Shown here: positions 1 through 64,000 of the stretch, in pieces
Numbering within the stretch: the first letter of the stretch is position 1
Layout of the letters: the number at the start of each line of letters is the position of its first letter
Assembly (NCBI GenBank): GCA_030648265.1
Contig: JAUSHX010000013.1
Span: 3,030-67,029, forward strand
From: a bacterium
GTDB taxonomy: Bacteria; Patescibacteriota; Minisyncoccia; Phycocordibacterales; UBA2100
DNA length: 64,000 bases
Direction: 5' to 3'
Made by a program: the position numbers and the translations under genes
The notes under the pieces: model-generated
Databases searched by the model: none
What the model was told of the DNA's origin: nothing
What the model saw: the letters and a program-made list of their open reading frames with translations, nothing else

Positions 1-561
1 ATCTCACGATTTCTATCTTCTCGCCGAATTTTTGTATGGCCGAATCTATAAGTCCGCGAATAGTTATTGTCGGGTCCTTCACGTACGGCTGTTCCAAAAG
101 AATACGCTCTTTGAGGTAGCTTTCAATCTTGCCTTCCACGGCACGCGTGCGCACCGCCTCCGGAAGGTTCGCTGCCTCTTTCTCAAATACCTCAATCGCC
201 GCCCGCTTGTCCTCTTCCCGCACATCCGCGCGCGATTTGAATTGCGGATTCATGGCCGCAACATGCATGGCGATTCCATACGCAAGTTTTCCGAACTCCT
301 CGTTCTTTGCCACGAAATCGGTTTCGCAGGCGAGAACGACCGCCCCCACGACACTACCGCCCGCGTGCGTGTAGGCGCTTGCCACACCCGCGCCGAGCGC
401 ACGGTCGGATTTCTTTGATGCAATAGAGGAGCTCTGCTTGCGGAGAATTATTTTTGCCTTTTCCACATCCCCATCGGCTTCCTGTAATGCCTTCTTGCAC
501 TGCATGACAGAAACCCCAGTTTCATCCCGCAACGACTTTATAAGTTCAGTGGTGATTTCCA
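1..561 (-). CDS. tsf: Elongation factor Ts, N-terminal part (gene continues beyond window start)
   Basis: Reverse complement of 481-561 translates MEITTELIKSLRDETGVSVMQCKKALQE, the EF-Ts N-terminal signature. It lies downstream of rpsB as in the conserved rpsB-tsf pair. It is absent from the ORF track because the stop lies off-window. Confidence 0.7.
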
Positions 562-680
562 TAAATCGCGCCAATCTACAAATTTATCCCAATCTACAAA
601 TGGCTACGAATTTGACGTGCGTTATTTGCGGATATTTGTAGTATTCGTATCATTCGCAGATTGGGACTTTGTTTTTCCCT
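562..680 (-). repeat. Family-2 intercistronic repeat (CCAATCTACAAAT ... ATTTGTAGATTGGG), copy 1 of 4
   Basis: Direct and inverted CCAATCTAC(A/G)AAT motifs plus TATTCGTAGCCATTCGTAGTATTCGTATCATTTGTAGATTGGGAC. It sits between the tsf start and the rpsB 3' end and overlaps the rpsB C-terminal codons. Confidence 0.75.
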
Positions 681-1473
681 TCTCAAACGCTTCTGCAATT
701 GTCTCCGCGACAAGGCGAATACTCCGCACCGAGGTATCGTTCGCGGGCACCGGATACTGCACCATTGAAAAGTCGCAGTCCGAGCTGGAAAGGCCGATGA
801 CGGGAATGCCGAGCTGATTCGCTTCGCGCACCGCGGTTTCCTCGCGCTTCGTATCAACAATGAAAAGCGCCGAGGGAAGGTCAAGCATTTTCACTAGGCC
901 GCCGAATCGCGCGAGAAGCTCGGTGATTTCGCGGTCAATGAGAAGCCGTTCCTTTTTTGTGTATTTCTCAAGTTCCCCGCTGTCGCGCTCGCTCATCAAT
1001 TTCTCCAGACGGTCAATGCGCTTGCGGATATTCTTGAAGTTCGTGAGCGTACCACCTATCCAGCGTCCGGCGACATACGGCGCTCCGATTCTCTCGGCAA
1101 CTTCTTTGACGATATCAACGGCCTCGTTCTTTCCGCCGACAAAGAGAAGCTGCCCTGCTCTCCCGATTGCCTTCTCGCCTGTCTGCGCGCTCCGCTCGCC
1201 TGTGTGCAACGCGCGGGCAGTTACAGGCAGGCCTGACCGTGCTCCACGTGCAGGCGCGCCGGCGACAACCGCAGGACTCCCCGCAATCGAGCTCGCAAAT
1301 GCGCATGCCGCTTCAAGCCGTCTCTGCGTTTCCTCAAGGTCAAAGATGTCGTTTCGGTCTTTCGTGCCGAAAATAAACGGCGAAGCCGTCGGATGGCGGC
1401 GCGTGCGGGAGTACCCGAAATGCGCACCTGCCTCAAATAGCGTTTTAATGTCTTGTGTTACTGCCGTCATCAT
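622..1473 (-). CDS. rpsB: 30S ribosomal protein S2, with a GC-rich internal insertion of about 40 aa
   Basis: Motifs AGAHFGYSRTRRHPTASPFIFG, GGTLTNF and IPVIGLSSSDCDF. The last 14 codons overlap a family-2 repeat. Confidence 0.9.
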   Translation of the reverse strand: MMTAVTQDIKTLFEAGAHFGYSRTRRHPTASPFIFGTKDRNDIFDLEETQRRLEAACAFASSIAGSPAVVAGAPARGARSGLPVTARALHTGERSAQTGEKAIGRAGQLLFVGGKNEAVDIVKEVAERIGAPYVAGRWIGGTLTNFKNIRKRIDRLEKLMSERDSGELEKYTKKERLLIDREITELLARFGGLVKMLDLPSALFIVDTKREETAVREANQLGIPVIGLSSSDCDFSMVQYPVPANDTSVRSIRLVAETIAEAFEKGKTKSQSANDTNTTNIRK

Positions 1474-1570
1474 GTGGCGTGCACTTTAACACGGCATATA
1501 GGCAATAGGCAATAGGCGGACTGTATCAGAATGGCCTGCTGCAGTCGGAAAATTGTGATACAATCTCGCC

Positions 1571-2191
1571 ATGAACGAAAAAGAGAGCCACCACAGGAAA
1601 GAACGTACCCTCGTTATCATCAAGCCGGATGGCATCCAGCGGGCTCTCATTGGCGAGATAGTGCTGCGCTACGAACGGCTCGGCCTCAAATTGGTCGGCC
1701 TCAAGATGGTCGTTCCAACGGTTGAACAGATAGAGGGGCACTACACGCTTGACCCGAATTGGATGCGCGTGACTGGCGAGAAGACAATTAAGAGCTATCA
1801 CGACAAGGGTTTGACGCCTCCATCCGAAGACCCGCTCGCCATTACGGCGGTCATTCTCAAAAATCTTAAGAAGTACATGACAGCCGGGCCAGTGATAGTA
1901 ATGGCATGGGAGGGCGCGCATGCGGTAGAGCTCGTCCGCAAAGTGACGGGCGGAACGGAGCCGCGGTCGGCACAAGTCGGAACCATCCGCGGAGACTTCG
2001 TGGTGGATTCGTACATCATGTCCGACCAAGACGACAGAGCTGTCCGCAATTTAATTCACGCATCCGGTTCGGTTCCTGAAGCGGAAATGGAAATCCCCCA
2101 CTGGTTTCGCGCAAAAGAACTGGTAGAGTATAAGGTATCGCATGAGGACATCCTCTATGCGAAAGAATTACAAGGTATTTTAAACCAATAA
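1571..2191 (+). CDS. ndk: Nucleoside diphosphate kinase (long form with an insertion of about 40 aa)
   Basis: ERTLVIIKPDGIQRALIGEIVLRYERLGLKLVGLKM plus catalytic-region motifs. TGaTACAAT lies 6 nt upstream of the ATG. Confidence 0.85.
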   Translation: MNEKESHHRKERTLVIIKPDGIQRALIGEIVLRYERLGLKLVGLKMVVPTVEQIEGHYTLDPNWMRVTGEKTIKSYHDKGLTPPSEDPLAITAVILKNLKKYMTAGPVIVMAWEGAHAVELVRKVTGGTEPRSAQVGTIRGDFVVDSYIMSDQDDRAVRNLIHASGSVPEAEMEIPHWFRAKELVEYKVSHEDILYAKELQGILNQ

Positions 2192-2382
2192 TGCGTATGG
2201 GAGGATTAGAACAACAGGGGCCTCAAAAGAGAAATCTAGATAGGGTATTTAAAGCAGGCGAAAGTGACAACCAATGGATGACTGACCCGGAGACCGGACA
2301 AGTAATGTCCGAAAAAGACTGGGAAGCAAGAAGAAAAGAACGGCTTGAAGACCAAACGCATCGCCGCGACGAACTCCATTAG
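2191..2382 (+). CDS. Hypothetical small hydrophilic protein (63 aa)
   Basis: ORF only; no recognisable domain. Confidence 0.25.
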   Translation: MRMGGLEQQGPQKRNLDRVFKAGESDNQWMTDPETGQVMSEKDWEARRKERLEDQTHRRDELH

Positions 2383-2648
2383 TTTTCCACACTTGCATGT
2401 TCGGTGGCAGTGGTATACTGAACGCAGCGACAGGTATAACACCTGCTGGTACAACTTAGGGAGCTCGAATCGCTTTAGACTCCGGTCTGAATGCTGAGAG
2501 CACCCACCTGGTAAAACCCAGGCTTGCCGTGCCTGCCGCGCATAGAAACTCCGCATCCGCGGGGTTTTTGTGTTTTGGAGCGTTCGAAATCGGTGCCCGG
2601 TAGCACCTATCGCAACAGAGGCCAAGTCTGATATATTGGTTACTTAAC
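2383..2648 (+). promoter_or_regulatory. Untranslated leader of the leuCDAB-ilvE operon containing a hairpin plus T-run (possible attenuator or riboswitch-like leader)
   Basis: A 265-nt non-coding gap before leuC. A GC hairpin (ccgcatccgcgggg) followed by ttttt lies at about 2548-2580. No clear T-box consensus. Confidence 0.3.
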
Positions 2649-4055
2649 GTGAGTATGGTTAATGCAAAGAAAACTCTGTACGAAAAGATATGGGACGCTC
2701 ACGTGGTGCGAGAGGCTAAAGGCGAGCCCACTATATTGTATATAGACCTGCACCTGATACACGAGGTGACGACTCCGCAGGCATTCACCGGGTTGCACAA
2801 TCGGAAGTTGCCTGTCCGCCGCACTGACTTAACCATCGCGACCATGGACCATTCGGTTCCATCAATTAACCGAAAGAAACTGCCGTGGCCGGATGCGCTG
2901 GCGCAGAAGCAAGTGGGGATGCTCGCGGATAATTGCAAGAAATATGGTATCACGCTCTACGATTTGGACAGCAAACATCAGGGCATCGTGCACGTTATCG
3001 GGCCGGAGCTCGGCCTCACGCAGCCGGGAAAAACTGTCGTCTGCGGAGACAGCCACACTTCCACTCACGGCGCATTTGGCGCGCTCGCCTTCGGCATCGG
3101 CACATCGGAAGTGGAACACGTCCTCGCCACGCAGTGCCTCCTGCAGAACAAAACGAAAACGATGGCGATAATCATTAATGGCACGCTCCAGCCCGGCGTC
3201 TATTCCAAAGACATCATTCTGCGCATCATTCACGAGCTCGGGATTGCTGGCGGAATCGGCTACACGTTTGAGTACCGAGGTAGCGCCATACGCGCGCTCT
3301 CTATGGAAGCGCGCATGACCATCTGCAACATGAGCATTGAGGCCGGGGCGCGTGCGGGAATCATTGCGCCCGACCAAACGACAGTTGACTATCTGGAGAA
3401 GCGGGTGAAGTTCAAAAATGATTCCGAAAAAAAGAAGGCTATCGCTAGGTGGCTTTCGTGGCAAACCGACAAGGGAGCAAAGTTTGATAAAGAAATCGTC
3501 ATGGATGCGGCAACGATTGAGCCGATGGTCACATGGGGTACGAACCCCGGAATGTCCGTGGGCATCACCAAGAAAATACCTGATGGTGGCGGCGAAGATA
3601 TCAAGCAAGCTTTGGAATACATGGGGCTCCAAGGAGGGCAAAAGATGCGCGGCCAAAAAATAGACTATGTGTTTATGGGCAGCTGCACGAATTCCCGCAT
3701 TGAAGATTTGCGCGTTGAGGCAAGCATTATTAAAGGCAAGAAGATTGCGCCCGGCGTTACCTGCTACGTCGTACCCGGTTCATACGAGGTAAAACACAAA
3801 GCCGAGGCCGAAGGATTGGACAAAATATTCTTGTCGGCCGGATGTGAGTGGCGCGAACCCGGGTGCAGTATGTGCATCGGCATGAACGGCGACCTCGTGC
3901 CTTCGGGCAAATACTGCGCCTCCACTTCAAACCGCAACTTCATGGGCAGGCAGGGCAAGGGCGCCCGCACGCTCCTCATGTCGCCTGCGATGGCCGCCGT
4001 TGCCGCGATTGAAGGCGCTGTCGGAGACGCGCGAGAATATTTAGAAGATGTATGA
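2649..4055 (+). CDS. leuC: 3-isopropylmalate dehydratase large subunit
   Basis: Aconitase-family motifs: [17 protein letters not shown] and [11 protein letters not shown]. Confidence 0.95.
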
Positions 4056-4151
4056 GCGAAGCGAATTACATATTCTTAACCCAGCACCTTTCGCGAAAGG
4101 TGCTGGGCGCAAGTTGTTTCTAAACTCGGTTACTCGTTAAGAAAAACTAAT
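4056..4151 (+). repeat. Family-1 intercistronic palindromic element, copy 1 (only plus-strand copy)
   Basis: GCGAAGCGAATTACATATTCTTA-ACCCAGCACCTTTCG|CGAAAGGTGCTGGG-CGCAAGTTGTTTCTAAACTCGGTTACTCGTTAAGAAAAACTAAT-ATG. It fills the whole leuC-leuD spacer, and the leuC stop plus last codons (LEDV*) lie inside the conserved left arm. Confidence 0.85.
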
Positions 4152-4745
4152 ATGCGAACCTCACAATTCAAAGACTTAACCGCAACGCTCGCGCCATTAC
4201 TACGGGATAACGTGGACACTGACCAAATTATTCCCGCGCGTTACCTGACTGCCACCAATAAAAAAGGATTCGGCAAGCGGCTGTTCATGGATTTGCGCTA
4301 TGAGGAAGACGGAAAAACGCCGAGGCCGGATTTCGTCCTGAACCAAAAGAAATTCAAGGGCGCGAAAATCCTGCTCGGCCACAAAAATTTCGGCTGCGGC
4401 TCTTCCCGCGAACACGCTCCGTGGGCGCTTTTGGGGGCCGGATTTAATGCTGTTATCGCAATTTCATTCGCCGATATCTTCAGGAACAATTCGGCAAAAA
4501 ATGGACTGCTTCTAATTGAACTTCCGAGAAAAATAATAGACATGATGCACACCGAGGTTGTTGAGAATCCGAAAGAGAAAGCCGCTATCAACCTGAAGAA
4601 CCAAACAATAACGTGGAAAAAACAGGCTCATTCGTTCCCAATTAATCCATTCGTTAAGAGGTGCCTCATGGAAGGATTGGATGATATCGGCTACACTCTA
4701 AGCTTCGCAGACCAAATCAAGGCATACGAGCAAAAAACTAGATGA
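4152..4745 (+). CDS. leuD: 3-isopropylmalate dehydratase small subunit
   Basis: DNVDTDQIIPARYL, GCGSSREHAPWAL. Confidence 0.95.
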   Translation: MRTSQFKDLTATLAPLLRDNVDTDQIIPARYLTATNKKGFGKRLFMDLRYEEDGKTPRPDFVLNQKKFKGAKILLGHKNFGCGSSREHAPWALLGAGFNAVIAISFADIFRNNSAKNGLLLIELPRKIIDMMHTEVVENPKEKAAINLKNQTITWKKQAHSFPINPFVKRCLMEGLDDIGYTLSFADQIKAYEQKTR

Positions 4746-6496
4746 AAGATTCAAAGAAAAAATACCGCCCGTTCACTCCCGTAGATTTGAAGGACAGAAC
4801 GTGGCCGAATAAGACCATCACTCAAGCCCCCCGCTGGTGCTCGGTGGATTTGCGCGACGGCAATCAGGCGCTCGTCACGCCGATGAACCTTGAGCAGAAA
4901 TTGAACATGTTCAAACTGCTGGTGGACATCGGGTTCAAGGAAATTGAGGTCGGCTTCCCTTCCGCCTCGCAGGTTGAATTTGATTTTGTCCGCATACTTA
5001 TTGAACGCAAACTTATACCCCTAGATGTGACCGTCCAAGTGCTGACGCAAGCGCGCGAACACTTGATAGAAACCACGTGTCGTTCTCTTGTCGGCGCCAA
5101 GCGCGCGCTCATACACATGTACAATTCCACCTCGGAACTCCAGCGCCGCGTCGTATTCCGCATGGGCAAACCGGAAATTAAAGAGATGGCCGTCAAAGGC
5201 ACCGCATGGGTGCGGCAGTATAGCGAGAAATATCTGTCCTCCAAAGGAGGATCCGCCTCGGGCGGAAAAGCTACCGAGGTTCTGTACGAATACAGTCCCG
5301 AGAGTTTTATGGGCACCGAACTGGATTATGCCGTAGAGGTCTGCGATGCGGTCATTGAGGAATGGAAGCCGCGCGCGGGAGAGAAAGTCATCATCAATTT
5401 GCCCAACACGGTGGAAATGTCCACGCCCAACATTTACGCCGACCAGATAGAGTGGTTCTGCCGTCACTTCAAGTCGCGGGATAAGGCTATCATCAGTCTC
5501 CATGTGCACAACGACCGCGGATGCGCTGTCGCCGCGACGGAGCTCGGCATGATGGCGGGCGCAGAGCGCGTGGAGGGCACGCTCTTCGGCAACGGCGAGC
5601 GTACCGGCAACGTGGACATCATCACGCTCGCGCTCAACCTCCACACACAGGGCATTGACCCGCAACTGGATTTAAGCGATTTGGACCGTTGCATTGAGGT
5701 CTATCAATCCTGCACCGACCTTCCCGTGCATCCGCGCCACCCATACGCGGGAGAACTGGTCTTCACCGCATTTTCCGGCTCTCATCAGGACGCGATAGAC
5801 AAAGGGTTTCAGGCGATGAAGGATTCTGGGAAACCGCTGTGGGAAGTTCCCTACATTCCGATGGACCCGAAAGATGTCGGCCACACCTATGAGGCGGTAA
5901 TCCGCATCAACAGCCAGTCCGGCAAAGGCGGCGTCGCGCACATCCTGCGCAACGAGTTCGGATACAACACGCCGAAAGCGATGCACCCCGAATTGGGGAA
6001 AATGATTCAGCGCATTTCCGATGCGACCGGCAAAGAGGTGCTTCCCGGGGCAATACAAAAGGCGTTTGAAGACGAGTACCTGAATCGCTCAAGTCCAATC
6101 TCACTCCGGAGTTTCAAGATAAAAGACGAGAGTAGCGGGAAAGGCGATGTCACGACCCTCTCGGCGGTCATAAAAATGAATGGGAAGAAGCGTACGGTCA
6201 CAAGCACCGGCAACGGCCCGATTGACGCCTTCAGTAAAGCGCTGAAGCGTGCGGGCGCGGGACACTACAGTTTCCTCTCGTACGAGGAACACGCGCTTGG
6301 CAAAGGCGAGGACGCCCGCGCGGTCGCCTACATTCAGATTGCCGATGAAAAGGGCAACTCGTTTTTCGGTATCGGCACTGACTTCAATATCGTCGGCGCA
6401 TCTCTGCGCGCGCTCTTGAGCGCCTTGAATCGCTCGGAGCAATCTGCACAAAAAGTTAAGAGAGCCTCTCCGGCACGCGCCAAGAAGCGCCAATAA
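4742..6496 (+). CDS. leuA: 2-isopropylmalate synthase (long form, about 580 aa)
   Basis: RWCSVDLRDGNQALVTPMN, HVHNDRGCAVAATELG, and the C-terminal regulatory domain. Confidence 0.95.
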   Translation: MKDSKKKYRPFTPVDLKDRTWPNKTITQAPRWCSVDLRDGNQALVTPMNLEQKLNMFKLLVDIGFKEIEVGFPSASQVEFDFVRILIERKLIPLDVTVQVLTQAREHLIETTCRSLVGAKRALIHMYNSTSELQRRVVFRMGKPEIKEMAVKGTAWVRQYSEKYLSSKGGSASGGKATEVLYEYSPESFMGTELDYAVEVCDAVIEEWKPRAGEKVIINLPNTVEMSTPNIYADQIEWFCRHFKSRDKAIISLHVHNDRGCAVAATELGMMAGAERVEGTLFGNGERTGNVDIITLALNLHTQGIDPQLDLSDLDRCIEVYQSCTDLPVHPRHPYAGELVFTAFSGSHQDAIDKGFQAMKDSGKPLWEVPYIPMDPKDVGHTYEAVIRINSQSGKGGVAHILRNEFGYNTPKAMHPELGKMIQRISDATGKEVLPGAIQKAFEDEYLNRSSPISLRSFKIKDESSGKGDVTTLSAVIKMNGKKRTVTSTGNGPIDAFSKALKRAGAGHYSFLSYEEHALGKGEDARAVAYIQIADEKGNSFFGIGTDFNIVGASLRALLSALNRSEQSAQKVKRASPARAKKRQ

Positions 6497-6498
6497 TT

Positions 6499-7605
6499 AT
6501 GCGCGGAACGATCGCAGTCCTCGCTGGAGACGGCATCGGTCCGGAAATAATGGCTTCGGCTGTTCGCATTCTGGATGCGGTTAACGCGAAATTCGGCCAC
6601 ACATTTGAAACGAAGGAAGGTGTAACGGGCGGCGTCGCATACGATAAATTCGGCGTGCACCTGCCGGCAGAAACGGTTGAGATGTGCAAAAAGGCGGACG
6701 CGATTTTGTTCGGCGCCGTCGGTGGCCCCGTGTCCGATCAGGAATCCACGCGCTGGAAAGACGCCGAAAAGAACGTCATCCTCGGTTTGCGGGAGAAATT
6801 CAATTTGTTTGCCAACCTGCGCCCGCTCAAAGTGTGGCAAGGAACGGAATCCTTTAGCCCGCTTAAGCCGGACTTAATCGCAGGGATGGACGTGCTCATC
6901 GTGCGCGAGCTCATCGCGGGCATCTACTTCGGTCCCATGCGCCGGTACGAGGTTGACGGGGAAATAACCGCGGAGGAAACCAGCCGCTACACATGGAAAG
7001 AAATTGCGAGCGTCGTCCGCATCGCGTTCGTGGCCGCGCAAAAGCGCAGAAAAAAACTGACCATTGTGGATAAGGCGAATGTTCTTGAGACGTCGCGCCT
7101 GTGGCGTGATGTCACGCGCTTTATTCACGCAGAATTCCCCGACATTGCAATGGATTTTATGTTCGTGGACAACGCGGCCCAACAGCTCGTGCGCTCCCCC
7201 GCTTCGTTTGATGTCATCGCGACCGACAACATGTTCGGCGACATCTTGAGCGACCTCGGCGGCGCCGTCGTGGGCTCTCTCGGGCTCGTGCCCTCCGCGA
7301 GCATCTCCGCCAAAGTCGGATCCGCCTCCGGCGGAAACGCTCGAAGATTCGGCCTCTACGAGCCCGCGCACGGCTCCGCCCCCGACATCGCGGGCAAAAA
7401 TATTGCGAACCCGACCGCGCAAATCCTCTCACTCGCCATGCTCTTGCGCTACACATACGATTTAGACAAGGAAGCACAGGCGATTGAGGAAGCGGTTCTT
7501 TCGGCGTGGAAGGCGGGAAAGAAAACAAAAGACCTAGCGGCGAAGGGTGAAGAGATCCTTTCTACGGATGATTTCACATCTTGCGTGATAGAACAGTTAC
7601 AGTAA
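6499..7605 (+). CDS. leuB: 3-isopropylmalate dehydrogenase
   Basis: IAVLAGDGIGPEIM, NLFANLRP, DNMFGDILSD. Confidence 0.95.
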   Translation: MRGTIAVLAGDGIGPEIMASAVRILDAVNAKFGHTFETKEGVTGGVAYDKFGVHLPAETVEMCKKADAILFGAVGGPVSDQESTRWKDAEKNVILGLREKFNLFANLRPLKVWQGTESFSPLKPDLIAGMDVLIVRELIAGIYFGPMRRYEVDGEITAEETSRYTWKEIASVVRIAFVAAQKRRKKLTIVDKANVLETSRLWRDVTRFIHAEFPDIAMDFMFVDNAAQQLVRSPASFDVIATDNMFGDILSDLGGAVVGSLGLVPSASISAKVGSASGGNARRFGLYEPAHGSAPDIAGKNIANPTAQILSLAMLLRYTYDLDKEAQAIEEAVLSAWKAGKKTKDLAAKGEEILSTDDFTSCVIEQLQ

Positions 7606-7614
7606 GATGCGGGA

Positions 7615-8586
7615 ATGCAAGCAACAAAATACATTTGGTTCAACGGAAAGCTGGTTCCCTGGGCGAGCGCGAAAATTCACGTGCTTTCGCACTCTCTCCA
7701 CTACGGTACCGGCGCCTTTGAGGGCATCCGCATGTACGAGACCGAGAAGGGCTCGTCTACAGATGCCGACCATCAACCGGTCGGCCCTGCCATCTTCCAC
7801 CTGAAGCGACACATGGAGCGTCTTATATTCTCGGCGAAAAGCCTCGGGATGAAATTGCCATACACGCTGGACGAGCTCATGCAGGCGGTCGTGGAAACGG
7901 TGCGCAAAAACAAACTCAAGTCGTGCTATATCCGCCCGATTGCTTTCTTCGGTTTCGGCGAAGTGCGCGTGCTTCCCACCAACTGCCCCGTAGAGGTGGT
8001 AATCGCCGCGTGGCCGTGGGGCGCATATTTGGGCGACGAGCCCGCCCGCATCACCGTGGTAAAAACATTGCGCATCCATCCGCAGACTCTTAGAGTGAAT
8101 GCGAAAGTCTCCGGTCACTACGTGAATTCAATGCTCGCCGGCCGCGAGGCCACCGACCGCGGATTTACCGAGGCACTTCAATTGGACTATGAGGGCAACA
8201 TCGCCGAAGGGCCGGGAGAAAATTTCTTTATCGTCAAAGGCAAAACCATTTCCACGCCGAAGCTCGGTTCAATCTTGCCGGGCATTACGCGCGAATCCGT
8301 TATGACGCTCGCGCGCGACCTCGGCTACAAAGTGGTGGAGCGCACATTGACCATCAAAGATGCGCTTTCCGCCGATGAATGCTTCTTCACCGGCACCGCA
8401 GCGGAAGTGACGGCCATCGCCTCCATAGACAACAAGAAAATGAAGAAAGCGAATGGCTCGTCTACAGATGCCGATGCCTACTCCATCGGCCCAGTGACCA
8501 AACAAATCCGCGAAGAGTTCCTGAAAATCACCAGAGGAGAAAATCCGAGGTACAAAAAGTGGCTGACGTTCGTGAACGGATACTAG
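7615..8586 (+). CDS. ilvE: Branched-chain amino acid aminotransferase
   Basis: WFNGKLVPW...HSLHYGTGAFEGIRMYE and ECFFTGTAAEV. It carries two in-frame GSSTDAD mini-repeat insertions. Confidence 0.9.
   Translation: MQATKYIWFNGKLVPWASAKIHVLSHSLHYGTGAFEGIRMYETEKGSSTDADHQPVGPAIFHLKRHMERLIFSAKSLGMKLPYTLDELMQAVVETVRKNKLKSCYIRPIAFFGFGEVRVLPTNCPVEVVIAAWPWGAYLGDEPARITVVKTLRIHPQTLRVNAKVSGHYVNSMLAGREATDRGFTEALQLDYEGNIAEGPGENFFIVKGKTISTPKLGSILPGITRESVMTLARDLGYKVVERTLTIKDALSADECFFTGTAAEVTAIASIDNKKMKKANGSSTDADAYSIGPVTKQIREEFLKITRGENPRYKKWLTFVNGY
7749..7787 (+). repeat. In-frame intragenic mini-repeat (GGCTCGTCTACAGATGCCGAC-CATCAACC-GGTCGGCCC, encodes GSSTDADHQPVGP), copy 1 of 3
   Basis: Same 21-nt core as 8465-8503 and 16031-16067 with an internal 6-7 bp inverted repeat (GCCGACC/GGTCGGC). 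It is inserted between EKG and PAIF of ilvE relative to canonical IlvE. Confidence 0.7.
8465..8503 (+). repeat. In-frame intragenic mini-repeat copy 2 (encodes GSSTDADAYSIGP)
   Basis: GGCTCGTCTACAGATGCCGAT-GCCTACTCC-ATCGGCCCA. The stem is changed in a compensatory way (GCCGAT/ATCGGC). Confidence 0.65.
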
Positions 8587-8587
8587 A

Positions 8588-8637
8588 GCGCAAACGGCTC
8601 AATTACCGGTAATTGAGCCGTTTGCGCTCTTTTTTTT
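8588..8637 (+). terminator. Rho-independent terminator after ilvE
   Basis: GCGCAAACGGCTCAATTACCGGTAATTGAGCCGTTTGCGC followed by TTTTTTTT. Confidence 0.8.
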
Positions 8638-8668
8638 ATTGCAGTCTTTTGCAAAACACTAGCATAGA
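8638..8668. repeat. Family-3 palindrome (degenerate copy: GCAGTCTTTTGCAAAACACTAGC)
   Basis: Related to CCAGTGTTTTGCAAAACACTGG at 11569-11604 and 28291-28327. Confidence 0.5.
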
Positions 8669-8857
8669 AAAAGCCCAGCGTCGCAATCGCCGGGCCTTTC
8701 GAAATGGAACAAAAGTACAATTGGTTTGGCGGTCTTTGCCGCATTTCTCATCTCAGCGTCTGGGTCCGAGGGGTCAACCGTTCTTCCCCATGATGGTTGC
8801 CCCGCTTTCGGCAATCATTGCCTGCGCTTCGCGGTAGACCTTCGCAAGTCCGGCGAG

Positions 8858-9109
8858 CTATGTTTCAGCTTCCCTGATTTCTGCCTCAGCTTTTACCCGG
8901 CCGAGATGGTACGGTATATTGCTCGTTTCCGCGGAACTGAGCTGCTTGCCGTTGATTCTGTCCGCGTACCCGCGTTCGAACGACGCGACGGCCCTGTCTG
9001 CGGCCACATCGCCGACGTAATCGCGGATCCTTATAGGACATCCCACTTTATGCGACAGAGACGGCAATCCGTTGTCAATCCCACAACACTTGCACCATTG
9101 CGTGTTCAT
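8858..9109 (-). CDS. Hypothetical protein (83 aa); the reading frame continues after an in-frame stop and may be a pseudogene
   Basis: ORF only. Sequence past the TAG stays open for about 27 more codons. Confidence 0.2.
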   Translation of the reverse strand: MNTQWCKCCGIDNGLPSLSHKVGCPIRIRDYVGDVAADRAVASFERGYADRINGKQLSSAETSNIPYHLGRVKAEAEIREAET

Positions 9110-9262
9110 TAGACTTCCTTTCCTCTTGGAAAATTGAACCTCTGAAACAGTTTCTCTGCGTCGTGTATATCACGGGCTACAATGCGGGTCAATCCGCCTG
9201 CCAAAAGCTCGAAGCTAGTCCCTAGCAGCTAGAAGCCCTGCCTGCCTTCGGCAGGTGTCCCC

Positions 9263-10324
9263 TCACCTCCCCACCAGAGGCATTGGATGTTCAAGGTACG
9301 TGTAGACGGTGATGAGGGCAAGAAGCAGACTTATGCAGAGCGGCCCGAGAAAGATTCCGACCGGCCCGAAAAACACAATCCCGCCCAAGACGGACAGAAG
9401 CACGAGCAAGGGATGCATCCGCATGCCGCTGCCCACCAGTTTGGGCGCGAGGAAGTTGTCTATGAGCCCGACAGCGAGCGCCCCCCACACCAAGAGCCCG
9501 ATTGCCGGGACAATGCTTCCGGTAACAAACAGATAAATAATTCCGGGTATGAGCACGAGCGCCGTTCCAATCCCCGGTATGAGCGCCGCAACAACGGTAA
9601 CCGTTCCCCAGAGAATGCTGTTGGGGACGCCGAAAATAGCGAAGCCGATTGCCGTCAGCACTCCCTGCAGGCCCGCTATCATCAGACTTCCCTTCATCAC
9701 AGAATTAACAGCGAGCTCAAGCCGGTCAAACACAACTCTGTCATCTTTGTCGTTAAGCGGGCTTAGCGTTATCAGCGACTGTATTAATCTCGGCCCGTCC
9801 CGCAAGAGATAATAAAGAGAGATAAAGAAAATAAATAAGTTCAGCAAAAGCACGGAGATGCCCGATAGCGCCGCGCCCAAGTGGCCCGAAAGCCACACGA
9901 GTCCCTGCTTCACATACACATCAAGATTACTTGAAAGATGCGTGAAAAAATCACCGGTCCCCGGCACAATATTCTCGGATGTGTTCCCGATGCTTTGTAT
10001 CGCGTTAACGACAAGGTTCTGCGTGTTATCTCCCTGCGCAAGAGAGGCGTAGAGCTGCGTGGATTCGCGGAATATCTGCGTGCCCAACAATGCGAGCGGA
10101 ATGAGAATGCACACAAAACTGAACAGCAGGGTCGCACCGGCCGCCAATGCTTTCCTGTTGCCGGAGTTGCGAAGCAGGGTGCGGTACAGAGGCTGGAGCA
10201 CAACGGCACACACCGCCGCGAGAACAAGCGGGGTGAGAAACGGACTGATGATGAAAAACGACAAAACCAGCGCTCCCGCAAGAACTACCAAAAGAAACTG
10301 CAATTGTAACTTTGCGCTAGCCAT
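9263..10324 (-). CDS. AI-2E family (PerM/YhhT, UPF0118) transporter
   Basis: Eight predicted TM helices; typical AI-2E C-terminal region (GIGTALVLIPGIIYLF..., PLLVLLSVLGG). Confidence 0.75.
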   Translation of the reverse strand: MASAKLQLQFLLVVLAGALVLSFFIISPFLTPLVLAAVCAVVLQPLYRTLLRNSGNRKALAAGATLLFSFVCILIPLALLGTQIFRESTQLYASLAQGDNTQNLVVNAIQSIGNTSENIVPGTGDFFTHLSSNLDVYVKQGLVWLSGHLGAALSGISVLLLNLFIFFISLYYLLRDGPRLIQSLITLSPLNDKDDRVVFDRLELAVNSVMKGSLMIAGLQGVLTAIGFAIFGVPNSILWGTVTVVAALIPGIGTALVLIPGIIYLFVTGSIVPAIGLLVWGALAVGLIDNFLAPKLVGSGMRMHPLLVLLSVLGGIVFFGPVGIFLGPLCISLLLALITVYTYLEHPMPLVGR

Positions 10325-10378
10325 GCCTGAATCATATCAGAAATAACGCCTGCCACTACAGCGGCAAACGATACAGCA

Positions 10379-11560
10379 TCAACGCCATTCTTTTCCGCTG
10401 TCCCAAATCACTTTCACTATTGAGCCAAGCGCCAGCAGTACGAGTACAAACTTCGCGATGCCGCCGATAAGAGGGATGAATCCGAGCAAGGAGAATATGA
10501 GCACGCCGGAGAGTACCGTCTTCCACGTGAGTTGATAGTCCGCCGGCTTGTAAAATTGCTTGTGTACGAGCGAGCCGACAAGGACGGAAGCCCAAGCCGA
10601 GGCGGTAAGCAAGAGCGCCCCAAACAGGAGGAGACCCAACAGGCCGAACGGGATGCCGACGAGCGTTATGAGAGCAATGACTGATGCTATCGGAAGAACA
10701 ATCAGCACGATGAGCCCGCGGCCAATCTCCAGCATCGGATGTGCCGTGGCATTGCTAATGAGCGCGAGCGTGCAGCGTTTGAACGACAATCCCAGCACAA
10801 GCGCGAACAGAAGCGCCGCCAGAAATTTACCGAAGAGAAATGCGGATAGAATCGCCAGAATTCCTGCCGGCGAAACCGGGCTTTTCTTGGAGCCTCCCTG
10901 CTCCGTGTAAGTCGTCTTCCCTTTTACCACTGCACCCTCTTCCATGACGGCTTTCGCCGCCGCTTTGTAATCCAAGTTGCCGTCTATGACGGCGTCTTTG
11001 CCGAGCGTCAATTTGTTACCCTTAAACGTCACGTTTCCCTTCACGTGCGAATTGATAGTGGCCGAACTTCCTGCGAGCTTCATGTTGCCGCCGACAGAGC
11101 CGTCGGCATTAAGCGAACCGCCCGCCCATACGACATCACCGCCGACCGCGCCTGAAATTTGCGTCTGCCCCGCGGCAACGACAACATCGTTGCCGACTTT
11201 ACCGGCGAGAGTAATATTGCCGCCGCCGATGCGCACGTCATCCCCGGCATCAGAGAACACCGATATAGTGCCGCCGCCGATGAGGATATCCTGCGAAACC
11301 GGACCGTTGACGACAATGGTGCCGCCGCCGAGAATCAAATCGCCCTTGACCGTGCCGCCGCTTGAAATAGTGCCGCCGAAGAGATACAGGTCGTTTTGTA
11401 CCGTTTCTGTCGCGGAAAATGTCGGCGTTTCGCCGGTGCGAACCTCCGCACCAAGGGCAACTACCGGAATAATAAGCGCACTTATGACAAAGGCCGCCCA
11501 CGAAACCCTAAGAGTGTTATTCATATACGCCCATTGTACCCTCCGTTTCCCCTCTTTCAA
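10379..11560 (-). CDS. Membrane protein with N-terminal signal, a bactofilin/DUF4097-like beta-helical repeat domain and a C-terminal multi-TM region
   Basis: Repeats of the form GD.ILGGGTIVVNG / DILIGGGTISV / GDVVWAGGSL, followed by hydrophobic helices. Confidence 0.55.
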   Translation of the reverse strand: MKEGKRRVQWAYMNNTLRVSWAAFVISALIIPVVALGAEVRTGETPTFSATETVQNDLYLFGGTISSGGTVKGDLILGGGTIVVNGPVSQDILIGGGTISVFSDAGDDVRIGGGNITLAGKVGNDVVVAAGQTQISGAVGGDVVWAGGSLNADGSVGGNMKLAGSSATINSHVKGNVTFKGNKLTLGKDAVIDGNLDYKAAAKAVMEEGAVVKGKTTYTEQGGSKKSPVSPAGILAILSAFLFGKFLAALLFALVLGLSFKRCTLALISNATAHPMLEIGRGLIVLIVLPIASVIALITLVGIPFGLLGLLLFGALLLTASAWASVLVGSLVHKQFYKPADYQLTWKTVLSGVLIFSLLGFIPLIGGIAKFVLVLLALGSIVKVIWDSGKEWR

Positions 11561-11568
11561 CCCCGTTT

Positions 11569-11604
11569 CTCTATTCCAGTGTTTTGCAAAACACTGGAAT
11601 AGAG
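11569..11604. repeat. Family-3 perfect palindrome CTCTATTCCAGTGTTTTGCAAAACACTGGAATAGAG
   Basis: 36-bp palindrome just upstream of the 10379-11560 gene start. Confidence 0.7.
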
Positions 11605-11776
11605 AAAATATGCTTATATTATGGCTTTGATGCTTTTACATACTCACTCCCTGACTAATGGCTACCGACTATTTCCTGTCCCCTGTTTCCTCTTGCCTTC
11701 TGCCTATTGCCTGTCCTTCTCCCGTATACTCCACTTGGGTTTGCTTACTCACGTTTCTTTTTTAAGGAGACTGCAA

Positions 11777-11998
11777 ATGTCTCGCGCTAGGTTCTCGGAT
11801 TCTCGTTGTGTCTGTTGTGAAAACAGGGTTCAACGACTTCTTTTTTGGACCCTGAAAATCGGGAAATTGTACCGGCCCATACACGTCGCTTGTTTGTGGA
11901 GATATATCTCGGGCGGCTACCAACCGAATTTTGACATATCAATGTCATCCAACCTGGCGACCTGCGTCAGGAAGACTTGGAAAATGATCTTCAGGTAA
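11777..11998 (+). CDS. Possible small Cys-rich protein (73 aa), the only ORF in this window with a canonical AAGGAG RBS
   Basis: AAGGAG lies 7 nt upstream of ATG 11777. It is followed by the terminator hairpin at 12000-12035. No homology recognised. Confidence 0.25.
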   Translation: MSRARFSDSRCVCCENRVQRLLFWTLKIGKLYRPIHVACLWRYISGGYQPNFDISMSSNLATCVRKTWKMIFR

Positions 11999-11999
11999 C

Positions 12000-12035
12000 A
12001 GGCTGTCTTAGGACCACAGCCTGTTTTCCATGTAC
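12000..12035 (+). terminator. Hairpin plus T-run (AACAGGCTGTCTTAGGACCACAGCCTGTTTT)
   Basis: 10-bp stem, 9-nt loop and a T tract on the plus strand. Confidence 0.5.
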
Positions 12036-12137
12036 CCCCTCAAGTCTCAAGGGTCATATACACCAATTGACCCGTTAACTCCCCCGCTTCGCATTCCGTA
12101 TTTCTAAACTATACGCTATTCGCTAAACGCTTCTGCT

Positions 12138-12404
12138 TTAGTACGAATACGTAATCTCCTTTATTTGCGGAAGGCTCTTTTTTATTTTCTCTTCCATCTC
12201 AACGCCGAAGTGAACGCCCGCCATGCCACATCCTTGGCAATTTCCGATAAGGCGCAAAATGACCGAGTCCGATTCCACGGCAACAAGCTCCGCCCCGCCC
12301 CCGTGCTCCGTGAACATGGGCTCAAATTCTTTCAAAACGGCCTCCACCGCCGCGATGATTTGTTTGGTGGTTTTTTTCGCCGATTTTGTAGTCTTTTTGG
12401 CCAT
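12138..12404 (-). CDS. NifU-family Fe-S cluster assembly protein (Nfu-type C-terminal domain)
   Basis: GGGAELVAVESDSVILRLIGNCQGCGMAGVHFGVEMEEKIKKSLPQIKEI. Confidence 0.8.
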   Translation of the reverse strand: MAKKTTKSAKKTTKQIIAAVEAVLKEFEPMFTEHGGGAELVAVESDSVILRLIGNCQGCGMAGVHFGVEMEEKIKKSLPQIKEITYSY

Positions 12405-12429
12405 AGGTGTGTATTCTCAAGACTTCGAG

Positions 12430-14121
12430 CTAGATTTTCTTCTTACCTTCCATTGAGACACCCTGGGAAGCTACTCGTTTTGCATTCAGTTTGGATTCAC
12501 TGCCAATCTTGCGTAGCGCAACGGCTGCATTATTAGAAATAGATTTCATTTGTTCTGAGGCATCTCCAACAGAACCAAATATTAAAGCTCCCTTAATAAT
12601 ACGATGCATATGAACGCCACGTGCTTCCTTAAAAAGCCCGTAAAAATCATTTGAGGTCAACTTTGCTAGCATTTCAACATCTTCGGGATTCCAACCACGA
12701 TTCATGGCAATGCTTTCTAGCACTTGACCGGGGTCTCTGTCGTCAACAAAAGATTCGAGTTTTTCTTTAAAAGCTTTCGTCACGTCTGGGTCTTTCACCA
12801 TGTTACCAAACGCTGAGCGTTTTAGATCGTAGAGGTCTCTCTCTTCAGGACGTTTCTCAATATAGTGTTTTAGGAGCTGACGAGCTTGTTTAGTGCGACC
12901 AAATTCTTTCAGAAAAGAGACTGTGCCATCTAGGTTTGTAGGAGTAATAACGTCAACATTTTCCACAGCAGCATTATAAATACCATCTAGGACTTCTTTT
13001 TCACCAACACTAAAAGAATCGTGATATAGATCCCAGGCTTTACTAAATGAGCCATCTTTTTTATCACGCTTAAGTTTTTCACTTAGCTTAGCCGCCACTT
13101 TGTTTAGAGCATCAACATCAAAATATCCAAGACGAATCCCGTCTAGCACAACAAGATCAAATTCATCTGTCTGAAAAAACTGGTACGCACTTAGTAATGT
13201 TTGCCATAACTTCTCCTGTTTTGTGATTTTATCTCCACCCCTTTCCAAGTCAAAAATTGGACTGAAATTCTTAATAAAATCTAAAGACGGGGCAACCTTC
13301 GGCTCGTAAACGACCCACCCAAACAGCGTAGTGGAATGTAGAGCTTGATATAAAAGGTCGGGATACGTTTCTGAGAGTAATTCTTCCAACCTTCGAGCTA
13401 TTCGCTCTATCTTTTTGATAACTCTAATGTTGACGATGCCTAGAGATGTGCAGTTCTTGTGCAACAGACCATAAATGCCTTCTCGTGACGAAAAAACAAT
13501 GTCTGCCGCTTCCAGGGGAGATGGTTTAAATTCTAATACAGTATCAGTGACTTTCTCGAGTTGTTTCTTAAAGACCTCCTTATCTTCGGCAGAAAGCTCT
13601 TCGTCATTAAGCAGTAGAGCCACCTTGCACCCACGTTGTTCTTTGAGGAGAGAGATCATGCCTAACACATCAGTAGCTTTTAGATCCCCTCCGGCACGCT
13701 CAAGATCGTCAATACAAACTATTTGATTTCTAACGAGGAAAAATAAGGCTCGTTCCGAACCTGCAAGATAGGGTTGAAAGTTGGGGAACCTACTTAGAAA
13801 AACAACTCCCTTTCTATAATTTTTCTTTATCCAACGAAGTCCAGATTGCAGTGAGTTAATGTCCGGACCTCTGTCTATCTGCTCAACTTCAATAGTGTTT
13901 TCGAAGAGAGAAAATCTCAAGTCATCTAAACTCTTCTGCCCAAATAACGAGATGTACGAGTACCTACTTAGCCCGATCTCTTTGGTACTTAATGCCTCTT
14001 TTAGATAATGACCCCATGCGTAAGTTTTCCCCACTCCCCACTTACCTTTAATACATAGAACTTCAGGTTCTTTGCTGGCAAGAAAACGCTTTATTTCTTC
14101 GTGTACCAACTTGATTGACAT
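12430..14121 (-). CDS. KAP-family P-loop NTPase (563 aa), AT-rich and probably horizontally acquired
   Basis: Walker A region GKWGVGKTYAW and the KAP-type Walker B IVCIDDLERAG. GC content is clearly lower than the neighbouring genes. Confidence 0.55.
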   Translation of the reverse strand: MSIKLVHEEIKRFLASKEPEVLCIKGKWGVGKTYAWGHYLKEALSTKEIGLSRYSYISLFGQKSLDDLRFSLFENTIEVEQIDRGPDINSLQSGLRWIKKNYRKGVVFLSRFPNFQPYLAGSERALFFLVRNQIVCIDDLERAGGDLKATDVLGMISLLKEQRGCKVALLLNDEELSAEDKEVFKKQLEKVTDTVLEFKPSPLEAADIVFSSREGIYGLLHKNCTSLGIVNIRVIKKIERIARRLEELLSETYPDLLYQALHSTTLFGWVVYEPKVAPSLDFIKNFSPIFDLERGGDKITKQEKLWQTLLSAYQFFQTDEFDLVVLDGIRLGYFDVDALNKVAAKLSEKLKRDKKDGSFSKAWDLYHDSFSVGEKEVLDGIYNAAVENVDVITPTNLDGTVSFLKEFGRTKQARQLLKHYIEKRPEERDLYDLKRSAFGNMVKDPDVTKAFKEKLESFVDDRDPGQVLESIAMNRGWNPEDVEMLAKLTSNDFYGLFKEARGVHMHRIIKGALIFGSVGDASEQMKSISNNAAVALRKIGSESKLNAKRVASQGVSMEGKKKI

Positions 14122-14187
14122 ATCTCATATTCTACCTTTTTATCCCGAACCGGAGAAACTTCATTTTCGGACCCCGAAACTATTCAG

Positions 14188-14239
14188 CAAACATCTTCTG
14201 AAGCGCATAGAGAGATGAGCATGCACGGCAATCTAGCCG
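14188..14239 (-). pseudogene. Displaced paralogous copy of the sufU 3' end (encodes ARLPCMLISLCASEDVC*)
   Basis: About 85% identical to 15978-16031, which encodes the real SufU C-terminus ARLPCMLISLYALQKMFSEGR*. Confidence 0.6.
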
Positions 14240-14254
14240 AACTGACGGAGTAGG

Positions 14255-15868
14255 TTACTGGTTGAGAGCCGCGCGGGTCGCAGGGCCGACATAGCCGGCC
14301 GCGTTAATGCCTTTGGCAGTTTGGAACTTTTTGACTGCCGTCTCTGTTACCGTCCCGAAGTAACCGGTCGCAGAGCCCGAGAAAAATCCGAGCGTGGCGA
14401 GGCGTTTCTGCAATTCCAGAACATCCGTCCCGCTATCGCGAAGACCGATGAAATTCTTGAAGACGTACGCATCGCCCGCTGTTGTAGCGGCGCCTTCACT
14501 CACGTTCGCCGTTCCGGACGAACTGGATGCTAGAGCATTGAGCGCCGCGCGGGTCGCGGGACCGACGGTGCCGACCGGCGACAACCCGTGCGCCGCTTGG
14601 AATTTCTTGACGGCGGCGGTCGTGGCCGGTCCGAAGTGACCGTTCGGAGTGGCCGCTAGGAATCCTTGCGTTGCGAGCACGGTTTGCAACTGCAAGACGA
14701 CATCACCCGTTTGTCCTTGACGCAGATTCCCGCTGAAGACGTAGCCGGAAGAAGGCGTGGAATTCGCGCTGGTGGATAGACCTGCGATTTGTGCCTGAAG
14801 TTTTGCAAGCTGGTCCATGAGCGCGGAAGATGCCGTACTACTCGCAGTGCCCGATGTGGAACTGGCGACACTCGTGGAACTTGCGGAAGTAGCGGAAGTA
14901 GATGCAGGGACTATCGGCGGCGGGACCACTCCGCCGGGGCCGAGAACGACGATGGTCTGCGTCGTAGACGCAGATTGTCCCCATGCGCCCACGGTTCCGA
15001 TTATCCGGAGGACATGGGTTCCGAAATCGCCCGCAAGCGGCGTCCACGAGAAGAGTCCCGACGCGTTAATGTTGTTGTTCGTTATGGATGACGCCGTACC
15101 CGTGAATGCATCGCCGATGGAAAAGGTCGTGGGCCAATAACCCTGAGCGCCCGCCCTAAAGGTAACGGTCTGACCGGGCGTGATGTTTCCCGCGGGAGCA
15201 AGGAGTTGGATTGTGAGCGACGGCTCCGCGCCCACGCGCACTGTTTGACTGGCTGAAACGCTGCGGCCCACAGAATCAGTGGCGTAGACCGTGAGCACGT
15301 GTTCTCCTTGCTGGGTCACATCAGGAGTCCACGAGAAGTTCCCCGATGCATCAATGTTGGTATTGAGGATGCTTGAGCCGCTGGTTCCGCCGAACGCATC
15401 GTGGAGAGAAAAAGACGGGTTGGTGAGTCGCGATACGGTCGCCGTAAACGAGAGTTTTGCGCCAATCATGACGGTTGGTCCGGGGGAAAGCGATTGGATT
15501 ACAAGCGAGGGCGGCGGTGCGACGACGATACTCACCGTCGTGCTCGCCGCATTACCGACGTTATCAGAGGCAGTGACTATGAGCGGGTGTGTGCCGATGT
15601 CGCTTTGTACCGGAGTCCAAGAGAACGCGCCGTTTCCACTGATGTTGCTGTTGGACGCGGTTGATGTGCCGAAGGGATCGGACAATATGTACAGGCTGGG
15701 TGAGAAACCAGTGGGCGTGATGGTGAATGAGACAGTGGTACCGACGGGTATCGCACCCAGAGGAGAGAGCGACTGAATGGAAACGGACAATGCATCTGCG
15801 AATGCAAAAGGTACTGCGAGGAGCATGAGCCCGGACACCGCCGCAACAAGACGCTTTACGGCCCTCAT
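14255..15868 (-). CDS. Secreted protein with repeated Ig-like/beta-sandwich modules and two C-terminal peptidoglycan-binding (PG_binding_1-like) domains
   Basis: Signal peptide. Repeated segments SLVIQSLSP...FSWTP, and two GQTGDVVLQLQ..GHFGPAT..AV..FQ motifs. Confidence 0.65.
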   Translation of the reverse strand: MRAVKRLVAAVSGLMLLAVPFAFADALSVSIQSLSPLGAIPVGTTVSFTITPTGFSPSLYILSDPFGTSTASNSNISGNGAFSWTPVQSDIGTHPLIVTASDNVGNAASTTVSIVVAPPPSLVIQSLSPGPTVMIGAKLSFTATVSRLTNPSFSLHDAFGGTSGSSILNTNIDASGNFSWTPDVTQQGEHVLTVYATDSVGRSVSASQTVRVGAEPSLTIQLLAPAGNITPGQTVTFRAGAQGYWPTTFSIGDAFTGTASSITNNNINASGLFSWTPLAGDFGTHVLRIIGTVGAWGQSASTTQTIVVLGPGGVVPPPIVPASTSATSASSTSVASSTSGTASSTASSALMDQLAKLQAQIAGLSTSANSTPSSGYVFSGNLRQGQTGDVVLQLQTVLATQGFLAATPNGHFGPATTAAVKKFQAAHGLSPVGTVGPATRAALNALASSSSGTANVSEGAATTAGDAYVFKNFIGLRDSGTDVLELQKRLATLGFFSGSATGYFGTVTETAVKKFQTAKGINAAGYVGPATRAALNQ

Positions 15869-15963
15869 ATGGTTTTAATTATACGTCAGAGGTGAAAACG
15901 CGCCAGCCTAATGCACAACCCCGTACCGTAGGGTCCGAAGATTTGAATTAACACTCTGCCTTA

Positions 15964-16374
15964 TTACCGGCCCTCGGAAAACATTTTCTGGAGAGCGTAG
16001 AGTGAGATGAGCATGCACGGCAATCTAGCCGGGCCGACCGGTCCATGGTCGGCATCTGTAGACGAGCCTATCTCTGCACTTATCAATTTTTGAATCTGCT
16101 TCGGGCCGATTGCTTTCAATTTTTTCACGGTTTTGCCGAGCATCCATTCCGTAAACATTGAACTGGAGGCGATGGACAGGGCGCATCCGGAACCGCTGAA
16201 GCGCACTTGTTCAACAATGCCCTTTTTATTTACCTTCAACTGCAAAAGGATTTTGTCGCCACACAACGGATTTTTTGCTTCCACTTTATATGTCGGGCGC
16301 TTCATCACACCAAAATTCTGCGGATTCCGGTAGTGCTCCATTATTTCCTCGCGGTATATGTCATTATTGTCCAT
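15964..16374 (-). CDS. sufU: SufU/IscU-like Fe-S scaffold protein (ORF in the track extends upstream; likely start at MDNNDIY)
   Basis: NPLCGDKILLQLKV...FSGSGCALSIASSSMFTE. It carries one in-frame GSSTDADHGPVG mini-repeat near its C-terminus. Confidence 0.8.
   Translation of the reverse strand: MDNNDIYREEIMEHYRNPQNFGVMKRPTYKVEAKNPLCGDKILLQLKVNKKGIVEQVRFSGSGCALSIASSSMFTEWMLGKTVKKLKAIGPKQIQKLISAEIGSSTDADHGPVGPARLPCMLISLYALQKMFSEGR
16031..16067 (-). repeat. In-frame intragenic mini-repeat copy 3 (encodes GSSTDADHGPVGP in sufU)
   Basis: The reverse complement reads GGCTCGTCTACAGATGCCGACCATGGACCGGTCGGCCC. Confidence 0.7.
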
Positions 16375-16485
16375 ACTTAATACAAGTTTACAGTTGACCC
16401 CGAAAACGGCTCCGCCGACGGGGCGGGCAGTGAACAGTTGACAGCAAACCACTGCTTGAATTCCTGTAGACTGTTGACTCCATAC
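16375..16485 (-). repeat. Family-4 intercistronic element (ACAGTTGACAG ... CTGTAGACTGTTGAC)
   Basis: Shares GTTGACAG / CTGTAAACTGT arms with 43054-43153 and 45028-45111; lies between sufS and sufU. Confidence 0.6.
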
Positions 16486-17709
16486 TCATGATTGGAATTT
16501 CTTCTGTATCGCATTGAGCGCTACAACTAAGCGGTCAATTTCTGCGGGAGTATTGTATACGCAAAGACTTACTCGTACCGAAGCATCCAACGAAAAACTC
16601 TCGTGCAAAATCTGCGCGCAGTGGTGGCCGGCGCGGACGGCGATGCCTTCCCTATCAAGCAGAGTCGCGATGTCGTGCGGGTGAATGCCAGCAATCGTAA
16701 AGCTGAATATCGGCGCTCTCGCATCGGCGGTTGCGGGGCCAAGGAGCGTGAGACCGGAAACATTTTTGAGCGCGCGGAGCGCGTAGGCAGTCAGACTGCT
16801 TTCATTTTTCGCAATAGTTTTTAATCCGATTTTTTGCAGAAATGAGATTGCTGCACCCAAGCCAATCACCTCGGCAACGGGGGCTGTACCAGCTTCAAAT
16901 TTCTTCGGCAGAGGCGCGTAGGTTGTCTTTGTGCGTGTAACTTGTTCTATCATGTGACCACCAAATACTTGAGGCGGCAACTTCTCCAACAATTCTTTTT
17001 TGCCGTAGAGAACGCCGATTCCTGTCGGACCGTACATTTTATGGCCGGAGAAGGCCATGAAATCACAGTTCAGATTCTGCACATCAACGTCAAGGTGCGC
17101 GACACTTTGCGCCGCATCAACCAGCACTAATGCACCAACCGCGTGAGCAAGAGCAACCATCTCCCGAACCGGATTCTCCGTGCCAAGCACGTTTGAGACA
17201 TGGGTAATGCCGACGAACTTCGGTTTGTGCTTCGCCAATAATTTCTTGTACACACTAAGATTGATTCTTCCCTCTGCAGTGAGCGGAACAAAATCAATTT
17301 TTATTTTCTTCCGGAGAGCCGCGGCCTGCCATGGAACTATCATCGCATGGTGCTCCATGTCGGAAAGCAGAATGCGGTCTCCGCGATGCAAAAAAGCATT
17401 GGCCACTCCGGAAACGACCATGTTGATGCTCGCCGTTGCCCCTGAAGTAAAAATAATCTCCTTGCGATGTTCGGCGTTAATAAAATCTTTCACGTGGCCG
17501 CGGACGCCTTCGTACTTTGCAGTGGCAGCTTCCGCAAGCGCATAGACCCCGCGGTGAACCGGCGCGTTTTTGGAGCGGTAGAACGCATCCATTCGCTCAA
17601 GAACAACGTCGGGCTTTTGCGTGGTCGCGGCGTTATCAAAATACGCCAAAGGTTTAACTCCCCGTTTTCGGAATATCGGAAATTCTTTCTTTATAGTTTC
17701 CAGCATCAT
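16486..17709 (-). CDS. sufS: Cysteine desulfurase SufS
   Basis: YFDNAATTQKP, SGHKMYGPTGIGVLYGK, and a C-terminal RAGHHC loop. Confidence 0.9.
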   Translation of the reverse strand: MMLETIKKEFPIFRKRGVKPLAYFDNAATTQKPDVVLERMDAFYRSKNAPVHRGVYALAEAATAKYEGVRGHVKDFINAEHRKEIIFTSGATASINMVVSGVANAFLHRGDRILLSDMEHHAMIVPWQAAALRKKIKIDFVPLTAEGRINLSVYKKLLAKHKPKFVGITHVSNVLGTENPVREMVALAHAVGALVLVDAAQSVAHLDVDVQNLNCDFMAFSGHKMYGPTGIGVLYGKKELLEKLPPQVFGGHMIEQVTRTKTTYAPLPKKFEAGTAPVAEVIGLGAAISFLQKIGLKTIAKNESSLTAYALRALKNVSGLTLLGPATADARAPIFSFTIAGIHPHDIATLLDREGIAVRAGHHCAQILHESFSLDASVRVSLCVYNTPAEIDRLVVALNAIQKKFQS

Positions 17710-18272
17710 ATTCTTTCCAGTTCGGCATTTATGATTTCCGCTTCCTCTGCGGGAAACTCGCTAATGAGGGCGCCGAGAAACCCGCGCACGATGAGCTTTT
17801 TTGCATCACCCCGCGCAAGGCCGCGCGAGGCAAGGTAGAACAGCTGGTCTTCGTCAATTTTGCCAACCGTGGCACCGTGCCCGGCTTTCACTTCGTTTTC
17901 CAAAACCTCCAGCCGCGGGATAGCTCGCGCCCGCGCGTAGGGAGAAAGAAGAATGACGCGTTCGCTCAAATCAGTATCGGAATTCTTCGCCCCTTTTTCA
18001 ATAACGACCAGTCCCTCATAGTTGGCGCTCGCATCGCCGTCAAGCACGCCGCGCGCCAGCGTTCGCGAGAATGTGTCTTTCGCCTTATGAATGACCTCCG
18101 TTTCCAGATGAAACGCGTTGTGTTTGGCGTAAAACACGCACAAGACCTTCACCGACGAACCCGGCTTATCCAGTATCACGCGCACGAGCAGAGACCGGTT
18201 CTCTTCCCCGAACCAGAGTATGGGAACGATTTTCATTTCCCCGGCGTTTACTCGTACCTCAATGGTTGTCAT
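17706..18272 (-). CDS. sufD: SufD-like Fe-S assembly protein (short, SufB/D C-terminal core only)
   Basis: SufBD beta-helix C-terminal motifs (AGHGATVGKIDEDQLFYLASRGL). Confidence 0.7.
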   Translation of the reverse strand: MTTIEVRVNAGEMKIVPILWFGEENRSLLVRVILDKPGSSVKVLCVFYAKHNAFHLETEVIHKAKDTFSRTLARGVLDGDASANYEGLVVIEKGAKNSDTDLSERVILLSPYARARAIPRLEVLENEVKAGHGATVGKIDEDQLFYLASRGLARGDAKKLIVRGFLGALISEFPAEEAEIINAELERI

Positions 18273-18388
18273 ATTTGTGTACCAATCAACGAATGTATTC
18301 CAATCTACAAATAACTACAAATGTTAAGCCCCGTATATTCGTAACCATTCGTAGTATTCGTATCATTTGTAGATTGGGACATACTTAT
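18273..18388 (-). repeat. Family-2 intercistronic repeat, copy 2
   Basis: CCAATCAACGAATGTATTCCAATCTACAAATAACTACAAATG...TATTCGTAACCATTCGTAGTATTCGTATCATTTGTAGATTGGGAC between sufB and sufD. Confidence 0.75.
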
Positions 18389-19792
18389 TTATCCGAGGGA
18401 ACCTTCCATTTCCAGCTGGATAAGACGATTTAATTCAACGGCATATTCCAACGGGAGCGTTTTTATGACCGGTTCAATGAATCCCTGCACCACCAGATTG
18501 ACCGCTTCCTGCTCGGAGAGCCCGCGGCTCTGGAGGTAAAAGACCTGGTCTGCGGAAATCCGTCCGACTTTCGCCTCGTGTCCGATAGTAACGTCAGATT
18601 CGTTAACAACGATGTTCGGCACCGTATTGGATACCGAAATGTTGTCGGGCATGAGGGCATCGCACTGCACGTGCGAGGCCGCGCCCCGGGCACCTTTCAG
18701 AATTTTGAGCAGACCGCGGTACGTGGAAATCCCTCCGCCGAAACTGATGCTCTTGGAAACGATGGTGGAAGTGGTATTCGGCGCGCAGTGGATGACCTTG
18801 GCACCTGTATCCTTATGCTGGCCGGGCCCTGCGACGGCGATGTTCAAATGTTCGGCGCGCGCGCCACGGCCCTTCAGAATTGAGCACGGATAGAGCATCG
18901 TGGTCTTGCTGCCCAAGCTCCCGCCCACCCATTCCTGAATGCCGTCCTCTTCCACGATTGAGCGCTTCGTATTCAGGTTGTACACATCCTTGCTCCAGTT
19001 CTGGATGGTCGTGTACCGGCATCGCGCTCCTTTTTTCACGAAAATTTCCACCACTGCGGCGTGGAGCGAAGCGGTGTTGTATATCGGCGCGGTGCACCCC
19101 TCTATGTAGTGCACGGAGGCACCCTCATCAACGATGATGAGCGTGTGCTCAAATTGGCCGGAGCCCCTGGCATTCATGCGGAAATAGGTTTGGAGCGGCA
19201 TATCCACCTTCACCCCTTTCGGTACATACAAAAAGCTCCCGCCCGACCACACCGCCCCGTGGAGGGCGGAAAGTTTGTGTTCTTCGGCTTTGACGCACTC
19301 CGTCATAAAATACTTCTTCACCAGTTCCGGATATTTCTGAACCGCCGTGTCAGTATCGCAAAAGATAACGCCCTTATCTTCCCACTTGGAGCGCAGGTTC
19401 TGATAAAAACCTTCCGACTCGTACTGCCCGATGACGCCCGCGAGAAATTCGCGCTCCGCTTGCGGGACGCCGATTTTTTCAAACGTATTTTTTATATCTG
19501 CGGGCACGTCGTTCCACGATTGGTATTTTGCGGGCTCCGTCTTTTGGTAGTAGCGCATTGCTTGGAAATCCAGTTTGCTCAAATCGGGTCCCCATGTGGG
19601 CAGGGGAATTTTCAGGAATTGTTCGTACGACTTCAGGCGAAATTCCCGCATCCACGCAGGCTCGTTCTTTGACTCCGAGATTTGCTCAATAATTTCCCGC
19701 GACAATCCCCTTTCGGTGCGAAAGAGATACCTATCCGTGAGAGCGGCAGAAATTCCCTGGTCCTTTTCTATCACTGATGTGTGCTTTCTCAT
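18389..19792 (-). CDS. sufB: Fe-S cluster assembly protein SufB
   Basis: Full-length SufB motifs, including the C-terminal GHEAKVGRISADQVFYLQSRGL. Confidence 0.9.
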   Translation of the reverse strand: MRKHTSVIEKDQGISAALTDRYLFRTERGLSREIIEQISESKNEPAWMREFRLKSYEQFLKIPLPTWGPDLSKLDFQAMRYYQKTEPAKYQSWNDVPADIKNTFEKIGVPQAEREFLAGVIGQYESEGFYQNLRSKWEDKGVIFCDTDTAVQKYPELVKKYFMTECVKAEEHKLSALHGAVWSGGSFLYVPKGVKVDMPLQTYFRMNARGSGQFEHTLIIVDEGASVHYIEGCTAPIYNTASLHAAVVEIFVKKGARCRYTTIQNWSKDVYNLNTKRSIVEEDGIQEWVGGSLGSKTTMLYPCSILKGRGARAEHLNIAVAGPGQHKDTGAKVIHCAPNTTSTIVSKSISFGGGISTYRGLLKILKGARGAASHVQCDALMPDNISVSNTVPNIVVNESDVTIGHEAKVGRISADQVFYLQSRGLSEQEAVNLVVQGFIEPVIKTLPLEYAVELNRLIQLEMEGSLG

Positions 19793-19793
19793 C

Positions 19794-20606
19794 TTATTTG
19801 ATGTAGTCCCCGTAACCCTTCTTTTCTATGGCAGTCGCGAGCGTACTGGTTCCTGATTTTATGATTTTTCCTTTGTGCATTATGTGGACGCGGTCGGGCT
19901 TAATCCAGCGCAAAATGCGATTGTAGTGCGTGATGATTAGGAGAGTTACTCCGCGCGCGCGGAGTCGGGATATTTGTTTGGCAACAAGTTTGAGCGCGTC
20001 AATATCAAGTCCTGAATCAATTTCATCAATGACGATAAGTTGTGCGGGCAGGAGCGAAAGCTGGAGAATTTCCATTTTCTTTTTTTCTCCTCCGGAAAAC
20101 CCTTCGTTCAGAGAGCACGAGAGAAAATCTTTGGAAATCTTCAAAGTGTTTGCAGTGTCTTTAATTTCCTCCCTGAAATCCGCCATTTTGAAATCCTTGC
20201 CCTTCCCCTTGAAATTGCGGACAGCGGCTGTCAGAAGATTCGTTACTGAAACTCCGGAAACTGTTTGCGGATTCTGGAACGCGAGCAAAACTCCCGCGCG
20301 CGCAATTTCGTCGGTCTTCATCTTGGAAAGCATGTGCTTGCCGAATGTTATTGAGCCGCGGGAAATCTTGTACTGCGGATTCGCGAGCAGTGTGTTTCCG
20401 AGCGTTGACTTGCCGGAGCCGTTCGGCCCCATCAAGACGCAGGTCTGCCCCCTCCGCACGACAAGGTTGATGCCGTTCAAAATAGGATTCCCTGCCCCGC
20501 CGTGCCCCGTAGCCGCTTGCGTGGTACTGGGGTAGCCAGCGCGAAGCCCTGTGGTACTGGGGTTTTCAAGCCGTACATGGAGATTTTTTATAGTGAGGGT
20601 GGACAT
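19794..20606 (-). CDS. sufC: Fe-S cluster assembly ATPase SufC with an in-frame N-terminal insertion of about 25 aa
   Basis: GPNGSGKSTL, LSGGEKKKMEILQL, DEIDSGLDIDAL. The insertion PSTTGLRAGYPSTTQAATGHGGAGN is encoded by tandem CCCCAGTACCAC units at about 20480-20570. Confidence 0.9.
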   Translation of the reverse strand: MSTLTIKNLHVRLENPSTTGLRAGYPSTTQAATGHGGAGNPILNGINLVVRRGQTCVLMGPNGSGKSTLGNTLLANPQYKISRGSITFGKHMLSKMKTDEIARAGVLLAFQNPQTVSGVSVTNLLTAAVRNFKGKGKDFKMADFREEIKDTANTLKISKDFLSCSLNEGFSGGEKKKMEILQLSLLPAQLIVIDEIDSGLDIDALKLVAKQISRLRARGVTLLIITHYNRILRWIKPDRVHIMHKGKIIKSGTSTLATAIEKKGYGDYIK

Positions 20607-20734
20607 AATAATTCATCACTACAGGCCACGCGAGGCCGTATTATGAGGCTCGATTTGCCTGCACACAAGTATTGGCCTTTCCGCAATCTATTGAGCCTTT
20701 CCCACACTCCAAGGGTAATCCTTGGAGTGAGTTG

Positions 20735-21481
20735 TCATGCACGGCTAGCGGGTACAACCCTCTCAATCCATGCAGAAATTAGTGTGGAGGCCACAGGAGA
20801 TTCCCTCACAACGGATTCTGGCTTTACTCCTTCCGGCAAGTAGCCGAATTCTTTGAGACGTGCCGCGAACTTGGAATAATTCACTTCCGGATGAAATTGA
20901 AACGTATACGCTTTCTCGCCATAGCGCAGTGCGCTGAATTTGCATGCACGACCGTCCGCGAGAAGCAATGAACCGGAAGGAAGTACAGTAACAGAGTCTT
21001 TATGTCCGTATTGTGCGACAAAGCTTTTTGGGAAACCATTAAATAGCGGGTCGCCTTCTCCGTCAGGAGTCAAGTTCACTTCATGCGAGCCGACTTTCTT
21101 TTGCTCTAAATCACTCTCAACAACGCCCCCGTGCATCTGCGCAATAATCTGATGTCCGAAACAAATTCCCAAAACGGGAAGATTCTGCGCGAACGCATAC
21201 GTAATAAAGAGACGGGTCCGCGAAAGGATTATCGCCGCCATAATGCGAGCGGGATCTTTTTCTCTCCGTCCACCGTGCAGGTCAAAATCCGAGGAACCGC
21301 CGAATATGGCGCCATCGTATCCGGAGAGCACCTCGTCGGGCATTGTCCATGCCAACCGCTCATCAAGCGCTGAAAGAAACTCAAGCTCCGCAAGCTTACC
21401 AACCGCGCGCCGGAAATTCTCTTGTTCTATGTGAATCATCTCCGGAGTCTGCCGCGATTGAATGAGGAGGATTTTCTTCAC
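20735..21481 (-). CDS. Class I (type 1) glutamine amidotransferase-domain protein
   Basis: Catalytic LPVLGICFGHQ and a C-terminal His/Glu region. Confidence 0.65.
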   Translation of the reverse strand: MKKILLIQSRQTPEMIHIEQENFRRAVGKLAELEFLSALDERLAWTMPDEVLSGYDGAIFGGSSDFDLHGGRREKDPARIMAAIILSRTRLFITYAFAQNLPVLGICFGHQIIAQMHGGVVESDLEQKKVGSHEVNLTPDGEGDPLFNGFPKSFVAQYGHKDSVTVLPSGSLLLADGRACKFSALRYGEKAYTFQFHPEVNYSKFAARLKEFGYLPEGVKPESVVRESPVASTLISAWIERVVPASRA

Positions 21482-21566
21482 TCCTCCACTATACCTCGTG
21501 AGATAACAAGCCCAAATGCCCGTCCATATTTTGCCTCATAGTGCAAAGGAGGGATGTTGCTTTTAA

Positions 21567-22073
21567 TTATTCTTCCTCGTCACGCTCAATGATATGCAAA
21601 GAGTCTTTGCAGAGAGTAAAACACATATCCGGAATAACAATCGTCATATGCTGGACGGATTTGACATACATTCTCCCTTGCTGGACGGTTGCCGAAAATG
21701 GGACGTTCATTTGCGAGAAAGTTTGATGCTCTGGCCGGACACCCTGTACTGAACCCCTGTAATTTAGTGTTGCATTTACCGCATTTCTATTTTCACTTTT
21801 AATGGTCCCCAATTTTGAAGCGGCTTTTTTACATATATCTGCAACCGGCAGATTCTCATTTAATCCTATCTTTGACAACTCTAATGCTAATTCCAACGGA
21901 GAAACAACTACAGTCTTGACTGAACAAGGAATAAAATTTATTTCTTTCTCTGTTATTTGCCTGGTCTCTTTTCTCTCCGGCGTTATATTGCCAGCCGTTG
22001 TCATTACGCCATCTTTAACTTCTTTGAGCTTTGCGATACCGAGCCTCTTGTCTAACTTCTTTTCAGAATCCAT
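21567..22073 (-). CDS. Hypothetical protein, AT-rich (168 aa)
   Basis: ORF only; no recognisable domain; composition differs from neighbouring genes. Confidence 0.3.
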   Translation of the reverse strand: MDSEKKLDKRLGIAKLKEVKDGVMTTAGNITPERKETRQITEKEINFIPCSVKTVVVSPLELALELSKIGLNENLPVADICKKAASKLGTIKSENRNAVNATLNYRGSVQGVRPEHQTFSQMNVPFSATVQQGRMYVKSVQHMTIVIPDMCFTLCKDSLHIIERDEEE

Positions 22074-22088
22074 AACGTCCTAGCTTTC

Positions 22089-23351
22089 CTAAATCAGGAA
22101 AGAGAAAATCGGACTGTCTTTTTCAATGACTTCGTATGACATGCCGATTTTGTCCATACGCTTTAAGAGCGGTTTGAAATCTTCCCTTCTGGCAAGTTCA
22201 ATTCCGATGAGCGCGGGCCCGTTCTCGCGGTTGTTTTTCTTCGTGTACTCAAAAAGTGTGATGTCGTCGGTCGGGCCCAGCGCCTCGTTCAGGTAGCGTT
22301 TAAGCGCTCCGGGACGCTGTGAGAAGTTCACCATAAAGTAATGTTTAAGGCCCTGATACACGAGGCTTCGCTCTATCACTTCCGGATACCGGCTGATGTC
22401 GTTGTTGCCTCCGCTTACGATGCACACAACAGTTTTTCCCTTCAATTCAGGCCCAATCTGGTCAAGTGCGGCGATTGAAAGAGCGCCTGCCGGTTCCGCG
22501 ACAATCCCGTCGCGCTGATAGAGAGAAATCATCGTCTCGCAGACCTTTCCTTCGGGAACGAGAATTAATTTGTCCAGCACCTTTTTGCAAAGCTTGAAAG
22601 TGAGGTCGCCCACGGTCCGCACGGCCGCACCGTCAACGAAAGTGTCCAGTTTCTCCAGAGTAACTACTTTCCCCGCTTTGAGAGCTTGGTCCATGGCCGG
22701 AGCTCCTGCCGGTTCTACCCCGATAATTTTCGTTGAAGGGCTCTTCCACTTAAAGTACGAGCCGAGGCCGGAACATAGTCCTCCGCCACCTATCGGTACG
22801 ACCACATAATCAATTTTTTCTCCGCTCTTGGTGGACAATTGTTCAAGAATCTCCGCGCCGACCGTTCCCTGCCCCGCGATGACGAGCGGGTCGTTGAAGG
22901 GGTGCACAAAAACACGCTTCTTTTTCTGCGCTACGCTTTTTGCTTCCGCGAAAGCTTCGTCAAATGTGTCGCCGTAGAGTTCTATGGTGACATACGGGCC
23001 ACCCAAGCTCCGCACGCGGTCAATTTTTTGGCGCGGCGTATTTCGCGGCATGAAAATAATGCCGTGCGTTTTGAGCGCCTTGCAGCTGAAGGCCACGCCC
23101 TGCGCATGGTTGCCCGCGCTCGCGCACACGACACCCCTCTTTTTTTCCGCCGAGGAGAGCACGCGCATCCTGTTGTACGCTCCGCGCAATTTGTACGAAC
23201 GTACGACCTGCAAATCCTCGCGCTTCAGATAAATCTTCGCGCTAAAGTGCTGGGATAATCCGGCGTGAAATTGCAGAGGTGTTTCATTCACAACGCCCCG
23301 CAAGTGCTCGCGCGCCTCTTCTACAAGCATTGGTTCAAATGTCTTTGCCAT
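22089..23351 (-). CDS. ilvA: Threonine dehydratase (biosynthetic, with C-terminal ACT-like domain)
   Basis: PLP-fold motifs: SYKLRGAYN, VCASAGNHAQGVA, GGGGLCSG. Confidence 0.9.
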   Translation of the reverse strand: MAKTFEPMLVEEAREHLRGVVNETPLQFHAGLSQHFSAKIYLKREDLQVVRSYKLRGAYNRMRVLSSAEKKRGVVCASAGNHAQGVAFSCKALKTHGIIFMPRNTPRQKIDRVRSLGGPYVTIELYGDTFDEAFAEAKSVAQKKKRVFVHPFNDPLVIAGQGTVGAEILEQLSTKSGEKIDYVVVPIGGGGLCSGLGSYFKWKSPSTKIIGVEPAGAPAMDQALKAGKVVTLEKLDTFVDGAAVRTVGDLTFKLCKKVLDKLILVPEGKVCETMISLYQRDGIVAEPAGALSIAALDQIGPELKGKTVVCIVSGGNNDISRYPEVIERSLVYQGLKHYFMVNFSQRPGALKRYLNEALGPTDDITLFEYTKKNNRENGPALIGIELARREDFKPLLKRMDKIGMSYEVIEKDSPIFSFLI

Positions 23352-23374
23352 AATATTAAGGGTTTACGAAACCA

Positions 23375-23752
23375 CTATTTTATAAGGGCCACACAGGAAA
23401 TTTCAATGAGCGCGTTCTTCGGCAATGCTGATACGCCAACTGTGGCGCGAGCTGGTTTGTGCTCGCCAAATGTTTCTGCATACACCTCATTCATGTCTTT
23501 AAAATCATTTATATCGCGCAGGTAGATGTTCACGCTCGCGACCGAATCAAAACCAACTCCCGCGGCTTGAAGAACTTCCTCAAGATTCTTAAATATCTGC
23601 TCGGTCTGCTCTTTGATTCCGCCTTTTACAAACTCCCCCGTTGCGGGGTCAGTAGGAATCTGACCCGAGCAAAAAACCAGATTTCCTGCCACAACCGCCT
23701 GCGAATACGGCCCTATTGCTTTTGGTGCCTTATCTGTGTGAATTGGCTTCAT
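23375..23752 (-). CDS. ridA: RidA/YjgF-family enamine/imine deaminase
   Basis: PKAIGPYSQAV...PARATVGVSALP..ALIEISCVA. Confidence 0.85.
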   Translation of the reverse strand: MKPIHTDKAPKAIGPYSQAVVAGNLVFCSGQIPTDPATGEFVKGGIKEQTEQIFKNLEEVLQAAGVGFDSVASVNIYLRDINDFKDMNEVYAETFGEHKPARATVGVSALPKNALIEISCVALIK

Positions 23753-23912
23753 GTTAGAGATTCTTAGCGAATGATAATGAGATTAGAAGCTCTTACACCC
23801 AGCACCTTTGTTTCATTGAGAAACGAAGGTGCTGGGTCAAGAATATGTAATTCGCTCTGCTCATAACATCTTCTAGACATTACTACAGAGGTTATGCGTT
23901 GACAATGTTTTA
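23753..23912 (-). repeat. Family-1 element, copy 2
   Basis: CATGTTAGAGATTCTTAGCGAATGATAATGAGATTAGAAGCTCTTAC-ACCCAGCACCTTTGTTTCATTGAGAAACGAAGGTGCTGGGT-CAAGAATATGTAATTCGCTCTGCTCATAAC. Fills the trpF-ridA spacer. Confidence 0.85.
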
Positions 23913-24560
23913 TCACTCCTTTCGTTTCGCTCGCTCAATAAACAACTTTACCTTTTCCAAATCTTTTGTTCCATCAGGATTTGATACGCCGGAATTCACA
24001 TCAACCGCGTACGGATTCACGGTTTTGATTGCTTCTTCTACGTTATCGGGATTCAGGCCGCCCGCAAGAATGACGGGAATAGAAATTGATTCAACAATCT
24101 TCCGGCTGATATTCCAGTCGTGCGTACGCCCGGTCCCGCCGCGTACGCCGGTCTCTTTATTGAGCGTGTCCAGCGCGATTGCATCCGCCGCCTTCTCATA
24201 TTTTTTAGCTTCTGCAATAGAGTTTTCATCAGCGACGTTGAGGACTTTCCACACCTGTACTGCTAGTGCCTTTTTGACCTGAAGAATAGTTTCGGGCGTT
24301 GCGTCCCCATAGAGTTGGAGAATCTTGGCGCCTGTCGCTCGCGCAAGTTCTATCAATCGCTCTGATTCCACGACGCTCGTCACCATCACGCTGGATACGG
24401 AGGCCGGAAGCTTCGCGATAATCTTGGCGGCATTCTCCGATTCAAGGGGCGCACGCGCTCCTGTAAGCCCCACGTGGAATCCAAGCGCGTCCGCACCCGC
24501 CGCAAGAGCGGCAAGGGCATCTTCTTCTGAACGAATCCCGCAGATTTTAATTATGGCCAT
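23913..24560 (-). CDS. trpF: Phosphoribosylanthranilate isomerase
   Basis: IKICGIRSEEDA, ADALGFHV, AGGLNPDNV. Confidence 0.85.
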   Translation of the reverse strand: MAIIKICGIRSEEDALAALAAGADALGFHVGLTGARAPLESENAAKIIAKLPASVSSVMVTSVVESERLIELARATGAKILQLYGDATPETILQVKKALAVQVWKVLNVADENSIAEAKKYEKAADAIALDTLNKETGVRGGTGRTHDWNISRKIVESISIPVILAGGLNPDNVEEAIKTVNPYAVDVNSGVSNPDGTKDLEKVKLFIERAKRKE

Positions 24561-24581
24561 GGTACGAGTATACTGTAAAGT

Positions 24582-25382
24582 GTGAGGAAAAACATTAACA
24601 TCTTAGACGAAATAGTGGAAACAAAGTGGATGGAGCTTGAAACTCTGAAAGCAATTCGGCCGCTCAAATCCCTTCAGGAAGAAGCCGGGAATTTTAAGCC
24701 CGAGAAACGCCCGTTCCGCGCACTGTTTGAGAAAGGACGTGTATTGATGGTAGAAATAAAACCACGCTCGCCTTCGGTAGAAAATCTTATCTCGGATTCA
24801 CCGCTCTCAATCGCAGACCTCTATGCAAAAAGCAATGCCGATGTGATTTCGGTCTTGACCGATGCCAAGTATTTCGGCGGTAGTGTTGAACTGCTGCGGC
24901 AGGTGCGCGCACGAGTTCCACAGGCGATTCTCCGCAAAGATTTTATTGTTGATGAATATCAGGTGTATGAAACGTTTCTTTTGCCCGCGGACGCGTATTT
25001 ATTGATTGCATCGCTACTGACGGATAGCGAACTCGCGCATTTAATCAAACTTGGGGCATCGCTCGGATTGGACGCCCTCGTCGAAGTGCGTGATGAAAAA
25101 GATATAGCAAAGGCGCTCCGCGCGGGAGCTTGCATCATAGGAATCAATAATCGCGATTTGATGACTTTCTATACTGATATTTCAGTCACAGAAAAACTTA
25201 TGAAGAGTATGCCGCAGAATACATTTGTCATTAGCGAGTCCGGTATCATGACTCCCAAAGACGCAGAGAGGGTGCGCAAATGCGGTATCAGCGGTATTCT
25301 GGTTGGTACATCAGTACTTCTATCAAAAGACCCTGTCAAAATGATAAACGAATTGAAAGAAGCACTAACCGCGCATGACTAG
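24582..25382 (+). CDS. trpC: Indole-3-glycerol phosphate synthase
   Basis: VEIKPRSPS, LLIASLL, INNRDL. Confidence 0.85.
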   Translation: MRKNINILDEIVETKWMELETLKAIRPLKSLQEEAGNFKPEKRPFRALFEKGRVLMVEIKPRSPSVENLISDSPLSIADLYAKSNADVISVLTDAKYFGGSVELLRQVRARVPQAILRKDFIVDEYQVYETFLLPADAYLLIASLLTDSELAHLIKLGASLGLDALVEVRDEKDIAKALRAGACIIGINNRDLMTFYTDISVTEKLMKSMPQNTFVISESGIMTPKDAERVRKCGISGILVGTSVLLSKDPVKMINELKEALTAHD

Positions 25383-26586
25383 GAGAATCAAGTACGGAGG
25401 GGCATACGTACCGGAGATGCTTTGGGACACGCTCCGCAAGCTTAGTGCGGAATTCGAGAGCGCAAAAAAGGATGCGGGATTTCAGAGCGAGTTCCAAGAC
25501 CTTCTCCGGAATTTCTCTGGTCGTCCGACACCGCTTATCTTCGCCGTGCGCGCAACCAGTGACCTCGGCGGTGCAAAAGTGTACCTTAAAAATGAGGGCG
25601 CCAATCACACCGGCGCGCACAAGATAACGCACTGTCTTGGCCAAGGACTTCTCGCGAAGCGCCTCGGAAAGAAGATGCTCATCGCGGAAACGGGGGCGGG
25701 CCAACACGGCGTGGCTACCGCCACGGTCGCCGCCAAATTGGGCTTGGACTGCGTCGTATTCATGGGAAGCGAAGATATCAAGCGCCAGCGACCCAACGTC
25801 TTTTTGATGGAGCGTCTGGGCACAAAAGTCGTCGCGGTGGAATACGGCAGCAAGACACTCAAAGACGCGGTGAACGAGGCGTTGAAATTCTGGATGGAGC
25901 ATCTGGACGAGGCGCACTACTGCATCGGCTCGGTCTTGGGGCCCGCCCCCTACCCCGAAATGAACCGCTATTTCCAATCAGTCATCGGGCGTGAAATCCG
26001 CGCGGAACTCATAGAGCGCCGGCACAAACTCCCCGACGCAGTCGTTGCCTGCGTCGGCGGCGGCTCCAATGCCATGGGAAGTTTTTATGAATTTATTAAG
26101 GAGAAATCTGTGCGTCTTATCGGCGTGGAGGCAGGAGGCACCGGTACAAAAATGGGAGAACACGCATCGCGCAAAATCGCGGGCGAGCCCGGCATATTTC
26201 AAGGATACAAATCACTCTTCCTCCAGACGGAAGAAGGTCAAATTGCGCCCACGCACTCTATCTCTGCAGGCCTTGATTATCCGGGGGTCGGCCCCGAGCT
26301 CGCAGACCTGTACACGAACGGCCGCGTGGAACTCACATACGCAACGGATGCGGAAGCGGTTTCAGCAGTGGATTACTTCGCGAAGCTAGAGGGTGTTATT
26401 TCCGCGCTTGAGAGCGCGCACGCGCTCGCGGAGGTGCGCAAAATTGCACCGACAATGCCCAAAGACGCAATCGTTGTCGCTACCCTCTCCGGTCGCGGCG
26501 ACAAAGACCTTTTCAACTTCGCCCGCGCGTTCAAAGACGAAAGCTTCCGCGACTTTTTGAAGGATGAATACGACCGCCCATATTAG
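25375..26586 (+). CDS. trpB: Tryptophan synthase beta chain
   Basis: GRPTPL, HTGAHKITH, GGGSNAMG. Confidence 0.95.
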   Translation: MTRRIKYGGAYVPEMLWDTLRKLSAEFESAKKDAGFQSEFQDLLRNFSGRPTPLIFAVRATSDLGGAKVYLKNEGANHTGAHKITHCLGQGLLAKRLGKKMLIAETGAGQHGVATATVAAKLGLDCVVFMGSEDIKRQRPNVFLMERLGTKVVAVEYGSKTLKDAVNEALKFWMEHLDEAHYCIGSVLGPAPYPEMNRYFQSVIGREIRAELIERRHKLPDAVVACVGGGSNAMGSFYEFIKEKSVRLIGVEAGGTGTKMGEHASRKIAGEPGIFQGYKSLFLQTEEGQIAPTHSISAGLDYPGVGPELADLYTNGRVELTYATDAEAVSAVDYFAKLEGVISALESAHALAEVRKIAPTMPKDAIVVATLSGRGDKDLFNFARAFKDESFRDFLKDEYDRPY

Positions 26587-27364
26587 ACATCCGATGTCTA
26601 ACTTTATGAACAAGCTTGACCAACTGTTCGCGGAAAAGAAAAGTGGGCTTTTTATGGCGCACATGATTGCGGGCTATCCAACAATTGAGGATTCGGAAAA
26701 AGTAGCCGAAGCGCTGGCCAAGGGCGGAGCAGACATCATTGAATTGCAAATTCCCTTCTCCGACCCGATGGCCGACGGCCCGGCGATTTCTGTTGCAAGT
26801 GATGAAGCCATTAAGAGTGGCGCGACAGTTGCAAAATCTCTGGCACTTCTTGGAAAAGTGGCGAAGCTTGGAAAGCCGGTGGTGGTGATGACCTATATAA
26901 ATATTCCATTCAGATACGGCATTCCAAAATTTGTGAAAACACTCGCGAAAGCGGGTGCCTCCGCGCTCATCGTCCCCGATTGTCCTTTTGATACCGAAGA
27001 GGGCCGCGAACTTCTTACCGCCTGCAAAGAAAATGATGTGTACCTGATTCCCGTCGTCTCCCCCGGCGTGCCGAAGGAACGCTTGGAGCAACTCGCTAGA
27101 GACGCGTCGGGTTTCGTCTACTGCACCTCGCGCCAAGGCATCACGGGCGCCAACAGCAAATTCGCCAAAGAGCTTTTTGATTTCGTGAAAGAGCTGAAAC
27201 AAGTCTTCAAACTCCCGATAGCCGTCGGCTTCGGCGTAAAATCAAAAGAGGACGTTGCCGAGCTAGCAAAAGTAGCCGACATAGTCATCGCCGGCAGTGT
27301 GTTCATTAACACAGTTAAGAATCGTGGGGATGTCGAAAAATTGACACTCATGTTAACTCGATGA
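26564..27364 (+). CDS. trpA: Tryptophan synthase alpha chain (true start may be the internal Met near 26594)
   Basis: ELQIPFSDPMADGP, AVGFGV. Confidence 0.9.
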   Translation: MNTTAHIRHPMSNFMNKLDQLFAEKKSGLFMAHMIAGYPTIEDSEKVAEALAKGGADIIELQIPFSDPMADGPAISVASDEAIKSGATVAKSLALLGKVAKLGKPVVVMTYINIPFRYGIPKFVKTLAKAGASALIVPDCPFDTEEGRELLTACKENDVYLIPVVSPGVPKERLEQLARDASGFVYCTSRQGITGANSKFAKELFDFVKELKQVFKLPIAVGFGVKSKEDVAELAKVADIVIAGSVFINTVKNRGDVEKLTLMLTR

Positions 27365-28107
27365 AAGAGATCTCGGACGGCAAATTGAAGAGTAACACGC
27401 GGAATCAAGTCGCTCGACAATTACGACATCTCCGCTCCGTAGAAGCGATCGGTGATGCAAAAGACTCCTATGAAATGAATCGTAGCGGTTCTGAGTATAT
27501 CTCCAACTTTAATGGAGTTAAGACGTTGTTCGAGTATACAAAAAAGTTACAGAGCCAGGTTATCCTTGACCTGGGCGCTGGGACGGCTAGGGCCATACGC
27601 GAAATATCAGAGAGTAATTTGGGGAGCGGGCTCGTATTCAGTGCTACGGTCTTAAGACACAGCCCAGAAATCACTAAGTATCTTGGTATAAGCAAGGTGC
27701 ATATTTCTCCTGTGGAAACTTTAAGGGGTGTGGCGGATTCTTCTATCGGATGCGTTTTGGCAAACCTTTCTATTGCTTACAGTGTTTCACCCAATCTCGC
27801 TGTCAAAAGCATTGACAGAGTTTTAGTTCCTGGCGGAGCTTTAAAGGCCGTCTTTCCTTCGCTGACTCAGAGTATTAAACGCGCAGGTGTGCTTCAAGAC
27901 TCTAGGATATTCAAGCTTGAGCTGGAGTCTATCGGATACGATACATACGAGAATCGCGGACCTCAATTAACCGTTCTCCTAGCAGTTAAACCCGGCAAAG
28001 CGATTGAAGGAGCTGCTCAGAACTTGTATTTTGCTGATGAGCTGACGGTATTCGATCAGCTAACGGACTTCGTACGGGATAGAACTACAAACCGCGCTGG
28101 AGGTTAA
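27361..28107 (+). CDS. Class I SAM-dependent methyltransferase-like protein
   Basis: Motif [11 protein letters not shown] and the post-I VLVPGGAL region. Confidence 0.5.
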
Positions 28108-28247
28108 CCGTTCTGCGCACGGTTGCGCAAAAAGTGATCCATAATGACGAGTGAGGACATCGCATCTACTATCGGGACGGCGCGCGGGAGGACGCATGGG
28201 TCGTGGCGGCCCGAGGCTTCGAGTTTTGCTACACCCGCCTTCTTCAT
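28105..28247 (-). pseudogene. Displaced paralogous copy of the aroC 3' end (intact 47-codon frame [47 protein letters not shown])
   Basis: About 85% nucleotide identity to the aroC 3' end at 28775-28930, which encodes ...[40 protein letters not shown]. Confidence 0.65.
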
Positions 28248-28290
28248 TGGAACCATTCGCGCGAATTAGACAATGCAGAAATGCTCGTTT

Positions 28291-28327
28291 TCTTATTCCA
28301 GTCTTTTGCAAAACACTGGAATAGACA
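28291..28327. repeat. Family-3 palindrome (CCAGTCTTTTGCAAAACACTGG)
   Basis: Third copy of the TTTTGCAAAA-centred palindrome. Confidence 0.6.
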
Positions 28328-28361
28328 TGACGTCAGATATTTCTCTCGTTACTGTCTATTT

Positions 28362-28397
28362 CCTTATATGCTTATTCGCGCGAATAAGCATATAAGG
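28362..28397. promoter_or_regulatory. Perfect 36-bp palindrome CCTTATATGCTTATTCGCGCGAATAAGCATATAAGG (downstream flank of hicB-like gene)
   Basis: Identical copy at 28726-28761 on the other side of the gene. Contains TATAAG. Confidence 0.8.
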
Positions 28398-28405
28398 AAT
28401 AATGC

Positions 28406-28678
28406 TCATGTGAGAACCGGCATTTTACTAGCGCGAGCAGTGAAGCGAAGATTCCCTTCCTTAACGGCCTCCGAAATAATGCGAGCTTCAATTGCTCCTT
28501 CAATACACTCGACAATCATTTCTTTCGCGTGCGATAAATTCTTGCCCCACGAGACGGTTCCCTGCACTTTTGGCGCAGTTGCAACATATCCGCCCATATC
28601 AACTTCCGGCTCAAAAACAGCCTTAAATGAGCCGTATTTCGTTTTTACAATAGCTGTTTTTATAGAGCTCTTTTTCAT
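28406..28678 (-). CDS. HicB-like (UPF0150/DUF1902 RNase-H-fold) antitoxin-family protein; no HicA partner present
   Basis: YGSFKAVFEPEVDMGGYVATAPKVQGTVSWGKNLSHAKEMIVECIEGAIE. TATAGT lies 9 nt upstream of the ATG. Confidence 0.55.
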   Translation of the reverse strand: MKKSSIKTAIVKTKYGSFKAVFEPEVDMGGYVATAPKVQGTVSWGKNLSHAKEMIVECIEGAIEARIISEAVKEGNLRFTARASKMPVLT

Positions 28679-28725
28679 GCTTGTAACTATACAATGCCAT
28701 GTTGGATTTCGCCACTACGTTTATT

Positions 28726-28761
28726 CCTTATATGCTTATTCGCGCGAATAAGCATATAAGG
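28726..28761. promoter_or_regulatory. Perfect 36-bp palindrome, second copy (upstream flank of hicB-like gene)
   Basis: Identical to 28362-28397. Confidence 0.8.
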
Positions 28762-28773
28762 AGTTATAACATT

Positions 28774-29859
28774 TCACGAGTTTTGCGCCTTGTTGCGCAG
28801 ATAGTGATCCATGATGACCAGCGCGGACATCGCGTCCACTATCGGAATCGCTCGCGGAAGGACGCACGGGTCGTGGCGGCCGGAGGCTTCTAGCTTGGTT
28901 GCCTCGCCTCCTTTTTTCACCGTGTCTTGCTCTTTCTTGATGGTTGAAACCGGCTTGAATACAACGCGGAAGTGAATTGTTTCCCCGCTTGAAATCCCGC
29001 CAATCGTACCGCCCGCGTTGTTCGTCTTTGTGTGTATTGTGCCATCCTTATCGGTGTAGAACGGGTCATTGTGTTCGCTCCCGCGCATGCCGACGCTCCG
29101 GAAGCCGAGCCCAATATCAAATCCCTTGACCGCATTGATTGAAAGCATCGCTTTCCCAAGGTCTGCATTGAGTTTATCAAACACCGGCTCGCCCAAACCA
29201 ACCGGGACATTCCGTATGACGCCTCTCACGACCCCGCCCACAGAATCGCCCTCAGATTTCACCTTTTCAACAAGCGCAATCATTTTTTCTGCCGATTTCT
29301 GGTCTGGGCAGCGGATGATATTTGATTCCACATCTTTCGCCGTGACCGTATTAAAATCCACGTCCGCGTGTATATCGCCGACTTGGTCCACGTAGCTGAT
29401 GATTTCTATGCCCAGCTTCTCTTTAAGGTATTTCTGCGCAATCGCACCCGCGGCGACGCGCGCAAGCGTCTCTCGCGCGGAAGCGCGCCCGGACCCCCTC
29501 CAGTCGCGGGCACCGTACTTCGCCTCGTAGGTGAAATCGGCATGCGACGGGCGGTACAAATCTTTGAGAGCCAGATAATCTTCGGGTTTTGTGTCTTCAT
29601 TGAGCACCATCATGAGAACCGGCGTACCCGTGGTCTTTCCCTCAAAGTAGCCGGAAAGAATATGAATTTTGTCCGCCTCTTTTCGGGGAGTCGTTATTTT
29701 ACTTTGCCCCGGGCGCCGCCTATCAAGCGCCACTTGAATTTCCTCCTCCGTTATCTCAATCCCCGGAGGGCACCCATCAACTACAACACCAACAGCCCCG
29801 CCATGCGATTCGCCGAATGTCGTTATCCGAAAGAGTTGTCCGAATGAATTTCCCGCCAT
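28774..29859 (-). CDS. aroC: Chorismate synthase
   Basis: [34 protein letters not shown]. Confidence 0.9.
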
Positions 29860-30028
29860 GTTAGATTTTGTTAACGAATGTAATGAGTTTAGAAAATCTT
29901 ACACCCAGCACCTTTCATGCATATTCTACCACTTAATCTGCGAATACCAGCTGTTGTTTGTGATTTAAATATAGCATCTGCCTAACGTTAAAGGTGCTGG
30001 GTTATAGAAAATATAGTCGCTTTGCTCC
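29860..30028 (-). repeat. Family-1 element, copy 3 (78-nt loop)
   Basis: ...TCTTAC-ACCCAGCACC-[loop]-GGTGCTGGGT-TATAGAAAATATAGTCGCTTTGCTCCTTATTTTC. Confidence 0.85.
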
Positions 30029-31846
30029 TTATTTTCTTATAACAACCCCTCTCTCCTGCAACTTTGCCACTATCTGCTCCACCGCGTGCTCCGGGGGCGC
30101 ACTTTCAGTGTCTATCGTCTCGTCAGCGGCCGCTTCGTAGAGCCCTGCCCTCTCCGCGAGCATTTTTTCCATCTCTTCCTGCGGTGTCGTCCCGGTAGTG
30201 AGTGCCGGCCGGTGAGAATCATCCTCCTCCATTCTGCTCAAAAGTATTTGAAGCGTTGCGCGCAGAAATATACACAGGCCGTTTTTCTTGACCGTCTCAA
30301 TGTTCTCCGAACGCGTGATAATCCCGCCTCCGGTAGAAATGACGGCGCCATTCTGCTCGGACACCTCGCGAATCATGTCGGATTCCAAATCCCTGAAATG
30401 GTCCCATCCAGATTTCTCCACGATATCCTTGATGCTCATGCCCGCTTTTTTTGCAACGAGTGAATCAATATCTTCGCATCTCTTTCCGAGGCGCTTCGCG
30501 AGAAGCCGAGCGACGGTCGTCTTCCCGCTCCCGCGCATGCCAATGAGAACAATGTTCGGGTCGCGCTCTGAAGTTGTGGTTTTAATGCCGATAGAATTCA
30601 ATTTCTCCCAGAACTCAGGAAATGTTTTCGTAACAACGTCAGGATTCCTTATTTCCATTCCTTGCATCTTGGTTCCTAAAACAGCGAATGCCATGGCCAT
30701 CCGGTGGTCCCAGTAGGTGTCTATGACCGCCGGTTTTGGATATCCTCCGTAAATCGTCATCGTGTCGGGGGTAGATTCGGAACGTATGCCCATTTTCGCG
30801 AGCTCTCTCTCAAGCGCCTCAACGCGCTCGGTTTCTTTCACCCGCAAGGAGCCGACTCCGGCAATATGAGTGGTCCCCGATACGCAGGCAGAAAGCGCGG
30901 CAAGCGTTTGAACCTGGTCCGGACAATCTTGCATGTTTATATCAACCGGCTTGATTCCGCGGCCTTGAATCGTTATTTGATTGTCGCCGTACTCAACCTC
31001 GTTCCCCATGTCGGCAAGGATTTTGAGGAATCCCATGTCGGCTTGCACCGATTTCGGGTTCATGTTTTTGAGCGTGATGCGCGATTGTGTAAGTGCGGCG
31101 ATAGCAAAGAAATATGAAGCGCTAGACGCATCACCCTCAACAATGTATTCATCAAGACCGTATTTTTGCCCTGCTGGAACGGCATAGGTGGATGCATCGG
31201 GAACTTCAACCTTCACGCCGAACCGCTTCATTGAATCAATGGTCATGTCAATATACGGCTTTGAGATTTGCTCGCCGATGACCTCAATATTCACTTCGCC
31301 GACCACGGGGGCAATCATGAGAATGGCCGAGAGGAATTGGCTGCTGACGGAGCCGTTCATCGTTATGGTGCCTGGGGTGAGTTTTGAGGAAGAGACGCGC
31401 ACCGGAGGAAATCCTTCTTTTTCAAGATATTCTATTTTTGCTCCGAGCTGGCGGAGAGCATTTACAAGGTCCCCGATTGGACGCTCATTCAAACGCCCCT
31501 CTCCCTGAATCGTCTTCTCTCCGGCAACAATGGAGGCAAGCGCGAGAATAAATCTGATGGTCGTGCCGGAAAGGTGCGCGTTGAGGTCGTACGAATTGTC
31601 AGCGACTGCGCGAATGTCTCCGGCGACTTCCAAATCGCCACCCTTTGAGACGACCTTGATTCCAAGCGTCTGAAGACAATCAATCATCGCCTTTGTGTCA
31701 TCGCTCACAAGCGGATTCTTTATCCGTACCGTTTTACCGACGAGTGCCGCCATAAGGAGCGCTCTGTTGGTGTAACTCTTGGAACCCGGAACAGAAATAG
31801 TAGCGTCTATGGGTTTCTCAAGCGGAAAAATCTTCGTTGTTTTCAT
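30029..31846 (-). CDS. aroA: Bifunctional EPSP synthase (AroA) fused to C-terminal shikimate kinase (AroK)
   Basis: The N-terminal 430 aa carry EPSP synthase motifs (PGSKSYTNRALL, domain repeats). The C-terminal 170 aa carry NIVLIGMRGSGKTTVARLLAKRLG. Confidence 0.85.
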   Translation of the reverse strand: MKTTKIFPLEKPIDATISVPGSKSYTNRALLMAALVGKTVRIKNPLVSDDTKAMIDCLQTLGIKVVSKGGDLEVAGDIRAVADNSYDLNAHLSGTTIRFILALASIVAGEKTIQGEGRLNERPIGDLVNALRQLGAKIEYLEKEGFPPVRVSSSKLTPGTITMNGSVSSQFLSAILMIAPVVGEVNIEVIGEQISKPYIDMTIDSMKRFGVKVEVPDASTYAVPAGQKYGLDEYIVEGDASSASYFFAIAALTQSRITLKNMNPKSVQADMGFLKILADMGNEVEYGDNQITIQGRGIKPVDINMQDCPDQVQTLAALSACVSGTTHIAGVGSLRVKETERVEALERELAKMGIRSESTPDTMTIYGGYPKPAVIDTYWDHRMAMAFAVLGTKMQGMEIRNPDVVTKTFPEFWEKLNSIGIKTTTSERDPNIVLIGMRGSGKTTVARLLAKRLGKRCEDIDSLVAKKAGMSIKDIVEKSGWDHFRDLESDMIREVSEQNGAVISTGGGIITRSENIETVKKNGLCIFLRATLQILLSRMEEDDSHRPALTTGTTPQEEMEKMLAERAGLYEAAADETIDTESAPPEHAVEQIVAKLQERGVVIRK

Positions 31847-31847
31847 A

Positions 31848-32873
31848 CTATGACTTAGGCGCGAATTTTTGCGTCTCTCTCACCAAACTCTCCAGAGCCT
31901 GCAGAGCCTTACCGCTATCAATAGACTCTTCGGCCAACTCAATTCCTTGTTTGGCATCCCGCGCAAGCCCTGCGCAGTAGAGCGCAAGCCCTGCGTTCAA
32001 TGCGACAATGTCGCGCTTCGGTCCTTTTTCACCGCTTAGAATTGCACGGACGATGCCGGCATTTTCTTCCGCATTTCCCCCACGGAGCGCCGTGACGGGC
32101 GCTTTCTTGAATCCCAGTTTAGCGGGCTCAATAACATACTTTTTCAGGGACCTTCCGGAAATCTCAAACACTTTCGTCTTTGCGCTGATGCTCGCTTCGT
32201 CCATCCCATCATCGCTCGTGATTATTAAAATGTGCGTATATCCGAGTCCGCGCGCAACCTCGGCCAATTCTTTTGCGAGGTCGGCATTTGGAACACCGAC
32301 AAGTTGGCGTTTGGTTCCTGCAGGATTTGAAAAGGGCCCGAGTACATTAAATATAGTCCGGATTTTGAGTTCTCTGCGAACTAGCACCACCTGTTTCATT
32401 GAAGGGTGATAGAGCGGAGCGAACAAAAACACCATGCCGATATTTTTAAATACTTCCTCCGCCTGCGCTGGCGTTAGTTCAATTCGTACTCCGAGAGCTT
32501 CAAGAACATCCGCGCTGCCGCATTTGCTGCTCGCGGCGCGATTTCCATGCTTTGCGATTTTCACTCCGGCACCGGAAGCTACAAAAGCGGCGGCCGTTGA
32601 AATATTGAACGTTCCGGAACCATCGCCTCCCGTGCCGACCACATCAATTGCGTCATCCGCACGCATAGAAACCATTTTCTCGCGCATCGCCTGTATAAGC
32701 CCGCGCACCTCCGCGACGCTCTCTCCCTTCATGCGGAATGCGGTAAGGATCGCAGCAGTCTGAACCGGAGTAATCGCTCCGTCCATCACATCAATAAGAA
32801 ACTGCCGTGCTTCAACAGCCGTCAAATCGTTTTTCTCCACGAGCGTATTCAATATTTCGGTTGCGTTCTTCAT
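31848..32873 (-). CDS. trpD: Anthranilate phosphoribosyltransferase
   Basis: VDVVGTGGDGSGTFNISTAAAFVASGAG, HGNRAASSKCGSADVLEALG. Confidence 0.9.
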   Translation of the reverse strand: MKNATEILNTLVEKNDLTAVEARQFLIDVMDGAITPVQTAAILTAFRMKGESVAEVRGLIQAMREKMVSMRADDAIDVVGTGGDGSGTFNISTAAAFVASGAGVKIAKHGNRAASSKCGSADVLEALGVRIELTPAQAEEVFKNIGMVFLFAPLYHPSMKQVVLVRRELKIRTIFNVLGPFSNPAGTKRQLVGVPNADLAKELAEVARGLGYTHILIITSDDGMDEASISAKTKVFEISGRSLKKYVIEPAKLGFKKAPVTALRGGNAEENAGIVRAILSGEKGPKRDIVALNAGLALYCAGLARDAKQGIELAEESIDSGKALQALESLVRETQKFAPKS

Positions 32874-32890
32874 ATGCTGATTCTAGCCTA

Positions 32891-33496
32891 TTATTTCTGG
32901 CTTAAGAAGTTGGCCAACAGTTGCTTACCTCCCTCGGTTGCGAAAGATTCCGGATGAAACTGAATGCCCTCCATCGGGTATACCTTGTGCCGCAATCCCA
33001 TTATTTCTCCAGTGTCGGGAGAAGTCGCCGTTATCGTGAGAACCTCCGGCAGCGTTTCTTTTTCCGCTACCAACGAATGGTACCGCATAACTTCAAGTTT
33101 CTGTGGGAGCCCGGTAAAAACCCCTCTGCCATCATGTTCTATGATGCTCGTTTTTCCATGCATGGGCTTTTGCGCGCGAATCACATTCCCGCCGAAGTAA
33201 TACGCCATGCCCTGCATTCCCAAGCACACGCCGAGAACGGGCGTTGTCTTTCCTACTGTTTTAAGGACGTCCGCGCATACGCCGAAATACTTATCCTCGC
33301 GCGGGTCGCCGGGCCCCGGGGAAATAATTATCCTGTCGTAGCGGCGTTTTTTTATTCCCGCGAGCGTTATTTCGTCATTCCTCACTACATCAAGAGTGAA
33401 CTTCTCGTGGCTCGCCGAAAGAATCTCCCCCACGTACTGGTAGAGGTTGAACGTGAACGAGTCGTAGTTGTCTATGATAAGGACTTTCATATTCAT
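32891..33496 (-). CDS. trpG: Anthranilate synthase component II (glutamine amidotransferase)
   Basis: VLIIDNYDSFTFNL, GVCLGMQ, HSL..E. Confidence 0.9.
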   Translation of the reverse strand: MNMKVLIIDNYDSFTFNLYQYVGEILSASHEKFTLDVVRNDEITLAGIKKRRYDRIIISPGPGDPREDKYFGVCADVLKTVGKTTPVLGVCLGMQGMAYYFGGNVIRAQKPMHGKTSIIEHDGRGVFTGLPQKLEVMRYHSLVAEKETLPEVLTITATSPDTGEIMGLRHKVYPMEGIQFHPESFATEGGKQLLANFLSQK

Positions 33497-34959
33497 GTTT
33501 GCGAAGCACCGAGGACTTTTTTCATTGCCGCTGATTTGTTTTGGATTTCCACGTATTCCTTCTTCGGTACGGAATCGTACACGATGCCTCCGCTTGTTTG
33601 CGTGTATGCGTCAGTGCCTGCGATAAAAACGGAGCGCAATGCAAGCGCGAACGTGCAATCGCCGTTAAACCCGAAATGTCCGACGCCTCCTCCATAGGGC
33701 CCCCGCGCCTCCTTCTCGTTAGCATCTATTATTTTTATCGTCTCTATCTTTGGCGTACCGCACACCGTTCCCATCGGAAACTGGCTCGCAAAACCGGAAA
33801 ACATATCTTCCTCGGGGCGGATGGTTCCCACCACCTCGCTTGAGATGTGCTGGACATGGCTGAATTTCTTCACGGTCATCAAATCGCGTATCTTTACGGT
33901 CCCGAATTTTGCCACTTTTCCGATGTCATTCCTGTGCAAGTCCACAAGCATATTGTGCTCCGCGCGCTCTTTTTCATCGTTCACGAGCTCGCGGGCTAGC
34001 TCTTGGTCCTCCTTAGGGTTCGCGCCTCGGCGAATCGTTCCCGCGAGCGGGCGCGTCGTCATTTCTCCGTCACGCAAAGAGAACAGGAGCTCAGGGCTCG
34101 CGCCGATGATTTTTTTACTTTGGAATTTAAGATAGTACATAAACGGCGATGGATTGATTTCGCGCAACCGTTCGTAAATCCCGACCGTGTCGCCGGTTAT
34201 CTTATACTTCGTCTTGAACCCGACCTCGCACTGAAACGTTTTTCCTTCTCTGATTTTTTCTTTCACATCCTCAACGATTTTCGCATGTTCCGCTTCCGAA
34301 AGACCTTCGTCTATACACTCCGCACTAAACGGCGCGGCCTCAATTTCTGACGCAATAATTTCTTTTAGAACCGCGCTTCTATCCTCGTCGTAGAAGAAAT
34401 ATGTAAGTTCGCCGGTCAGTTTATCTAGAATAAGTCCGTCCGTGTAAACGCCAAAAAGGAACTGGTCAAATTTTTCGTGCACCTTCACGTTTAGCGAGGG
34501 CTCCATGAGGTTAATCGCCTCGTAACTTAAATATCCAACGAGCCCCCCGTCGTAATTTCTTCCAATGGTGCGCTGCGGCATGATATCGCGCAGTGCGTAG
34601 TACGGATTCGGAACGGAATAGCTTGTGCCGTCAACGGTTAATTTGTTTCCTCTCCCTCCGATTAAATGCGCCGGTTCAAATCCGATTATGGAATAGCGGG
34701 AGAATTTCCCTTCCTCTCCCAACGACTCAAAAATAAAGCATGTGTCAAACCGGCGTTCTATTTTCTTGAACAAATCAAAAAACACTACGCCATCCGCAAG
34801 TTTGACGTATGTTGGCTTCTGCGAGATATGTATTTTCGGTAGGCTCGCCCCGTTAGAAATAGGACGCGCGTCCATAAAAGACGAGTCTTGGTTATGTTTT
34901 TTTGTTGTCATATGTTTTGTTGATGTGTCGCGTCCGCGATTTCTAATGGGGTTTTTCAT
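33493..34959 (-). CDS. trpE: Anthranilate synthase component I
   Basis: Chorismate-binding C-terminal motifs (GGGVGHFGFNGDCTFALALRS). Confidence 0.9.
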   Translation of the reverse strand: MKNPIRNRGRDTSTKHMTTKKHNQDSSFMDARPISNGASLPKIHISQKPTYVKLADGVVFFDLFKKIERRFDTCFIFESLGEEGKFSRYSIIGFEPAHLIGGRGNKLTVDGTSYSVPNPYYALRDIMPQRTIGRNYDGGLVGYLSYEAINLMEPSLNVKVHEKFDQFLFGVYTDGLILDKLTGELTYFFYDEDRSAVLKEIIASEIEAAPFSAECIDEGLSEAEHAKIVEDVKEKIREGKTFQCEVGFKTKYKITGDTVGIYERLREINPSPFMYYLKFQSKKIIGASPELLFSLRDGEMTTRPLAGTIRRGANPKEDQELARELVNDEKERAEHNMLVDLHRNDIGKVAKFGTVKIRDLMTVKKFSHVQHISSEVVGTIRPEEDMFSGFASQFPMGTVCGTPKIETIKIIDANEKEARGPYGGGVGHFGFNGDCTFALALRSVFIAGTDAYTQTSGGIVYDSVPKKEYVEIQNKSAAMKKVLGASQT

Positions 34960-35103
34960 GTTAGGGATTCTTAGCGAGCGATAGCGAGATTAGAAGCTCT
35001 TACACCCTGTTAAATGCGATTCTTCGAGTCGCCCCGCCCTTGGCGGGATTTAACAGGGTTAAGAATATGTAATTCGCTTCGCTCATAACATTTTCTAAAC
35101 AAA
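34960..35103 (-). repeat. Family-1 element, copy 4, with alternative stem ACCCTGTTAAAT/ATTTAACAGGGT
   Basis: Conserved arms (…GAGATTAGAAGCTCTTAC / TTAAGAATATGTAATTCGCTTCGCTCATAAC), but both halves of the stem are replaced by a different complementary pair. Immediately upstream of trpE. Confidence 0.85.
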
Positions 35104-35152
35104 AACCGCCCTTACCGCACAAGTATACCTTGCGCAATAAGGGCGGTTTTCT
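35104..35152. terminator. Bidirectional terminator hairpin AAAACCGCCCTTACCGCACAAGTATACCTTGCGCAATAAGGGCGGTTTT
   Basis: Long GC stem flanked by A-run and T-run. Confidence 0.75.
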
Positions 35153-35377
35153 ACCTCGATTTCTCTCGGTACAAGACGCGGTGCCACCTTAATTCATCCC
35201 GAGACTGTTTAACAATCGAGGGACCTCGTTATTCTTTTACGGAGAATTCCGGACTTCCACTACTGCAGAAATCACCTTCTCACCACATACAAAAGTGATG
35301 AAATCCAGGCCCAATCTCTTGGTCCTCCTTTGGAGGACTAGAGACCTGAACAGCGTTACCTAATCGCGATTGTACCA

Positions 35378-36289
35378 CTAATCGCTATCTTGTCCATGCG
35401 GAAGATTTCCGATTCGAAATACCAGGAAATACGACGGCAATTTGCATAATCCATAGCGGCTAAATACATATCTCTTGCTGCGAATTACTCTTTCTACGGA
35501 TATTCTCTTGTTTTGAAATTGAGCAATTTGTTCAATGGCTCGGCATACAAGTTCGATGTCTTCAACCACTTCAACGCCCTTCGTAATAAAATTAATTTGT
35601 CCTTTATCTGCATCAGAAAGACCGGATGGATTTGAAGGAAACTTGCCCTCCAAGATAATCTTTCCTCCGGGTTGTGTAATCTTTACTACCTCTTCAAGCG
35701 TCTTTCTCTGGTCAGTATCGAAGTCTATAAAATATGATAAAAAGACCAGGTCAAAGTTATTTTCTGGAAAGTGCAACTGCTCAATCCTGCCCGTATACCC
35801 ATGAAAGCCGTCCTCAATGATTATCTTCACGCTGGCCGGGCTCAAGTCAGAACCAAATAACTGATTGTGCTTAATGCCAAATTCGGTATGTAAAAAACGA
35901 AGGAGTTCATTACTACCTGCGCCGACATCAATAATCTTGAGATTTTTCATTTCGTCCGCTGTAATGCCGGTTATTTTTTCAAATTCTTGCCGAAAAAGAA
36001 GCGTGTTTAAGTACATATAATTTGGACGATCCAATCCCCCATATTCAACATCGTACATTGATGCAATGGCCTCGCTTGAGCTAGAACTCATTTTATAGAT
36101 GTGCTTTATCAGTTTTCGCACTGTATATAACCTTCCTATTCGCTTTAGAGCCTCAATTTTAAAGGACCAGAGTTTCCTATTGAAAAGTCCGGACATGCCG
36201 GACAGTGTGTCGATGTATATATATTCCGCTCCAAATGCCTCGGCAAGCTGAAATAATTTCTTGTCTCGCATAATGCCTCCCCCATTCAA
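35378..36289 (-). CDS. Class I SAM-dependent methyltransferase, AT-rich
   Basis: IIDVGAGSNELL (motif I), DLVFLSYFIDF, PGGKIILEG. Confidence 0.6.
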   Translation of the reverse strand: MNGGGIMRDKKLFQLAEAFGAEYIYIDTLSGMSGLFNRKLWSFKIEALKRIGRLYTVRKLIKHIYKMSSSSSEAIASMYDVEYGGLDRPNYMYLNTLLFRQEFEKITGITADEMKNLKIIDVGAGSNELLRFLHTEFGIKHNQLFGSDLSPASVKIIIEDGFHGYTGRIEQLHFPENNFDLVFLSYFIDFDTDQRKTLEEVVKITQPGGKIILEGKFPSNPSGLSDADKGQINFITKGVEVVEDIELVCRAIEQIAQFQNKRISVERVIRSKRYVFSRYGLCKLPSYFLVFRIGNLPHGQDSD

Positions 36290-36306
36290 TGAGCGGATCC
36301 CGTTAT

Positions 36307-39126
36307 CTACTGAAACGCCTGCATCGTTGGGTCTGGGGTCCTCTCTGGCTCAGCATATCTTGCCCGGATGTCCGCCTCAATTTCTTCCCTATCCTTGCCA
36401 TATGTGAGATATGAAAGCTCTTTGAGCGCAGGAACCTTGCTGGAATCATGCTCCGCCGGCTTCACTGTTTGGATGGTAAACGGCCGTGCTGGCGTGCCGT
36501 TCACAAGGAGCGACATGACGGCATTGTAATTCGGGAGGTTTTCCAAGTCGGGTGCGGTGAAGCCCGGTTCAAATTGCTTTGCAAGAAACTCGGCATCCAT
36601 CGTGCCGACGCGGAACGCGGCTTTCGTGCCGACGTTGCCGATGACGGCGTCGCGGATTTTCTCATCCAACTGTGCGATGAACTGGTGCGCAATAACGAGC
36701 GAGAGTTTGTATTTCCGCGCCTCGGAAAGTATCGTGCCGATGGACGGCGTCGCAAAGTTTTGGAACTCGTCGATATAGAGATAGAAGACAGGCAAGTCGC
36801 CTCGCGAATCAATGCGGGAGAATGCAGCTTGGAGGAATTTGGAAACCAACACAAGACCAAGAAGCGAGGTGTTGCGTTCGCCCAACCGTCCCTTGGAAAG
36901 GTTCGCGAGAAAAATCTTCTTGTCGTCCATAATTTTGCGGAAGTCAAAAGCCGATTTCTCCTGCGCGACGATGGGGCGCATGATGTCGTTCGCGAGAAAG
37001 ACATCAAACTTGCTTGAAATGTACGGTGTTACATTTTCCAAAGAGGCGTCTCCGCCGGCGGCCTCCGCGATTTTTCGCCAGAACTGGATGATGACCGGAT
37101 TTTTGCATTTTGAAATCTTAAGGTCGCGGAATGACGCGTCTGCAAATACCCGCGGAACTTCAAGGAACGTGGAGCCGGAATCTGGATCCTCCACGACCAG
37201 TTGCACGGCGTTGCGGTAGTACTGCTCAAACATCGGGCCGAACGCCTCCGGCACATCGGCATAGAGCTTGCGGAAAATCCCGTATACTTCGTCCACCACA
37301 AATGTTTTCATTTCCGGCTTTGAACGGTCGTATTCCAGCATGTTGAGGCCCATCGGACGCGCCGTGTACGCCGGGTCAAAATATATAACGTCGTTCATCC
37401 GCTCCGGAGGAATTGCAGCCAAAATGTCCTCAATGTCGTTTCCATGCGGGTCTATGAATGCGACGCCCTCGCCGTTTTGTATATCCTGAATAATCATGTT
37501 TTTGATAAGAGTCGTCTTGCCTGTGCCTGTCTGCCCGATGACGTAGCAGTGCCGCATTCTGTCGGAAGCGCCAAAATGCACAGGCGTCTCCGTCGCGCCG
37601 TAACGATTGATTCCGAGCGTAATGCCTTCGGCCGCCATCGCGACAGGCGCAGGCATTTGTTTTGCGAACGCGCGCTTCAGTTCGCGCGATGTCGTTACGC
37701 GCTCGGCGGTGAAGTGGAACATAGTTGCTACCTCGGACAAAGCGAGTGGCATTATAATAGAGCGGTCAAACGTACGATATATGAAATCGCGCAGAAAATT
37801 TTCTATGCCCCAATTCCCGACCTCTTTAAACATGAGGTGGTTTCCCCTCGGGTCGTCATATTGATTAAAGGGCGCAATCAGGTTTTGCAATATCTCCTGC
37901 GCTCGTTTCTTGTCGGGCGCCGAAGCCACCAAGCGGATAAGGACGGGCGCGATGCGGCTTTTTATCTTGCGTCCGATAATCTCCGTCGCGACCTGGTCCG
38001 AAACGCGCCGGTAATCTTTCTCTTTGTCCTCCTTGTAAACCTGCGGCATAAAAATCGCCCTGCCAAATTCATGAACGATGTCTCCCAAAACAGTCTCGGG
38101 AACTTTGAGCGCGCGCCACAGAGGCCATCCTCGCTCTATTACGCGAATCATCTTCTTGTAATGCCTGTTGTATCTGTCGCCCTCGTTGCCGACTATGAAT
38201 TGGATAGCCGCACCTTCTCCGTGCTTCGCGAGCTTGGCAAATGCTGAAAGCAGAACGTTCAATGGGTCGTGCTCAAACATCTCGTATGTTTTAAGCGGTA
38301 AGGCAGGGTGGTCGGAAAGCCGAGCAATAGCCCCCGCACTTTCTCCCTGGTAATTGAAGATGTTGTAATCGCCTCGGCTCTCTGAAATACGCGCGTTCGG
38401 AAACACAGATGATATTAAGCGTTCCGCAAGAACCTTTTTCGCATTTGGAACTCCGAGATATAAAGAAACTTCCTCCGAACCATTGGGAACGGCAATTTCA
38501 AGCGAGAAACCTTCGTTGGGAGAGATGAGGGACGTGAGCCCGGCGTAGAGCTGCTCGGAGGACGAAAGTATTTGCTCCAGTTTCATCTGTGCCTGCTGTT
38601 CTTTATCTTTTCCGCTATGCGCCTGCGGCTGAATTTCAAAAAGAACCATATGGAGTGCGCGCTTCACTTTTTCCGCCGGTGCAAACCCTTTTTCAGGAAG
38701 ACCCTCGGCAATGTAACGAACGAGCATCCGGTGCAAATCGTCTTCCAAATGCGGATTTTTCATGCGCGCCGCGACAGAGAGAGCGTTGCGTATCCCGTGT
38801 TCCGCTACGATTTTCAAAAGGCCGTCCATCTGCGCATCGTGCTCTTCCGGTTCTAGGTTGAGCGCAAGCCGTATAGTGTCGTGTTCTGGTAAAACAACCG
38901 CCTCATGCAGAACAGCATGCGCGGGCTGTGCGCCATACGCGGCAATTTCGCGCTTGGCTATGCGGTCTTTCTCAACGCGGTTTTCTGCGGTTTCCAACTC
39001 TCCTGTCTTTTCTTTCACCTTCTCGCGCAAATAGGCGAGTTCCTCTTGTGGGGATTTGAATTTTTCCGCCGTCTTCGTTATACGCTCCGAAATAAAGCGC
39101 GGTTCCGCTGCAACTAATGCCACCAT
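36307..39126 (-). CDS. Type IV secretion coupling-protein-like ATPase (VirD4/TraG/TraD family, FtsK-HerA superfamily), 939 aa with a large N-terminal extension
   Basis: Walker A HCYVIGQTGTGKTT. The C-terminal segment YLYIDEFQNF...ARKYKLSLVIAHQFIAQLDEKIRDAVIGNVGTKAAFRVG is typical of the TraG-D_C domain. Confidence 0.65.
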   Translation of the reverse strand: MVALVAAEPRFISERITKTAEKFKSPQEELAYLREKVKEKTGELETAENRVEKDRIAKREIAAYGAQPAHAVLHEAVVLPEHDTIRLALNLEPEEHDAQMDGLLKIVAEHGIRNALSVAARMKNPHLEDDLHRMLVRYIAEGLPEKGFAPAEKVKRALHMVLFEIQPQAHSGKDKEQQAQMKLEQILSSSEQLYAGLTSLISPNEGFSLEIAVPNGSEEVSLYLGVPNAKKVLAERLISSVFPNARISESRGDYNIFNYQGESAGAIARLSDHPALPLKTYEMFEHDPLNVLLSAFAKLAKHGEGAAIQFIVGNEGDRYNRHYKKMIRVIERGWPLWRALKVPETVLGDIVHEFGRAIFMPQVYKEDKEKDYRRVSDQVATEIIGRKIKSRIAPVLIRLVASAPDKKRAQEILQNLIAPFNQYDDPRGNHLMFKEVGNWGIENFLRDFIYRTFDRSIIMPLALSEVATMFHFTAERVTTSRELKRAFAKQMPAPVAMAAEGITLGINRYGATETPVHFGASDRMRHCYVIGQTGTGKTTLIKNMIIQDIQNGEGVAFIDPHGNDIEDILAAIPPERMNDVIYFDPAYTARPMGLNMLEYDRSKPEMKTFVVDEVYGIFRKLYADVPEAFGPMFEQYYRNAVQLVVEDPDSGSTFLEVPRVFADASFRDLKISKCKNPVIIQFWRKIAEAAGGDASLENVTPYISSKFDVFLANDIMRPIVAQEKSAFDFRKIMDDKKIFLANLSKGRLGERNTSLLGLVLVSKFLQAAFSRIDSRGDLPVFYLYIDEFQNFATPSIGTILSEARKYKLSLVIAHQFIAQLDEKIRDAVIGNVGTKAAFRVGTMDAEFLAKQFEPGFTAPDLENLPNYNAVMSLLVNGTPARPFTIQTVKPAEHDSSKVPALKELSYLTYGKDREEIEADIRARYAEPERTPDPTMQAFQ

Positions 39127-39144
39127 CGCTAAATTATAGCATCA

Positions 39145-40413
39145 CTATATCAACGCCTTCGCCCCGATGTCTCGGCGGAAGTATTTACCTTCAAAATGTA
39201 TCAGCTCAACGGCCTCATACGCGCGGTCAAGCGCGCCCTGAAGCGTGTCGCCCACGGCCGAGACTCCGAGTACGCGGCCTCCTGCCGTACTCAATGTCCC
39301 GCCTTGAGTTGAAGTGCCTGCGTGGAATACGACAACGCCTAGGATTTTCTCTGCTTCCTCAATTCCGGTTATGGGAAATCCTTTTTTGTACGTATCGGGA
39401 TACCCGCCGGAGGCAAGAACAATATTTACCGCAAAGCCGGAATTCCATTCAATATTCATGCCTGCAAGTTTTCCATCGGCGGAGGCTTCCAGAATATCCA
39501 ACAAATCTGTCTTCAACAGACGCATGTACACTTGGCATTCCGGGTCTCCAAAACGAGCGTTGAACTCCAGAACTTTAATGCCATTCGACGCCATTTTAAG
39601 CCCCGGGTACAAGATGCCGACGAACGGCGCCCCATGCTCCGCAAGCGCACGCAAGGTCGGGCGCACAATGCGAACTTCTATATCTTTCAGAGCCTCCATT
39701 GAAACGAACGGGACAGGTGCGATTGCCCCCATTCCGCCGGTGTTTTTTCCCGTTTCATTTTCGCCTACTTTTTTATGGTCCTGCGACGGCGGAAATAATA
39801 TGAAATCTTTGCCGTCCGCAAGCGCGTGAATGGAAATTTCCTGCCCATCCAGATATTCTTCTATGACGACTTCGTTGCCTGCCTCCTTGAACACGCGCTG
39901 TACCATGATTTCTTCAAGCGCGGACTCTGCTTCGGCGAGTGTCATACAAACGTAAACGCCCTTACCGAACGAAAGTCCGTTAGCTTTTACAACGATAGGA
40001 GCTCCGTGCTCGCGGATATAATTCAATGCGTCGTCGTGGTTGGAAAAAATCTCAAATTCGGCGGTGGGAACGCCTGCCTCCCTCATCAGGCGCTTCGCAA
40101 ATGCTTTTGACCCCTCAATGTGCGCCGCCGCTTTCACCGGACCCCACACGCGCAACCCGCGCAGCTTGAACAAATCTACGATGCCCTCTCCCAGCGGATT
40201 GTCAGGCCCGACGATTGTCAAAGCCACGTTTCTTTCCTTTGCGAACTTCACCAGATTCTCAAAATCCATTGCGTCTATCGGCACATTTTCACCTAAAGCC
40301 CCGGTGCCGCCGTTTCCCGGCGCAATGTAGAGTTTCCCGATGCGGGGCGATTGCGCGAGTTTCCACGCAAGCGCATTTTCCCTGCCTCCTGTGCCAACGA
40401 CCAAAACATCCAT
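39145..40413 (-). CDS. purD: Phosphoribosylamine-glycine ligase
   Basis: MDVLVVGTGGRENALAWKL and ATP-grasp motifs. Confidence 0.9.
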   Translation of the reverse strand: MDVLVVGTGGRENALAWKLAQSPRIGKLYIAPGNGGTGALGENVPIDAMDFENLVKFAKERNVALTIVGPDNPLGEGIVDLFKLRGLRVWGPVKAAAHIEGSKAFAKRLMREAGVPTAEFEIFSNHDDALNYIREHGAPIVVKANGLSFGKGVYVCMTLAEAESALEEIMVQRVFKEAGNEVVIEEYLDGQEISIHALADGKDFILFPPSQDHKKVGENETGKNTGGMGAIAPVPFVSMEALKDIEVRIVRPTLRALAEHGAPFVGILYPGLKMASNGIKVLEFNARFGDPECQVYMRLLKTDLLDILEASADGKLAGMNIEWNSGFAVNIVLASGGYPDTYKKGFPITGIEEAEKILGVVVFHAGTSTQGGTLSTAGGRVLGVSAVGDTLQGALDRAYEAVELIHFEGKYFRRDIGAKALI

Positions 40414-40459
40414 GGTTGGATTATATACGAGAATCCGAGAAAAGGTGTCGTATGTATAT

Positions 40460-40495
40460 GGTACAATCCATCAACACCTGTTGATGGATTGTACC
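40460..40495. promoter_or_regulatory. Perfect 36-bp palindrome GGTACAATCCATCAACACCTGTTGATGGATTGTACC abutting the ATG of the PaaX-like paralog 1
   Basis: Identical copy at 41101-41136 immediately after the same gene. Contains TACAAT. Confidence 0.8.
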
Positions 40496-41074
40496 ATGGC
40501 AAGAACATCCAATATGAAAACGACAGTGAATCAGAATCGGCGTGAGCGAACAGTGCAAATCCTCAAAATGGTTGCTGTCGGCGCACTTATCATTGGCATC
40601 GGTGCTGTACCATCTCCGCGGGCAGTTGGTAGGCTTCTTGCTGAACTAACACTTGGAGATAGCTCGAGAAATAGAAAATATGCGAGTCGGAAAATTAGAG
40701 AATTGAAAAAGCGCGGTTTCCTTGAGAAGCACGGCGTGCGGTATGCAGTCAGCGACAAAGGCCAACGAATACTCTCTCGCGAGCGCATTATGACCCTTGA
40801 GATACCAAGCTCCCGCAGGTGGAATGGGAGGTGGTATCTCATCATGTTTGACATTCCGCTCACGCAATCGTATGCACGGCAGGCACTCAATACGCTGTTA
40901 CTCGGCATGGGTCTGGTACAGTACCAGCAGTCGGTACTTATATATCCGTACCCCATCAAAGAAACGGTGCTGCACGTCTGCAGGTTTTACAAAGTCACTC
41001 GTTACGTATCTTTCGTTACGGCGGATAATGTCGACGGCGCGGACAAACTCAAAGGTCAGTTTGGCTTACCCTGA
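40496..41074 (+). CDS. Membrane-anchored wHTH + PaaX_C/Cas2-like domain protein, paralog 1 (likely start at MARTSN)
   Basis: N-terminal TM helix (MVAVGALIIGIGAV), a wHTH segment, then RWNGRWYLIMFDIPLTQSYARQALNTLLLGMGLVQYQQSVLIYPY. It is a paralog of 49699-50286 and 58780-59346. Confidence 0.55.
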   Translation: MARTSNMKTTVNQNRRERTVQILKMVAVGALIIGIGAVPSPRAVGRLLAELTLGDSSRNRKYASRKIRELKKRGFLEKHGVRYAVSDKGQRILSRERIMTLEIPSSRRWNGRWYLIMFDIPLTQSYARQALNTLLLGMGLVQYQQSVLIYPYPIKETVLHVCRFYKVTRYVSFVTADNVDGADKLKGQFGLP

Positions 41075-41100
41075 ACTTGCGCCGAGCTCACTCATGTAGC

Positions 41101-41136
41101 GGTACAATCCATCAACACCTGTTGATGGATTGTACC
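41101..41136. promoter_or_regulatory. Second copy of the paralog-1 palindrome
   Basis: Identical 36-mer. Confidence 0.8.
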
Positions 41137-41163
41137 GCCGTCTATGAGTCATGAGTATCCGAT

Positions 41164-41697
41164 CTATCGACCGTGACTATCAAGATGATGCATGGCCTCT
41201 TCGGGCGTACCGACAAAGTGCACTGAATTCATGATATCGTCCCTCAAAAATCCTTCGTCGTTCATTCGCTGTAACTGCTGTTTAAGCCCATCGTAGAAGT
41301 GGTCTGTATTGACGATGACTACCGGTTTATTCTGTTCTCCGTCCTTTTTCATTCGTACTATTTCCGTGAGTTCGTTGAGTGTACCTATCCCTCCAACAAG
41401 CACGATAATCACGTCGCCACGCTCAATGAGACCTAGGTTCATATCGCGACCATTTTTCACGACTATCATTTCGTCAGCATTTTTATACGCTTTATCCTTA
41501 ATTTTCTCCTGGATAACGCCGATTACTCTTGACCTGCCACGCTGTGCAGTGCGAGCAATAAGACCCATCAGGCCTTCGTCGGCTCCGCCCCAGACCAACG
41601 CATATTTGTGCTCAGCGATCAATCGTGCAAGCGTTTCCGCCGCCCCTTTATATTTTTCTGCGACATCATACTGCGAACAGAAAACGCAGATATTCAT
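41164..41697 (-). CDS. LOG-family (TIGR00730, cytokinin riboside 5-prime-monophosphate phosphoribohydrolase-like) protein
   Basis: ALVWGGADEGLMG and VLVGGIGTLNELTE. Confidence 0.75.
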   Translation of the reverse strand: MNICVFCSQYDVAEKYKGAAETLARLIAEHKYALVWGGADEGLMGLIARTAQRGRSRVIGVIQEKIKDKAYKNADEMIVVKNGRDMNLGLIERGDVIIVLVGGIGTLNELTEIVRMKKDGEQNKPVVIVNTDHFYDGLKQQLQRMNDEGFLRDDIMNSVHFVGTPEEAMHHLDSHGR

Positions 41698-41698
41698 A

Positions 41699-42469
41699 TC
41701 ATTCTTTAGTCAAAATCTCCGGACCGTCTTTGGTAATGATGACCGTGTGTTCAAAGTGCGCTGTGCGGGAGCCGTCTTTTGTGCGGTAGGAGTGGCCGTC
41801 TTTGTCAACATAGAGTTCGCCGGAGCCGAGCGCCATCATCGGTTCTATCGCAATAACAAGTCCTTCTTCAAGTTTCACTCCGCTCCCAGGGTGCCCGAAA
41901 TTGGGCACGTGCGGTTCTTCGTGTACTTTGAGCCCCACCCCGTGGCCCGAGAGATTTCGCGGAAATCCAAAGCCGTATTTTTTCGCGATGCGCTCAACGG
42001 CATAGCCGATATCCCCTGTAGTATTGCCGATTTTCGCCACCGCGATTCCAATTGTAAGAGCCTCTTGCGTTCCGTTCAACAAACGTTCGTCTTCCGGGTT
42101 CCGTTTTGTTCCCGCAATTACGGTAACCGCCGAATCGGTAAAAAATCCTTCATGCTTTATTCCAAAATCAAGGCATACGACATCGCCCTCTTCTATAGAA
42201 GTGTCATTCAATGCGGCAGGGCTGTGAACGATAACGTCGTTCACCGAAACGCACAGGCCGGATGGATACGGCTCTTCATTTTTTCCGCCTTTGTATCCGT
42301 AAAACGCCAGTTCATCGCCGTCTTTCGCGACCATTTCCCGGGCCATATCTTCCAGCTCGCGCGGAGTAATGCCAACTTTTACCATCCCCGACAAAATACG
42401 TAAATGCTTCGCGAGCCGTCTCCCTCCCTCGCGCAGTGCTGATATTTCCGTATCTCTTCTCGCGATCAT
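41699..42469 (-). CDS. map: Methionine aminopeptidase type I
   Basis: Metal-ligand motifs: VCLDFG, HGVGL, EPM. Confidence 0.9.
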   Translation of the reverse strand: MIARRDTEISALREGGRRLAKHLRILSGMVKVGITPRELEDMAREMVAKDGDELAFYGYKGGKNEEPYPSGLCVSVNDVIVHSPAALNDTSIEEGDVVCLDFGIKHEGFFTDSAVTVIAGTKRNPEDERLLNGTQEALTIGIAVAKIGNTTGDIGYAVERIAKKYGFGFPRNLSGHGVGLKVHEEPHVPNFGHPGSGVKLEEGLVIAIEPMMALGSGELYVDKDGHSYRTKDGSRTAHFEHTVIITKDGPEILTKE

Positions 42470-43053
42470 GTAAGCTTCAGCGCCGAAAGAATATTTCTAT
42501 GAATAGTCGTGACGTCCGGTTCGCCATCAATCTCATGGATAGTGCGACAGCGGCTCTTCAGAAGTTCCAGTTGCGGTAGCACGTCGGTCTTCGTCCACGC
42601 AAGCCGTCTGCGGATTCCTTCCTCCGTGTCATCGTTGCGACCGCGGCCGATTAATCGTTTTACCGCCGTATCATCGGAAATGACAAGATTTACGACCTGC
42701 AAATCGTCTCGCTTGAAGAACTGCATCATGTCGTCAAACCCGCGGGTCTGATCGTCTCCGCGAGCAAGACCGTCCGCAATGATATGTTCTTCACCGGTGA
42801 AATTATCTACCAGTAATTTCGTCTGAAGATAAATGGCCATAAAGTCATAGATGCGTATGCCGTTGTCTATAATCTCACCGGTTAATTTGCCTGCGTATGT
42901 GCCTGTATCGCGCAGACTACGAAGTTCGTGACCCATGTCAATACGGATAACTTTGCGGTCGGACTTGGACTTCAGATAATCAACGAGCATCTGCACTTGC
43001 GTACCTTTGCCTGCGCCCTGAGAGCCGAAAAAAAGCAGCGTGACAGGCTTCAT
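42466..43053 (-). CDS. adk: Adenylate kinase
   Basis: GSQGAGKGTQ P-loop, LID-region arginines, and position in the conserved secY-adk-map order. Confidence 0.8.
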   Translation of the reverse strand: MKPVTLLFFGSQGAGKGTQVQMLVDYLKSKSDRKVIRIDMGHELRSLRDTGTYAGKLTGEIIDNGIRIYDFMAIYLQTKLLVDNFTGEEHIIADGLARGDDQTRGFDDMMQFFKRDDLQVVNLVISDDTAVKRLIGRGRNDDTEEGIRRRLAWTKTDVLPQLELLKSRCRTIHEIDGEPDVTTIHRNILSALKLT

Positions 43054-43153
43054 AAGAAAAGTTGACAGTTGACAGTTGACAGTTGACAGTGAAAAACATC
43101 TCGGCTTCGAGCTTCTGTAAACTGTAAACTGTTTGCTGTAAACTGCATGATTC
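43054..43153 (-). repeat. Family-4 intercistronic element: (GTTGACA)x4 ... (CTGTAAACTG)x3
   Basis: Tandem heptamers whose two arms are near-complementary (one mismatch per unit); lies between gmk and adk. Confidence 0.7.
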
Positions 43154-43744
43154 TTATTTTAGATTATAGCCCTCTCTTTCAAGTATCGCCACAACTTCTT
43201 CCACGGTCTCCTCCAGTTTCCCGTCGGCATTCACGACCCGATAGTCGTACTGCGGGGAGTGGAGGCGCATCTCATCCTCTGTAATGCGCATGCGCGCATT
43301 GAACTCCGTCTGTGTCCATTCCGGATTACGGGTGCGCAGGCGCGCCCTGAACTGCTCAATGGATTCGGGCATGATGAATATTGTCATAGCGTTGTACCGC
43401 TCTTTGAGAAGCTTTGCGCCGACGATGTCTACCTGCGCGAAGACTGTTTTCCCATCGGCAATGCCCTTCTCAAGTGCCGGGAGGTACGTTCCGTAGTATG
43501 TATTGAGCGCGGGAACAAACCGGTGCTCGGGAATATTTCCGCTTGCGAGCTCTTCGTCAAATTTCTCCTGCGTAAAAAAGTAGTAATCTACGCCGTCCGT
43601 TTCCCCCTGGCGCATGGCGCGCGTCGTCGCCGTGACGAGGCGCATGCAATTGGAATACTGTTTGAGTATTTCCCCGATAACGGCATTTTTCCCGCTTCCA
43701 GAAGGCCCGGCTATGACCACAACTTGTTTGCCGTCCGCATTCAT
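43154..43744 (-). CDS. gmk: Guanylate kinase
   Basis: VIAGPSGSGKN, TTRAMRQGETDGVDYYF. Confidence 0.8.
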   Translation of the reverse strand: MNADGKQVVVIAGPSGSGKNAVIGEILKQYSNCMRLVTATTRAMRQGETDGVDYYFFTQEKFDEELASGNIPEHRFVPALNTYYGTYLPALEKGIADGKTVFAQVDIVGAKLLKERYNAMTIFIMPESIEQFRARLRTRNPEWTQTEFNARMRITEDEMRLHSPQYDYRVVNADGKLEETVEEVVAILEREGYNLK

Positions 43745-43752
43745 ATATGCGG

Positions 43753-45027
43753 TTAATACTCCCGTATGGAGGTTTGCGCGTCAACTTTCTTAACTACATC
43801 CAACACAACGGAGACAACGATCAGGAGCGCAGTGCCGCCGATGGTGACCGCGGTAATTCCCGTAATGCCTTGCAATATGAGCGGCAGAACCGCCAAAAAT
43901 CCCAAGAACAGCGCACCGACGAGCGTAATGCGCGTAATGATGTTGCCGAGATATTCAGACGTCGTAACACCGGGACGTACTCCCGGGATGAACGCGCCGT
44001 TTTTCTGTAAATTCTTTGCGATTTGCGTTGGCTCAAATGTAATCGCGGTGTAGAAGTACGTGAACAGGAACACCATTCCGAAATAGAGCGCTCCGTATAA
44101 CCACTGGTTCGCCAAAACTGAAACGACCCATGAGGCGGCGGAGGCGACTAATGCGATGGAGCTCTTGGATAGGAATGTCGCTATCATTTGCGGGAAAAGC
44201 AGAATGGAAAGCGCAAAGATGATAGGCATAACCCCAGCCTGATTAACTCGAAGCGGCAGGTATGTGGAAACACCTCCCATGACTTTCATACCGCGCACAC
44301 GCCTCGCGTACGTGACAGGTATCGGCCGTTCGGCCTCCGTGACAAAGACAACGCCCGCAACAATAACGGCGGCGACTACGGCAAAGCCTACGTACGCCGG
44401 CAATTGAGAAATATCAAAACTGAAGATAAATTGCGATATTGCGCTCGGAATGCCCGCGACAATGCCTGCGAAAATCAAAAGCGACACGCCGTTTCCAACA
44501 CCAAATTCCGTAATAAGCTCACCTATCCACATGAGCAGAAGCGCACCTGCAGCTATGACCATTACATTTGTAAGTGTTTGCATAAAATCCATTTCAGGGA
44601 CAACGCCGCTCTGGCGCAAAAGAATGAGAAAACCGAACGCCTGAATGAACGCGAGCGGAACTGTCAGGTATCTCGAATACTGCGTAAAGCGCATTCTCCC
44701 GGAATCTCCTTCCTCCTGATACATCGCCTTCAAGGAAGGAGAAAGTACCGAAACAAGCTGCATGACGATTGAAGCGGTGATGAACGGAGAGACTCCAATC
44801 ATCATGATAGAAAGGTTAGAAAATCCGCCGCCGGAAAAGACGTTGAGAAGGCCTAAGAATTGGTTGTTGCCGAGGAAATTTTCCAGTGCGGCTACATTGA
44901 TTCCCGGAATAGGAATTGCGGCAAGAAGGCGAAACACAACGAGGGCGCCGAGAACAAACAGAACGCGGTCGCGAAGAGTCTCGTCGGTGACGATAAGCTT
45001 GATCTTGCGATAGAATGTGTCCCACAT
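43753..45027 (-). CDS. secY: Preprotein translocase subunit SecY
   Basis: Ten TM helices and the conserved GVMPIIFA and NPGGRT-like segments. Confidence 0.9.
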   Translation of the reverse strand: MWDTFYRKIKLIVTDETLRDRVLFVLGALVVFRLLAAIPIPGINVAALENFLGNNQFLGLLNVFSGGGFSNLSIMMIGVSPFITASIVMQLVSVLSPSLKAMYQEEGDSGRMRFTQYSRYLTVPLAFIQAFGFLILLRQSGVVPEMDFMQTLTNVMVIAAGALLLMWIGELITEFGVGNGVSLLIFAGIVAGIPSAISQFIFSFDISQLPAYVGFAVVAAVIVAGVVFVTEAERPIPVTYARRVRGMKVMGGVSTYLPLRVNQAGVMPIIFALSILLFPQMIATFLSKSSIALVASAASWVVSVLANQWLYGALYFGMVFLFTYFYTAITFEPTQIAKNLQKNGAFIPGVRPGVTTSEYLGNIITRITLVGALFLGFLAVLPLILQGITGITAVTIGGTALLIVVSVVLDVVKKVDAQTSIREY

Positions 45028-45111
45028 AAAAAGTTTACAGTTGACGGTGAACAGTTAACAGTAAAGAGGTCCCTGAGTTTCCTGTAATCTGTAAACTGTA
45101 GACTGTGAACT
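45028..45111 (-). repeat. Family-4 intercistronic element
   Basis: TTTACAGTTGACGGTGAACAGTTAACAGT ... CTGTAATCTGTAAACTGTAGACTG between rplO and secY. Confidence 0.65.
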
Positions 45112-45561
45112 TCATATCGTTACGGTTCCGCCCGCCTTTTCAATCGCAGCGCGTGCAGTAGCGGAAACCACGCATCCTTTGAAATGCAATTTCTTGTCTG
45201 TTCCCCCGCCCATAATCTTGATTGGCGGAAAGAGAGGGCCGCGCGCGCGAATTATCATTTTCTCCTTCAACGCCTTCGGGGTAATCTCTGCGCCATCGGC
45301 AAAAATCTTTGCCACAACCGAGAGCGAAACCGGGATTGCGTCCTTGCGCGAAGGATTGACCGTACGGCCGCGATTCTTTCCGTATCCGCGGCGCTTGGGC
45401 AGTTTCTTTATGATGTCGCGGAGCTCCGGACGTTTCTTTCGGCCGGCACGGGCGTTCTGACCCTTTGTGCCGCGTCCCGCTGTTTTTCCGCGCTTGCCGC
45501 CGCGCCCCACGCGCATGCGCGAACGCGCCGTTATTCTTTTCAAGGTGTGTAATCCCGCCAT
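45112..45561 (-). CDS. rplO: 50S ribosomal protein L15
   Basis: RVGRGGKRGKTAGRGTKGQ. Confidence 0.9.
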   Translation of the reverse strand: MAGLHTLKRITARSRMRVGRGGKRGKTAGRGTKGQNARAGRKKRPELRDIIKKLPKRRGYGKNRGRTVNPSRKDAIPVSLSVVAKIFADGAEITPKALKEKMIIRARGPLFPPIKIMGGGTDKKLHFKGCVVSATARAAIEKAGGTVTI

Positions 45562-45563
45562 AA

Positions 45564-46199
45564 TTATTTTGAGACCGCTTTGAGTGCAGCCATTGCAGCG
45601 CGTGCATTGTTCAGCGGATTCTTGGAACGTGAGAGCAGTTTCGCCGTAACGTCGGAAATTCCCGCCAGTTCCAATACGGCTCGCACCGATGAACCGGCCA
45701 CAAGTCCGCGGCCGGGACTCGGCCTGATTTCCACGACCGATGCGCAGTACTTTGCTTCCACGTTACGCGGAATGCTTCTGGTTTTTGTGAGATTAATCGT
45801 GAGCATACTGCGCTTTGCCGCACGAGTCGCCTTTTCTATCGCCAACGCGGTGTCGGCGGCTTTCCCCAAGCCGACACCGACGCGCCCCTTCTTGTCCCCA
45901 AGAACGATGGCGACGCTGAAGTTAAAGCGCCGTCCGCCAGCCATAACGCGCGCGACGCGCCGAATGCCGATAAGTTTCTGGGCAAATTCGCTTCTGCGCT
46001 CATCGCGCTCCTTCCGTGGTCCTCGAGAAGGGCGGCCACGCATTCCTCCGCGGTCGCGGTCTCCCCCGCGGCGCGGAAAAGCCTTTTTCTCCGGCTCTTT
46101 CGTTTCAACGGGCACAACAGTTTCGTCAACTGGCAACAGGACTACTTCCGGTACAACAACCTCCTCCGCTTCGTCTATTATTTTTGGTTCAGCAGACAT
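45564..46199 (-). CDS. rpsE: 30S ribosomal protein S5 (with N-terminal extension)
   Basis: GRRFNFSVAIVLGDKKGRVGVGLGKA. Confidence 0.9.
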   Translation of the reverse strand: MSAEPKIIDEAEEVVVPEVVLLPVDETVVPVETKEPEKKAFPRRGGDRDRGGMRGRPSRGPRKERDERRSEFAQKLIGIRRVARVMAGGRRFNFSVAIVLGDKKGRVGVGLGKAADTALAIEKATRAAKRSMLTINLTKTRSIPRNVEAKYCASVVEIRPSPGRGLVAGSSVRAVLELAGISDVTAKLLSRSKNPLNNARAAMAALKAVSK

Positions 46200-46385
46200 A
46201 TCTTAGATTTAATTAGTGAGCGAAGCGAGCTTAGTAAATCTTAGACCCAGCACCACTTTTGAACTCCAGCAGTTCTTGCCGATGAGTTCTGGCTGTGATT
46301 GCTTTCGGTAGTTTTGCATAATTATCATAAGTTTCAAAAGTGGTGCTGGGTAAGTAAAATATAGTCGCTTTGCTCCTTATTTTAT
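46200..46385 (-). repeat. Family-1 element, copy 5 (stem ACCCAGCACCACTTTTGAA / TTCAAAAGTGGTGCTGGGT)
   Basis: Conserved arms. The loop is related to copy 15. Confidence 0.85.
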
Positions 46386-46724
46386 TTAGAATTGAAGTCC
46401 GGCGGTGCGCGCGGCATCAGCAAACGCTTTTATCGTTCCCTGGTACTGGAACCCGCCGCGGTCAAACACGACGGCCTTGATTCCTTTTTTGCCCGCGAGG
46501 GAGGCAAGAGTACCCGCGGCCGCTTCCGCGCGCTCTTTGGGAGTCTTTCCCTTCGCGTCATCGGACGATATGGCGGCGAGAGTCACCCCCTTCGCGTCAT
46601 CAATGAGCTGGGCGATAAGGCGCGTGTTTGATTTGTATACCGAGAGGCGCGGGCGCTGTTCCGTGCCGATGACCTTGGCGCGGACGCGGCGGTGCCTGCG
46701 TATTCTGTTATCTTGTTTTGTCAT
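46386..46724 (-). CDS. rplR: 50S ribosomal protein L18
   Basis: RLSVYKSNTRLIAQLIDD. Confidence 0.9.
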   Translation of the reverse strand: MTKQDNRIRRHRRVRAKVIGTEQRPRLSVYKSNTRLIAQLIDDAKGVTLAAISSDDAKGKTPKERAEAAAGTLASLAGKKGIKAVVFDRGGFQYQGTIKAFADAARTAGLQF

Positions 46725-46836
46725 GTTAGTTTTTCTTAACGAGTGATAACGAGTTTAGAAACAACTTACACCCAGCACCTTTCGCGAAAGGTGCTGGGTA
46801 AAGAAATAGTAATTCATTTCATTCATAACGATTTCA
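46725..46836 (-). repeat. Family-1 element, copy 6 (fully palindromic core ACCCAGCACCTTTCGCGAAAGGTGCTGGGT)
   Basis: Fills the rplF-rplR spacer from the stop codon to the start codon. Confidence 0.9.
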
Positions 46837-47382
46837 TTATGCGGCTGCGCTTGTGACTTTCTTACCCGCCTTCTTGCGTACGACCTCTCCTTCATATCGG
46901 ATGCCCTTGCCCTTGTACGGCTCCGGCTTCTTGAGTGCCCGCACTGAGGCCGCAAACTGACCAACCTGCTCCCTGTCAGAACCAGAAACCGTTATGATGT
47001 TCTTCTCAACGGTAACGTGCAGACCTTCCGGAATTGCGACTTTGACGGGATGAGAAAAGCCGATTGCGAGCGAAAGTGTTTTTCCCGAAAGCTCGGCTTT
47101 GAAACCGATGCCCTCTATCTGAAGTTTCTTCACAAACGGTTTGGCTACGCCCTGAATCATGTTGCGAATGTGCGCGGCATACGTTCCCCACAGGGCGCGG
47201 GCAAGGCGGGTTTCTGCCGTGGGCACAACGGTGACCGAGCCATTCTCAATATTGATGGAAATCTGCCGGTGCAGAGCGCGCGTGAGAACGCCGTCCTTTC
47301 CTTTGACGCTGATTATTCCATCGGCCACGGAAATTTCCGTGCCCGATGGTATTGCGATTGCTCTTTTTCCGGTGCGGCTCAT
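46837..47382 (-). CDS. rplF: 50S ribosomal protein L6
   Basis: Two-domain L6 motifs. Confidence 0.9.
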   Translation of the reverse strand: MSRTGKRAIAIPSGTEISVADGIISVKGKDGVLTRALHRQISINIENGSVTVVPTAETRLARALWGTYAAHIRNMIQGVAKPFVKKLQIEGIGFKAELSGKTLSLAIGFSHPVKVAIPEGLHVTVEKNIITVSGSDREQVGQFAASVRALKKPEPYKGKGIRYEGEVVRKKAGKKVTSAAA

Positions 47383-47650
47383 GTTAGTTTTTCTTAACGA
47401 CCGAGCACTTTCTGACGATGCAGGTCTGAATAACTGTTTTAATGTTCCTTTTCGTGTTCATGTTTTTATAATCAATTAGCTTCTGAAAGTGCTCGGGGGT
47501 TTAGAAACAACTTACACCCAGCACCTTTAACGTACAGAATGCCGCGGGTTGGCGGAGTGTATTCCTTTGCGTTGTGCTTGATAAGTAAGTTCATATTGCT
47601 GGAAAAGGTGCTGGGTAAGTAAAATATAGTCGCTTCGCTCCTTATTTTAC
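47383..47650 (-). repeat. Family-1 element, copy 7, with a second hairpin (CCGAGCACTTTC...GAAAGTGCTCGG) nested in its arm
   Basis: Conserved arms. An extra 95-nt hairpin sits at about 47404-47500. Confidence 0.8.
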
Positions 47651-48046
47651 TTACCATATCTCAAACAACGCCTCGCCTCCGACATTTTCTTTGCGCGCCT
47701 CTTTGCCCGTAAGAATTCCCTTGGGAGTTGAGAGGACTAGGGTGCCGTGGCCGTACCGCACCGGCATAATTTCGCTCACGCTCCGGTACATCCTCCGTCC
47801 CGGTTTTGAGATGCGCTTTACGCCGTGGATGACGTGGATTCCGTCGCTGTCATATTTGAGAACTACGTCCAGTGTCTTGCGGACCTTTTTCCCTTTCTTG
47901 TCTATTGATGCGACAAATCCGGCATCTTTCAACTTTTCGGCGACCGCCAGCTTGAGTGAAGAAAACGGCACGGAGACCGATTCCTTTTTCACGGCCCCCG
48001 CATTCTTGAGGCGGATTATGAAATCACCAATCGTATCGTTTACCAT
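47651..48046 (-). CDS. rpsH: 30S ribosomal protein S8
   Basis: DTIGDFIIRLKNA. Confidence 0.9.
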   Translation of the reverse strand: MVNDTIGDFIIRLKNAGAVKKESVSVPFSSLKLAVAEKLKDAGFVASIDKKGKKVRKTLDVVLKYDSDGIHVIHGVKRISKPGRRMYRSVSEIMPVRYGHGTLVLSTPKGILTGKEARKENVGGEALFEIW

Positions 48047-48167
48047 GTTAGTTTTTCTTGCGAGCGTAAGCGAGTTAGAAACAACTTACACCCAGCACCT
48101 TTGTTTCATTGAGAAACGAAGGTGCTGGGTAAAGAAATAGTAATTCATTTTATTCATAACGATTTCT
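48047..48167 (-). repeat. Family-1 element, copy 8
   Basis: ACCCAGCACCTTTGTTTCATTGAGAAACGAAGGTGCTGGGT core. Confidence 0.9.
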
Positions 48168-48353
48168 TTACCAAGAGGACTTCTTAATTCCCGGAATGTT
48201 TCCTTCAAGCGCCTCCTCGCGGAAGCAAATACGGCAAAGATTGAAATCACGCAGGAAACCGCGCGGGCGCCCGCATTTGAAACAGCGCCGGATTACCCGG
48301 CTCTTGAACTTGGGCGGTCTTTGCGCCTTTACAACCATTGACCTCTTTGCCAT
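48168..48353 (-). CDS. rpsN: 30S ribosomal protein S14 type Z (61 aa, zinc-binding)
   Basis: [23 protein letters not shown]. Confidence 0.9.
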
Positions 48354-48395
48354 ATCAGATTTTGTTACGAGCGAAGCGAGTTAGAAAATCTTATA

Positions 48396-48688
48396 CCCAG
48401 CACCTTGTTTGTTTACGACAGACTGTTTTTAAGGCGATTCTTTACATAAGTGCGAGCGTTGCCATATTGCTTGAGTTGCAATTCGCGCCTTACCGCGTCT
48501 TGCTTCGCTTTATAGCTCTCGACATAGACATACTCCCATGGTCGACCGCGACTCGTTGCCGTGACTTGTCCGCTGTTGTGCGAAGCAAGACGCTCATCAA
48601 GATTCTCGGTTCTGCCAAAGTAAAGAACGCCTTTTTCAACACTGCGGATTACGTACACATGGTACATAAACAAACAAGGTGCTGGGTT
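48396..48688 (-). mobile_element. Candidate GIY-YIG mini-element: 21-bp perfect terminal inverted repeats enclosing a single nuclease ORF
   Basis: The TIRs are identical over 21 bp. The ORF start lies 10 nt inside one TIR and the stop overlaps the other. Copies 2, 8 and 17 look like internal-deletion derivatives (ACCCAGCACCTTTGTTTC...GAAACGAAGGTGCTGGGT). Confidence 0.6.
48413..48667 (-). CDS. GIY-YIG nuclease family protein (UPF0213/YhbQ-like), 84 aa
   Basis: MYHVYVIRS..GVLYFGRTENLDERLASHNSG...WEYVYVESY...A..RE.QLK. The ORF track starts 2 codons earlier at a TTG. Confidence 0.75.
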   Translation of the reverse strand: MYHVYVIRSVEKGVLYFGRTENLDERLASHNSGQVTATSRGRPWEYVYVESYKAKQDAVRRELQLKQYGNARTYVKNRLKNSLS

Positions 48689-48929
48689 ACGAAAATCATA
48701 GTCGCCTCGCTTCGCTACGGCTTCTTGATTTTCAGTAATACCCCGAAGGAGAAGCTAGAAACTCCTGCATCCTGCCTTGCGGCTGAAGATTACGGAAGCT
48801 TCTTCGCGTGACCCTGTTCTTCGTCCAACTTGTGGTTGAAAAACAAAGCCCCCAACGAGGCTCCGAAAATATACGCGAGATGCGGATGAAAGTCAAACTT
48901 CAAAAAGTCTGTTCTGAAACTAATTCGGA

Positions 48930-49529
48930 TCAAAACTTGTCTATATCGTCATTTGCTTCCCGACGCTCTTTTCTTCTTTTGAATATTTCTTCTTGAGAAA
49001 GTTTTCTACCGGGTACAAACCCCTCTCGCTTTTCCTGCTTTTGGCCTGTTTTAACTAGCATTTTCTTCCATGCGGCATCCAACGCGGGCCCAAGTTCATC
49101 AATAGGGAACCTGCGGAGAATCATCTCCCTTTCGATAGACCACGTATGCTCACCGTGCGTGGCGTAGTCAGACCCCCGTTCTCTGCGCACAGCGCTCTTT
49201 TGTTGATGAGAATCTTTTCCGAATGTGATTTTGCTGTTTATAGTACCTATGGTTTCCTCCTTTTCATTGGGATTGCGGAGGTAGTTAGTCATTCTTGATG
49301 AATAATCTACTATTTTTATCATTTCGTCATCAGAAATAGGGATTTTAAGTTCCTCTATTTCTTTTCTGAGGAAATCTTCAAAAATTGCATTGTCTACCAT
49401 TTCCTCTCCCGCGGTCTGTCCCGATTCTTTTGCTTTATCCGCCATGAGTCCTTCAAACTTCTCCGTACTCGCCTCGTGTTCTTTCTCTCGCTCGGTAGAA
49501 GCGTTTCTTTTGCCCATTTCTAGTGCCAT
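48930..49529 (-). CDS. Hypothetical hydrophilic protein (199 aa)
   Basis: ORF only; charged and low-complexity; no recognisable domain. Confidence 0.35.
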   Translation of the reverse strand: MALEMGKRNASTEREKEHEASTEKFEGLMADKAKESGQTAGEEMVDNAIFEDFLRKEIEELKIPISDDEMIKIVDYSSRMTNYLRNPNEKEETIGTINSKITFGKDSHQQKSAVRRERGSDYATHGEHTWSIEREMILRRFPIDELGPALDAAWKKMLVKTGQKQEKREGFVPGRKLSQEEIFKRRKERREANDDIDKF

Positions 49530-49657
49530 AATTTTATGCCTTATTTCCTAATTTCTTAATGCTACCCCCACCCTCCAGATACGCAAGCGGCAAAAGTGGA
49601 CATCAAAAGTCTCTCCGCCTGCTTTTTTTCTCTTCCCTTTCACCTTTCTGGGGATAA

Positions 49658-49703
49658 CCCATGTCCCTATCCAGTGGCTATAGCTATAATATAAGGACAT
49701 GGG
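49658..49703. promoter_or_regulatory. Hairpin CCCATGTCC-CTATCCAGTGGCTATAGCTATAATATAA-GGACATGGG overlapping the start of PaaX-like paralog 2
   Basis: Contains a perfect TATAAT 8 nt before the ATG. A near-identical copy lies at about 50311-50356 just after the gene. Confidence 0.75.
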
Positions 49704-50286
49704 AAGAATGGAGCTCGCGGCAAAAAAGCGCCGGAGGAAAGAGAACGTCCAACAGATAGTGCTGGGAGTAGTCGCGGTTGCGGGCATACTTGCAGTAACA
49801 ATGATTGCGCCCAATATTTTCCAAGCTATTCCGCGCCTGTTGGGCGATAAATATAAGTTTGGTTATCGAGCGCGTACCGCCGCCGGCCGCCTTGCGCAAA
49901 AGGGATACGTACGCTTCGTGGAACGAAACGGCAAGAAGTTTGTGGAGATAACAGAGAAAGGAAAACGCGCATACGCATTGGAAAAGGCAAGATTCACGGC
50001 ATACACAAACATCAACAAGCGCTGGGACAAACGCTGGCGAATTGTTGCTTTTGACATCCCAGAGACTCGGCGAGGAACACGCGAACGTGTGCGCAGACTG
50101 ATGCGCGAATTCGGGTTCCTTAAACTACAAGACAGCGTTTGGGTATTTCCCTACGACTGCGAGGAACTTATTACAATGATGAAGGCAGAACTGCGGATTG
50201 GTAAGGATATCCTGTACATAATCGCGGACACTATCGAGAACGACCAATGGGTGAGAAGACAGTTTAACCTTCTCAAAGAATCATAG
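49699..50286 (+). CDS. Membrane-anchored wHTH + PaaX_C/Cas2-like domain protein, paralog 2
   Basis: TM helix VLGVVAVAGILAV; wHTH AAGRLAQKGYVRFVERNGKKFVEITEKG; RWDKRWRIVAFDIPETRRGTRERVRRLMREFGFLKLQDSVWVFPYDCEEL. Confidence 0.6.
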   Translation: MGRMELAAKKRRRKENVQQIVLGVVAVAGILAVTMIAPNIFQAIPRLLGDKYKFGYRARTAAGRLAQKGYVRFVERNGKKFVEITEKGKRAYALEKARFTAYTNINKRWDKRWRIVAFDIPETRRGTRERVRRLMREFGFLKLQDSVWVFPYDCEELITMMKAELRIGKDILYIIADTIENDQWVRRQFNLLKES

Positions 50287-50310
50287 TGTCGTCCTATTTC
50301 TCTCGGTTTT

Positions 50311-50356
50311 CCATATCCCTATCCAGTGGCTATAGCTATAATATAAGGACATTGGG
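50311..50356. promoter_or_regulatory. Second copy of the paralog-2 hairpin
   Basis: CCATATCCCTATCCAGTGGCTATAGCTATAATATAAGGACATTGG. Confidence 0.75.
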
Positions 50357-50413
50357 CCATGCAAGATACACCTCCAAAGAGTGCGCGGGCGACGACAGTA
50401 TCTTTCTGTTTTT

Positions 50414-50959
50414 CTATTTCTTTGCTTCTGCTTCCTTCAGCGGCAATCCCAAGTACCTTAAGAATGCCTCCGCCTCTTTCTTATTTTTTGCCGTTGTGAC
50501 AACCGTCACCGCGAGTCCGAAGATATCCTTGCTGTCTTCATCGGATGTCTCGGGGAATACGATGTTCTCCTTGATGCCTATCGTGATGTTGCCCATTTCA
50601 TCTATGGTTTCAGGCCGAATGCCGCGGAAGTCTTTTGAGCGCGGGAGAACAATATGAATGAGTTTGTCCAAGAAGGTCTGCGCCCGCTTGTTGCGCAACG
50701 TGACTTGAAAGCCGACTTGGTCGCCCGCGCGGATTTTAAAGGTTGCAATGGATTTTTTGGCCATGCGCGCCGCCGGTGCCTGCCCCGTTATTCTCGTCAG
50801 GCGGTCTTTGATAACCTCGCGCTTTTTAGGGTCATGCTTTGCGCCGACTCCGGTTGAGACGACAATTTTAGAAACCTTCGGCGCCTGCATAACGCTCTTG
50901 TAGTGAAATTCCGTTTTGAGAGCTTCAAATGTTTTGTGCTGTGCTGTTTGTGTTTTCAT
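50414..50959 (-). CDS. rplE: 50S ribosomal protein L5
   Basis: PKVSKIVVSTGVG... Confidence 0.9.
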   Translation of the reverse strand: MKTQTAQHKTFEALKTEFHYKSVMQAPKVSKIVVSTGVGAKHDPKKREVIKDRLTRITGQAPAARMAKKSIATFKIRAGDQVGFQVTLRNKRAQTFLDKLIHIVLPRSKDFRGIRPETIDEMGNITIGIKENIVFPETSDEDSKDIFGLAVTVVTTAKNKKEAEAFLRYLGLPLKEAEAKK

Positions 50960-51090
50960 GTGTTAGAGATTCTTAGTGAGTGCTAACGAGCTTAGAAGCT
51001 CTTACACCCTGTTAAATGCGACTTCGTCGCCCCGCCTTTGGCGGGATTTAACAGGGTCAAGAAATTATAATTCGCTTTGCTCATAAAAAT
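50960..51090 (-). repeat. Family-1 element, copy 10, with alternative stem ACCCTGTTAAAT/ATTTAACAGGGT (same variant as copy 4)
   Basis: Loop GCGACTTCGTCGCCCCGCCTTTGGCGGG, similar to the copy-4 loop. Confidence 0.85.
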
Positions 51091-51399
51091 TTACTTGACT
51101 TCCTGCCCGCTTACAACCGCAACGCGGACGCGGACGCCCTCTTTTCGTTCAATGCGGATGCGGGTCGGCTTGCCTCCCTTCGGGTCCGCAAGCATCACGT
51201 TAGAAGCATGAATGGACATCGGCTTCTCTATAATTTGCCCTGTGCGGTTCTGCGCCGACGCCTTGCGGTGTTTTTTGACCATGTTCACGCCATCAATAGT
51301 GACGCGGTTCTTTTTAGGCAACACATGCGCAATCGTGCCCGAAGCGCCGCGATTCTTGCCCGCTATAACTATTATTTTATCTCCTTTCTTTAGTTTCAT
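51091..51399 (-). CDS. rplX: 50S ribosomal protein L24
   Basis: KKGDKIIVIAGKNRGASG (KOW motif). Confidence 0.9.
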   Translation of the reverse strand: MKLKKGDKIIVIAGKNRGASGTIAHVLPKKNRVTIDGVNMVKKHRKASAQNRTGQIIEKPMSIHASNVMLADPKGGKPTRIRIERKEGVRVRVAVVSGQEVK

Positions 51400-51573
51400 G
51401 TTAGAGATTATTAGCGAGTATTCCGAGCTTAGAAGCTCTTACACCCAGCACCTTTTACGCCAATGCTGTTGGTTGCAGGATAATACTGTCTAAGCGCGAT
51501 TTGGGCAAGAAAATTCATAGAGATTTAAAGGTGCTGGGTTTAGAAAAATATAGTCGCGTTGCTCCTTATTTTT
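51400..51573 (-). repeat. Family-1 element, copy 11 (78-nt loop identical to copy 12)
   Basis: The loop TTTTACGCCAATGCTGTTGGTTGCAGGATAATACTGTCTAAGCGCGATTTGGGCAAGAAAATTCATAGAGATTTAAA is repeated in 51946-52100. Confidence 0.85.
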
Positions 51574-51945
51574 CTAAACGACCTCAGGCGCCAATGTTAC
51601 GATTTTCTGATAGCCCCGCTCAATCACCTCGCGCGGGATGGGGCCAAAAACGCGATTTGCTTTCGGTTCCTTCTTTTCCTTCTCTACCAACACAACCGCA
51701 TTCTCGTCAAAACGAATGTATGAGCCGTCTTTTCGGCGGAAGGCCTTCTTTTGCCGGACGACCACGGCGCGGTAAATCTCTTTCTTCTTCACCGATTTGC
51801 GCGGCTGGGCGGTCTGAATTGAAATAACGACTTCGTCGCCAAGTTCTGCATAACGGCGCTTTGAACCGCCGAGAACTTTGAAAACACGTCCGATGATTCC
51901 TCCGGAGTTGTCAGCAATTTTTACGAGTGAACGCGGTTGGATCAT
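51574..51945 (-). CDS. rplN: 50S ribosomal protein L14
   Basis: MIQPRSLVKIADNSGG. Confidence 0.9.
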   Translation of the reverse strand: MIQPRSLVKIADNSGGIIGRVFKVLGGSKRRYAELGDEVVISIQTAQPRKSVKKKEIYRAVVVRQKKAFRRKDGSYIRFDENAVVLVEKEKKEPKANRVFGPIPREVIERGYQKIVTLAPEVV

Positions 51946-52100
51946 GTTAGTTTTTGTTACGAGCGAAGCGAGTTAGAAAATCTTACACCCAGCACCTTTT
52001 ACGCCAATGCTGTTGGTTGCAGGATAATACTGTCTAAGCGCGATTTGGGCAAGAAAATTCATAGAGATTTAAAGGTGCTGGGTAATGTAAAACATAGTCG
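51946..52100 (-). repeat. Family-1 element, copy 12
   Basis: Same loop as copy 11. Confidence 0.85.
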
Positions 52101-52370
52101 CTACGCTTCTTGTTTTACTATTATGAACCGTTTGAGCTTGGAAATAGGTCGTGTTTCGCGGATTGTCACCTTCTCACCGACCGCCGCCGTGTTCCCCGGA
52201 TTGTGTACAAGGAATTTCTTACTGCGCTTCATGTACTTCTTGTATTTTGGATGCTTCACGTAACGTTCAACCTGAACGGTGATCGTGTCTTTCATTGCAG
52301 ACTTGACGACCACTCCCTCAAGGAATTTTCCTTCCTGCTCTATACTTGTTGAATTATTTTGTTTTTCCAT
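52101..52370 (-). CDS. rpsQ: 30S ribosomal protein S17
   Basis: GVVVKSAMKDTITVQVERYVKHPKYKK. Confidence 0.9.
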   Translation of the reverse strand: MEKQNNSTSIEQEGKFLEGVVVKSAMKDTITVQVERYVKHPKYKKYMKRSKKFLVHNPGNTAAVGEKVTIRETRPISKLKRFIIVKQEA

Positions 52371-52503
52371 ATGTATGTTCCAATCTACGAATATATTTCA
52401 ATCTACGAATATATTCCAATCTACAAATAACTACAAATGAGCGGCGTCGTATATTCGTAGCCATTCGTAGCATTCGCATCATTTGTAGATTGGGATTTCA
52501 TAT
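52371..52503 (-). repeat. Family-2 intercistronic repeat, copy 3
   Basis: CCAATCTACGAATATATTTCAATCTACGAATATATTCCAATCTACAAATAACTACAAATG...CATTTGTAGATTGGGAT. Confidence 0.8.
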
Positions 52504-52698
52504 TTATTTATTTTGTTCGTTCTTCCTTGATTGCACCTCGGTCAATATTTGCGCTATCTCTCTGCGCACATTCCTGCCTTCCCTGACATCCCGTACTCGG
52601 CTTCCTGCTCCACCGAAGCGGAACACCCGCAACGCTTCGCGCTTTTCCGCAACAGTACGCAGTAATTCCTCTGTGCTTTGTGATTTTATGTCATTCAT
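52504..52698 (-). CDS. rpmC: 50S ribosomal protein L29 (ORF track extends 15 codons upstream into the repeat; likely start MNDIKSQ)
   Basis: STEELLRTVAEKREALRVFRF. Confidence 0.8.
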   Translation of the reverse strand: MNDIKSQSTEELLRTVAEKREALRVFRFGGAGSRVRDVREGRNVRREIAQILTEVQSRKNEQNK

Positions 52699-52813
52699 AA
52701 TGTTCCAATCTACGAATATATTCCAATCTACAAATACCTGCAAATGAGCGACACCGTATATTCGTAGCCATTCGTAGTATTCGTATCATTTGCAGATTGG
52801 GACTTCATAGGGT
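52699..52813 (-). repeat. Family-2 intercistronic repeat, copy 4
   Basis: CCAATCTACGAATATATTCCAATCTACAAATACCTGCAAATG...CATTTGCAGATTGGGAC, with compensatory T/C changes in the stem. Confidence 0.8.
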
Positions 52814-53236
52814 TTACTGCCTGTCAATAATACGAACCTTGAACGGCAGTTTCTTGCCTGCTTTTCGCAGAGCCTCGCGAGCCATTGCTTCGGGAGCGCC
52901 GTCCACTTCAAAAATAACGCGTCCCGGTCGCACATCAAAAACGTAGCCCGCCACGTCGCCTTTTCCGCTACCCATGCCGACTTCCGCCGCCTTTTGCGTG
53001 CGGGGACGGTCGGGGAAAACGCGAATCCAGACTTTTGCGCTTTTTCCCGCGGCTCGCGTGAGCGCCCGGCGCGCCGCTTCTATCTGATTAGAAGTAAGAC
53101 GGGCCTGTCCCATGGCCTTGAGACCGTAGGAGCCGAAGGCGAGCGTGAGCCCGCGCGTCTCCGGCCTCACCAGACGGTCGCCCCGTCTGCGGCCTGTTTG
53201 CCATTTGCGATGCGCTGTTTTTTTAGGAGCCAACAT
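52814..53236 (-). CDS. rplP: 50S ribosomal protein L16
   Basis: RKWQTGRRRGD...GSGKGDVAGYV. Confidence 0.9.
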   Translation of the reverse strand: MLAPKKTAHRKWQTGRRRGDRLVRPETRGLTLAFGSYGLKAMGQARLTSNQIEAARRALTRAAGKSAKVWIRVFPDRPRTQKAAEVGMGSGKGDVAGYVFDVRPGRVIFEVDGAPEAMAREALRKAGKKLPFKVRIIDRQ

Positions 53237-53473
53237 GGTAGATTTTTACTGAGCGAAGCGATGATAATCGGTATTAATACTCATATTGGCTCCTCGGCTC
53301 GGAAAAGAAAGTGAGTACACTTCCTTTTCACTCGCCCTACGTCGCCAATAAAAATCACCACCCAGCACCTTTACACCCAAAGTGCTTTCCGATGTGCAAA
53401 GGATTTTTGTAACTCTATTTTGGATATTGTAGTTCATAGTGCTGTAAAAGGTGCTGGGTCTCGATAAAAATAG
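53237..53473 (-). repeat. Family-1 element, copy 13 (arm carries an extra insertion)
   Basis: ACCCAGCACCTTTACACCC...GCTGTAAAAGGTGCTGGGT, with about 90 nt of extra sequence in the arm nearest rplP. Confidence 0.8.
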
Positions 53474-54148
53474 TCACTTCGTTCCTTTTTTATCGGAAAA
53501 TATTTCCCCCCTGTATATCCAGACTTTTACGCCCAAGACACCGTACGGCAGGTACGCAACTTCGCGCGCAAAATCAATGTCGGCGCGCAGAGTCTGCAGA
53601 GGCACGCGCCCTCGCTTGATTTCCTCCGTTCGCGACATTTCGGCGCCTCCCAAGCGGCCGGCAATGGCAATGCGAACCCCCTGCACGTCCCTGTTTGCCA
53701 TTACTTTCTCAACCGTTTGCTTCAAGACTCTCCGGAACGGCATGCGCTTCTCCAATCCTTCGGCCACCATGTAGGCGACAACCGGAGATTGCGACTCCGG
53801 CGAGCGGACTTCTTCAATATCCAGTTTCACCGTCCGCGGCTCCACGCCCTTTATCTTACGGATGAGTACCTCTATCTCTTTGGTGAGCTTAACGCTCCCC
53901 TCGCCGCCGCGGCCGATGACAAGTCCCGGACGGGATGTCTTCAGAAGGACGCGGACAATCTTCTCTCTCCGCTCTATTTCTACAGATGTAATATAGTTCC
54001 CGCGCAAACGTTTCTTGATAAAACGGCGGATTGAGGAGTCAATCATAACGTTCTCGCGGTATTGCGCCGGAGTCTTTGAGAACCAACGGGATTTCCAGTC
54101 ACGGATTATTCCCAGGCGGTGTGCGAACGGATGTACGGTGTGGGTCAT
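53474..54148 (-). CDS. rpsC: 30S ribosomal protein S3
   Basis: KH-domain motif GLVIGRGGEG and C-terminal domain. Confidence 0.9.
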   Translation of the reverse strand: MTHTVHPFAHRLGIIRDWKSRWFSKTPAQYRENVMIDSSIRRFIKKRLRGNYITSVEIERREKIVRVLLKTSRPGLVIGRGGEGSVKLTKEIEVLIRKIKGVEPRTVKLDIEEVRSPESQSPVVAYMVAEGLEKRMPFRRVLKQTVEKVMANRDVQGVRIAIAGRLGGAEMSRTEEIKRGRVPLQTLRADIDFAREVAYLPYGVLGVKVWIYRGEIFSDKKGTK

Positions 54149-54309
54149 GTTAGATTTTGTTATGAGCGAAGCGAGTTAGAAAATCTTACACCCAGCACCT
54201 TTTGCGATAATAATGCTTTGGGTCGCAGGATGATACTGTTTAGCGGCAATTTGAGCAATGAAGTTCACAGTGCTTAAAAGGTGCTGGGTCAAAATTGTGA
54301 TATTGGTAT
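54149..54309 (-). repeat. Family-1 element, copy 14 (loop related to copies 11 and 12)
   Basis: Loop TTTTGCGATAATAATGCTTTGGGTCGCAGGATGATACTGTTTAGCGGCAATTTGAGCAATGAAGTTCACAGTGCTTAAAA. Confidence 0.85.
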
Positions 54310-54675
54310 TCATGATTTTTTTGCCACAATTTTGGCTTTTGCAGGCTTTACCTTTGATTGTCCAAGCTCAATTTTGATAATGCTGTATGTTTTGCGCAAA
54401 GTACCGGAGCGGCCGCGGCCGAACGGGCGCGCTCGGCGCGCAACTGCCCCTTTGTCAACACTCACGTGCCTCACGAAGAGCCCCTCGGGAGAAATTCCGG
54501 AATTCCGCGAGTTCGCAACGGCCGACTCCAAAAGCTTGCTGAACGCCTCAGAAGATTTCTGCATCAAAAATGAGAGCGCCACGCGCGCCTGCGGAACCGT
54601 CTTCCCGCGTATCAAATCCGCGACAAGGCGAACCTTCCTCGGCGACTGATGATAGTTTGTGAGCAGTGCTTTCAT
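54310..54675 (-). CDS. rplV: 50S ribosomal protein L22
   Basis: QSPRKVRLVADLIRGK. Confidence 0.9.
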   Translation of the reverse strand: MKALLTNYHQSPRKVRLVADLIRGKTVPQARVALSFLMQKSSEAFSKLLESAVANSRNSGISPEGLFVRHVSVDKGAVARRARPFGRGRSGTLRKTYSIIKIELGQSKVKPAKAKIVAKKS

Positions 54676-54861
54676 ATCTTAGATTTAGTTAGTGAGCGAA
54701 GCGAGCTTAGTAAATCTTAGATCCAGCACTAATTTTGAGCTCCAGCATGTTTTGCTAATACGTTCTGGTCGTGGTTGGTTTCGATAGTTTTGCATATATT
54801 TATGAAGTTTCAAAATTGGTGCTGGATAAGTAAAATATAGTCGCTTCGCTCGTTATTTTAC
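54676..54861 (-). repeat. Family-1 element, copy 15, with stem ATCCAGCACTAATTTTGA / TCAAAATTGGTGCTGGAT (covarying version of copy 5)
   Basis: Arms and loop about 80% identical to copy 5, with paired substitutions in the stem. Confidence 0.85.
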
Positions 54862-55209
54862 TTATTTCTTCGCTTTCGCGGTGTCCGCTGTAGTTTTCGC
54901 AGCTTGGGCAGTGGCAATCTCGGCGGCTTTGGCCGCAGTTTCAATTTCCTTCTGCATCTTGCCTCCGTGTCTGATGAATTTCGTGGTTGGAGCGAATTCT
55001 CCCAAACGGTGTCCTACCATATCTTCTGTCACAAATACGTCATCAAAACTCTTGCCCGTGTGGACCGCAAACGTGTAGCCGACAAATTCAGGCGCGATCT
55101 GCGACCGGCGCGCCCACGTCTTAATAGACCCCTGGCCGCTTTTTCGGCTGGAGACTTTTTTCGCGAGTTTGACGTCAACGAATGGACCTTTTTTTAGTGA
55201 ACGTGTCAT
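54862..55209 (-). CDS. rpsS: 30S ribosomal protein S19 (with Ala/Lys-rich C-terminal tail)
   Basis: SLKKGPFVD...TFAVHTGK. Confidence 0.9.
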
Positions 55210-55400
55210 GTTAGAGGTTTGTTATGAGCGAAGCGAATTAGAAACTCTTACACCCAGCACCATTTTGATATCCGTATCATCATTTGCCATTTTGAGATTC
55301 TGCTGAGACCGTCTCAACAAAGCACTGCATTTGAGAGTAAGTCGCAGGATACCAAAATGGTGCTGGGTTGTGAAAATCATTGTCGCCTCGCTTCGCTACG
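55210..55400 (-). repeat. Family-1 element, copy 16 (its arm next to the stem is near-identical to the arm of the GIY-YIG copy)
   Basis: GGTGCTGGGTTGTGAAAATCATTGTCGCCTCGCTTCGCTACGGCTCCTTGATTTTC compared with copy 9 GGTGCTGGGTTACGAAAATCATAGTCGCCTCGCTTCGCTACGGCTTCTTGATTTTC. Confidence 0.85.
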
Positions 55401-55492
55401 GCTCCTTGATTTTCTACAAAATCCCGCGGCGGCGGGATTGGCACAATGTATAGGAAATTAGGCACTTAGTCAAATTTAGCCTGATATTTCCT

Positions 55493-56341
55493 CTACTTGC
55501 GTTTGCCAACTCTGCGTCTGGTAACCAAAAATACGTTGGAATACTTCTTCGGACGACGGGATTTCTGACCCTTTCCGGTCGGTTTGCCCCACATTGAACG
55601 CGCTCTGCGGTGTCCGCGGCCCTGGCGCCCCTCGCCTCCGCCGTGCGGGTGGTCCACCGGGTTCATCGCAGTACCCCGGACAGTCGGTCTCACTCCCATC
55701 CAGCGTGTACGGCCCGCTTTTCCGATATTCACAAGACGGTGTTCCTCGTTGGAGACTTCTCCGACAGAAGCCCATGCCGTGCCGATGACGCGACGGACTT
55801 CCGTTGACGGCATTTTCAAATGCGTATAGCCGGCGTCCTGAGCGACGATTTCGCAATAATTTCCGGCGGAGCGTGCGAGGCGCGCGCCGTTCCCCGGTTT
55901 CAGCTCTATGTTGTACACGAACGTTCCCACCGGCAAATTGCCGAGCGGCAAACGGTTCCCCAGAGTTACCGGCGCAGTCTCGGAAACAACGAACGTATCG
56001 CCCACCTTCACTTTTTGCGGAAGCACGACGTAGCGCTTCTCGCCGTCTGCATACACGGCAAGGCCGATGAATCCGGAACGGAACGGGTCGTATTCTATTG
56101 ACGCGATTCTTGCCGAAATATTCTTTTTGTCATAGATGAAATCTACCATGCGATAGTTGCGCTTGTGGCCGCCTCCCTTGTGGCGTGTAGTTATGCGACC
56201 CTGATTATTGCGCCCCACTCCGCGCTTGTATCCGCCGACAAGCGATTTCGTCGGCTTGTGGCCGGAAAGAAGTTCCCGATAGTTGAGGCGTGTCATTCCG
56301 CGCGCCCCCGGCGACGTTGGTTTGTATATTTTTAGTGTCAT
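55493..56341 (-). CDS. rplB: 50S ribosomal protein L2
   Basis: GRNNQGRITTRHKGGGHKR and the C-terminal GTAMNPVDHPHGGGEG. Confidence 0.95.
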   Translation of the reverse strand: MTLKIYKPTSPGARGMTRLNYRELLSGHKPTKSLVGGYKRGVGRNNQGRITTRHKGGGHKRNYRMVDFIYDKKNISARIASIEYDPFRSGFIGLAVYADGEKRYVVLPQKVKVGDTFVVSETAPVTLGNRLPLGNLPVGTFVYNIELKPGNGARLARSAGNYCEIVAQDAGYTHLKMPSTEVRRVIGTAWASVGEVSNEEHRLVNIGKAGRTRWMGVRPTVRGTAMNPVDHPHGGGEGRQGRGHRRARSMWGKPTGKGQKSRRPKKYSNVFLVTRRRVGKRK

Positions 56342-56460
56342 GTTAGTTTTTCTTAACGAGTAATCGAGTTTAGAAACAACTTACACCCAGCACCTTTGTT
56401 TCATTGAGAAACGAAGGTGCTGGGTCATGAAACTGTAATTCGCTTTGCTCATAATAATTT
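56342..56460 (-). repeat. Family-1 element, copy 17
   Basis: ACCCAGCACCTTTGTTTCATTGAGAAACGAAGGTGCTGGGT core. Confidence 0.9.
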
Positions 56461-56835
56461 CTATGAAAGGTTAATCGTTTCCCCTTTCTTGAGGTACACG
56501 TAGGCTTTCTTTCCACCGCCCTTCACGCCGAGCTTTCCCGTTCGGGCACTGCGCTTTCGCTTGCTCGGTACCGTAACGATGTGCACTTTGCGCGGAGTGA
56601 CCGTGTAAATTGCCCGCACCGCTTGTGCGATTTGCTGTTTGTTCGCATCCAAGGCAACGTCAAAAACATAGACGCCCTGCGCGCTGTGCCATGTAGACTT
56701 CTCCGTAATGCGGGGTTTTACGATAACGTGAGAAAGTCCGAGACTTTCACGCGCTTCGCTAACTGGTGCGGACTTAGGATTAGCGACCGCTACCGGCTTT
56801 TTCTCCGTCTTCTTTGTTTTGCTGAATAGAGCCAT
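56461..56835 (-). CDS. rplW: 50S ribosomal protein L23 (with N-terminal extension)
   Basis: VIVKPRITEKS...YVFDV...AVRAIY. Confidence 0.85.
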   Translation of the reverse strand: MALFSKTKKTEKKPVAVANPKSAPVSEARESLGLSHVIVKPRITEKSTWHSAQGVYVFDVALDANKQQIAQAVRAIYTVTPRKVHIVTVPSKRKRSARTGKLGVKGGGKKAYVYLKKGETINLS

Positions 56836-56883
56836 ATAAATCAGGGTTTAGGTTTTAGGGTATAGGTTATAGATAAATTCAAA

Positions 56884-57627
56884 TTAATTCTTCTTGGATG
56901 CACGGGACTGAATGATTGCAACGGACGCTTCAGGGTTTTCAATGACGATATACGCGTTACCGAGAACAGAAACCGGATTGATATTCCTGACGCTCACACA
57001 CTCAACACTGCCGATGTTGCGGAAACTCTTGGCGGTTGCGGGAGACAGGTCGGCAAATGCAATGAGCGCGGCATTCTTTTTCTTATTAGCGAGTCTTTCA
57101 AATCCAACAATCCCGGAAAGCGTGACGAGTGTTTGCCTGGCGGCCGCCGTCTTTGGAACGTTCAGCCCGAATGAATTGACAAAAAGGATTTCGCCGTCCC
57201 TGAACTTGCGCGAGAGTGCGGCAAAAAGCGCCTTTGCACGCATCTTTTTCGGAATTTCGCGCGCATACACTTTCTCTTTCAAGGGACCGTGCGTCACGCC
57301 TCCGCCTTTCCATATCGGAGAGCGTATGGAGCCGTGACGGGCGCGGCCGGTACCTTTCTGCTGCCATGGCTTTCGCCCGCCTCCGCGCACCTCGCCGCGA
57401 CTTTTTGTGTGCGCAATGATATTCCGCGCATTGGCCTGCATGGTCGTCACCACCTGGTGCATGAGTGCATCGTTCCACTTCACGCTAAAAACATTTTCCG
57501 GAAGTTCCAGAGTTCCCGTTTTCTTTCCCTGCGCGTCATAAATATCCGCTTGCATGCTGCGAGGAACAACCGCGTTGTTTTTCGGAGTCTTGGGTTCCTT
57601 TTTCAGTTTTATTATTTTTGTTGCCAT
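56884..57627 (-). CDS. rplD: 50S ribosomal protein L4
   Basis: GGGRKPWQQKGTGRAR. Confidence 0.9.
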   Translation of the reverse strand: MATKIIKLKKEPKTPKNNAVVPRSMQADIYDAQGKKTGTLELPENVFSVKWNDALMHQVVTTMQANARNIIAHTKSRGEVRGGGRKPWQQKGTGRARHGSIRSPIWKGGGVTHGPLKEKVYAREIPKKMRAKALFAALSRKFRDGEILFVNSFGLNVPKTAAARQTLVTLSGIVGFERLANKKKNAALIAFADLSPATAKSFRNIGSVECVSVRNINPVSVLGNAYIVIENPEASVAIIQSRASKKN

Positions 57628-57650
57628 AAATCTTTGCTTGATATGAAAAA

Positions 57651-58319
57651 TTATCCGCGGATTTCAACGAGTGTCCCCGGCTTCCCCGGAACCGCGCCGC
57701 CGATAAGAAGCGTATTCGTCGCCACGTCAATCTGAAGCACGCGAAGATTTTTCACCGTAATGCGGTCCCCTCCCATTCGGCCGGCCATGCGCATGCCTTT
57801 TGCAACTCGCCCTCCGGCGCGTCCGCCGCCGCCGATTGAGCCAGGCGAGCGTTCCTTGTTCTTTTGTCCGTGGCTTCTTGGACCACCGTGAAAGCCGTGC
57901 CGTTTAACAACGCCTTGAAAACCTTTTCCTTTTGATATCGCAGACACGGTAACGAGGTCGCCCTCTCTAAATACGGAAACATCTATGACCTTTCCGCGCT
58001 CAAGTCCGCCATCCGTGGGAAATTCACGCAAATTCCGGAAAAGCCCCAGGTATTTTCCGCCAGAGGCGCCCGCCTGCCCGGCCGGCAGGGATCCGCCTTC
58101 GGCGGAGAAATGTCCAAGTTGCGGTTTTGCAATATTCTTTTCTTTTTTGGTGCCAAAACCGACTTGCACCGCGGTGTAGCCGTCTTTTTCCTTGGTCTTA
58201 ACCTGCGTTACTGTAAGAGGGCCCGCAGTAATTATTGTGGCGGGAAAGATGACGCCCTTGTCATCAAAGACCTGGGTCATTCTTCCTTTCGTGCCGAGCA
58301 TAAACTTGTTAGATTTCAT
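57651..58319 (-). CDS. rplC: 50S ribosomal protein L3
   Basis: GTKGRMTQVFDDKG...GKGFQGVVKRHGF. Confidence 0.9.
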   Translation of the reverse strand: MKSNKFMLGTKGRMTQVFDDKGVIFPATIITAGPLTVTQVKTKEKDGYTAVQVGFGTKKEKNIAKPQLGHFSAEGGSLPAGQAGASGGKYLGLFRNLREFPTDGGLERGKVIDVSVFREGDLVTVSAISKGKGFQGVVKRHGFHGGPRSHGQKNKERSPGSIGGGGRAGGRVAKGMRMAGRMGGDRITVKNLRVLQIDVATNTLLIGGAVPGKPGTLVEIRG

Positions 58320-58500
58320 TGTGAACGCAGTGAACTAGGAAATCTTACACCCAGCACCATTTTTGCATCCCTACGATTCGTATTACTTCCCGATTTGGTT
58401 GAGACTGGCTCAACAAAGTCAGACACTTTTCACGCTAGAACGGATACAAAAATGGTGCTGGGTCGTGAGAATTATAGTCGCGCACTGCTCGCTCCTTAAT
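58320..58500 (-). repeat. Family-1 element, copy 18 (loop related to copy 16)
   Basis: ACCCAGCACCATTTTTGCATCC...TTGAGACTGGCTCAACAAAG...CAAAAATGGTGCTGGGT. Confidence 0.8.
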
Positions 58501-58707
58501 TCCCTACGAAAAAATCGCGCAACGGCAAATCGCTTGCGCGAGATACCATTGGTCCCTCCCCAATTACGGGGCGTGCCCCAGAATTGGGGAGGGACGTAGC
58601 GTTGGGGAAGTATACATACAGGCTCCCAAAATGCAAATATATGCTACCCGAGTTCAATGTAGAAGTGCACAGCCAAGTACACTCATGTTTTGTCGTGAGT
58701 AAACACT

Positions 58708-58741
58708 GTACCGATTCTGCGCGACCGCGTATAATCGGTAC
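58708..58741. promoter_or_regulatory. Palindrome GTACCGATTCTGCGCGACCGCGTATAATCGGTAC at the 3' side of PaaX-like paralog 3 (contains TATAAT and GATTC/AATC half-sites)
   Basis: Near-copy of 59347-59380. Lies about 400 bp upstream of rplC. Confidence 0.7.
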
Positions 58742-58779
58742 GGGACGTCTCTTCCAATACATCCTCTCAAATATAATAA

Positions 58780-59346
58780 TCACGATAGTCCGAATCGTTT
58801 TTTGAGCGGGATGTCACCCTCGATGGTGTCAACAATCATATAGAGAACATCTCTCCCGACGTGAAAATCGGCCTTAATCATAGTAATAAGGTCTTCGCAA
58901 TCATATGGATACACCCATACGCTGTCTTGAAGTCGCACGAAGCCGATATCTTGAAGTATGTGCCGTAATTTGTCTCGCAATCCCTTGCGATATTCTGGAA
59001 TATCAAAAACTAACACGCGCCACTTGCGGTCCCAATGCCGTGGCTTGTCTTCGGAATAATCGCGCGCCCGAAGTATACGGAGTGCGCACTCGCCTTTTGC
59101 GGTGAGCCGCAACTTTTTGCCTTCCCACGCGAGAAGCCCTGCTCGCGCAAGCCTGTCGCAAGAACGTTCCACGACATTTTTCTGCCGCGGCGACCGTATG
59201 ATTCCTAGTTTTGCCATAGCCCCGACAACGTTTGGAGCGACAATAAATACGCTCACGAGTCCGGCAAACTTGACCGAATCAAGGATAATCCTCTTGAGTT
59301 CATTTTTACGCGTTCGTCTTTCGCTTTCCGCTTCCTTAATCCCCAT
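58780..59346 (-). CDS. Membrane-anchored wHTH + PaaX_C/Cas2-like domain protein, paralog 3
   Basis: TM helix FAGLVSVFIVAPNVV; wHTH RLARAGLLAWEGKKLRLTAKGE; HWDRKWRVLVFDIPEYRKGLRDKLRHILQDIGFVRLQDSVWVYPYDCEDL. Confidence 0.6.
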   Translation of the reverse strand: MGIKEAESERRTRKNELKRIILDSVKFAGLVSVFIVAPNVVGAMAKLGIIRSPRQKNVVERSCDRLARAGLLAWEGKKLRLTAKGECALRILRARDYSEDKPRHWDRKWRVLVFDIPEYRKGLRDKLRHILQDIGFVRLQDSVWVYPYDCEDLITMIKADFHVGRDVLYMIVDTIEGDIPLKKRFGLS

Positions 59347-59383
59347 GTACTGATTCTACGCGACCGCGTAGAATCAGTACATG
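59344..59383. promoter_or_regulatory. Perfect palindrome CATGTACTGATTCTACGCGACCGCGTAGAATCAGTACATG overlapping the start codon of paralog 3
   Basis: TGATTC-N18-GAATCA half-sites resemble a PaaX operator. TAGAAT lies 6 nt upstream of the ATG on the coding strand. Confidence 0.75.
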
Positions 59384-59468
59384 TTTCGGAGTGTACAACC
59401 ATTGTGGACAGCCACGAGCAATGCTCGTTACTGCGTGTGTCGAGTTTCTCTTCTTATTTCTCTATCAC

Positions 59469-60416
59469 CTACAATTCCTCAAAAATCGGAATGATGTTGA
59501 CTGTCTGTATTTCCGAGAGCGTGGCCGGAGTAACGCCGGCGTAAGCCGCGCACGTGAGTGTGTACGTGGTCTGGCCCGTTATCGCGCTGGATGTTTGGCC
59601 GCTAGCTCCGGACGACAATCCTGTCCATGAATCGCCGTTCGTACCGGTAACCGTGCACGATGTCACATTGCTCACCTCCCAATGAACCTGCGTGGTGTCT
59701 CCGCTTGACAGAAGCGACGGCAAAAGCTGGAGATGGCCGGTAAATCCAACAGATGAAATAAAGGACGGCTGCGGGTATAGGCACGCGCTTGAACCGGAGG
59801 AGCAGAATGCCGGCGCAGTGCAGGTTGCATATGTAGTGGTCTGGCAGAAAGAATCCGTGTATAGAATGGTTTGCGTTCCGGAGCAGGAGTATACAGGCGT
59901 ACAGCTCGGACCGCTCGCCAGCGAGAAATCCAGCCAGCCGACAACATCGCTTCCCCACGCATATCCGGAAAGCGTCCCGTTAACGTCTTGAGTGACCCCG
60001 TATCCTGAACCGCTTAAACTAATCCAACCGTCCCACCCACCGCCATAAGAGAGTGCTCGGAGCCATCCCGTGAGCGCGTTGCCGTTAAATTTGGCCCTGC
60101 AAGGATTAGCGGGACAGCCCGAAAGCTCCGACTCATTCGCGGTAATCCAACCGATGTTGTCGCTCCATGCGTAGCCGGAAAGTTTCCCGTTGGTATCCAT
60201 GGTGAGCCCGTAGTTGGAGCCGCTTAATGAGACCCATCCGATGTTGTCGCTCCATGCGTAACCCGAAAGATTGGACGTGTCGGCGAATGCAAAGTTCTTA
60301 TTCTTCAAAGAGCCGGCAGAGTTCAGAAAGAATAGCAAAACTGCCAGTCCGGCAAGCAATATAATAATCTGCTTAAAACGAAGTCTTTCTACTATTCCCT
60401 TGCCAGTGAATGCCAT
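59469..60416 (-). CDS. Secreted repeat protein (GYAWSDNIGW[IV]SL.G..YG.T.D.NG.LSGYAW repeats) with Cys-rich C-terminal region
   Basis: Signal/anchor helix, three or more copies of the 35-aa repeat, and a Ser/Thr-rich tail. Confidence 0.5.
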   Translation of the reverse strand: MAFTGKGIVERLRFKQIIILLAGLAVLLFFLNSAGSLKNKNFAFADTSNLSGYAWSDNIGWVSLSGSNYGLTMDTNGKLSGYAWSDNIGWITANESELSGCPANPCRAKFNGNALTGWLRALSYGGGWDGWISLSGSGYGVTQDVNGTLSGYAWGSDVVGWLDFSLASGPSCTPVYSCSGTQTILYTDSFCQTTTYATCTAPAFCSSGSSACLYPQPSFISSVGFTGHLQLLPSLLSSGDTTQVHWEVSNVTSCTVTGTNGDSWTGLSSGASGQTSSAITGQTTYTLTCAAYAGVTPATLSEIQTVNIIPIFEEL

Positions 60417-60425
60417 ACCTCTTTA

Positions 60426-60767
60426 TTATTTCTTTAATGATTCCAGCAGTTTTATTTTTTCCGCATCCTGTGCTGGTGTCGCGTTGTTTTTCGGAGAACT
60501 GGCTGCATTGTTCAATATCTTCTCTTTCGCACTGTCGCTAACGGTACTTGCCGGAGCGTTTGTCGATGACGTTAGACTGTTGAGCGCATTTATTTTTTGC
60601 TCATCTGTCGTTGTAATCGCAGGAAGTCTATTAGTGTTTTCACTGCCGACCACATTGGCGTCTTTGCCGACAGTGGCCCTAGCTGTGAAATACGACATAT
60701 ACACGACGTACCCCGCAACCGCCACGGCAATCACTCCCGCAACAATCAACAAAGGTTTATTACTCAT
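60426..60767 (-). CDS. Small membrane-anchored Ser/Thr/Ala-rich protein
   Basis: One N-terminal TM helix and a low-complexity tail. Confidence 0.35.
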   Translation of the reverse strand: MSNKPLLIVAGVIAVAVAGYVVYMSYFTARATVGKDANVVGSENTNRLPAITTTDEQKINALNSLTSSTNAPASTVSDSAKEKILNNAASSPKNNATPAQDAEKIKLLESLKK

Positions 60768-60846
60768 AGCAAAAGTATCTTTAATGATAGCACCTTATTC
60801 AGTATTGTACCGCGAAAGTTGAGACAATGCTGTCACTATTCACAAA

Positions 60847-61488
<642 letters not shown>

Positions 61489-61566
61489 GGAATTATTGTA
61501 ACACTTTTATTTTTGCGAAAAACTTCGCGGTGCGTGAAAATCTGCTGATCATGGTATAATGCACAT

Positions 61567-61959
61567 ATGTTGAGCGATTCTCTCTACGATTTCATATCAG
61601 GGCGCAAGCATCTCATCTGGTATGTCAAGGATTACCGCGCGCTCAACGAGGAAGCGGTCGTGGAAGCGACACTTAACTATGGTAATTGGGACGATGTTCA
61701 GAAATTGATTAGAATCCTCGGTATGGAGAAAGTCGCGCAGATATTCCGCAAGCAAATGGTGACGGGGAGACAGCGTGGAAATTACTATCCTGAGACTGCG
61801 CATTATTTCACGCTCTATTTCAATAAATATGTGCCACTATCCGCTCGTTCAAGAAAACTTATTGAAAAGCAAAGAATAAGTTTGTCGCCAAATATTAAGT
61901 CAAGTGGGTTTTCCCTCCGCTCCTTTCACAAAGAAAGTAATCCGCAAGCCAGAATTTGA
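61567..61959 (+). CDS. Hypothetical protein (130 aa)
   Basis: ORF only. Its 3' end abuts the first copy of the repeat that flanks the toxin-antitoxin module. Confidence 0.3.
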   Translation: MLSDSLYDFISGRKHLIWYVKDYRALNEEAVVEATLNYGNWDDVQKLIRILGMEKVAQIFRKQMVTGRQRGNYYPETAHYFTLYFNKYVPLSARSRKLIEKQRISLSPNIKSSGFSLRSFHKESNPQARI

Positions 61960-62011
61960 AGCGCCCGATGAGGAAATAAAGCGCGCGCTTACGGAATATG
62001 GTCTCTCGTAG
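61905..62011 (+). repeat. Direct repeat, copy 1 (gene-3-prime-end-like: ...PDEEIKRALTEYGLS*), flanking the Phd/MazF module
   Basis: TTTTCCCT...GCGCCCGATGAGGAAATAAAGCGCGCGCTTACGGAATATGGTCTCTCGTAG is about 85% identical to 62686-62788. Confidence 0.65.
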
Positions 62012-62080
62012 TCATGAAAAGAAATCTCATCCATTCTTCCATAGTCGCTAGTCTCCGAGATGGAAATTCATTGACAAATC

Positions 62081-62356
62081 TTGTACATTTTGTACAATTC
62101 CCATATGAGAACAATTACAACGACAGAGGCGCGTAGAAACCTCGGAACGCTCATTGACATGGTGCGCGACACGGGTGATGTGGTTTTGATTGGCCGGCGG
62201 GACAATATGGAGGCGATTCTGATGAAATACCCGAGAGATTACAACCGGGAGTTGAATGATATTACAAATATAAACACTCTGTCTCAAAGCTTTGATTTTT
62301 TGAGCGAGGAAGCGGATATATATTCGGAAGCCGATTTAAAAAAGAAATATGCCTAA
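62081..62356 (+). CDS. Phd/YefM-family antitoxin (likely start at the internal Met, MRTITTTEARRNLG)
   Basis: TTTEARRNLGTLIDMVRDTGDVVLIGRRD. Overlaps the downstream toxin gene by 8 nt. Confidence 0.6.
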   Translation: MYILYNSHMRTITTTEARRNLGTLIDMVRDTGDVVLIGRRDNMEAILMKYPRDYNRELNDITNINTLSQSFDFLSEEADIYSEADLKKKYA

Positions 62357-62678
62357 GAAGGGAACGATTGTTTTGGTCCCGTTTCCATTTACCGATTTAT
62401 CTGGAGTCAAAGTTCGTCCGGCTATTGTAATATCAACTGTAGCGATGGGGAAAGATGTTGTTGTCGTTTTCATTTCATCCAAGAAGGAGGTTAAAATTCG
62501 GAAATGTGATTTGGCAGTTTCCCCAAGCTCGGCAAATGGCCTTAAAGTAGATTCGGTGGTTAAATGCGGGAAAATAGCAACGCTTGAAAAAAGAATCATT
62601 CTTGGGGAGCTTGGAACTTTGGAATCTTCTGTAATGATAGAGGTAGATAAAAAACTTAAGCTCGTTTTGGGCGTATAG
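62349..62678 (+). CDS. MazF/PemK-family toxin (endoribonuclease fold)
   Basis: KGTIVLVPFPFTDLSGVKVRPAIVIS...LGELGTLESSVMIEVDKKLKLVLG. Confidence 0.65.
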   Translation: MPKKGTIVLVPFPFTDLSGVKVRPAIVISTVAMGKDVVVVFISSKKEVKIRKCDLAVSPSSANGLKVDSVVKCGKIATLEKRIILGELGTLESSVMIEVDKKLKLVLGV

Positions 62679-62685
62679 TATTTTC

Positions 62686-62788
62686 CCTTCTTTGATATCA
62701 AGTTGGCCAGGCAGATAGTGTTGCCGGGGTCTGAAGTGCCCGATGAAGAAATAAAGCGCGCGCTTACGGAATATAGTCTTTCATAAAG
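62686..62788 (+). repeat. Direct repeat, copy 2, flanking the Phd/MazF module
   Basis: ...GTGCCCGATGAAGAAATAAAGCGCGCGCTTACGGAATATAGTCTTTCATAA. Confidence 0.65.
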
Positions 62789-62848
62789 GTTCCTCGGGGC
62801 AAGCGCCGAGGAGCACATCGGATTTTGTTGCTGTCCTTCTTGTTGAAA

Positions 62849-63358
62849 TTACTTAGGCACCGGCGGGACGCCCAATGCTTTGGACGGGACCGATATATTG
62901 ATTGATACAGCCGTTAACGCTCCTCCGCCATACACCGGCTCTTTGGTTTGAATAGATACTAGTCCACCAACGACCAATGTACCGCCAGATACGACAGTGT
63001 CTTTAGTAATAGTGGCGGTCAAGTTTCTAACTGAAGCAGGTAGGGTCTGCGACTTCTTGAAATCAAATGTATCAAGGGCGGAGAGATTGACGAGACTGGT
63101 CTTTATCACTACTTCACTCGCGGTTGAAGAAACGACAGTGCCGGAAATAGTTCTGGTCGCGAGAAGACTGTCTTTGATGGCCTGCGCCTGATTGAAGGCC
63201 GGTTGATTTTGCGATGCTACCTCTTTCTCACTTGAAGTTTTGCTTATTTGTCCGTTTCTAATCTGACTAATCTCCTGTTGTTGCCAGACAACAAAAAGGG
63301 CGAGTGCGATGATGGCGAGAGAGAAAACGACGGTGCTTTTTTGTATGTTGTTTTCCAT
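62849..63358 (-). CDS. Hypothetical membrane-anchored protein (169 aa)
   Basis: N-terminal TM helix; Ser/Thr/Val-rich. Confidence 0.35.
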   Translation of the reverse strand: MENNIQKSTVVFSLAIIALALFVVWQQQEISQIRNGQISKTSSEKEVASQNQPAFNQAQAIKDSLLATRTISGTVVSSTASEVVIKTSLVNLSALDTFDFKKSQTLPASVRNLTATITKDTVVSGGTLVVGGLVSIQTKEPVYGGGALTAVSINISVPSKALGVPPVPK

Positions 63359-63366
63359 AATAATTT

Positions 63367-64000
63367 TTATGGTTCTAGGTGTCCGATGGGCGTGTTGGCA
63401 CAGGATGACTGCGTCGGATTATACGTACTACCATCACAATAGTAGTAATATGTCGTCCCGCTTTCTGGGTCCCACCCGTAAACATTTACAATACAAGTCG
63501 CTGAACTGGTCAGAATCCCTGACACTGTAAGTTCCAATCCACTCTTAAAACAACCCCAAGATTCTTGATACACTTGAGAACCATAGACAGTCGGGCCGGC
63601 GGGGCCTTGCGGACCCGTTGGACCAGTGAGTCCCGTTGCGCCAGTTGCTCCTGTCCCACCAGTTGCTCCGGTTGCTCCAGTTAAGCCGGTTGCACCTGCT
63701 GGGCCTGCCGGTCCCGTTGCACCTGTTGCTCCGGTAGTTCCTGTTGCACCCGTTGCTCCAGCCGGACCTGTTGGTCCTGGAGGCCAACTCGTAACGCAGG
63801 ACGCGCCGATGCAGAATTTCGGAGAAGTAATGGCGCTAGTGTTCACTATTGTTCCCCCCGATAAGTATATGGACATGGAGTCAAAGATAGTGTTGTTGGC
63901 CGAGAAATCTCCATGTTTGATTTGAGTAGTAATGCCGGTATTTATGGGTGTATCGGTGTTCCCGTCTGGCGGAGCGGCTGTTGGCCCTGTCCATGCATAG
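63367..64000 (-). CDS. Second collagen-like triple-helix repeat protein (paralog of 60847-61488); the N-terminus runs off the window end
   Basis: The reverse-strand frame beyond the annotated Met continues ...[22 protein letters not shown]..., matching the conserved N-terminal region of the paralog. GATGATG tracts follow. Confidence 0.55.

Follow-up and report, generated by a model that had tools for sequence, protein, structure and literature searches.

Repeat copies in ilvE and sufU

The window, by which we mean the whole 64-kb stretch of DNA that was analysed, carries a gene for a branched-chain aminotransferase and, on the opposite strand, a gene for an iron-sulphur scaffold protein. Both genes contain copies of the same short repeat unit, and part of the second gene recurs as a pseudo-copy. 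The features are as follows.

7615..8586, plus strand: ilvE, branched-chain aminotransferase, 323 aa (301 aa in relatives)
7753..7785, plus strand: unit copy 1, 33 nt, in ilvE, covariance score 52.2 bits
7753-7764, plus strand: tag of copy 1, TCGTCTACAGAT
7765-7785, plus strand: hairpin of copy 1, GCCGACC-ATCAACC-GGTCGGC
8458..8490, plus strand: unit copy 2, 33 nt, in ilvE, covariance score 54.7 bits
14180..14254, minus strand: pseudo-copy of the sufU 3' end, starting with the 3' half of the unit (CCTACTCC..GGC)
15964..16374, minus strand: NifU_N-type Fe-S scaffold gene (sufU/iscU-like), 136 aa from the ATG at 16374
16033..16065, minus strand: unit copy 3, 33 nt, in the sufU/iscU-like gene, covariance score 51.6 bits

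The first-pass annotation had described three in-frame mini-repeats, two in ilvE and one in sufU, and exact matching bears this out. The window contains three matches to the 20-mer GGCTCGTCTACAGATGCCGA, at 7750(+), 8455(+) and 16068(-), each time in the same frame; it had no match in shuffles of the window, and zero copies are expected there by chance. Copy 2 had been placed at 8465-8503, which is off by 10: it spans 8455-8492 with the flanking GGC and CC, and its core is at 8458-8490. The insert had also been taken as 36-39 nt, or 12-13 residues, and is in fact exactly 33 nt and 11 residues, the flanking Gly and Pro belonging to the host gene. The window therefore holds three copies of one discrete 33-nt unit, all in sense orientation and in one common frame, SSTDAD-xxxx-G. 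A covariance model (R1) scores all three above 50 bits, and over the 64-kb window it returned no score above 10 bits beyond them.

Copy 1 with its flanks reads, from 7750 onward, GGC-TCGTCTACAGATGCCGACCATCAACCGGTCGGC-CCT. It is translated as SSTDADHQPVG between the host codons GGC (7750-7752) and CCT (7786-7788), and the identical 33-mer is present in locus L012. Copy 2 reads GGC-TCGTCTACAGATGCCGATGCCTACTCCATCGGC-CCA, has the hairpin GCCGATG-CCTACTC-CATCGGC and is translated as SSTDADAYSIG, ahead of the invariant GP of GPVTK; its 33-mer is identical in L011, L016, L037 and L046. Copy 3, on the minus strand, reads GGC-TCGTCTACAGATGCCGACCATGGACCGGTCGGC-CCG, has the hairpin GCCGACC-ATGGACC-GGTCGGC and is translated as SSTDADHGPVG, with the Cys of PARLPC four residues downstream; its 33-mer is identical to an intergenic copy in L014. 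Each window variant is thus identical to a copy at another locus.

Exact insertion between Gly and Pro codons

The earlier annotation had proposed aligning orthologues to confirm the insertion points. We aligned the window DNA with two syntenic relatives, L038 (a 141-kb Kaiserbacteria contig) and L042 (GCA_964359415), and a clean gap appeared at each of the three sites. L038 lacks the unit at both ilvE sites and in sufU; L042 has it at ilvE site 2 and lacks it at ilvE site 1 and in sufU. The gaps at the empty sites measure 33 nt exactly (11 codons). These sites read AAG GGT^CCC (ilvE site 1), AAT GGT^CCT and AT(T/C) GG(A/C)^CC(T/A), and in the window genes the insertion point separates the Gly codon from the Pro codon of GGN^CC. 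Because the empty sites keep the CC, the CC that follows the unit is the host Pro codon and not part of the element.

The filled ilvE site 2 of L042 reads GGT-unit..GGC-CC. The GGT on the left differs from the GGC that terminates the unit; therefore there is no target-site duplication, and the unit is TCGTC...TCGGC. A fourth pair of empty and filled sites was found in sufS, where L007 has an exact 33-nt insert of a second subfamily (described below) compared with the window, L038 and L042. The filled and empty alleles at these four sites fix the unit length at 33 nt, show no duplication and indicate a target preference. Together, the alignments show insertion of the unit as a precise block of 33 nt, with no duplication of the target site.

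The protein comparisons agree with the claim that canonical IlvE and SufU lack the inserted residues. Solved IlvE and SufU structures have no counterpart to them, and the residues are absent from the closest orthologues as well as from these distant ones, so that the reading of the inserts as ancestral sequence fails. The IlvE proteins P0002-P0008, which are 88-94% identical to the window protein by the score of the alignment tool, are without both segments. The closest of all, P0002 and P0003 (94%), have no units, and the more distant P0001 has the C-terminal one only. The closest SufU orthologues, P0126-P0139, are likewise without the insert. Both IlvE sites and the SufU site precede an invariant or nearly invariant Gly-Pro.

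Structure modelling had also been suggested, as a way of seeing whether the inserts are surface loops. In an AlphaFold model of the window IlvE (mean pLDDT 79.6, with most of the core around the inserts confident), the inserts, residues 46-56 and 281-291, are modelled as coil, with pLDDT below 50 at 46-49 and 285-288 and higher values in the rest. The model thus fits surface loops at both positions.

A hairpin with a conserved unpaired tag

In the 33-nt unit an unpaired tag of 12 nt (TCGTCTACAGAT) precedes a hairpin of 21 nt, GCCGAnn-7 nt-nnTCGGC, which has a 7-bp stem and a loop of 7 nt (6 nt in one variant). The tag, YCGTCYACAGRT, has CGTC at its start, 7 nt from the stem, and CTAC inside, which is GTAG on the opposite strand. 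The predicted stability of the hairpin is -7 to -8 kcal/mol as DNA and -9.4 to -12.5 kcal/mol as RNA.

About 35 more places with this design were recovered by a scan of species-representative genomes and a scan of metagenome contigs. These copies come from Kaiserbacteria and Nomurabacteria MAGs, from unclassified 'bacterium' MAGs and from groundwater metagenome contigs, and the count over Patescibacteria and groundwater contigs is 29 distinct sites, with 21 different variants that carry the exact tag. The density, as seen on contigs rather than complete genomes, is 0-3 copies per 20-64 kb, with five copies in 8 kb of L007. No match to the unit was found in plasmid and phage collections, and scans of viral contigs gave two doubtful matches, one with a 5-6-bp stem and the other with the wrong tag. 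Rfam 15 had no match at gathering score in the window, with a chance-level hit only (E = 7.5) in 7700-8550, and a protein search with a concatenated SSTDAD peptide query returned nothing at E <= 10.

Copies 1 and 3 share the stem GCCGACC/GGTCGGC, and copy 2 has GCCGATG/CATCGGC. The compensatory change in copy 2 noticed in the first-pass annotation therefore involves two base pairs, and it extends to the family at large, in which pairing is kept across 20 distinct variants (140 of 140 stem cells paired, one of the pairs being G-U). The covarying pairs are the two upper ones, 18-28 and 19-27 (UA/CG/UG and GC/AU/CG). The observed covariation was reached by none of 500 shuffles, and slid controls collapsed. 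Whole-stem swaps were also found: GTCTATC/GATAGAC, GTCGACC/GGTCGAC, GCCTGTC/GACAGGC and GCAGATC/GATCTGC. When the covariance model was applied to the fetched loci, we found a second subfamily with the tag CCGTCTACAGGT. As most loci had been retrieved by exact match to the tag, the near-invariance of the tag is a biased estimate. The tag-unbiased set consists of six sufU alleles from a protein search, which show no variation in the tag at synonymous positions.

The unit also occurs in other forms. A 60-nt long form is present in L044, in sufU, and in L004. Units also follow one another head to tail without spacers: L017 has at least four in a row, L024 has two, and L004 has a long form next to a short one. 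One symmetric copy was found in L027.

Sites in coding and non-coding DNA

Most of the 29 distinct sites are intergenic, with the unit in either orientation relative to the neighbouring genes; one type is located within the left arm of a hairpin that resembles a terminator (AACGGC^TCA...TGAGCCGTT). The verified intragenic copies are all in sense orientation, 33 or 60 nt long and open, and the sole variant whose length is not a multiple of three (32 nt) is intergenic. The frame SSTDAD.. is read in ilvE, in sufU and directly after the start codon of a copA-like gene. A second frame, RLQ(M/V).., is read in sufS of L007 (RLQVSTIDRST) and three times in a 383-aa ORF of L004 (ARLQMP..).

The sense frames of the unit have no stop codon, and the commonest reading, SSTDADxxxxG, is hydrophilic. 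On the antisense strand, one frame has a stop in every copy and a second frame has one in many, which is a sufficient explanation for the sense bias inside genes. Because the stem covaries, and because copies are also found between genes and in another frame, the conserved entity is the nucleic acid and not the peptide. To this extent the earlier proposal of selection at the nucleic-acid level stands; a function for the host need not follow from it, given a decayed copy in L045 and the patchy presence of the unit, both described below.

At the 29 sites, the left flank has C at -4 in 20 cases, a purine at -3 in 28 cases and GGC over -3 to -1 in 8 cases; the right flank opens with C in 19 cases and with CC in 8. 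GGY is missing from the left side of about 60% of the sites. The sequence on the left tends to be similar to the 3' end of the unit itself, (T)CGGC, and this likeness would also account for the head-to-tail arrays.

The copies in L002, L007, L014 and L028 adjoin a MITE-like inverted-repeat element with the termini CGTC(T/A)TTGCGAGCG. An element with these termini is absent from the window.

Turnover at the sufU site

A protein search, independent of the DNA motif, showed that the sufU site is filled in six lineages and empty in many that are equally close. Filled and empty alleles are interleaved in neighbour-joining trees of SufU and SufS, which are short, star-like and weakly resolved. The site holds different versions of the unit: HGPV in the window, AYSI in L037 and L046 (identical to copy 2 of the window ilvE) and VHSI in L018. 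L044 has the 60-nt long form in a gene otherwise almost identical to that of L018. The copy in L045 is decayed, with three stem-breaking substitutions, and its flanks are almost identical to those of L037. These results show that gain, loss or replacement of the unit outpaces the divergence of its host genes. The patchy presence may reflect repeated insertion, precise loss or allelic exchange; homologous recombination between strains, in place of transposition, could produce it.

An older stage of this history is recorded by the sufU relic at 14180-14254, which directly follows the stop codon of a PG-binding-protein gene. The relic is also present in L038 and L046, the half-unit at its start is AYSI-type, and a complete unit is found at that place in L011. 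The left edge of the duplicated sufU segment coincides with the 5' end of the unit. This shared relic with its half-unit indicates that the sufU site was occupied before the lineages of the window, L038, L046 and L011 split. The intragenic copies are most likely neutral passengers that add no function to IlvE or SufU.

Search for a mobilising gene

Comparison of 40 window ORFs with Pfam revealed no transposase or integrase; these ORFs are biosynthetic, ribosomal or otherwise unrelated to transposition. A tblastn search of 424 kb with IS200 and IS608 TnpA queries gave no match, which is a weak test, 424 kb being a small fraction of the genomes.

In L025, two inverted copies of the unit lie inside inverted repeats of at least 195 nt, around a type III restriction-modification/TnsA-like island and beside a serine recombinase. 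We considered these copies as possible transposon ends; the arrangement is probably incidental, and nothing ties the island genes to movement of the 33-nt unit.

A probable small mobile repeat and its alternatives

Sharp ends, occurrence in coding and non-coding DNA, arrays, patchiness and decay are the behaviour of a small non-autonomous mobile repeat. The repeats are probably a REP-like, non-autonomous mobile hairpin element of 33 nt. Its stem sequence can change provided that pairing is kept. Its movement would depend on an enzyme supplied in trans, with specificity for the folded hairpin together with the tag on single-stranded DNA. HUH and Y1 enzymes in REP/RAYT and IS200/IS605 systems recognise a hairpin together with a conserved single-stranded tag. 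Because the tag of the 33-nt unit is conserved and single-stranded, and because its stem is free in sequence and fixed in pairing, a nuclease of the HUH or Y1 type, modelled on those systems, is the likeliest, though still tentative, candidate for the mobiliser. Copies inside genes would survive only when harmless, and they may be tolerated because the length is a multiple of three, the sense frames have no stop and the landing sites are in loops. An in-frame GGN CCN encodes Gly-Pro, a typical turn, so that the 11 added residues would become a surface loop.

A bolder version of this reading is an active, site-selective 33-nt homing element that enters, leaves or overwrites, time after time, the same GGN^CC (Gly-Pro) positions in essential genes of candidate phyla radiation bacteria via an unknown enzyme, as one of several such families that jointly remodel the surface loops of housekeeping proteins in these reduced genomes. 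We regard this version as rather doubtful. If it were true, it would offer a REP-like element with exact ends, a target and empty sites for studying how REPs move.

The unit might instead spread and be exchanged with no dedicated enzyme, through the host's recombination and its errors in replication (ectopic gene conversion or template switching between copies), with microhomology between its ..CGGC end and GGC targets as the seed, and with slippage giving rise to the arrays. The likeness of the left flank to the unit's 3' end is what this route predicts, and the sufU site, which carries variants identical to copies elsewhere, also fits it, as does the replacement of a short by a long form between L018 and L044 in genes otherwise identical or almost so. 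The same can be said of the lack of a transposase among the 40 window ORFs, of the negative TnpA search in 424 kb (a weak test) and of other, unrelated hairpin inserts in neighbouring genes. However, about 60% of the sites are without a GGY on the left, 3-4 nt of microhomology is very short for repeated exact 33-nt blocks, and a conserved 12-nt unpaired tag combined with a stem conserved in structure only is the signature of protein recognition. We therefore consider enzyme-free spread unlikely.

Somewhat less likely still is a cis-element kept by the host, acting either as an RNA hairpin (in mRNA stability, processing or ribosome pausing) or as a DNA binding site, in which case the copies inside genes would be under selection for that role. 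The perfect conservation of the stem, with covariation and one G-U pair, would suit such an element, and so would the invariance of the tag at synonymous positions in the six sufU alleles and the sense orientation of all verified intragenic copies. The last of these is expected anyway from the antisense stops, however, and the intergenic copies lie in both orientations relative to transcription. Moreover, presence in essential genes varies among very close relatives, the stem is broken in L045, and Rfam has no match.

That SSTDADxxxxG is a selected peptide module added to enzymes is largely refuted and very improbable: one hydrophilic reading does recur in ilvE (twice), in sufU and at the copA-like N-terminus, but the same DNA is read as RLQ(M/V).. 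in the L007 sufS and the L004 ORF and is common in non-coding DNA, and its variable part covaries as a stem and not as a peptide. An assembly or sequencing artefact, for which we found no evidence, has a negligible chance of being the explanation, as the unit recurs in separately made assemblies that stem from several projects and samples (NCBI MAGs, JGI, ENA, Logan), variation among its copies is structured, and the reading frames stay open.

The finding also bears on the analysis of these genomes. Kaiserbacteria-type bacteria, for all their small genomes, tolerate several families of palindromic mini-inserts in core enzymes (ilvE, sufU, sufS, sufC, leuA, leuB and rpsB). Such inserts inflate apparent protein divergence, and they could be taken for lineage-specific functional loops.

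Comparison with known elements

Several other classes were considered. Translational bypass elements (T4 gene 60; mitochondrial byps) are also short hairpin inserts in coding DNA, and in the window copies the GGC before the insert equals the GGC at its end, as in matched bypass codons. We rejected bypass, because there is no stop after the take-off codon GGC and many copies are without matched codons; in addition, every intragenic copy has a length divisible by three and is open, which would be needless if it were bypassed. The unit is not a MITE, as its inverted repeat is the internal hairpin only, with no terminal repeats and, as L042 shows, no duplication. A tRNA-like or terminator function was likewise set aside, as the loops are not those of a tRNA and a U-tract is missing.

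With IS200/IS605 elements, their miniature derivatives (PATEs) and REP/RAYT systems the unit shares a hairpin and an adjacent single-stranded motif and, possibly, precise loss. Elements of the IS200/IS605 type insert without duplication 3' of a fixed tetra- or pentanucleotide, and the lack of duplication and the biased left flank of the unit are compatible with this. These elements have hairpins at both ends and a gene for a Y1 transposase somewhere in the genome, and in REP/RAYT systems the repeats flank a RAYT (Y1 HUH transposase) gene; the unit has one hairpin, and no such gene was found in the 40 window ORFs or the 424 kb searched.

The Rickettsia palindromic element RPE-1 is about 100-150 bp (30-50 residues) and forms a long imperfect palindrome. 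Like RPE-1, the unit is probably a selfish palindromic repeat that lies in frame in essential genes and would be translated as a surface segment; it differs, in a comparison made by description only, in being 33 nt long with one small hairpin. The analogy with Rickettsia palindromic elements drawn in the first-pass annotation is apt and can be made sharper: the unit is unlike the 100-150-bp RPE-1 and has the size and design of a REP, a class in which the REP survey of Di Nocera, De Gregorio & Rocco (2013, PMC3733652) includes the intragenic Rickettsia conorii elements RPE-4 and RPE-6.

In that survey, REPs are hairpins of 20-40 bp with an unpaired GTAG or CGTC tag and complementary stem variants (PMC3733652). 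They are described there as dispersed, high in copy number and mostly intergenic, with occasional in-frame copies in housekeeping genes that add about 10-30 extra residues; the examples given are R. conorii RPE-4 and RPE-6 and REPs in Opitutus terrae, and no transposase is listed as known for CGTC REPs (PMC3733652). The unit resembles REPs so described in its size, its hairpin with an unpaired conserved terminal tag, its complementary stem variation, its dispersal over the 29 mostly intergenic sites of the contigs sampled and its in-frame copies, and it begins with YCGTC. It is a small unit of 33 nt in which 140 of 140 stem cells are paired and whole stems are swapped.

The unit departs from the REPs of that text in several respects. 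In its 12-nt tag, 7 nt separate CGTC from the stem, whereas the described REP tetranucleotide abuts the stem. Its stem is 7 bp and closed by G-C, compared with stems of 8-9 bp starting with AT in CGTC REP families 1-4 (PMC3733652), and its loop is 7 nt, compared with 4-5 nt in the CGTC families. It carries no tail of its own, the CC being target DNA, whereas CGTC REPs have the 3-nt tail CCA. With this stem, loop and tail, it does not belong to CGTC REP families 1-4 as they are characterised there. Its multimers are head-to-tail, an arrangement rare in the described REP families, in which head-to-head dimers are usual. Its hosts are Patescibacteria, a phylum outside that survey (PMC3733652), and a full-text literature search returned no paper that connects REPs with the candidate phyla radiation in this sense.

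The mode of REP spread is still argued, and CGTC-type REPs are without a known transposase. In most genomes the ends and targets of REPs cannot be defined, because empty sites are missing. The kind of event reported here is already known from intragenic REPs and from Rickettsia RPE-4 and RPE-6; what is new is the sequence family with its unusual architecture, the host group Patescibacteria, the head-to-tail habit and an insertion that is precisely defined.

Inserts in leuA, leuB, sufC and rpsB

Besides the 33-nt unit, a second family of in-frame inserts was found in the window, with one member each in leuA and leuB. These mini-inserts are built of two 15-nt hairpins (TCCNCC..GGNGGA) and encode the peptide S[SA]K[GV]GSASGG. 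Both genes are without the insert in the two syntenic relatives, a Kaiserbacteria contig (L038) and GCA_964359415 (L042). A similar insert, SSxGGSxSGG, is present at a different position in the IlvE homologues P0023, P0031 and P0033. This family is also noted at 58092-58106.

sufC and rpsB, which encodes ribosomal protein S2, carry inserts as well. The sufC insert reads PSTTGLRAGY PSTTQAATGHG GAG and consists of tandem hairpin units, each beginning with CCCAGTACCAC, of which there are two in the window, one in L038 and none in the related locus L046. Compared with L042, rpsB of the window has two extra inserts, and the shorter one is a member of the CCAATCTACAAAT/ATTTGTAGATTGG repeat family.

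Inserts and related repeats
5237-5266 (+), 30-nt mini-insert in leuA
7306-7335 (+), 30-nt mini-insert in leuB
20490-20561 (-), 72-nt insert in sufC
1195-1245 (-), 51-nt insert in rpsB, hairpin-forming
634-669 (-), 36-nt insert in rpsB
571-669, 18277-18386, 52393-52502 and 52700-52809, also places of the CCAATCTACAAAT/ATTTGTAGATTGG family

In the relative L042, leuA (L042:7046-8788) contains an inserted 21-nt perfect palindrome (ATGCCCTGCCTGCCGGCAGGC) that encodes NALPAGR, and the N-termini of the sufS and sufB ORFs are extended by long, hairpin-rich stretches that have CTAACGGGGCC motifs in common.

Relics, long forms and neighbours of the 33-nt unit

Directly 3' of the PG-binding-protein gene's stop codon comes half a 33-nt unit followed by a pseudo-copy of the sufU 3' end, so that this gene is flanked by two sufU 3'-end copies. 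This relic is common to the window, L038 and L046, and in another related locus, L011, its 33-nt unit is complete. The unit also has a long form of 60 nt, in which 27 extra nt (CGAATCAGCAGAKTYCGTGGCTTGGCC) separate the tag from the hairpin. sufU contains the short form in L018 and the long form in L044 (L044:102-590), the two genes being near-identical otherwise.

sufU relic and long form
14180-14254 (-), pseudo-copy of the sufU 3' end
L004:2323-2382, 60-nt long form in a related locus

In locus L025, one 33-nt unit was found inside each of two inverted repeats of at least 195 nt (7118-7312 and 13231-13425) that enclose a 5.9-kb island. The island encodes a type III restriction-modification system (Mod, Res), a TnsA-like endonuclease and an HTH protein, and a large serine recombinase adjoins it. 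In L024, an array of two units (L024:1120-1270) starts about 40 nt 3' of a sequence, GGTTCGAATCTCCCCCTGCCCACAACA, that resembles a tRNA gene's 3' end.

Intergenic repeats and the ribosomal-protein operon

The palindrome TTCCAGTNTTTTGCAAAACACTGGAATAGA recurs in short intergenic spacers adjoining gene ends, for example directly 3' of ilvE, and may be a common terminator or a further repeat family. Two collagen-like GXY-repeat ORFs have a DNA repeat with a period of 9 nt.

The ribosomal-protein gene cluster contains a pair of paralogous ORFs, oppositely oriented and each with a PaaX_M (Cas2-like) domain. The likeness of these two ORFs accounts for a 128-nt inverted repeat.

Other repeats and repeat-bearing ORFs
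8626-8668, 11561-11603 and 28283-28325, palindrome TTCCAGTNTTTTGCAAAACACTGGAATAGA
60847-61488 and 63367-63876 (-), collagen-like ORFs
49699-50283 (+) and 58780-59343 (-), PaaX_M ORFs
50111-50238 and 58819-58946, 128-nt inverted repeat
about 46200-58500, also 4040-4155, 23750-23875, 29855-30035 and 34955-35100, 90-190-nt palindromic repeat

The last of these repeats has the core ACCCAGCACCTTT...AAAGGTGCTGGGT, with TTAGAAA..CTTA and GAGCGAAGCGA as flanking motifs, and is present in many intergenic spacers of the ribosomal-protein operon (S5, L6, L5, S3, L2, L4, L3). Ribosomal-protein operons are normally tightly packed, and these repeat-bearing spacers are an unusual departure from that arrangement.

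Follow-up and report, generated by a model that had tools for sequence, protein, structure and literature searches.

How did the 3′ end of sufU come to be present twice in this genome, with a gene for a surface protein between the two copies? The window, which is the whole stretch of 64,000 nucleotides analyzed here, contains a sufU gene preceded by the genes for SufC, SufB, SufD and SufS, and the placement after sufS agrees with its assignment as a SufU/IscU-type scaffold. The start codon is most likely the ATG at 16374 (MDNNDIY...), which is also the start in all relatives, and orthologues with 75–85% identity are found at the same position in 10 related loci. For the comparison we used 15 related Patescibacteria loci (designated by L numbers), which were collected by pattern scans and homologue look-ups; exact-sequence look-ups of SufU and of the product of the inserted gene, a peptidoglycan-binding (PGB) protein, gave no match. 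The features of the window are listed in Table 1.

Table 1. Features of the sufU region and of the aroC comparison case (positions in the window).
Feature	Position	Strand	Remarks
NifU-like gene (C-terminal domain type)	12138..12404	-	Pfam NifU E = 1e-13; directly after sufU in L006, L007 and L010
Solitary KAP-like P-loop NTPase gene	12430..14121	-	downstream of the relic, before the NifU-like gene
Spacer between relic and KAP gene	14122..14179	-	last part AAAAAGGTAGAATATGAGAT
Copy A, 75-nt relic of the original sufU end	14180..14254	-	parts: 14240-14254, 14213-14239, 14180-14182
PGB gene	14255..15868	-	three Ig-like repeats and two PG_binding_1 domains; Pfam PG_binding_1 E = 3e-34
Conserved block upstream of PGB	15876..15907	-	CTGGCGCGTTTTCACCTCTGACGTATAATTAAA; window compared with L003, L008 and L024
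sufU (NifU_N / IscU-like Fe-S scaffold), working gene	15964..16374	-	last gene of the sufCBDSU cluster; Pfam NifU_N E = 5e-28
Working sufU tail (copy B)	15964..16038	-	exact shared core 16005-16031; stop codon TAA 15964-15966
30-nt hairpin-forming element, in frame in sufU	16036..16065	-	encodes SSTDADHGPV; borders the shared block on its upstream side
Relic of the native aroC 3′ end	28104..28241	-	intact reading frame, ends ...RNRAQNG and stop
Segment inserted into aroC	28242..28773	-	GC 41.0%; absent from relatives L018-L023

Two copies of the sufU tail

A preliminary description of this DNA had reported a diverged copy of the sufU tail behind the PGB gene. This copy is real: an exact block of 27 nt, CGGCTAGATTGCCGTGCATGCTCATCT, is common to both tails and lies on the minus strand at 14213-14239 and 16005-16031, and the coordinates place the PGB gene between the two copies, as had been described. 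No third match to the block was found in the 64 kb, even with three mismatches allowed, and 100 shuffles gave 0 matches. Its occurrence at many unrelated loci would have spoken for a generic repeat; within the 64 kb it is confined to the two tail copies. The extent first given for the copy (14188-14239) was too short, since the true span comprises 75 nt.

The relic begins with the base right after the PGB stop codon (14254), and its first part (14240-14254) is the 3′ half of a 30-nt element (CCTACTCC...). Over the codons for ARLPC...KMF, 45 of the 49 compared bases are identical between the window relic and the working tail. A deletion of 2 nt right after the 27-nt core leads to a frameshift in the relic; with the frame restored it reads ARLPCMLIS(L)YALQKMFAE and ends with its own TAG stop codon (14180-14182). 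The relic looks like an old recombination fossil and not like a working site of a mobile element. It is a pseudogene fragment and should be annotated neither as a gene nor as an att site.

The sequence encoding GSSTDAD, which had been taken for a mini-repeat of sufU, is instead one copy of a dispersed 30-nt element that is inserted in frame. Further copies are located in the window at 7753-7782 and 8458-8487, and several are present in L001. The element lies between a Gly and a Pro codon (GGC^CC); variants of it are found in SufU of L006, L007, L012 and L013, and it is absent from SufU of L001, L002, L003, L008, L010 and L024. The window relic and the sufU element of L012 and L013 have CCTACTCC in one common register, where it precedes the Ala codon (GCN) of ARLPC by 9 nt. 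Comparison of the junction in this register gave 13 of 21 identical bases with genomes that have the element versus 4–8 of 21 with genomes that lack it. The joint TAA/CCTACTCC falls in the loop of the hairpin. As these comparisons show, the 5′ edge of the relic lies inside a 30-nt hairpin element that had been inserted into sufU, in frame, at an earlier time.

The sufU locus in related lineages

Three relatives (L006, L007 and L010) have an empty site with the order sufS-sufU-NifU, a single tail and 20–90 nt between sufU and NifU. The comparison with them shows the ancestral layout, in which sufU was followed directly by the NifU-like gene as its downstream neighbor, and it likewise shows an insert that begins inside sufU and ends 0 nt after the PGB stop codon. 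PGB orthologues with 67–78% identity are located downstream of sufU in L001, L003/L011, L012 and L013, and a partial orthologue has this position in L008. Those of L014 and L024 lie at contig ends, in L024 downstream of a partial sufU. Altogether, the sufU-PGB arrangement is found in at least five lineages. The relic begins at the same junction in these relatives (TAA/CCTAC...) and is found in various stages of decay; for this reason the insertion is old and common to several lineages and not recent in this genome. The earlier view of the PGB gene as an integrated segment is thus borne out by synteny with the ancestral layout, but not as a recent or genome-specific event, since L003/L011, L024 and L012 carry the same relic. 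The PGB gene is the cargo of this old insertion, which was probably passed laterally.

The relics differ in how much of them is left. In the window the junction reads TAA/CCTACTCCG..., and in L003/L011 the 15 nt after the PGB stop are identical to those in the window and are followed by ARLPCRRISLYALQKMFSKKVGI and a stop codon. The L024 relic reads CCTACCCG...LSLAALDKMFANGGK and stop. The relic is partly or wholly deleted in L012, of which only the distal half is left, and in L014, L013 and L001, which show weaker traces. In all relics compared (window, L003, L012, L014 and L024) the best-kept stretch is the distal part, ...GCTCTCCAGAAGATGTTT. In the working tails of sufU, too, this part varies unusually little at synonymous sites.

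In L003, relic and NifU upstream region are collinear with tail and NifU of the empty site in L010; this comparison shows a relic that has kept its collinearity with the upstream region of the NifU-like gene. The L003 relic agrees with the working tail of its own genome in 34 of 51 bases, with a longest identical run of 8 nt, versus 44–45 of 51 bases for the working tails of the window and of L013. Between the window relic and the L003 relic 41 of 49 bases are identical (0.84), versus 0.55–0.71 at 4-fold degenerate sites. The working sufU genes of L003 and L024 have no 30-nt element and an ‘SHV’ tail. Their relics consist of the 3′ half of the element and a tail of the ‘SLYALQKMF’ type, like that of the empty-site genomes L006/L007.

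The left edge of the sequence common to all PGB modules compared (window, L003, L008 and L024) is formed by the conserved block upstream of PGB, and the stretch from the sufU stop codon to this block is different in every genome and unalignable between genomes. On the other side, the end of the spacer between relic and KAP gene (AAAAAGGTAGAATATGAGAT) seems, by a short similarity, to resemble the sequence before the NifU-like start in L003 and that before a different cargo gene in L013. At 4-fold degenerate sites the PGB identities amount to 0.55–0.76, and to 0.90 with L008; the suf genes reach 0.28–0.57 in the comparisons with L001 and L003. Codon bias alone is unlikely to cause the high PGB values, as the identity expected by chance is the same as for the suf genes (0.27–0.33), and the value between L003 and L012 (0.58), which is not raised, also counts against it. 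SufD forms two groups, and SufS does not follow that split. Depending on the lineage, the interval between sufU and the NifU-like gene contains PGB, KAP NTPase, NYN, CrtO, Big_6/LTD or unknown genes. It is a hypervariable slot, and as a marker locus it could help to follow how genes move within this clade.

The composition of 12430-15868 was determined as well, as the preliminary description had proposed: among all 1.7-kb windows, the PGB gene has the highest GC content (58.9%) and the KAP gene the lowest (40.8%). The KAP assignment comes from Pfam KAP_NTPase (E = 1.5e-4, 21.5 bits with a cutoff of 20), which covers only the N-terminal 60 residues; residues 24–207 match the PADLOC candidate defense gene PDC-S49 (E = 2e-17). 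The KAP gene is absent from the sufU/NifU-like slot in all relatives. Its nearest homologue is 60% identical, and the closest one with a readable contig (57% identical) lies in an unrelated context. Arrival of KAP together with the sufU fragment, from a donor in which it followed sufU, was rejected: L003, L011, L012 and L024 have the relic but no KAP beside it, and KAP homologues occur in unrelated contexts. Nor does KAP belong to one unit with PGB; its gene is a separate, later and lineage-specific insertion of low GC content that lies between relic and NifU-like gene.

The aroC locus and the origin of the displaced ends

Among 63 gene ends, displaced end copies were found at two, sufU and aroC. 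The preliminary description had seen the same pattern at both genes and had suggested a shared integration mechanism. The anatomy is indeed the same, with a working tail at 28774-28911 and a downstream relic, but the evidence speaks for homology-anchored recombination with DNA of relatives more than for a site-specific integrase. The aroC relic is 80% identical to the working tail over 135 nt and, like aroC of all six relatives, ends with RNRAQNG, whereas the working tail of the window ends with RNKAQNS. Its stop codon overlaps the stop of a convergent methyltransferase gene at 28104-28107. The insert contains a 90-aa gene (28406-28678) between two perfect palindromes of 44 nt (28360-28403 and 28724-28767), and a partial copy of the palindrome center adjoins the relic (ATTCGCGCGAAT, about 28258-28269). 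aroC is a mosaic with segments closest to different relatives, which points indirectly to frequent homologous recombination. A mechanism common to sufU and aroC is plausible.

The explanation that we favor, with moderate confidence, is that the relic is the original sufU end and was displaced when a segment with a replacement sufU end and PGB recombined into sufU in the ancestor of a clade of Patescibacteria that are Kaiserbacteria-like. DNA from a related lineage would have been taken up, with a homologous crossover in sufU on the left; on the right side an illegitimate joint upstream of the end of homology would have duplicated about 70 nt of the recipient (‘3′-end displacement’). Ordinary homologous recombination may then have carried the module of PGB plus relic from one related lineage to another. 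In this genome, gene conversion would have partly homogenized relic and working tail and left the exact 27-nt block; we propose it because the window copies match each other in 45/49 bases versus 34/51 in L003. The KAP gene would have been inserted later and independently.

The relic is of the native type and the working tail of the incoming type in sufU of L003 and L024 as well as in aroC; in the window both sufU tails are of the same type, so that this polarity can be read only in the relatives. In addition, the displaced end is contiguous with the original downstream DNA, as seen for L003 versus L010 and for the overlapping stop codons of aroC relic and methyltransferase gene. Recombination is common among these lineages, as seen from the aroC mosaic, the grouping of SufD versus SufS and the 4-fold identities of PGB versus suf. 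The displacement mechanism is one that we infer from its end products alone, and a single-crossover (Campbell-type) insertion of a circular fragment would lead to the same product. A donor in which sufU and PGB are ‘primary’ neighbors was looked for in vain; the PGB homologues found elsewhere (51–54% identity) are located in unrelated contexts. It speaks against displacement that the relic is better kept than expected for neutral DNA while the spacer between sufU and PGB is unalignable. This might point to constraint on the relic or to a mobile unit that includes it; gene conversion by the working tail, which is itself constrained, would explain the conservation of the relic as well.

3′-end displacement is an event of a kind already known. 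Loci for Rhs, CDI and T6SS effectors contain orphaned 3′ ends that have been attributed to homology-facilitated illegitimate recombination (‘C-terminal displacement’; PMC5361080; Jackson et al., 2009, cited there). As proposed here, homology to the conserved upstream portion of the gene anchors the incoming DNA, which supplies a new 3′ end together with downstream cargo; the old 3′ end is moved downstream and left there without a promoter, an integrase plays no part, and repeated events produce variable arrays in one slot. In our case, however, a housekeeping gene is hit, old and new ends are homologous to each other instead of a new toxin domain being gained, a gene for a surface protein takes the place of the immunity gene as cargo, only one end is displaced, and the mechanism is deduced from sequence comparison. 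The same type of recombination has been described in natural transformation of Acinetobacter, S. pneumoniae and P. stutzeri (PMC5361080, PMC3240628). There, too, one homologous anchor is combined with one illegitimate joint in naturally competent bacteria, and for Patescibacteria in general genes for competence and homologous recombination have been reported (PMC12455944). In experiments, recipient DNA beside the anchor is usually deleted, whereas in our two cases it is duplicated, over about 70 nt in sufU and about 140 nt in aroC.

The anatomy also resembles that of prophage e14 (and phage 21), whose integration into the 3′ end of E. coli icd gives rise to a pseudo-icd′ of 163 bp (PMC6379469; Hill et al., 1989, cited there). 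In both cases an incoming, slightly different replacement end keeps the gene intact, the native end becomes a downstream pseudo-copy and the insert is flanked by direct repeats. In contrast to the sufU insert, e14 is a prophage of 15 kb that encodes its integrase itself and has a crossover core identical in both copies. Here the insert is 1.7 kb long with a single gene, no recombinase was found in the window, the core is not conserved in the relatives and the arrangement is fixed across the clade.

By analogy with e14, the two sufU tails might be the sites attL and attR around a small integrative cassette of PGB, with or without KAP, that brings its own gene end and is inserted by a tyrosine or serine recombinase encoded elsewhere. 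We consider this improbable, although it would account for direct repeats with an exact 27-nt core around a single-gene segment, a junction after the PGB stop that is the same in several lineages, the patchy distribution of PGB, empty target sites with a single copy (L006, L007 and L010) and aroC as a second case, and has its precedent in the anatomy of icd (PMC6379469). A recombinase matching the att sites, for which the preliminary description had proposed to look, was not found within the stretches covered: the approximately 65 ORFs of the 64-kb window gave no hit to Phage_integrase, Resolvase, Recombinase or a transposase, and no recombinase is among the listed Pfam hits in the 6–10 kb flanks of L012-L014. 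In L003/L011 the copies (34/51) share no identical run of more than 8 nt; without an identical core they could therefore hardly work as attL and attR, although the window does have such a core. Little or nothing of the relic, or only a part, is left in four loci (L012, L013, L014 and L001) and frameshifted in the window, and the cores of sufU and aroC have no sequence in common, so that one recombinase could not serve both. An integron attC origin, considered for the dispersed palindromic repeats of about 100 nt (23.7–58.5 kb) together with the sufU insertion, was rejected because these repeats lie between ribosomal-protein, trp and aro genes, an integron integrase is missing and they have no sequence in common with the sufU core. 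Another, unlikely route requires no dedicated enzyme: recombination between the tail copies of one genome would release a circular tail-PGB fragment, and one RecA-dependent crossover with the sufU tail of another genome would insert it there, as a natural form of insertion-duplication, so that the relic travels with the cargo as a portable homology arm. This would explain why the L003 and L024 relics are unlike their own working tails and like those of other genomes, why PGB is less diverged at synonymous sites than the suf genes, why the empty sites look precise and why the relic has outlasted the neighboring spacer. But the homology is diverged and only about 60–70 nt long, which is near the lower limit for such a crossover, the spacer after the working tail differs in every genome although it would be expected to move with the circle, the origin of the first copy is left unexplained and no circular junction was observed.

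If sufU, or just its 3′ part, had been duplicated in tandem in an ancestor that then acquired PGB and lost most of the second copy, the relic would be the end of a lost paralogue. The direct orientation of both copies and the relic's own stop codon fit this scenario, which we nevertheless judge very unlikely: it needs more events, two sufU copies are present in no relative examined, and it explains neither the different types of working and relic tails in L003 and L024 nor why the clade-typical ending of aroC is on the relic and not on the working tail. With regard to persistence rather than origin, the relic might have been retained for a regulatory role, as promoter or leader of the gene downstream or as a signal where PGB ends. 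The distal part ...GCTCTCCAGAAGATGTTT, best kept in all relics and with unusually little variation at synonymous sites in working tails, and the identity between relics (0.84), which exceeds that at 4-fold sites, are in line with such a role; still, we hold it to be rather unlikely, as the relic region folds no better than shuffles (z-score +1.1), no terminator-like or sigma-70-like site lies in or beside the relic, genes are intact in L001 and L013 where the relic is deleted, and gene conversion would account for the conservation as well. A promoter and terminator scan of the region gave no more sites than expected by chance, and Rfam had no match across the whole window. That the source is a contig of a metagenome-assembled genome raises the question of an assembly artifact, which is hardly credible here, as the same arrangement is present in independent assemblies from different samples (L003, L011, L012 and L024) and the copies are diverged rather than identical.

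If displacement is the correct explanation, a streamlined Patescibacteria genome has gained a gene without visible mobile-element machinery, by splicing DNA of relatives into the end of an essential gene. The target gene stays intact, and its old end is left as a datable scar.

Hairpin elements at the breakpoints

Two hairpin elements are observed at breakpoints in this window: sufU contains the in-frame element of 30 nt, and at aroC there is the palindrome of 44 nt. Rickettsia palindromic elements and other small palindromic elements reportedly insert in frame into protein-coding genes. Like these, the 30-nt element is dispersed, forms a hairpin, keeps the frame inside coding sequences and has copies in unrelated genes. 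Rickettsia elements are approximately 100–150 nt long versus only 30 nt here, and in contrast to them the element is always located between Gly and Pro codons and has stems that differ between copies in a compensatory manner. We know of no transposase for it.

It is a doubtful, speculative idea that hairpin mini-elements within genes or next to them are preferred breakpoints for gene acquisition in these ultra-small bacteria, and that together with the displaced end as portable homology arm they constitute a recombinase-free cassette system targeting gene ends. If so, a single-gene module of tail and cargo might excise and enter the same conserved gene in other lineages without a dedicated recombinase. 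The 30-nt element at Gly-Pro codons, which coincides with the breakpoint, is the more unusual by-product of this analysis and may merit a study of its own.

Gene order and the sufU-NifU slot

All genes from sufC to the NifU-like gene lie on the minus strand of the window. An exact 27-mer, CGGCTAGATTGCCGTGCATGCTCATCT, occurs within the sufU tail (16005-16031) and at 14213-14239; a third copy was not found in the window with up to three mismatches allowed, and 100 shuffles gave 0 matches. Beyond the 27-mer the alignment of the displaced copy (copy A, the relic) with the working sufU tail (copy B) extends to either side. The relic runs from the first base past the stop codon of PGB, the gene for a protein with Ig-like repeats and PG_binding_1 domains, to its own TAG at 14180-14182. 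It is out of frame through a 2-nt deletion immediately past the core and reads ARLPCMLIS(L)YALQKMFAE* with the frame restored. The 27-mer and the flanking alignment bear out the sufU-tail duplicate reported in the preliminary description, with slightly wider limits, and the block is found at two sites in the window, not at many unrelated loci.

Features of the sufU region and repeat copies in the window
Feature	Position	Strand	Remark
sufC	19794-20606	-	
sufB	18389-19792	-	
sufD	17706-18272	-	
sufS	16486-17709	-	
sufU	15964-16374	-	
PGB	14255-15868	-	three Ig-like repeats, two PG_binding_1 domains
relic (copy A)	14180-14254	-	between PGB and KAP genes
KAP	12430-14121	-	KAP-like P-loop NTPase gene
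NifU-like gene	12138-12404	-	
30-nt element	16036-16065		in sufU
30-nt element	7753-7782, 8458-8487		in class IV aminotransferase gene 7615-8586
long imperfect palindromes	~23750-23880, 29855-29925, 34955-35100, ~20 sites within 46200-58480		

Fifteen related loci (those cited carry L numbers) were gathered and the window genes mapped onto each; the closest belong to Candidatus Kaiserbacteria and other Patescibacteria MAGs. Three loci (L006, L007, L010) have an empty site, in which sufS-sufU is followed by the NifU-like gene within 20-90 nt, and an unrelated 440-aa gene fills the slot of L002 and L009. PGB occupies it in the window, L001, L003/L011 (treated together), L008, L012, L013, L014 and L024; L014 and L024 are contig ends, where a complete sufU is absent. 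The interval from PGB to the NifU-like gene contains no further gene in L003; it holds KAP (window), a gene of 299 aa (L001), genes of 182 and 772 aa (L012), an NYN gene (L014) or another gene (L013). L012 additionally carries CrtO, placed between sufU and PGB. PGB homologues at a greater distance (51-54% identity) have unrelated neighbourhoods. These comparisons indicate that the PGB gene is an insertion into the sufU-NifU junction and that the slot is hypervariable. The 299-aa gene of L001 is bounded by a direct repeat, AAAAAATATCG (L001 10200-10230, 11185-11200), and the final bases of the sufU relic (..AATGTTTGCTGG) persist there only downstream of this gene.

The KAP gene appears to be a later insertion, independent of PGB. 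It is absent from the slot in all mapped relatives. Its position is downstream of the relic and ahead of the NifU-like start codon, and the bases immediately ahead of its own start codon resemble those ahead of NifU in L003. It was described as AT-rich and is indeed the lowest 1.7-kb stretch of the window in GC (40.8%), PGB being the highest (58.9%). Its nearest homologue shows 60% identity, homologues carry names from Proteobacteria and Patescibacteria alike, and the closest one with a readable contig (57%) has an unrelated context. The protein has a PADLOC match to PDC-S49, a candidate defence family (E = 2e-17).

Age of the relic and origin of the two sufU ends

The insertion is not limited to the window genome. 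The window's 15 nt past the PGB stop codon (CCTACTCCG...) recur unchanged in L003/L011, where they lead into a sufU-tail fragment, ARLPCRRISLYALQKMFSKKVGI*, which runs straight on into the upstream region of the NifU-like gene and the gene itself; the L010 empty site (working tail, then NifU) is collinear with this part of L003. The L024 relic is full-length but degenerate (CCTACCCG...LSLAALDKMFANGGK*), L012 retains the distal half (...ALQKMLSGDGDK) and L014, L013 and L001 have mere traces. A relic common to several lineages argues that the event is old, or that the module spread together with the relic, and that it is not genome-specific; it also rules out an assembly artefact.

The working SufU proteins of L003 and L024 lack the 10-residue insert and have the tail '...LLSHV(A/V)LQK...', and their relics read '...SLYALQKMF' or '...SLAALDKMF', the same as the empty-site loci L006/L007. 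The relics also start with CCTAC(T/C)CC, an 8-mer placed 9 nt ahead of the Ala (GCN) codon of ARLPC in the window relic, and the same position in sufU of L012 and L013 is the loop of a 30-nt in-frame element (GAT GCC GAT GCC TAC TCC ATC GGC CC). The relic matches the L012/L013 element at 13/21 bases, genomes without it at 4-8/21. The 8-mer position and this match thus indicate that the recipient sufU already held the element and that the breakpoint lies inside its hairpin, which is the most unusual detail. The relic would then be the recipient's own sufU end, the working end having arrived with PGB.

The element itself (GGC/TCGTCTACAGATGCCGA..loop..TCGGC/CC) interrupts unrelated genes between a Gly and a Pro codon without breaking the reading frame and adds the residues 'SSTDADxxxx'. 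Its stems vary compensatorily between copies (GCCGACC/GGTCGGC vs GCCGATG/CATCGGC). L001 has it at several sites, one inside sufS, the L003 orthologues are without the 30-nt inserts, and L007 sufU carries a longer version of 19 residues.

Probable recombination at sufU and aroC

The preliminary description proposed an integration mechanism shared by sufU and aroC. Pfam scans of ~65 ORFs across the 64-kb window turned up no integrase, resolvase or transposase. In L003, relic and working tail agree at only 34/51 bases, with a longest identical run of at most 8 nt, and other genomes have lost part of the relic. The tail copies thus do not appear to be a working att pair; what stands of the proposal is that the repeat is a fossil left where DNA was inserted into the 3' end of sufU, and the insertion shows no sign of a dedicated recombinase. 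In the window, relic and working tail agree at 45/49 bases. The exact 27-nt core is confined to the window among the loci compared, and the L003 relic is closer to the working tails of the window and L013 (44-45/51) than to its own. Because the core is peculiar to the window and the L003 relic is nearer to other genomes' tails, we infer that gene conversion has acted on the two copies within the window lineage.

When the window is compared with L001 and with L003, four-fold degenerate site identity is 0.67-0.71 for PGB and 0.28-0.57 for SufC, SufB, SufD, SufS and SufU; the chance expectation (0.27-0.33) is equal across PGB and the suf genes. Against L008, the N-terminal part of PGB reaches 0.90, SufS and SufU ~0.61. 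SufD forms two genome groups that SufS does not track. The PGB module seems younger than its flanks, and homologous recombination is evidently frequent among these lineages.

The aroC relic (28104-28241) ends in RNRAQNG*, as in 6/6 relatives examined, and the working tail in RNKAQNS*. The relic stop codon overlaps that of the convergent gene downstream, and the 3'-end duplication is absent in every relative examined. This parallel, already drawn in the preliminary description, holds in polarity, with a presumably native relic and an incoming working end. When the C-terminal 45 residues of 63 window genes were scanned, sufU and aroC alone had displaced copies. The aroC gene (28774-29859) is a recombination mosaic when compared with L018, L020 and L023: bases 1-330 and 660-960 are nearest L018 (~690-870 equally near L020), and bases 390-660 nearest L023 (up to 92% vs 70%). 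The duplicated ends (28104-28911; 80% identity over 135 nt) surround a 532-nt insert of 41% GC with a 90-aa gene (28406-28678; no Pfam match) between two perfect 44-nt palindromes (28360-28403, 28724-28767), and a third, incomplete copy of the palindrome centre adjoins the relic.

What results is a working gene whose homologous end came in from outside, then cargo, then the native end still joined to its original downstream DNA. This arrangement could arise by a homologous crossover in sufU combined with an illegitimate joint upstream of the homology end, or by insertion of a circular fragment through a single crossover, which gives the same product. We favour the crossover with an illegitimate joint, which fits the model put forward for T6SS and Rhs loci with orphaned 3' ends (PMC5361080); competence and recombination genes have been reported for Patescibacteria (PMC12455944). 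The e14 element in icd (PMC6379469) is the integrase-mediated version of the same anatomy; its defining features do not appear to be shared by sufU, with no recombinase among the ORFs scanned and an identical core in the window alone. The pattern fits the known 3'-end displacement via homology-anchored recombination, here as a fresh example from a little-studied phylum with a housekeeping gene as the target, and the insertion appears to be old, shared within a clade and laterally exchanged. The relic may also be under constraint: relic-to-relic identity (41/49) exceeds that at four-fold sites, and the sufU-PGB spacer, by contrast, is unalignable between genomes. No RNA structure was predicted for the relic region (z = +1.1), and it contains no terminator-like or promoter-like site.

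Other repeats and possible acquired blocks

Imperfect palindromes of ~100-130 nt (...CTTACACCCAGCACC-loop-GGTGCTGGGT...) lie in ribosomal-protein gene spacers and flank the trp and aro blocks; one end adjoins the next gene's start codon (CATGTTAG, plus strand), and Rfam gave no match. Intergenic regions of the window genome (28290-28330, ~11560-11600) and of its relatives share a short recurring palindrome that looks like a terminator, TTCCAGTGTTTTGCAAAAGACTGGAA, with similar sequences in L001 and L003; spurious ORFs translate it as the recurring peptides 'FCKTLE' and 'SVLQKT'. A PaaX_M / Cas2-like domain is encoded by three paralogous genes, located in the regions 49659-50355, 40340-41074 and 58780-59346; the one at 49699-50286 lies within the ribosomal-protein operon on the opposite strand, bounded by 45-nt direct repeats (49659-49703, 50311-50355; 96% identical).

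The region 35378-39126, which may be another acquired block, encodes a protein of 939 aa that weakly matches TraG/VirD4-type coupling proteins and HerA-like ATPases; its gene lies next to a methyltransferase gene of 42% GC. Collagen-like Gly-X-Y repeats (9-nt periodicity) occur in two paralogous genes (60847-61488, 63367-63876), whose flanks are duplicated too (61355-61417 / 63938-64000; 61948-62010 / 62723-62785). Twelve residues near the C-terminus of ribosomal protein S2 (622-1473) recur in the spacers 52770-52805 and 18347-18379 (100% and 91% at the protein level), which suggests another small dispersed element able to sit inside coding sequence.

Follow-up and report, generated by a model that had tools for sequence, protein, structure and literature searches.

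The region downstream of aroC, the chorismate synthase gene, is probably (about 60%) a scar left when a small hicB-hicA cassette entered aroC at its 3' end by homology-driven recombination, bringing its own copy of the last ~58 aroC codons, with the palindrome found beside it (P) being a gene-end hairpin. The window, that is, the whole stretch of DNA that was analysed, comprises 64,000 nt of JAUSHX010000013.1 (GCA_030648265.1), from UBA2100, Patescibacteriota; we take the host to be an ultra-small groundwater bacterium and the genomes compared with it, labelled L001, L005 and so on, to be those of Kaiserbacteria (Patescibacteria). Two copies of the aroC tail enclose a hicB antitoxin gene, two exact 36-bp copies of P and further palindromes, and the insert, ~0.5 kb long, holds hicB, a hicA stub and palindromes only. 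The features are as follows.

28774-29859, minus strand: aroC (chorismate synthase), 361 aa, a full-length match to the Pfam profile PF01264 Chorismate_synt (E 2e-139)
28780-28913, minus strand: tail copy B, the aroC 3' end that apparently travels with hicB and now completes aroC; it aligns to 28110-28244
28726-28761, no strand: P copy 1, a perfect 36-bp palindrome, 12 nt past the aroC stop
28679-28725, minus strand: remodelled hicB leader, from a by-eye comparison with L005, L058, L085 and L094
28406-28678, minus strand: hicB, 90 aa, from profile, structure model and the hicA overlap in relatives
28398-28409, minus strand: hicA stub ATGAGCATTATT, four initial codons left over from the deleted toxin gene, from the intact hicA of relatives
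28362-28397, no strand: P copy 2, an exact match to P copy 1
28294-28325, no strand: 'family-3' palindrome TATTCCAGTCTTTTGCAAAACACTGGAATAGA, from a repeat search in the window
28249-28274, no strand: hybrid palindrome site GGAACCA-TTCGCGCGAA-TTAGACAAT, a family R arm with a family Q arm
28104-28256, minus strand: tail copy A, the displaced native aroC 3' end, a 50-codon ORF matching the Chorismate_synt profile
27361-28107, plus strand: SAM-dependent methyltransferase gene (Pfam Methyltransf_11), convergent to tail copy A

The aroC copies are direct repeats around the insert, and the proximal one completes the gene. AroC orthologues in Kaiserbacteria genomes are 80-86% identical. A first-pass annotation of this DNA had described a second aroC tail, ~85% identical and with an intact frame of 47 codons; the copy and its intact frame are present, and the figures require correction to 82% identity over 117 nt ungapped, or 80% over 40 aligned codons, and to an ORF of 50 codons. 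The homologous part of copy A (28110-28244 against 28780-28913) is by itself sufficient to match the last 39 positions of the Chorismate_synt profile (Pfam, E 8.8e-10). Comparison of copy A with the functional tail of the window, as the annotation had proposed, gave 16 synonymous and 8 non-synonymous differences (dS 1.0, dN/dS 0.09); against the remnant in L005 dS was 1.3 and dN/dS 0.04, and against the functional tail of L001 there were 18 synonymous differences and a single non-synonymous one. Across these comparisons, which draw on 40-58 codons only, dN/dS ranged from 0.01 to 0.09. Because dN/dS is low and divergence is at host level, copy A is, on the sequence evidence, the native tail and not a decaying duplicate. 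The last ~45-58 codons of the functional aroC are the incoming copy.

The stop codon of copy A shares the sequence TTAA with that of the convergent methyltransferase gene. Genomes differ in the accessory gene that they carry between aroC and trpA, this methyltransferase gene being one of several alternatives; in the same slot, L005 has a 152-aa gene, L058 an HNH gene, L085 a HEPN-like gene and L097 another methyltransferase gene. The remnant frame is intact in the window and in L005, while that of L094 is decaying, having lost its stop and acquired P-to-S, D-to-G and other changes at conserved residues. Only 20-22 codons of the remnant are left in L058 and L136 and none in L085, and the extent of the duplication varies among genomes (58, 47 and 22 codons).

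Comparison of the region downstream of aroC in relatives, which the first-pass annotation had suggested, uncovered empty-site alleles. In L001 and L097, aroC runs straight into a c24-like gene (152 aa, function unassigned), whereas the filled site of L005 reads aroC-hicB-P-Q-remnant and then continues into the same c24-like gene with the same junction; most other relatives are without hicB. This contrast between empty and filled sites, the near-synonymous divergence of copy A and the lower divergence of hicB and its attached tail together bear out the proposal that the insert brought a replacement aroC 3' end. The most complete form of the cassette is hicB plus hicA, ~0.9 kb, lying just past the aroC stop (L058, L085). 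A decayed island, as the annotation had offered, is therefore unlikely, and what decayed was hicA.

Divergence along the locus points to horizontal spread. Between the window and L005, L094 or L085, dS of hicB is 0.48-0.55, whereas aroC, aroAK, trpA and trpB have dS values of 1.3-1.9 between the window and L005. Furthermore, in 60-nt windows compared with L137, hicB is 87-98% identical and the aroC body 58-88%, and, for the window against L005, the synonymous difference (pS) falls from 0.73 in the aroC body to 0.51 over its last 58 codons. Because divergence is much lower in hicB and its attached tail than in the flanking housekeeping genes, the cassette appears to be younger than its hosts. 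L137 is identical to L085 from aroC to mid-hicB and window-like thereafter, and this switch suggests that homologous recombination acts inside the cassette. In L094, L098 and L136, hicB genes that no aroC precedes nevertheless have upstream of them a 19-mer that runs from the last aroC codons through the stop into the hicB promoter; since it stands ahead of hicB in L094 and L136 without an adjacent aroC, the aroC tail probably travels with hicB. The exact HicB and AroC proteins of the window had no record in the assembly index.

The HicB-like gene that had been noted between the 36-mers was upheld by profile and structure comparisons. Its Pfam matches are sub-threshold only (UPF0150, E 1.7e-3; HicB_lk_antitox, E 5.3e-3), and a profile built from 27 homologues found HicB structures as its best PDB matches (6g1c, E 1.4e-3; 6g1n, E 3.2e-3). 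In an AlphaFold model (pLDDT 88), a long helix (residues 48-73) comes after four strands, and the tail has low confidence; the top 10 Foldseek matches to the model were all HicB or TTHA0281, with E-values of only ~0.1, the best being 6u0i (probability 1.00, rmsd 1.0 over 52 columns). The product of the gene at 28406-28678 has, as modelled, an N-terminal HicB/UPF0150 fold. A C-terminal DNA-binding domain (RHH or HTH) is absent from this 90-aa protein, for which the model has one helix after the sheet and no such Pfam family was matched.

In L058, L085, L136, L142 and L146, hicA overlaps hicB by 4 nt (ATGA); the L058 gene matches PF07927 (E 1.3e-16), and hicA is intact (ATGAGCATCATTCCC...) in L058, L085 and L136. 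The first-pass annotation had seen no HicA partner, rightly so, as only the first 12 nt of hicA remain in the window. The deletion runs from codon 5 exactly to the edge of P, and this stub-to-P junction is common to the window, L005/L128, L094 and L137. The window gene is thus an orphan member of the HicB antitoxin family, and dN/dS values of 0.07-0.15 among hicB orthologues indicate that it is still under purifying selection. In its leader, the old start ATGGCA is now out of frame and is followed by a 20-nt insertion that brings a TATAGT box and a new ATG; a promoter scan found no consensus promoter there or around the palindromes.

Under the preferred reading, recombination in shared aroC sequence would have joined incoming copy B to the resident gene, so that aroC stayed intact, and native tail A would have been pushed ~670 bp downstream, where it still abuts its old convergent neighbour. 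The likeliest route is homology-driven: a circularised fragment may have integrated by a single crossover, or DNA taken up from a related strain may have entered by homology-facilitated illegitimate recombination. By either route, a stable palindrome (Q or P) would fix the outer end of the incoming piece. Neither a recombinase nor a circular form nor a junction read was seen to support a route. The cassette would then have spread among related lineages by homologous recombination, with aroC and the displaced tail as its two flanking arms. Thereafter, in this lineage, deletion of hicA from codon 5 up to P left an orphan antitoxin, a second P was added 12 nt past the aroC stop in this genome only, and the hicB leader was rebuilt. 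L005 and L094 have the same Q-to-remnant junction; a single ancient event with subsequent spread would account for it, and so, just as well, would a site-specific mechanism.

Two other accounts of the duplicated tail lead to different expectations for copy A. Were the aroC 3' end duplicated in place, as a tandem or target-site duplication with hicB inserted between the copies and no foreign tail involved, direct repeats flanking the insert would indeed be expected. However, an unused copy should evolve neutrally, whereas synonymous changes outnumber non-synonymous ones two to one at a dN/dS of 0.09, the remnant protein is nearly identical to the functional tails of other genomes, hicB and copy B carry the signal of horizontal transfer, and the extent of the duplication varies; this account is very improbable, and its variant in which the duplicate then decayed was rejected on dN/dS. 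Alternatively, selection may keep the remnant, if the cassette were often lost and regained and tail A periodically functional, as with icd/icdC, where excision of e14 recombines the two ends into a functional gene (PMC13626634). The intact frames in the window and L005, which could mean continuing selection (for example, through reversible cassette loss) and so count against the preferred reading, agree with this idea, as do the dN/dS of 0.04 between them and the coexistence of empty and filled alleles among close relatives. The clear decay of the L094 remnant and the truncated or missing remnants of L058, L136 and L085 argue against it, and low dN/dS is equally explained if each remnant worked as a tail until recently, leaving the proposal with little likelihood.

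As had been reported, the same 36-mer occurs twice: P (CCTTATATGCTTATTCGCGCGAATAAGCATATAAGG) has exactly two copies in the window, with 0 expected in 100 shuffles, and the copies with their inner flanks make up a 42-nt perfect inverted pair. P folds as an RNA hairpin (-25 kcal/mol) with an AT-rich stem. The palindromes P, Q, R and S have a common 10-bp core (TTCGCGCGAA) and varying arms. A third P-core site, ATTCGCGCGAAT at 28255-28266, falls precisely on the 5' edge of copy A; its interpretation as a truncated Q palindrome was ruled out by a full R in L107 and by the same junction in L097, which make it a Q/R hybrid. Full Q palindromes are present in L005 and L094, and hybrid sites, in which arms of two families are joined at the core, occur at 28249-28274 in the window and in L097 (the same Q/R hybrid), L084, L122 and L098/L136. 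The family-3 palindrome, which the annotation had correctly placed between the tails, has kin in the window at 8630-8672 and 11566-11608 and also lies between P and the remnant in L094, L137, L085, L097 and L136.

A scan with a 24-nt query core of P gave exact matches in 56 contigs from groundwater metagenomes. Most of these sites lie at gene 3' ends and many at rearrangement junctions, and genomes with housekeeping dS >1 have the full 36-mer in identical form. Both neighbouring genes could be called at 69 distinct sites, of which 26 lie between convergent genes, 36 between tandem genes and 7 between divergent genes. Copy number is low: the 64-kb window has two copies, and contigs of 481 and 165 kb have one and two, respectively. 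About a quarter of P sites have mismatched outer arms. The two arms covary from the outermost pair of the query core outwards (ATG..CAT to GTG..CAC or TTG..CAA). P is a low-copy hairpin element of groundwater Kaiserbacteria that normally lies directly downstream of genes; its most plausible role is that of a 3' hairpin, either terminator or insulator. Against a plain hairpin stand the missing T-run and the lack of a detected canonical terminator: no terminator-like site was found in 27900-29100, where P is followed by AATAA or AAATAG. Nor would such a hairpin predict hybrid sites or the many rearrangement breakpoints at which P and its kin sit. Searches of Rfam 15 gave only chance hairpin matches to miRNA models (27.5 bits against a gathering score of 95), and the P core was not found in IMG/VR. 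A role for P as the chromosomal dif or terminus was rejected, GC skew being negative across 8-60 kb with no switch at 28.5 kb. Copying of the upstream P from the downstream P, along with the spacer that follows the latter, found no support, the alignment scores being no better than those of shuffled sequence.

On the evidence of the relatives, the two 36-mers, between which the first-pass annotation had placed the HicB-like gene, are neither borders nor att sites of the insert. The relatives examined that carry the same cassette have a single P at the aroC locus, downstream of it, and hicBA at the comEC locus has no P. The position of P copy 1 is empty in L005, L058, L085, L137, L094 and L136, in which the aroC stop (in L094 and L136, that of the 19-mer stub) is separated from hicB by 17-19 nt or by a different 125-bp insertion. 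Because relatives carry one P at the locus, P copy 1 is specific to the window genome. Elsewhere, several contigs have P on both sides of a single small gene. At 12 of 12 loci, in at least four genomic contexts, an ArsR-like gene is accompanied by a P-type site on every side that the contig covers, except downstream in L084, where a hybrid core site takes its place; the upstream site lies 24-108 nt away. In the two largest contigs (481 and 165 kb), P was found nowhere but beside this gene, which is absent from the 64-kb window. In the window, a PaaX-like gene (40460-41136) is also bracketed by an identical palindrome.

These patterns allow two further readings of P, both of them unlikely. P-type palindromes may be recombination sites and P-hicB-P a mobile module, a trans-acting enzyme cutting and rejoining at the core TTCGCGCGAA; the aroC tail duplication would then be a by-product of module shuffling, as brought about by Xer with pdif or by IntI with integron cassettes. 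In this tentative scheme, to which we give rather low odds, P, Q, R and S would be the sites of an undescribed Kaiserbacteria cassette-shuffling system in which strand exchange at the hairpin centre moves hicB(A), the ArsR-like regulator and single genes without an assigned function, leaves sites with hybrid arms and sets the borders of the aroC and trpA gene-end duplications. The bracketing of small genes, the ArsR-like gene in particular, and the hybrid sites joined at the core are in line with it, as are the exact end of the hicA deletion at P, the mismatched outer arms in about a quarter of sites, a pair of contigs (L100 and L103) that are 98% identical up to P and unrelated past it, and a filled/empty pair in which L058 has one P and L136 has P plus a 184-aa gene with a family-3 palindrome and a half-P. 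Furthermore, dif is likewise conserved inside and variable outside, and pdif modules include toxin-antitoxin pairs (PMC6449649). However, the single P of relatives and its absence from hicBA at comEC speak against such sites, as does the failure to notice a recombinase gene by eye in the starts of the window's 75 ORFs or in ORFs around P. P is conserved at the centre and varies in the arms, the opposite of what is seen in Xer, Cre and Flp sites, and as a perfect palindrome it lacks directionality. Its placement strongly favours gene 3' ends, and the common core of 10-12 bp could be microhomology for enzyme-free illegitimate joining or template switching. Mobilisation of the cassette in trans, which the annotation had suggested, is possible, but homology-driven recombination explains the data at least as well. 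The other reading, that P is the operator of the ArsR-like regulator and that two copies put orphan hicB under its control, is improbable. It draws on the P-type sites flanking the 12 ArsR-like genes, on the two largest contigs and on the PaaX-like gene as a second bracketed regulator in the window, but 26 of the 69 P sites lie between convergent genes with nothing there to regulate, the covarying arms imply base pairing or arm-to-arm copying instead of independent half-sites, and the window has no ArsR-like regulator.

The closest parallel to the aroC locus is e14, a cryptic prophage of E. coli that lies between icd and the icdC pseudogene (Hill, Gray & Brody 1989, described in PMC13626634). 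In both, the insert lies in the 3' end of a housekeeping enzyme gene and brings a working 3' end, the displaced native end survives in frame beyond the insert, and the two ends differ mainly by conservative changes; the target-gene 3' end duplicated on both sides and the empty sites in relatives are both present at aroC. However, e14 is 15 kb long, with its own integrase and SOS-induced excision, whereas the aroC insert is ~0.5 kb (~0.9 kb in its complete form), and its only contents are a toxin-antitoxin pair and palindromes, with no recombinase. The gene pair itself resembles the HicAB systems of B. pseudomallei (6g26) and E. coli (6hpb) in the N-terminal fold of HicB and, in relatives, in the ATGA overlap and the PF07927 hicA; it differs in that the toxin gene of the window is gone and its HicB has 90 aa, whereas the solved HicB proteins have 132-145 aa and a C-terminal DNA-binding domain.

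The palindromes invite comparison with several site families. Acinetobacter plasmid pdif (XerC/XerD) modules include toxin-antitoxin pairs, and their sites are conserved inside and variable outside (PMC6449649). Small modules between short palindromic sites, and the same module in differing contexts, are common to both systems. P differs in being a perfect 36-bp palindrome, chromosomal and low-copy, with a most conserved part that includes its very centre, and its site in the window does not fall at a GC-skew switch. The 28-bp sites bound by Xer recombinases have an 11-6-11 layout, into which P, found on both sides of genes at several loci, could be fitted as ATATGCTTATT-CGCGCG-AATAAGCATAT; P is not known to resemble the dif consensus sequences. 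Like the REP/BIME elements of Proteobacteria, which are hairpin palindromes of 30-40 nt, P follows gene 3' ends, mostly in convergent or tandem arrangement, and is common to related genomes, but it is very low-copy, lacks the GTAG head and has no RAYT transposase in view. Integron cassettes with attC sites (Vibrio superintegron repeats) are also short single-gene units, often toxin-antitoxin genes, between palindromic repeats; P, however, has neither R''/R' core sites (GTTRRRY) nor extrahelical bases, the relatives' locus has a single P, no attI was seen, and no intI or other integrase-like gene was noticed by eye in the first 70 residues of each of the window's 75 ORFs. Homology-facilitated illegitimate recombination occurs in natural transformation of Acinetobacter and Streptococcus; there, as would be the case here with aroC, one homologous arm anchors and the other end joins non-homologously. 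The putative event at aroC would differ in that the illegitimate end lies inside the anchor gene, the outcome is a duplication and not a deletion, and the end falls at a palindrome.

Patescibacteria have genomes of ~1 Mb with few recognisable mobile elements, and accessory-gene gain in these bacteria is poorly understood for this reason. In the window, no integrase or transposase was noticed by eye in the first 70 residues of each of the 75 ORFs, nor in ORFs around P, a handful of which were scanned against Pfam, so that absence is not established. No recombinase was seen in any version of the insert among relatives, blastn of 28100-28935 against phage and plasmid collections gave no match, and HicB relatives were not found in IMG/VR. 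Tiny recombinase-less cassettes that enter conserved gene ends together with a replacement end would constitute a concrete, repeatable route of gene gain. If the junction palindromes are indeed recombination sites, they would represent a new cassette system in an uncultured phylum; otherwise, the locus is still a clear example of an orphan antitoxin spreading horizontally, and of a family of palindromes at gene ends that are prone to rearrangement.

Stacked gene-end remnants result at aroC, comEC and trpA. The comEC locus has the same kind of scar: a diverged copy of the first ~23 comEC codons stands ahead of hicBA and of each of the other small cassettes there, and L146 has up to four such start copies. 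In L136, a four-gene shikimate block lies between aroC and the decayed tail stub ahead of hicBA, and in L097 a trpA 3' remnant abuts P.

The arrangement described in the first-pass annotation, in which a duplicated aroC end accompanies a hicB gene and paired 36-mers, was confirmed by alignments, a profile match and exact repeats. P denotes the 36-bp palindrome, and handles of the type L005 denote related or groundwater metagenome contigs compared with the window.

Elements of the aroC-hicB locus in the window
29859-28774, minus strand: functional aroC
12 nt: spacer from the aroC stop to P copy 1
28761-28726: palindrome P, copy 1
47 nt: hicB leader, between P copy 1 and hicB
28678-28406, minus strand: hicB
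28409-28398, minus strand: hicA stub, its start overlapping the hicB stop
28397-28362: palindrome P, copy 2
36 nt: spacer after P copy 2
28325-28294: palindrome earlier labelled family-3
28274-28249: hybrid palindromic site
28256-28104, minus strand: second copy of the aroC end, its stop overlapping that of the convergent methyltransferase gene
27361-28107, plus strand: convergent methyltransferase gene

The two 36-mers match exactly, where chance would be expected to yield no such pair. The distal aroC copy is an open frame of 50 codons that on its own hits the terminal part of the chorismate synthase profile (E 8.8e-10). The duplicate is real and its frame intact, as had been claimed, while its identity to the functional end, 80-82% (28110-28244 aligned to 28780-28913), is slightly below the roughly 85% first estimated.

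The closest AroC relatives (80-86% identical) belong to Candidatus Kaiserbacteria and related Patescibacteria from groundwater assemblies. In the majority, a convergent trpA lies 0.2-1.5 kb beyond aroC, without hicB, and the interval holds a different small gene in nearly every genome (two kinds of methyltransferase gene, an HNH gene, a HEPN-like gene, the 152-aa c24 gene). This comparison of the aroC downstream region also revealed cassette-free alleles, in L001 and L097. Because the distal copy in L005 meets c24 at the same junction as the aroC stop does in these two contigs, the distal copy is the original aroC end in its original place. The proximal copy (tail B), which completes the gene, travels with hicB. 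Upstream of hicB in L094 and L098/L136 lies a 19-mer that runs from the last aroC codons through the stop into the beginning of the hicB promoter region, preceded there by sequence other than aroC. The proposal that the element brought a replacement 3' end is supported.

Nei-Gojobori counts over 40 codons agree with a native distal copy and an incoming proximal one. Between the two tails of the window, dN/dS was 0.09 (dS 1.0); between the window and L005 remnants it was 0.04 (dS 1.3); and the window remnant differs from the functional tail of L001 by 1 non-synonymous and 18 synonymous changes. Duplication in place with one copy left idle was rejected, as about three non-synonymous changes per synonymous change would be expected, contrary to the counts. 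The L094 remnant is decaying, with its stop and several conserved residues lost, and the remnant is reduced to about 20 codons in L058 and L136 and to 0 in L085.

The complete form of the cassette is a hicB-hicA pair, from which the window has lost the toxin gene. In L058 and L085 the aroC stop is followed, after 19 and 146 nt respectively, by hicB, hicA (ATGA overlap; HicA_toxin family match, E 1.3e-16 for L058) and P. The motif CATGAGC(A/T)TTATT, in which the hicB stop overlaps hicA codons 1-4, is kept in the window, L005/L128, L094 and L137, where it is fused straight to P; the hicA deletion therefore runs from codon 5 up to the border of P. The Pfam match of the window HicB is weak; the profile built from its homologues finds HicB proteins as its best solved-structure matches, and its confidently predicted structure likewise has HicB structures as top matches. 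It consists of the N-terminal domain and a helix only. Several of the 70 homologues found are annotated as HicB at source, and dN/dS values of 0.07-0.15 indicate purifying selection on hicB. The orphan antitoxin left by hicA loss may guard against incoming hicA copies. L085 (1187-1316) and L137 (1339-1468) carry an insertion of about 125 bp, bounded by 13-bp inverted ends (CCCCGTTAGAAGT / ACTTCTAACGGGG), after the aroC stop and before the hicB promoter, at the spot of the extra P in the window.

Between the window and L005, dS was 1.93 for aroC, 1.40 for aroAK, 1.84 for trpA and 1.27 for trpB, versus 0.55 for hicB, and hicB values of 0.48-0.54 were obtained against L094 and L085. In 60-nt windows, hicB of the window and L137 is 87-98% identical and the aroC body 58-88%. 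Within aroC, pS between the window and L005 is 0.51 in the last 58 codons versus 0.73 in the rest. L137 is a mosaic, identical to L085 from aroC to the end of the first half of hicB and window-like beyond, which shows homologous exchange within the cassette. Taken together, these results indicate that hicB and its attached tail spread between lineages after their divergence.

The locus is a very small, recombinase-free integration scar in an uncultured phylum, of a type that is known but in a new form. The donor would have been DNA of a related strain carrying the aroC tail, hicBA and palindromes, which would have recombined into the resident aroC through shared coding sequence, either through one crossover with a circularised fragment or with one homologous end and one illegitimate end inside the tail region. 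Both routes would yield the aroC-tail duplication, and the junction-side palindrome would show where the incoming piece stops. Afterwards, aroC and the displaced tail would offer two homologous arms in any relative, whatever follows aroC, and such arms would account for the shared junction, the host-level divergence of the remnants and the young hicB.

Similar scars were found at other gene ends. More distant HicB homologues (69-79% identical) are encoded ahead of comEC, within a conserved recJ-rnhA-...-comEC neighbourhood. Each hicBA pair or other small gene there follows a diverged copy of the comEC start (about 15 nt of upstream sequence and the first ~23 codons). One extra copy is present in L138 and in L142 and four, in direct orientation, in L146 (repeats at L146 3-70, 879-945, 1552-1625, 1759-1835 and 2479; L138 4874-4942; L142 3896-3976). 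These are accretion arrays at the 5' end of the gene, and they contain no P palindromes. In L097 a trpA 3' fragment abuts P and is separated from intact trpA by a methyltransferase gene. In L136 an aroB, aroG (DAHP synthase), aroE and aroQ block on the opposite strand (1624-5312) separates aroC from a decayed aroC-tail stub ahead of hicBA, as if it had entered at the aroC end like the cassette; a third, short aroC remnant lies further along. From the comEC, trpA and L136 cases it was concluded that small blocks without recombinases repeatedly enter gene ends in this group, each leaving a remnant of the gene end. The analogue already known is e14, which sits in icd and is accompanied by the icdC pseudogene (PMC13626634), although e14, unlike these small blocks, is 15 kb long and carries its own integrase.

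The suggestion that the two palindromes delimit the insert was not supported. Because L005, L058, L085, L137, L094 and L136 lack a copy behind aroC, that copy was gained in the window genome only. When metagenome contigs were scanned with the 24 nt at the centre of P, 70 exact copies were found in 56 contigs, all from Rifle and Hainich groundwater and similar samples, as well as copies with 1-3 changes. Genomes carry few copies: a 481-kb contig has one stretch and a 165-kb contig two copies. No variation is seen in the inner ~30 nt; the 4-9 positions that follow do vary, yet remain complementary in about half of the copies, and paired double changes occur at the outermost pair of the 24-nt core used as the query (ATG..CAT to GTG..CAC or TTG..CAA). 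P usually lies 5-70 nt past a stop codon, as do the window copies (12 nt past aroC, 8 nt past hicB), and the 69 distinct sites whose neighbours were both called comprise 26 convergent, 36 tandem and 7 divergent ones. The hairpin (-25 kcal/mol) has no T-run, Rfam match, consensus promoter or consensus terminator, nor is the window locus a replication terminus. The simplest reading is that P is a gene-end hairpin.

Several observations go beyond that explanation. P is the endpoint of the hicA deletion; L100 and L103 are 98% identical as far as P and unrelated past it; the single P of L058 corresponds in L136 to P, a 184-aa gene, the family-3 palindrome and a half-P; and the remnants of aroC and trpA begin at a distance of 0-14 nt from P or from Q, another palindrome family. 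A core, TTCGCGCGAA, is common to P, Q (L005, L094), R (L107) and S (L091, L112), and in several hybrid sites arms of two families surround it, the window site at 28249-28274 having one R arm and one Q arm. Furthermore, an ArsR-like 88-aa gene, absent from the window, has a P-type site on each contig-covered side at 12 of 12 loci (L084, L086, L093, L095, L115, L117, L119, L122, L123, L124, L131, L133) in at least four genomic contexts, at about 12-110 nt (274 nt in L123); its downstream site in L084 is a hybrid. Breakpoints, hybrid arms and flanking sites fit recombination at the core after the fashion of pdif modules (PMC6449649), and fit equally well breakage at hairpins with joining by microhomology. 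A plain gene-end hairpin leaves this accompanying family of core-sharing palindromes unexplained.

A second identical 36-bp palindrome, GGTACAATCCATCAACACCTGTTGATGGATTGTACC (40460-40495 and 41101-41136; RNA hairpin -31 kcal/mol), flanks a PaaX-like regulator gene (40496-41074, plus strand) whose ATG abuts the left copy, a layout like that at hicB. A further palindrome, ATAATGTTCGTATATACGAACATTAT (L100 3340-3395; also L103 and L109), separates P from the beginning of a DtxR/MntR-like regulator gene that adjoins an NRAMP transporter gene, and is probably the operator of that regulator.

Other repeats were observed in the window. An intergenic family built on the hairpin ACCCAGCACCTTT...AAAGGTGCTGGGT, whose flanks (CATGTTAG... 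and ...ATAGTCGC) are conserved, has at least 12 copies (4040-4154, 23747-23874, 29854-30035, 34954-35098 and many sites in 46200-58480). Most lie between ribosomal-protein genes, and one occupies the aroAK-aroC interval directly upstream of the cassette locus. Four copies of a repeat about 110 nt long (571-669, 18277-18386, 52393-52502, 52700-52809) contain CCAATCTACAAAT motifs and show inverted symmetry within the unit, and a 47-nt inverted repeat, 89% complementary, has its arms 8 kb apart (7744-7790, 16028-16074). Finally, two minus-strand genes (60847-61488 and 63367-63876) contain runs of 9-nt periodicity, at 60974-61230 and 63587-63770, that code for collagen-like Gly-X-Y repeats.
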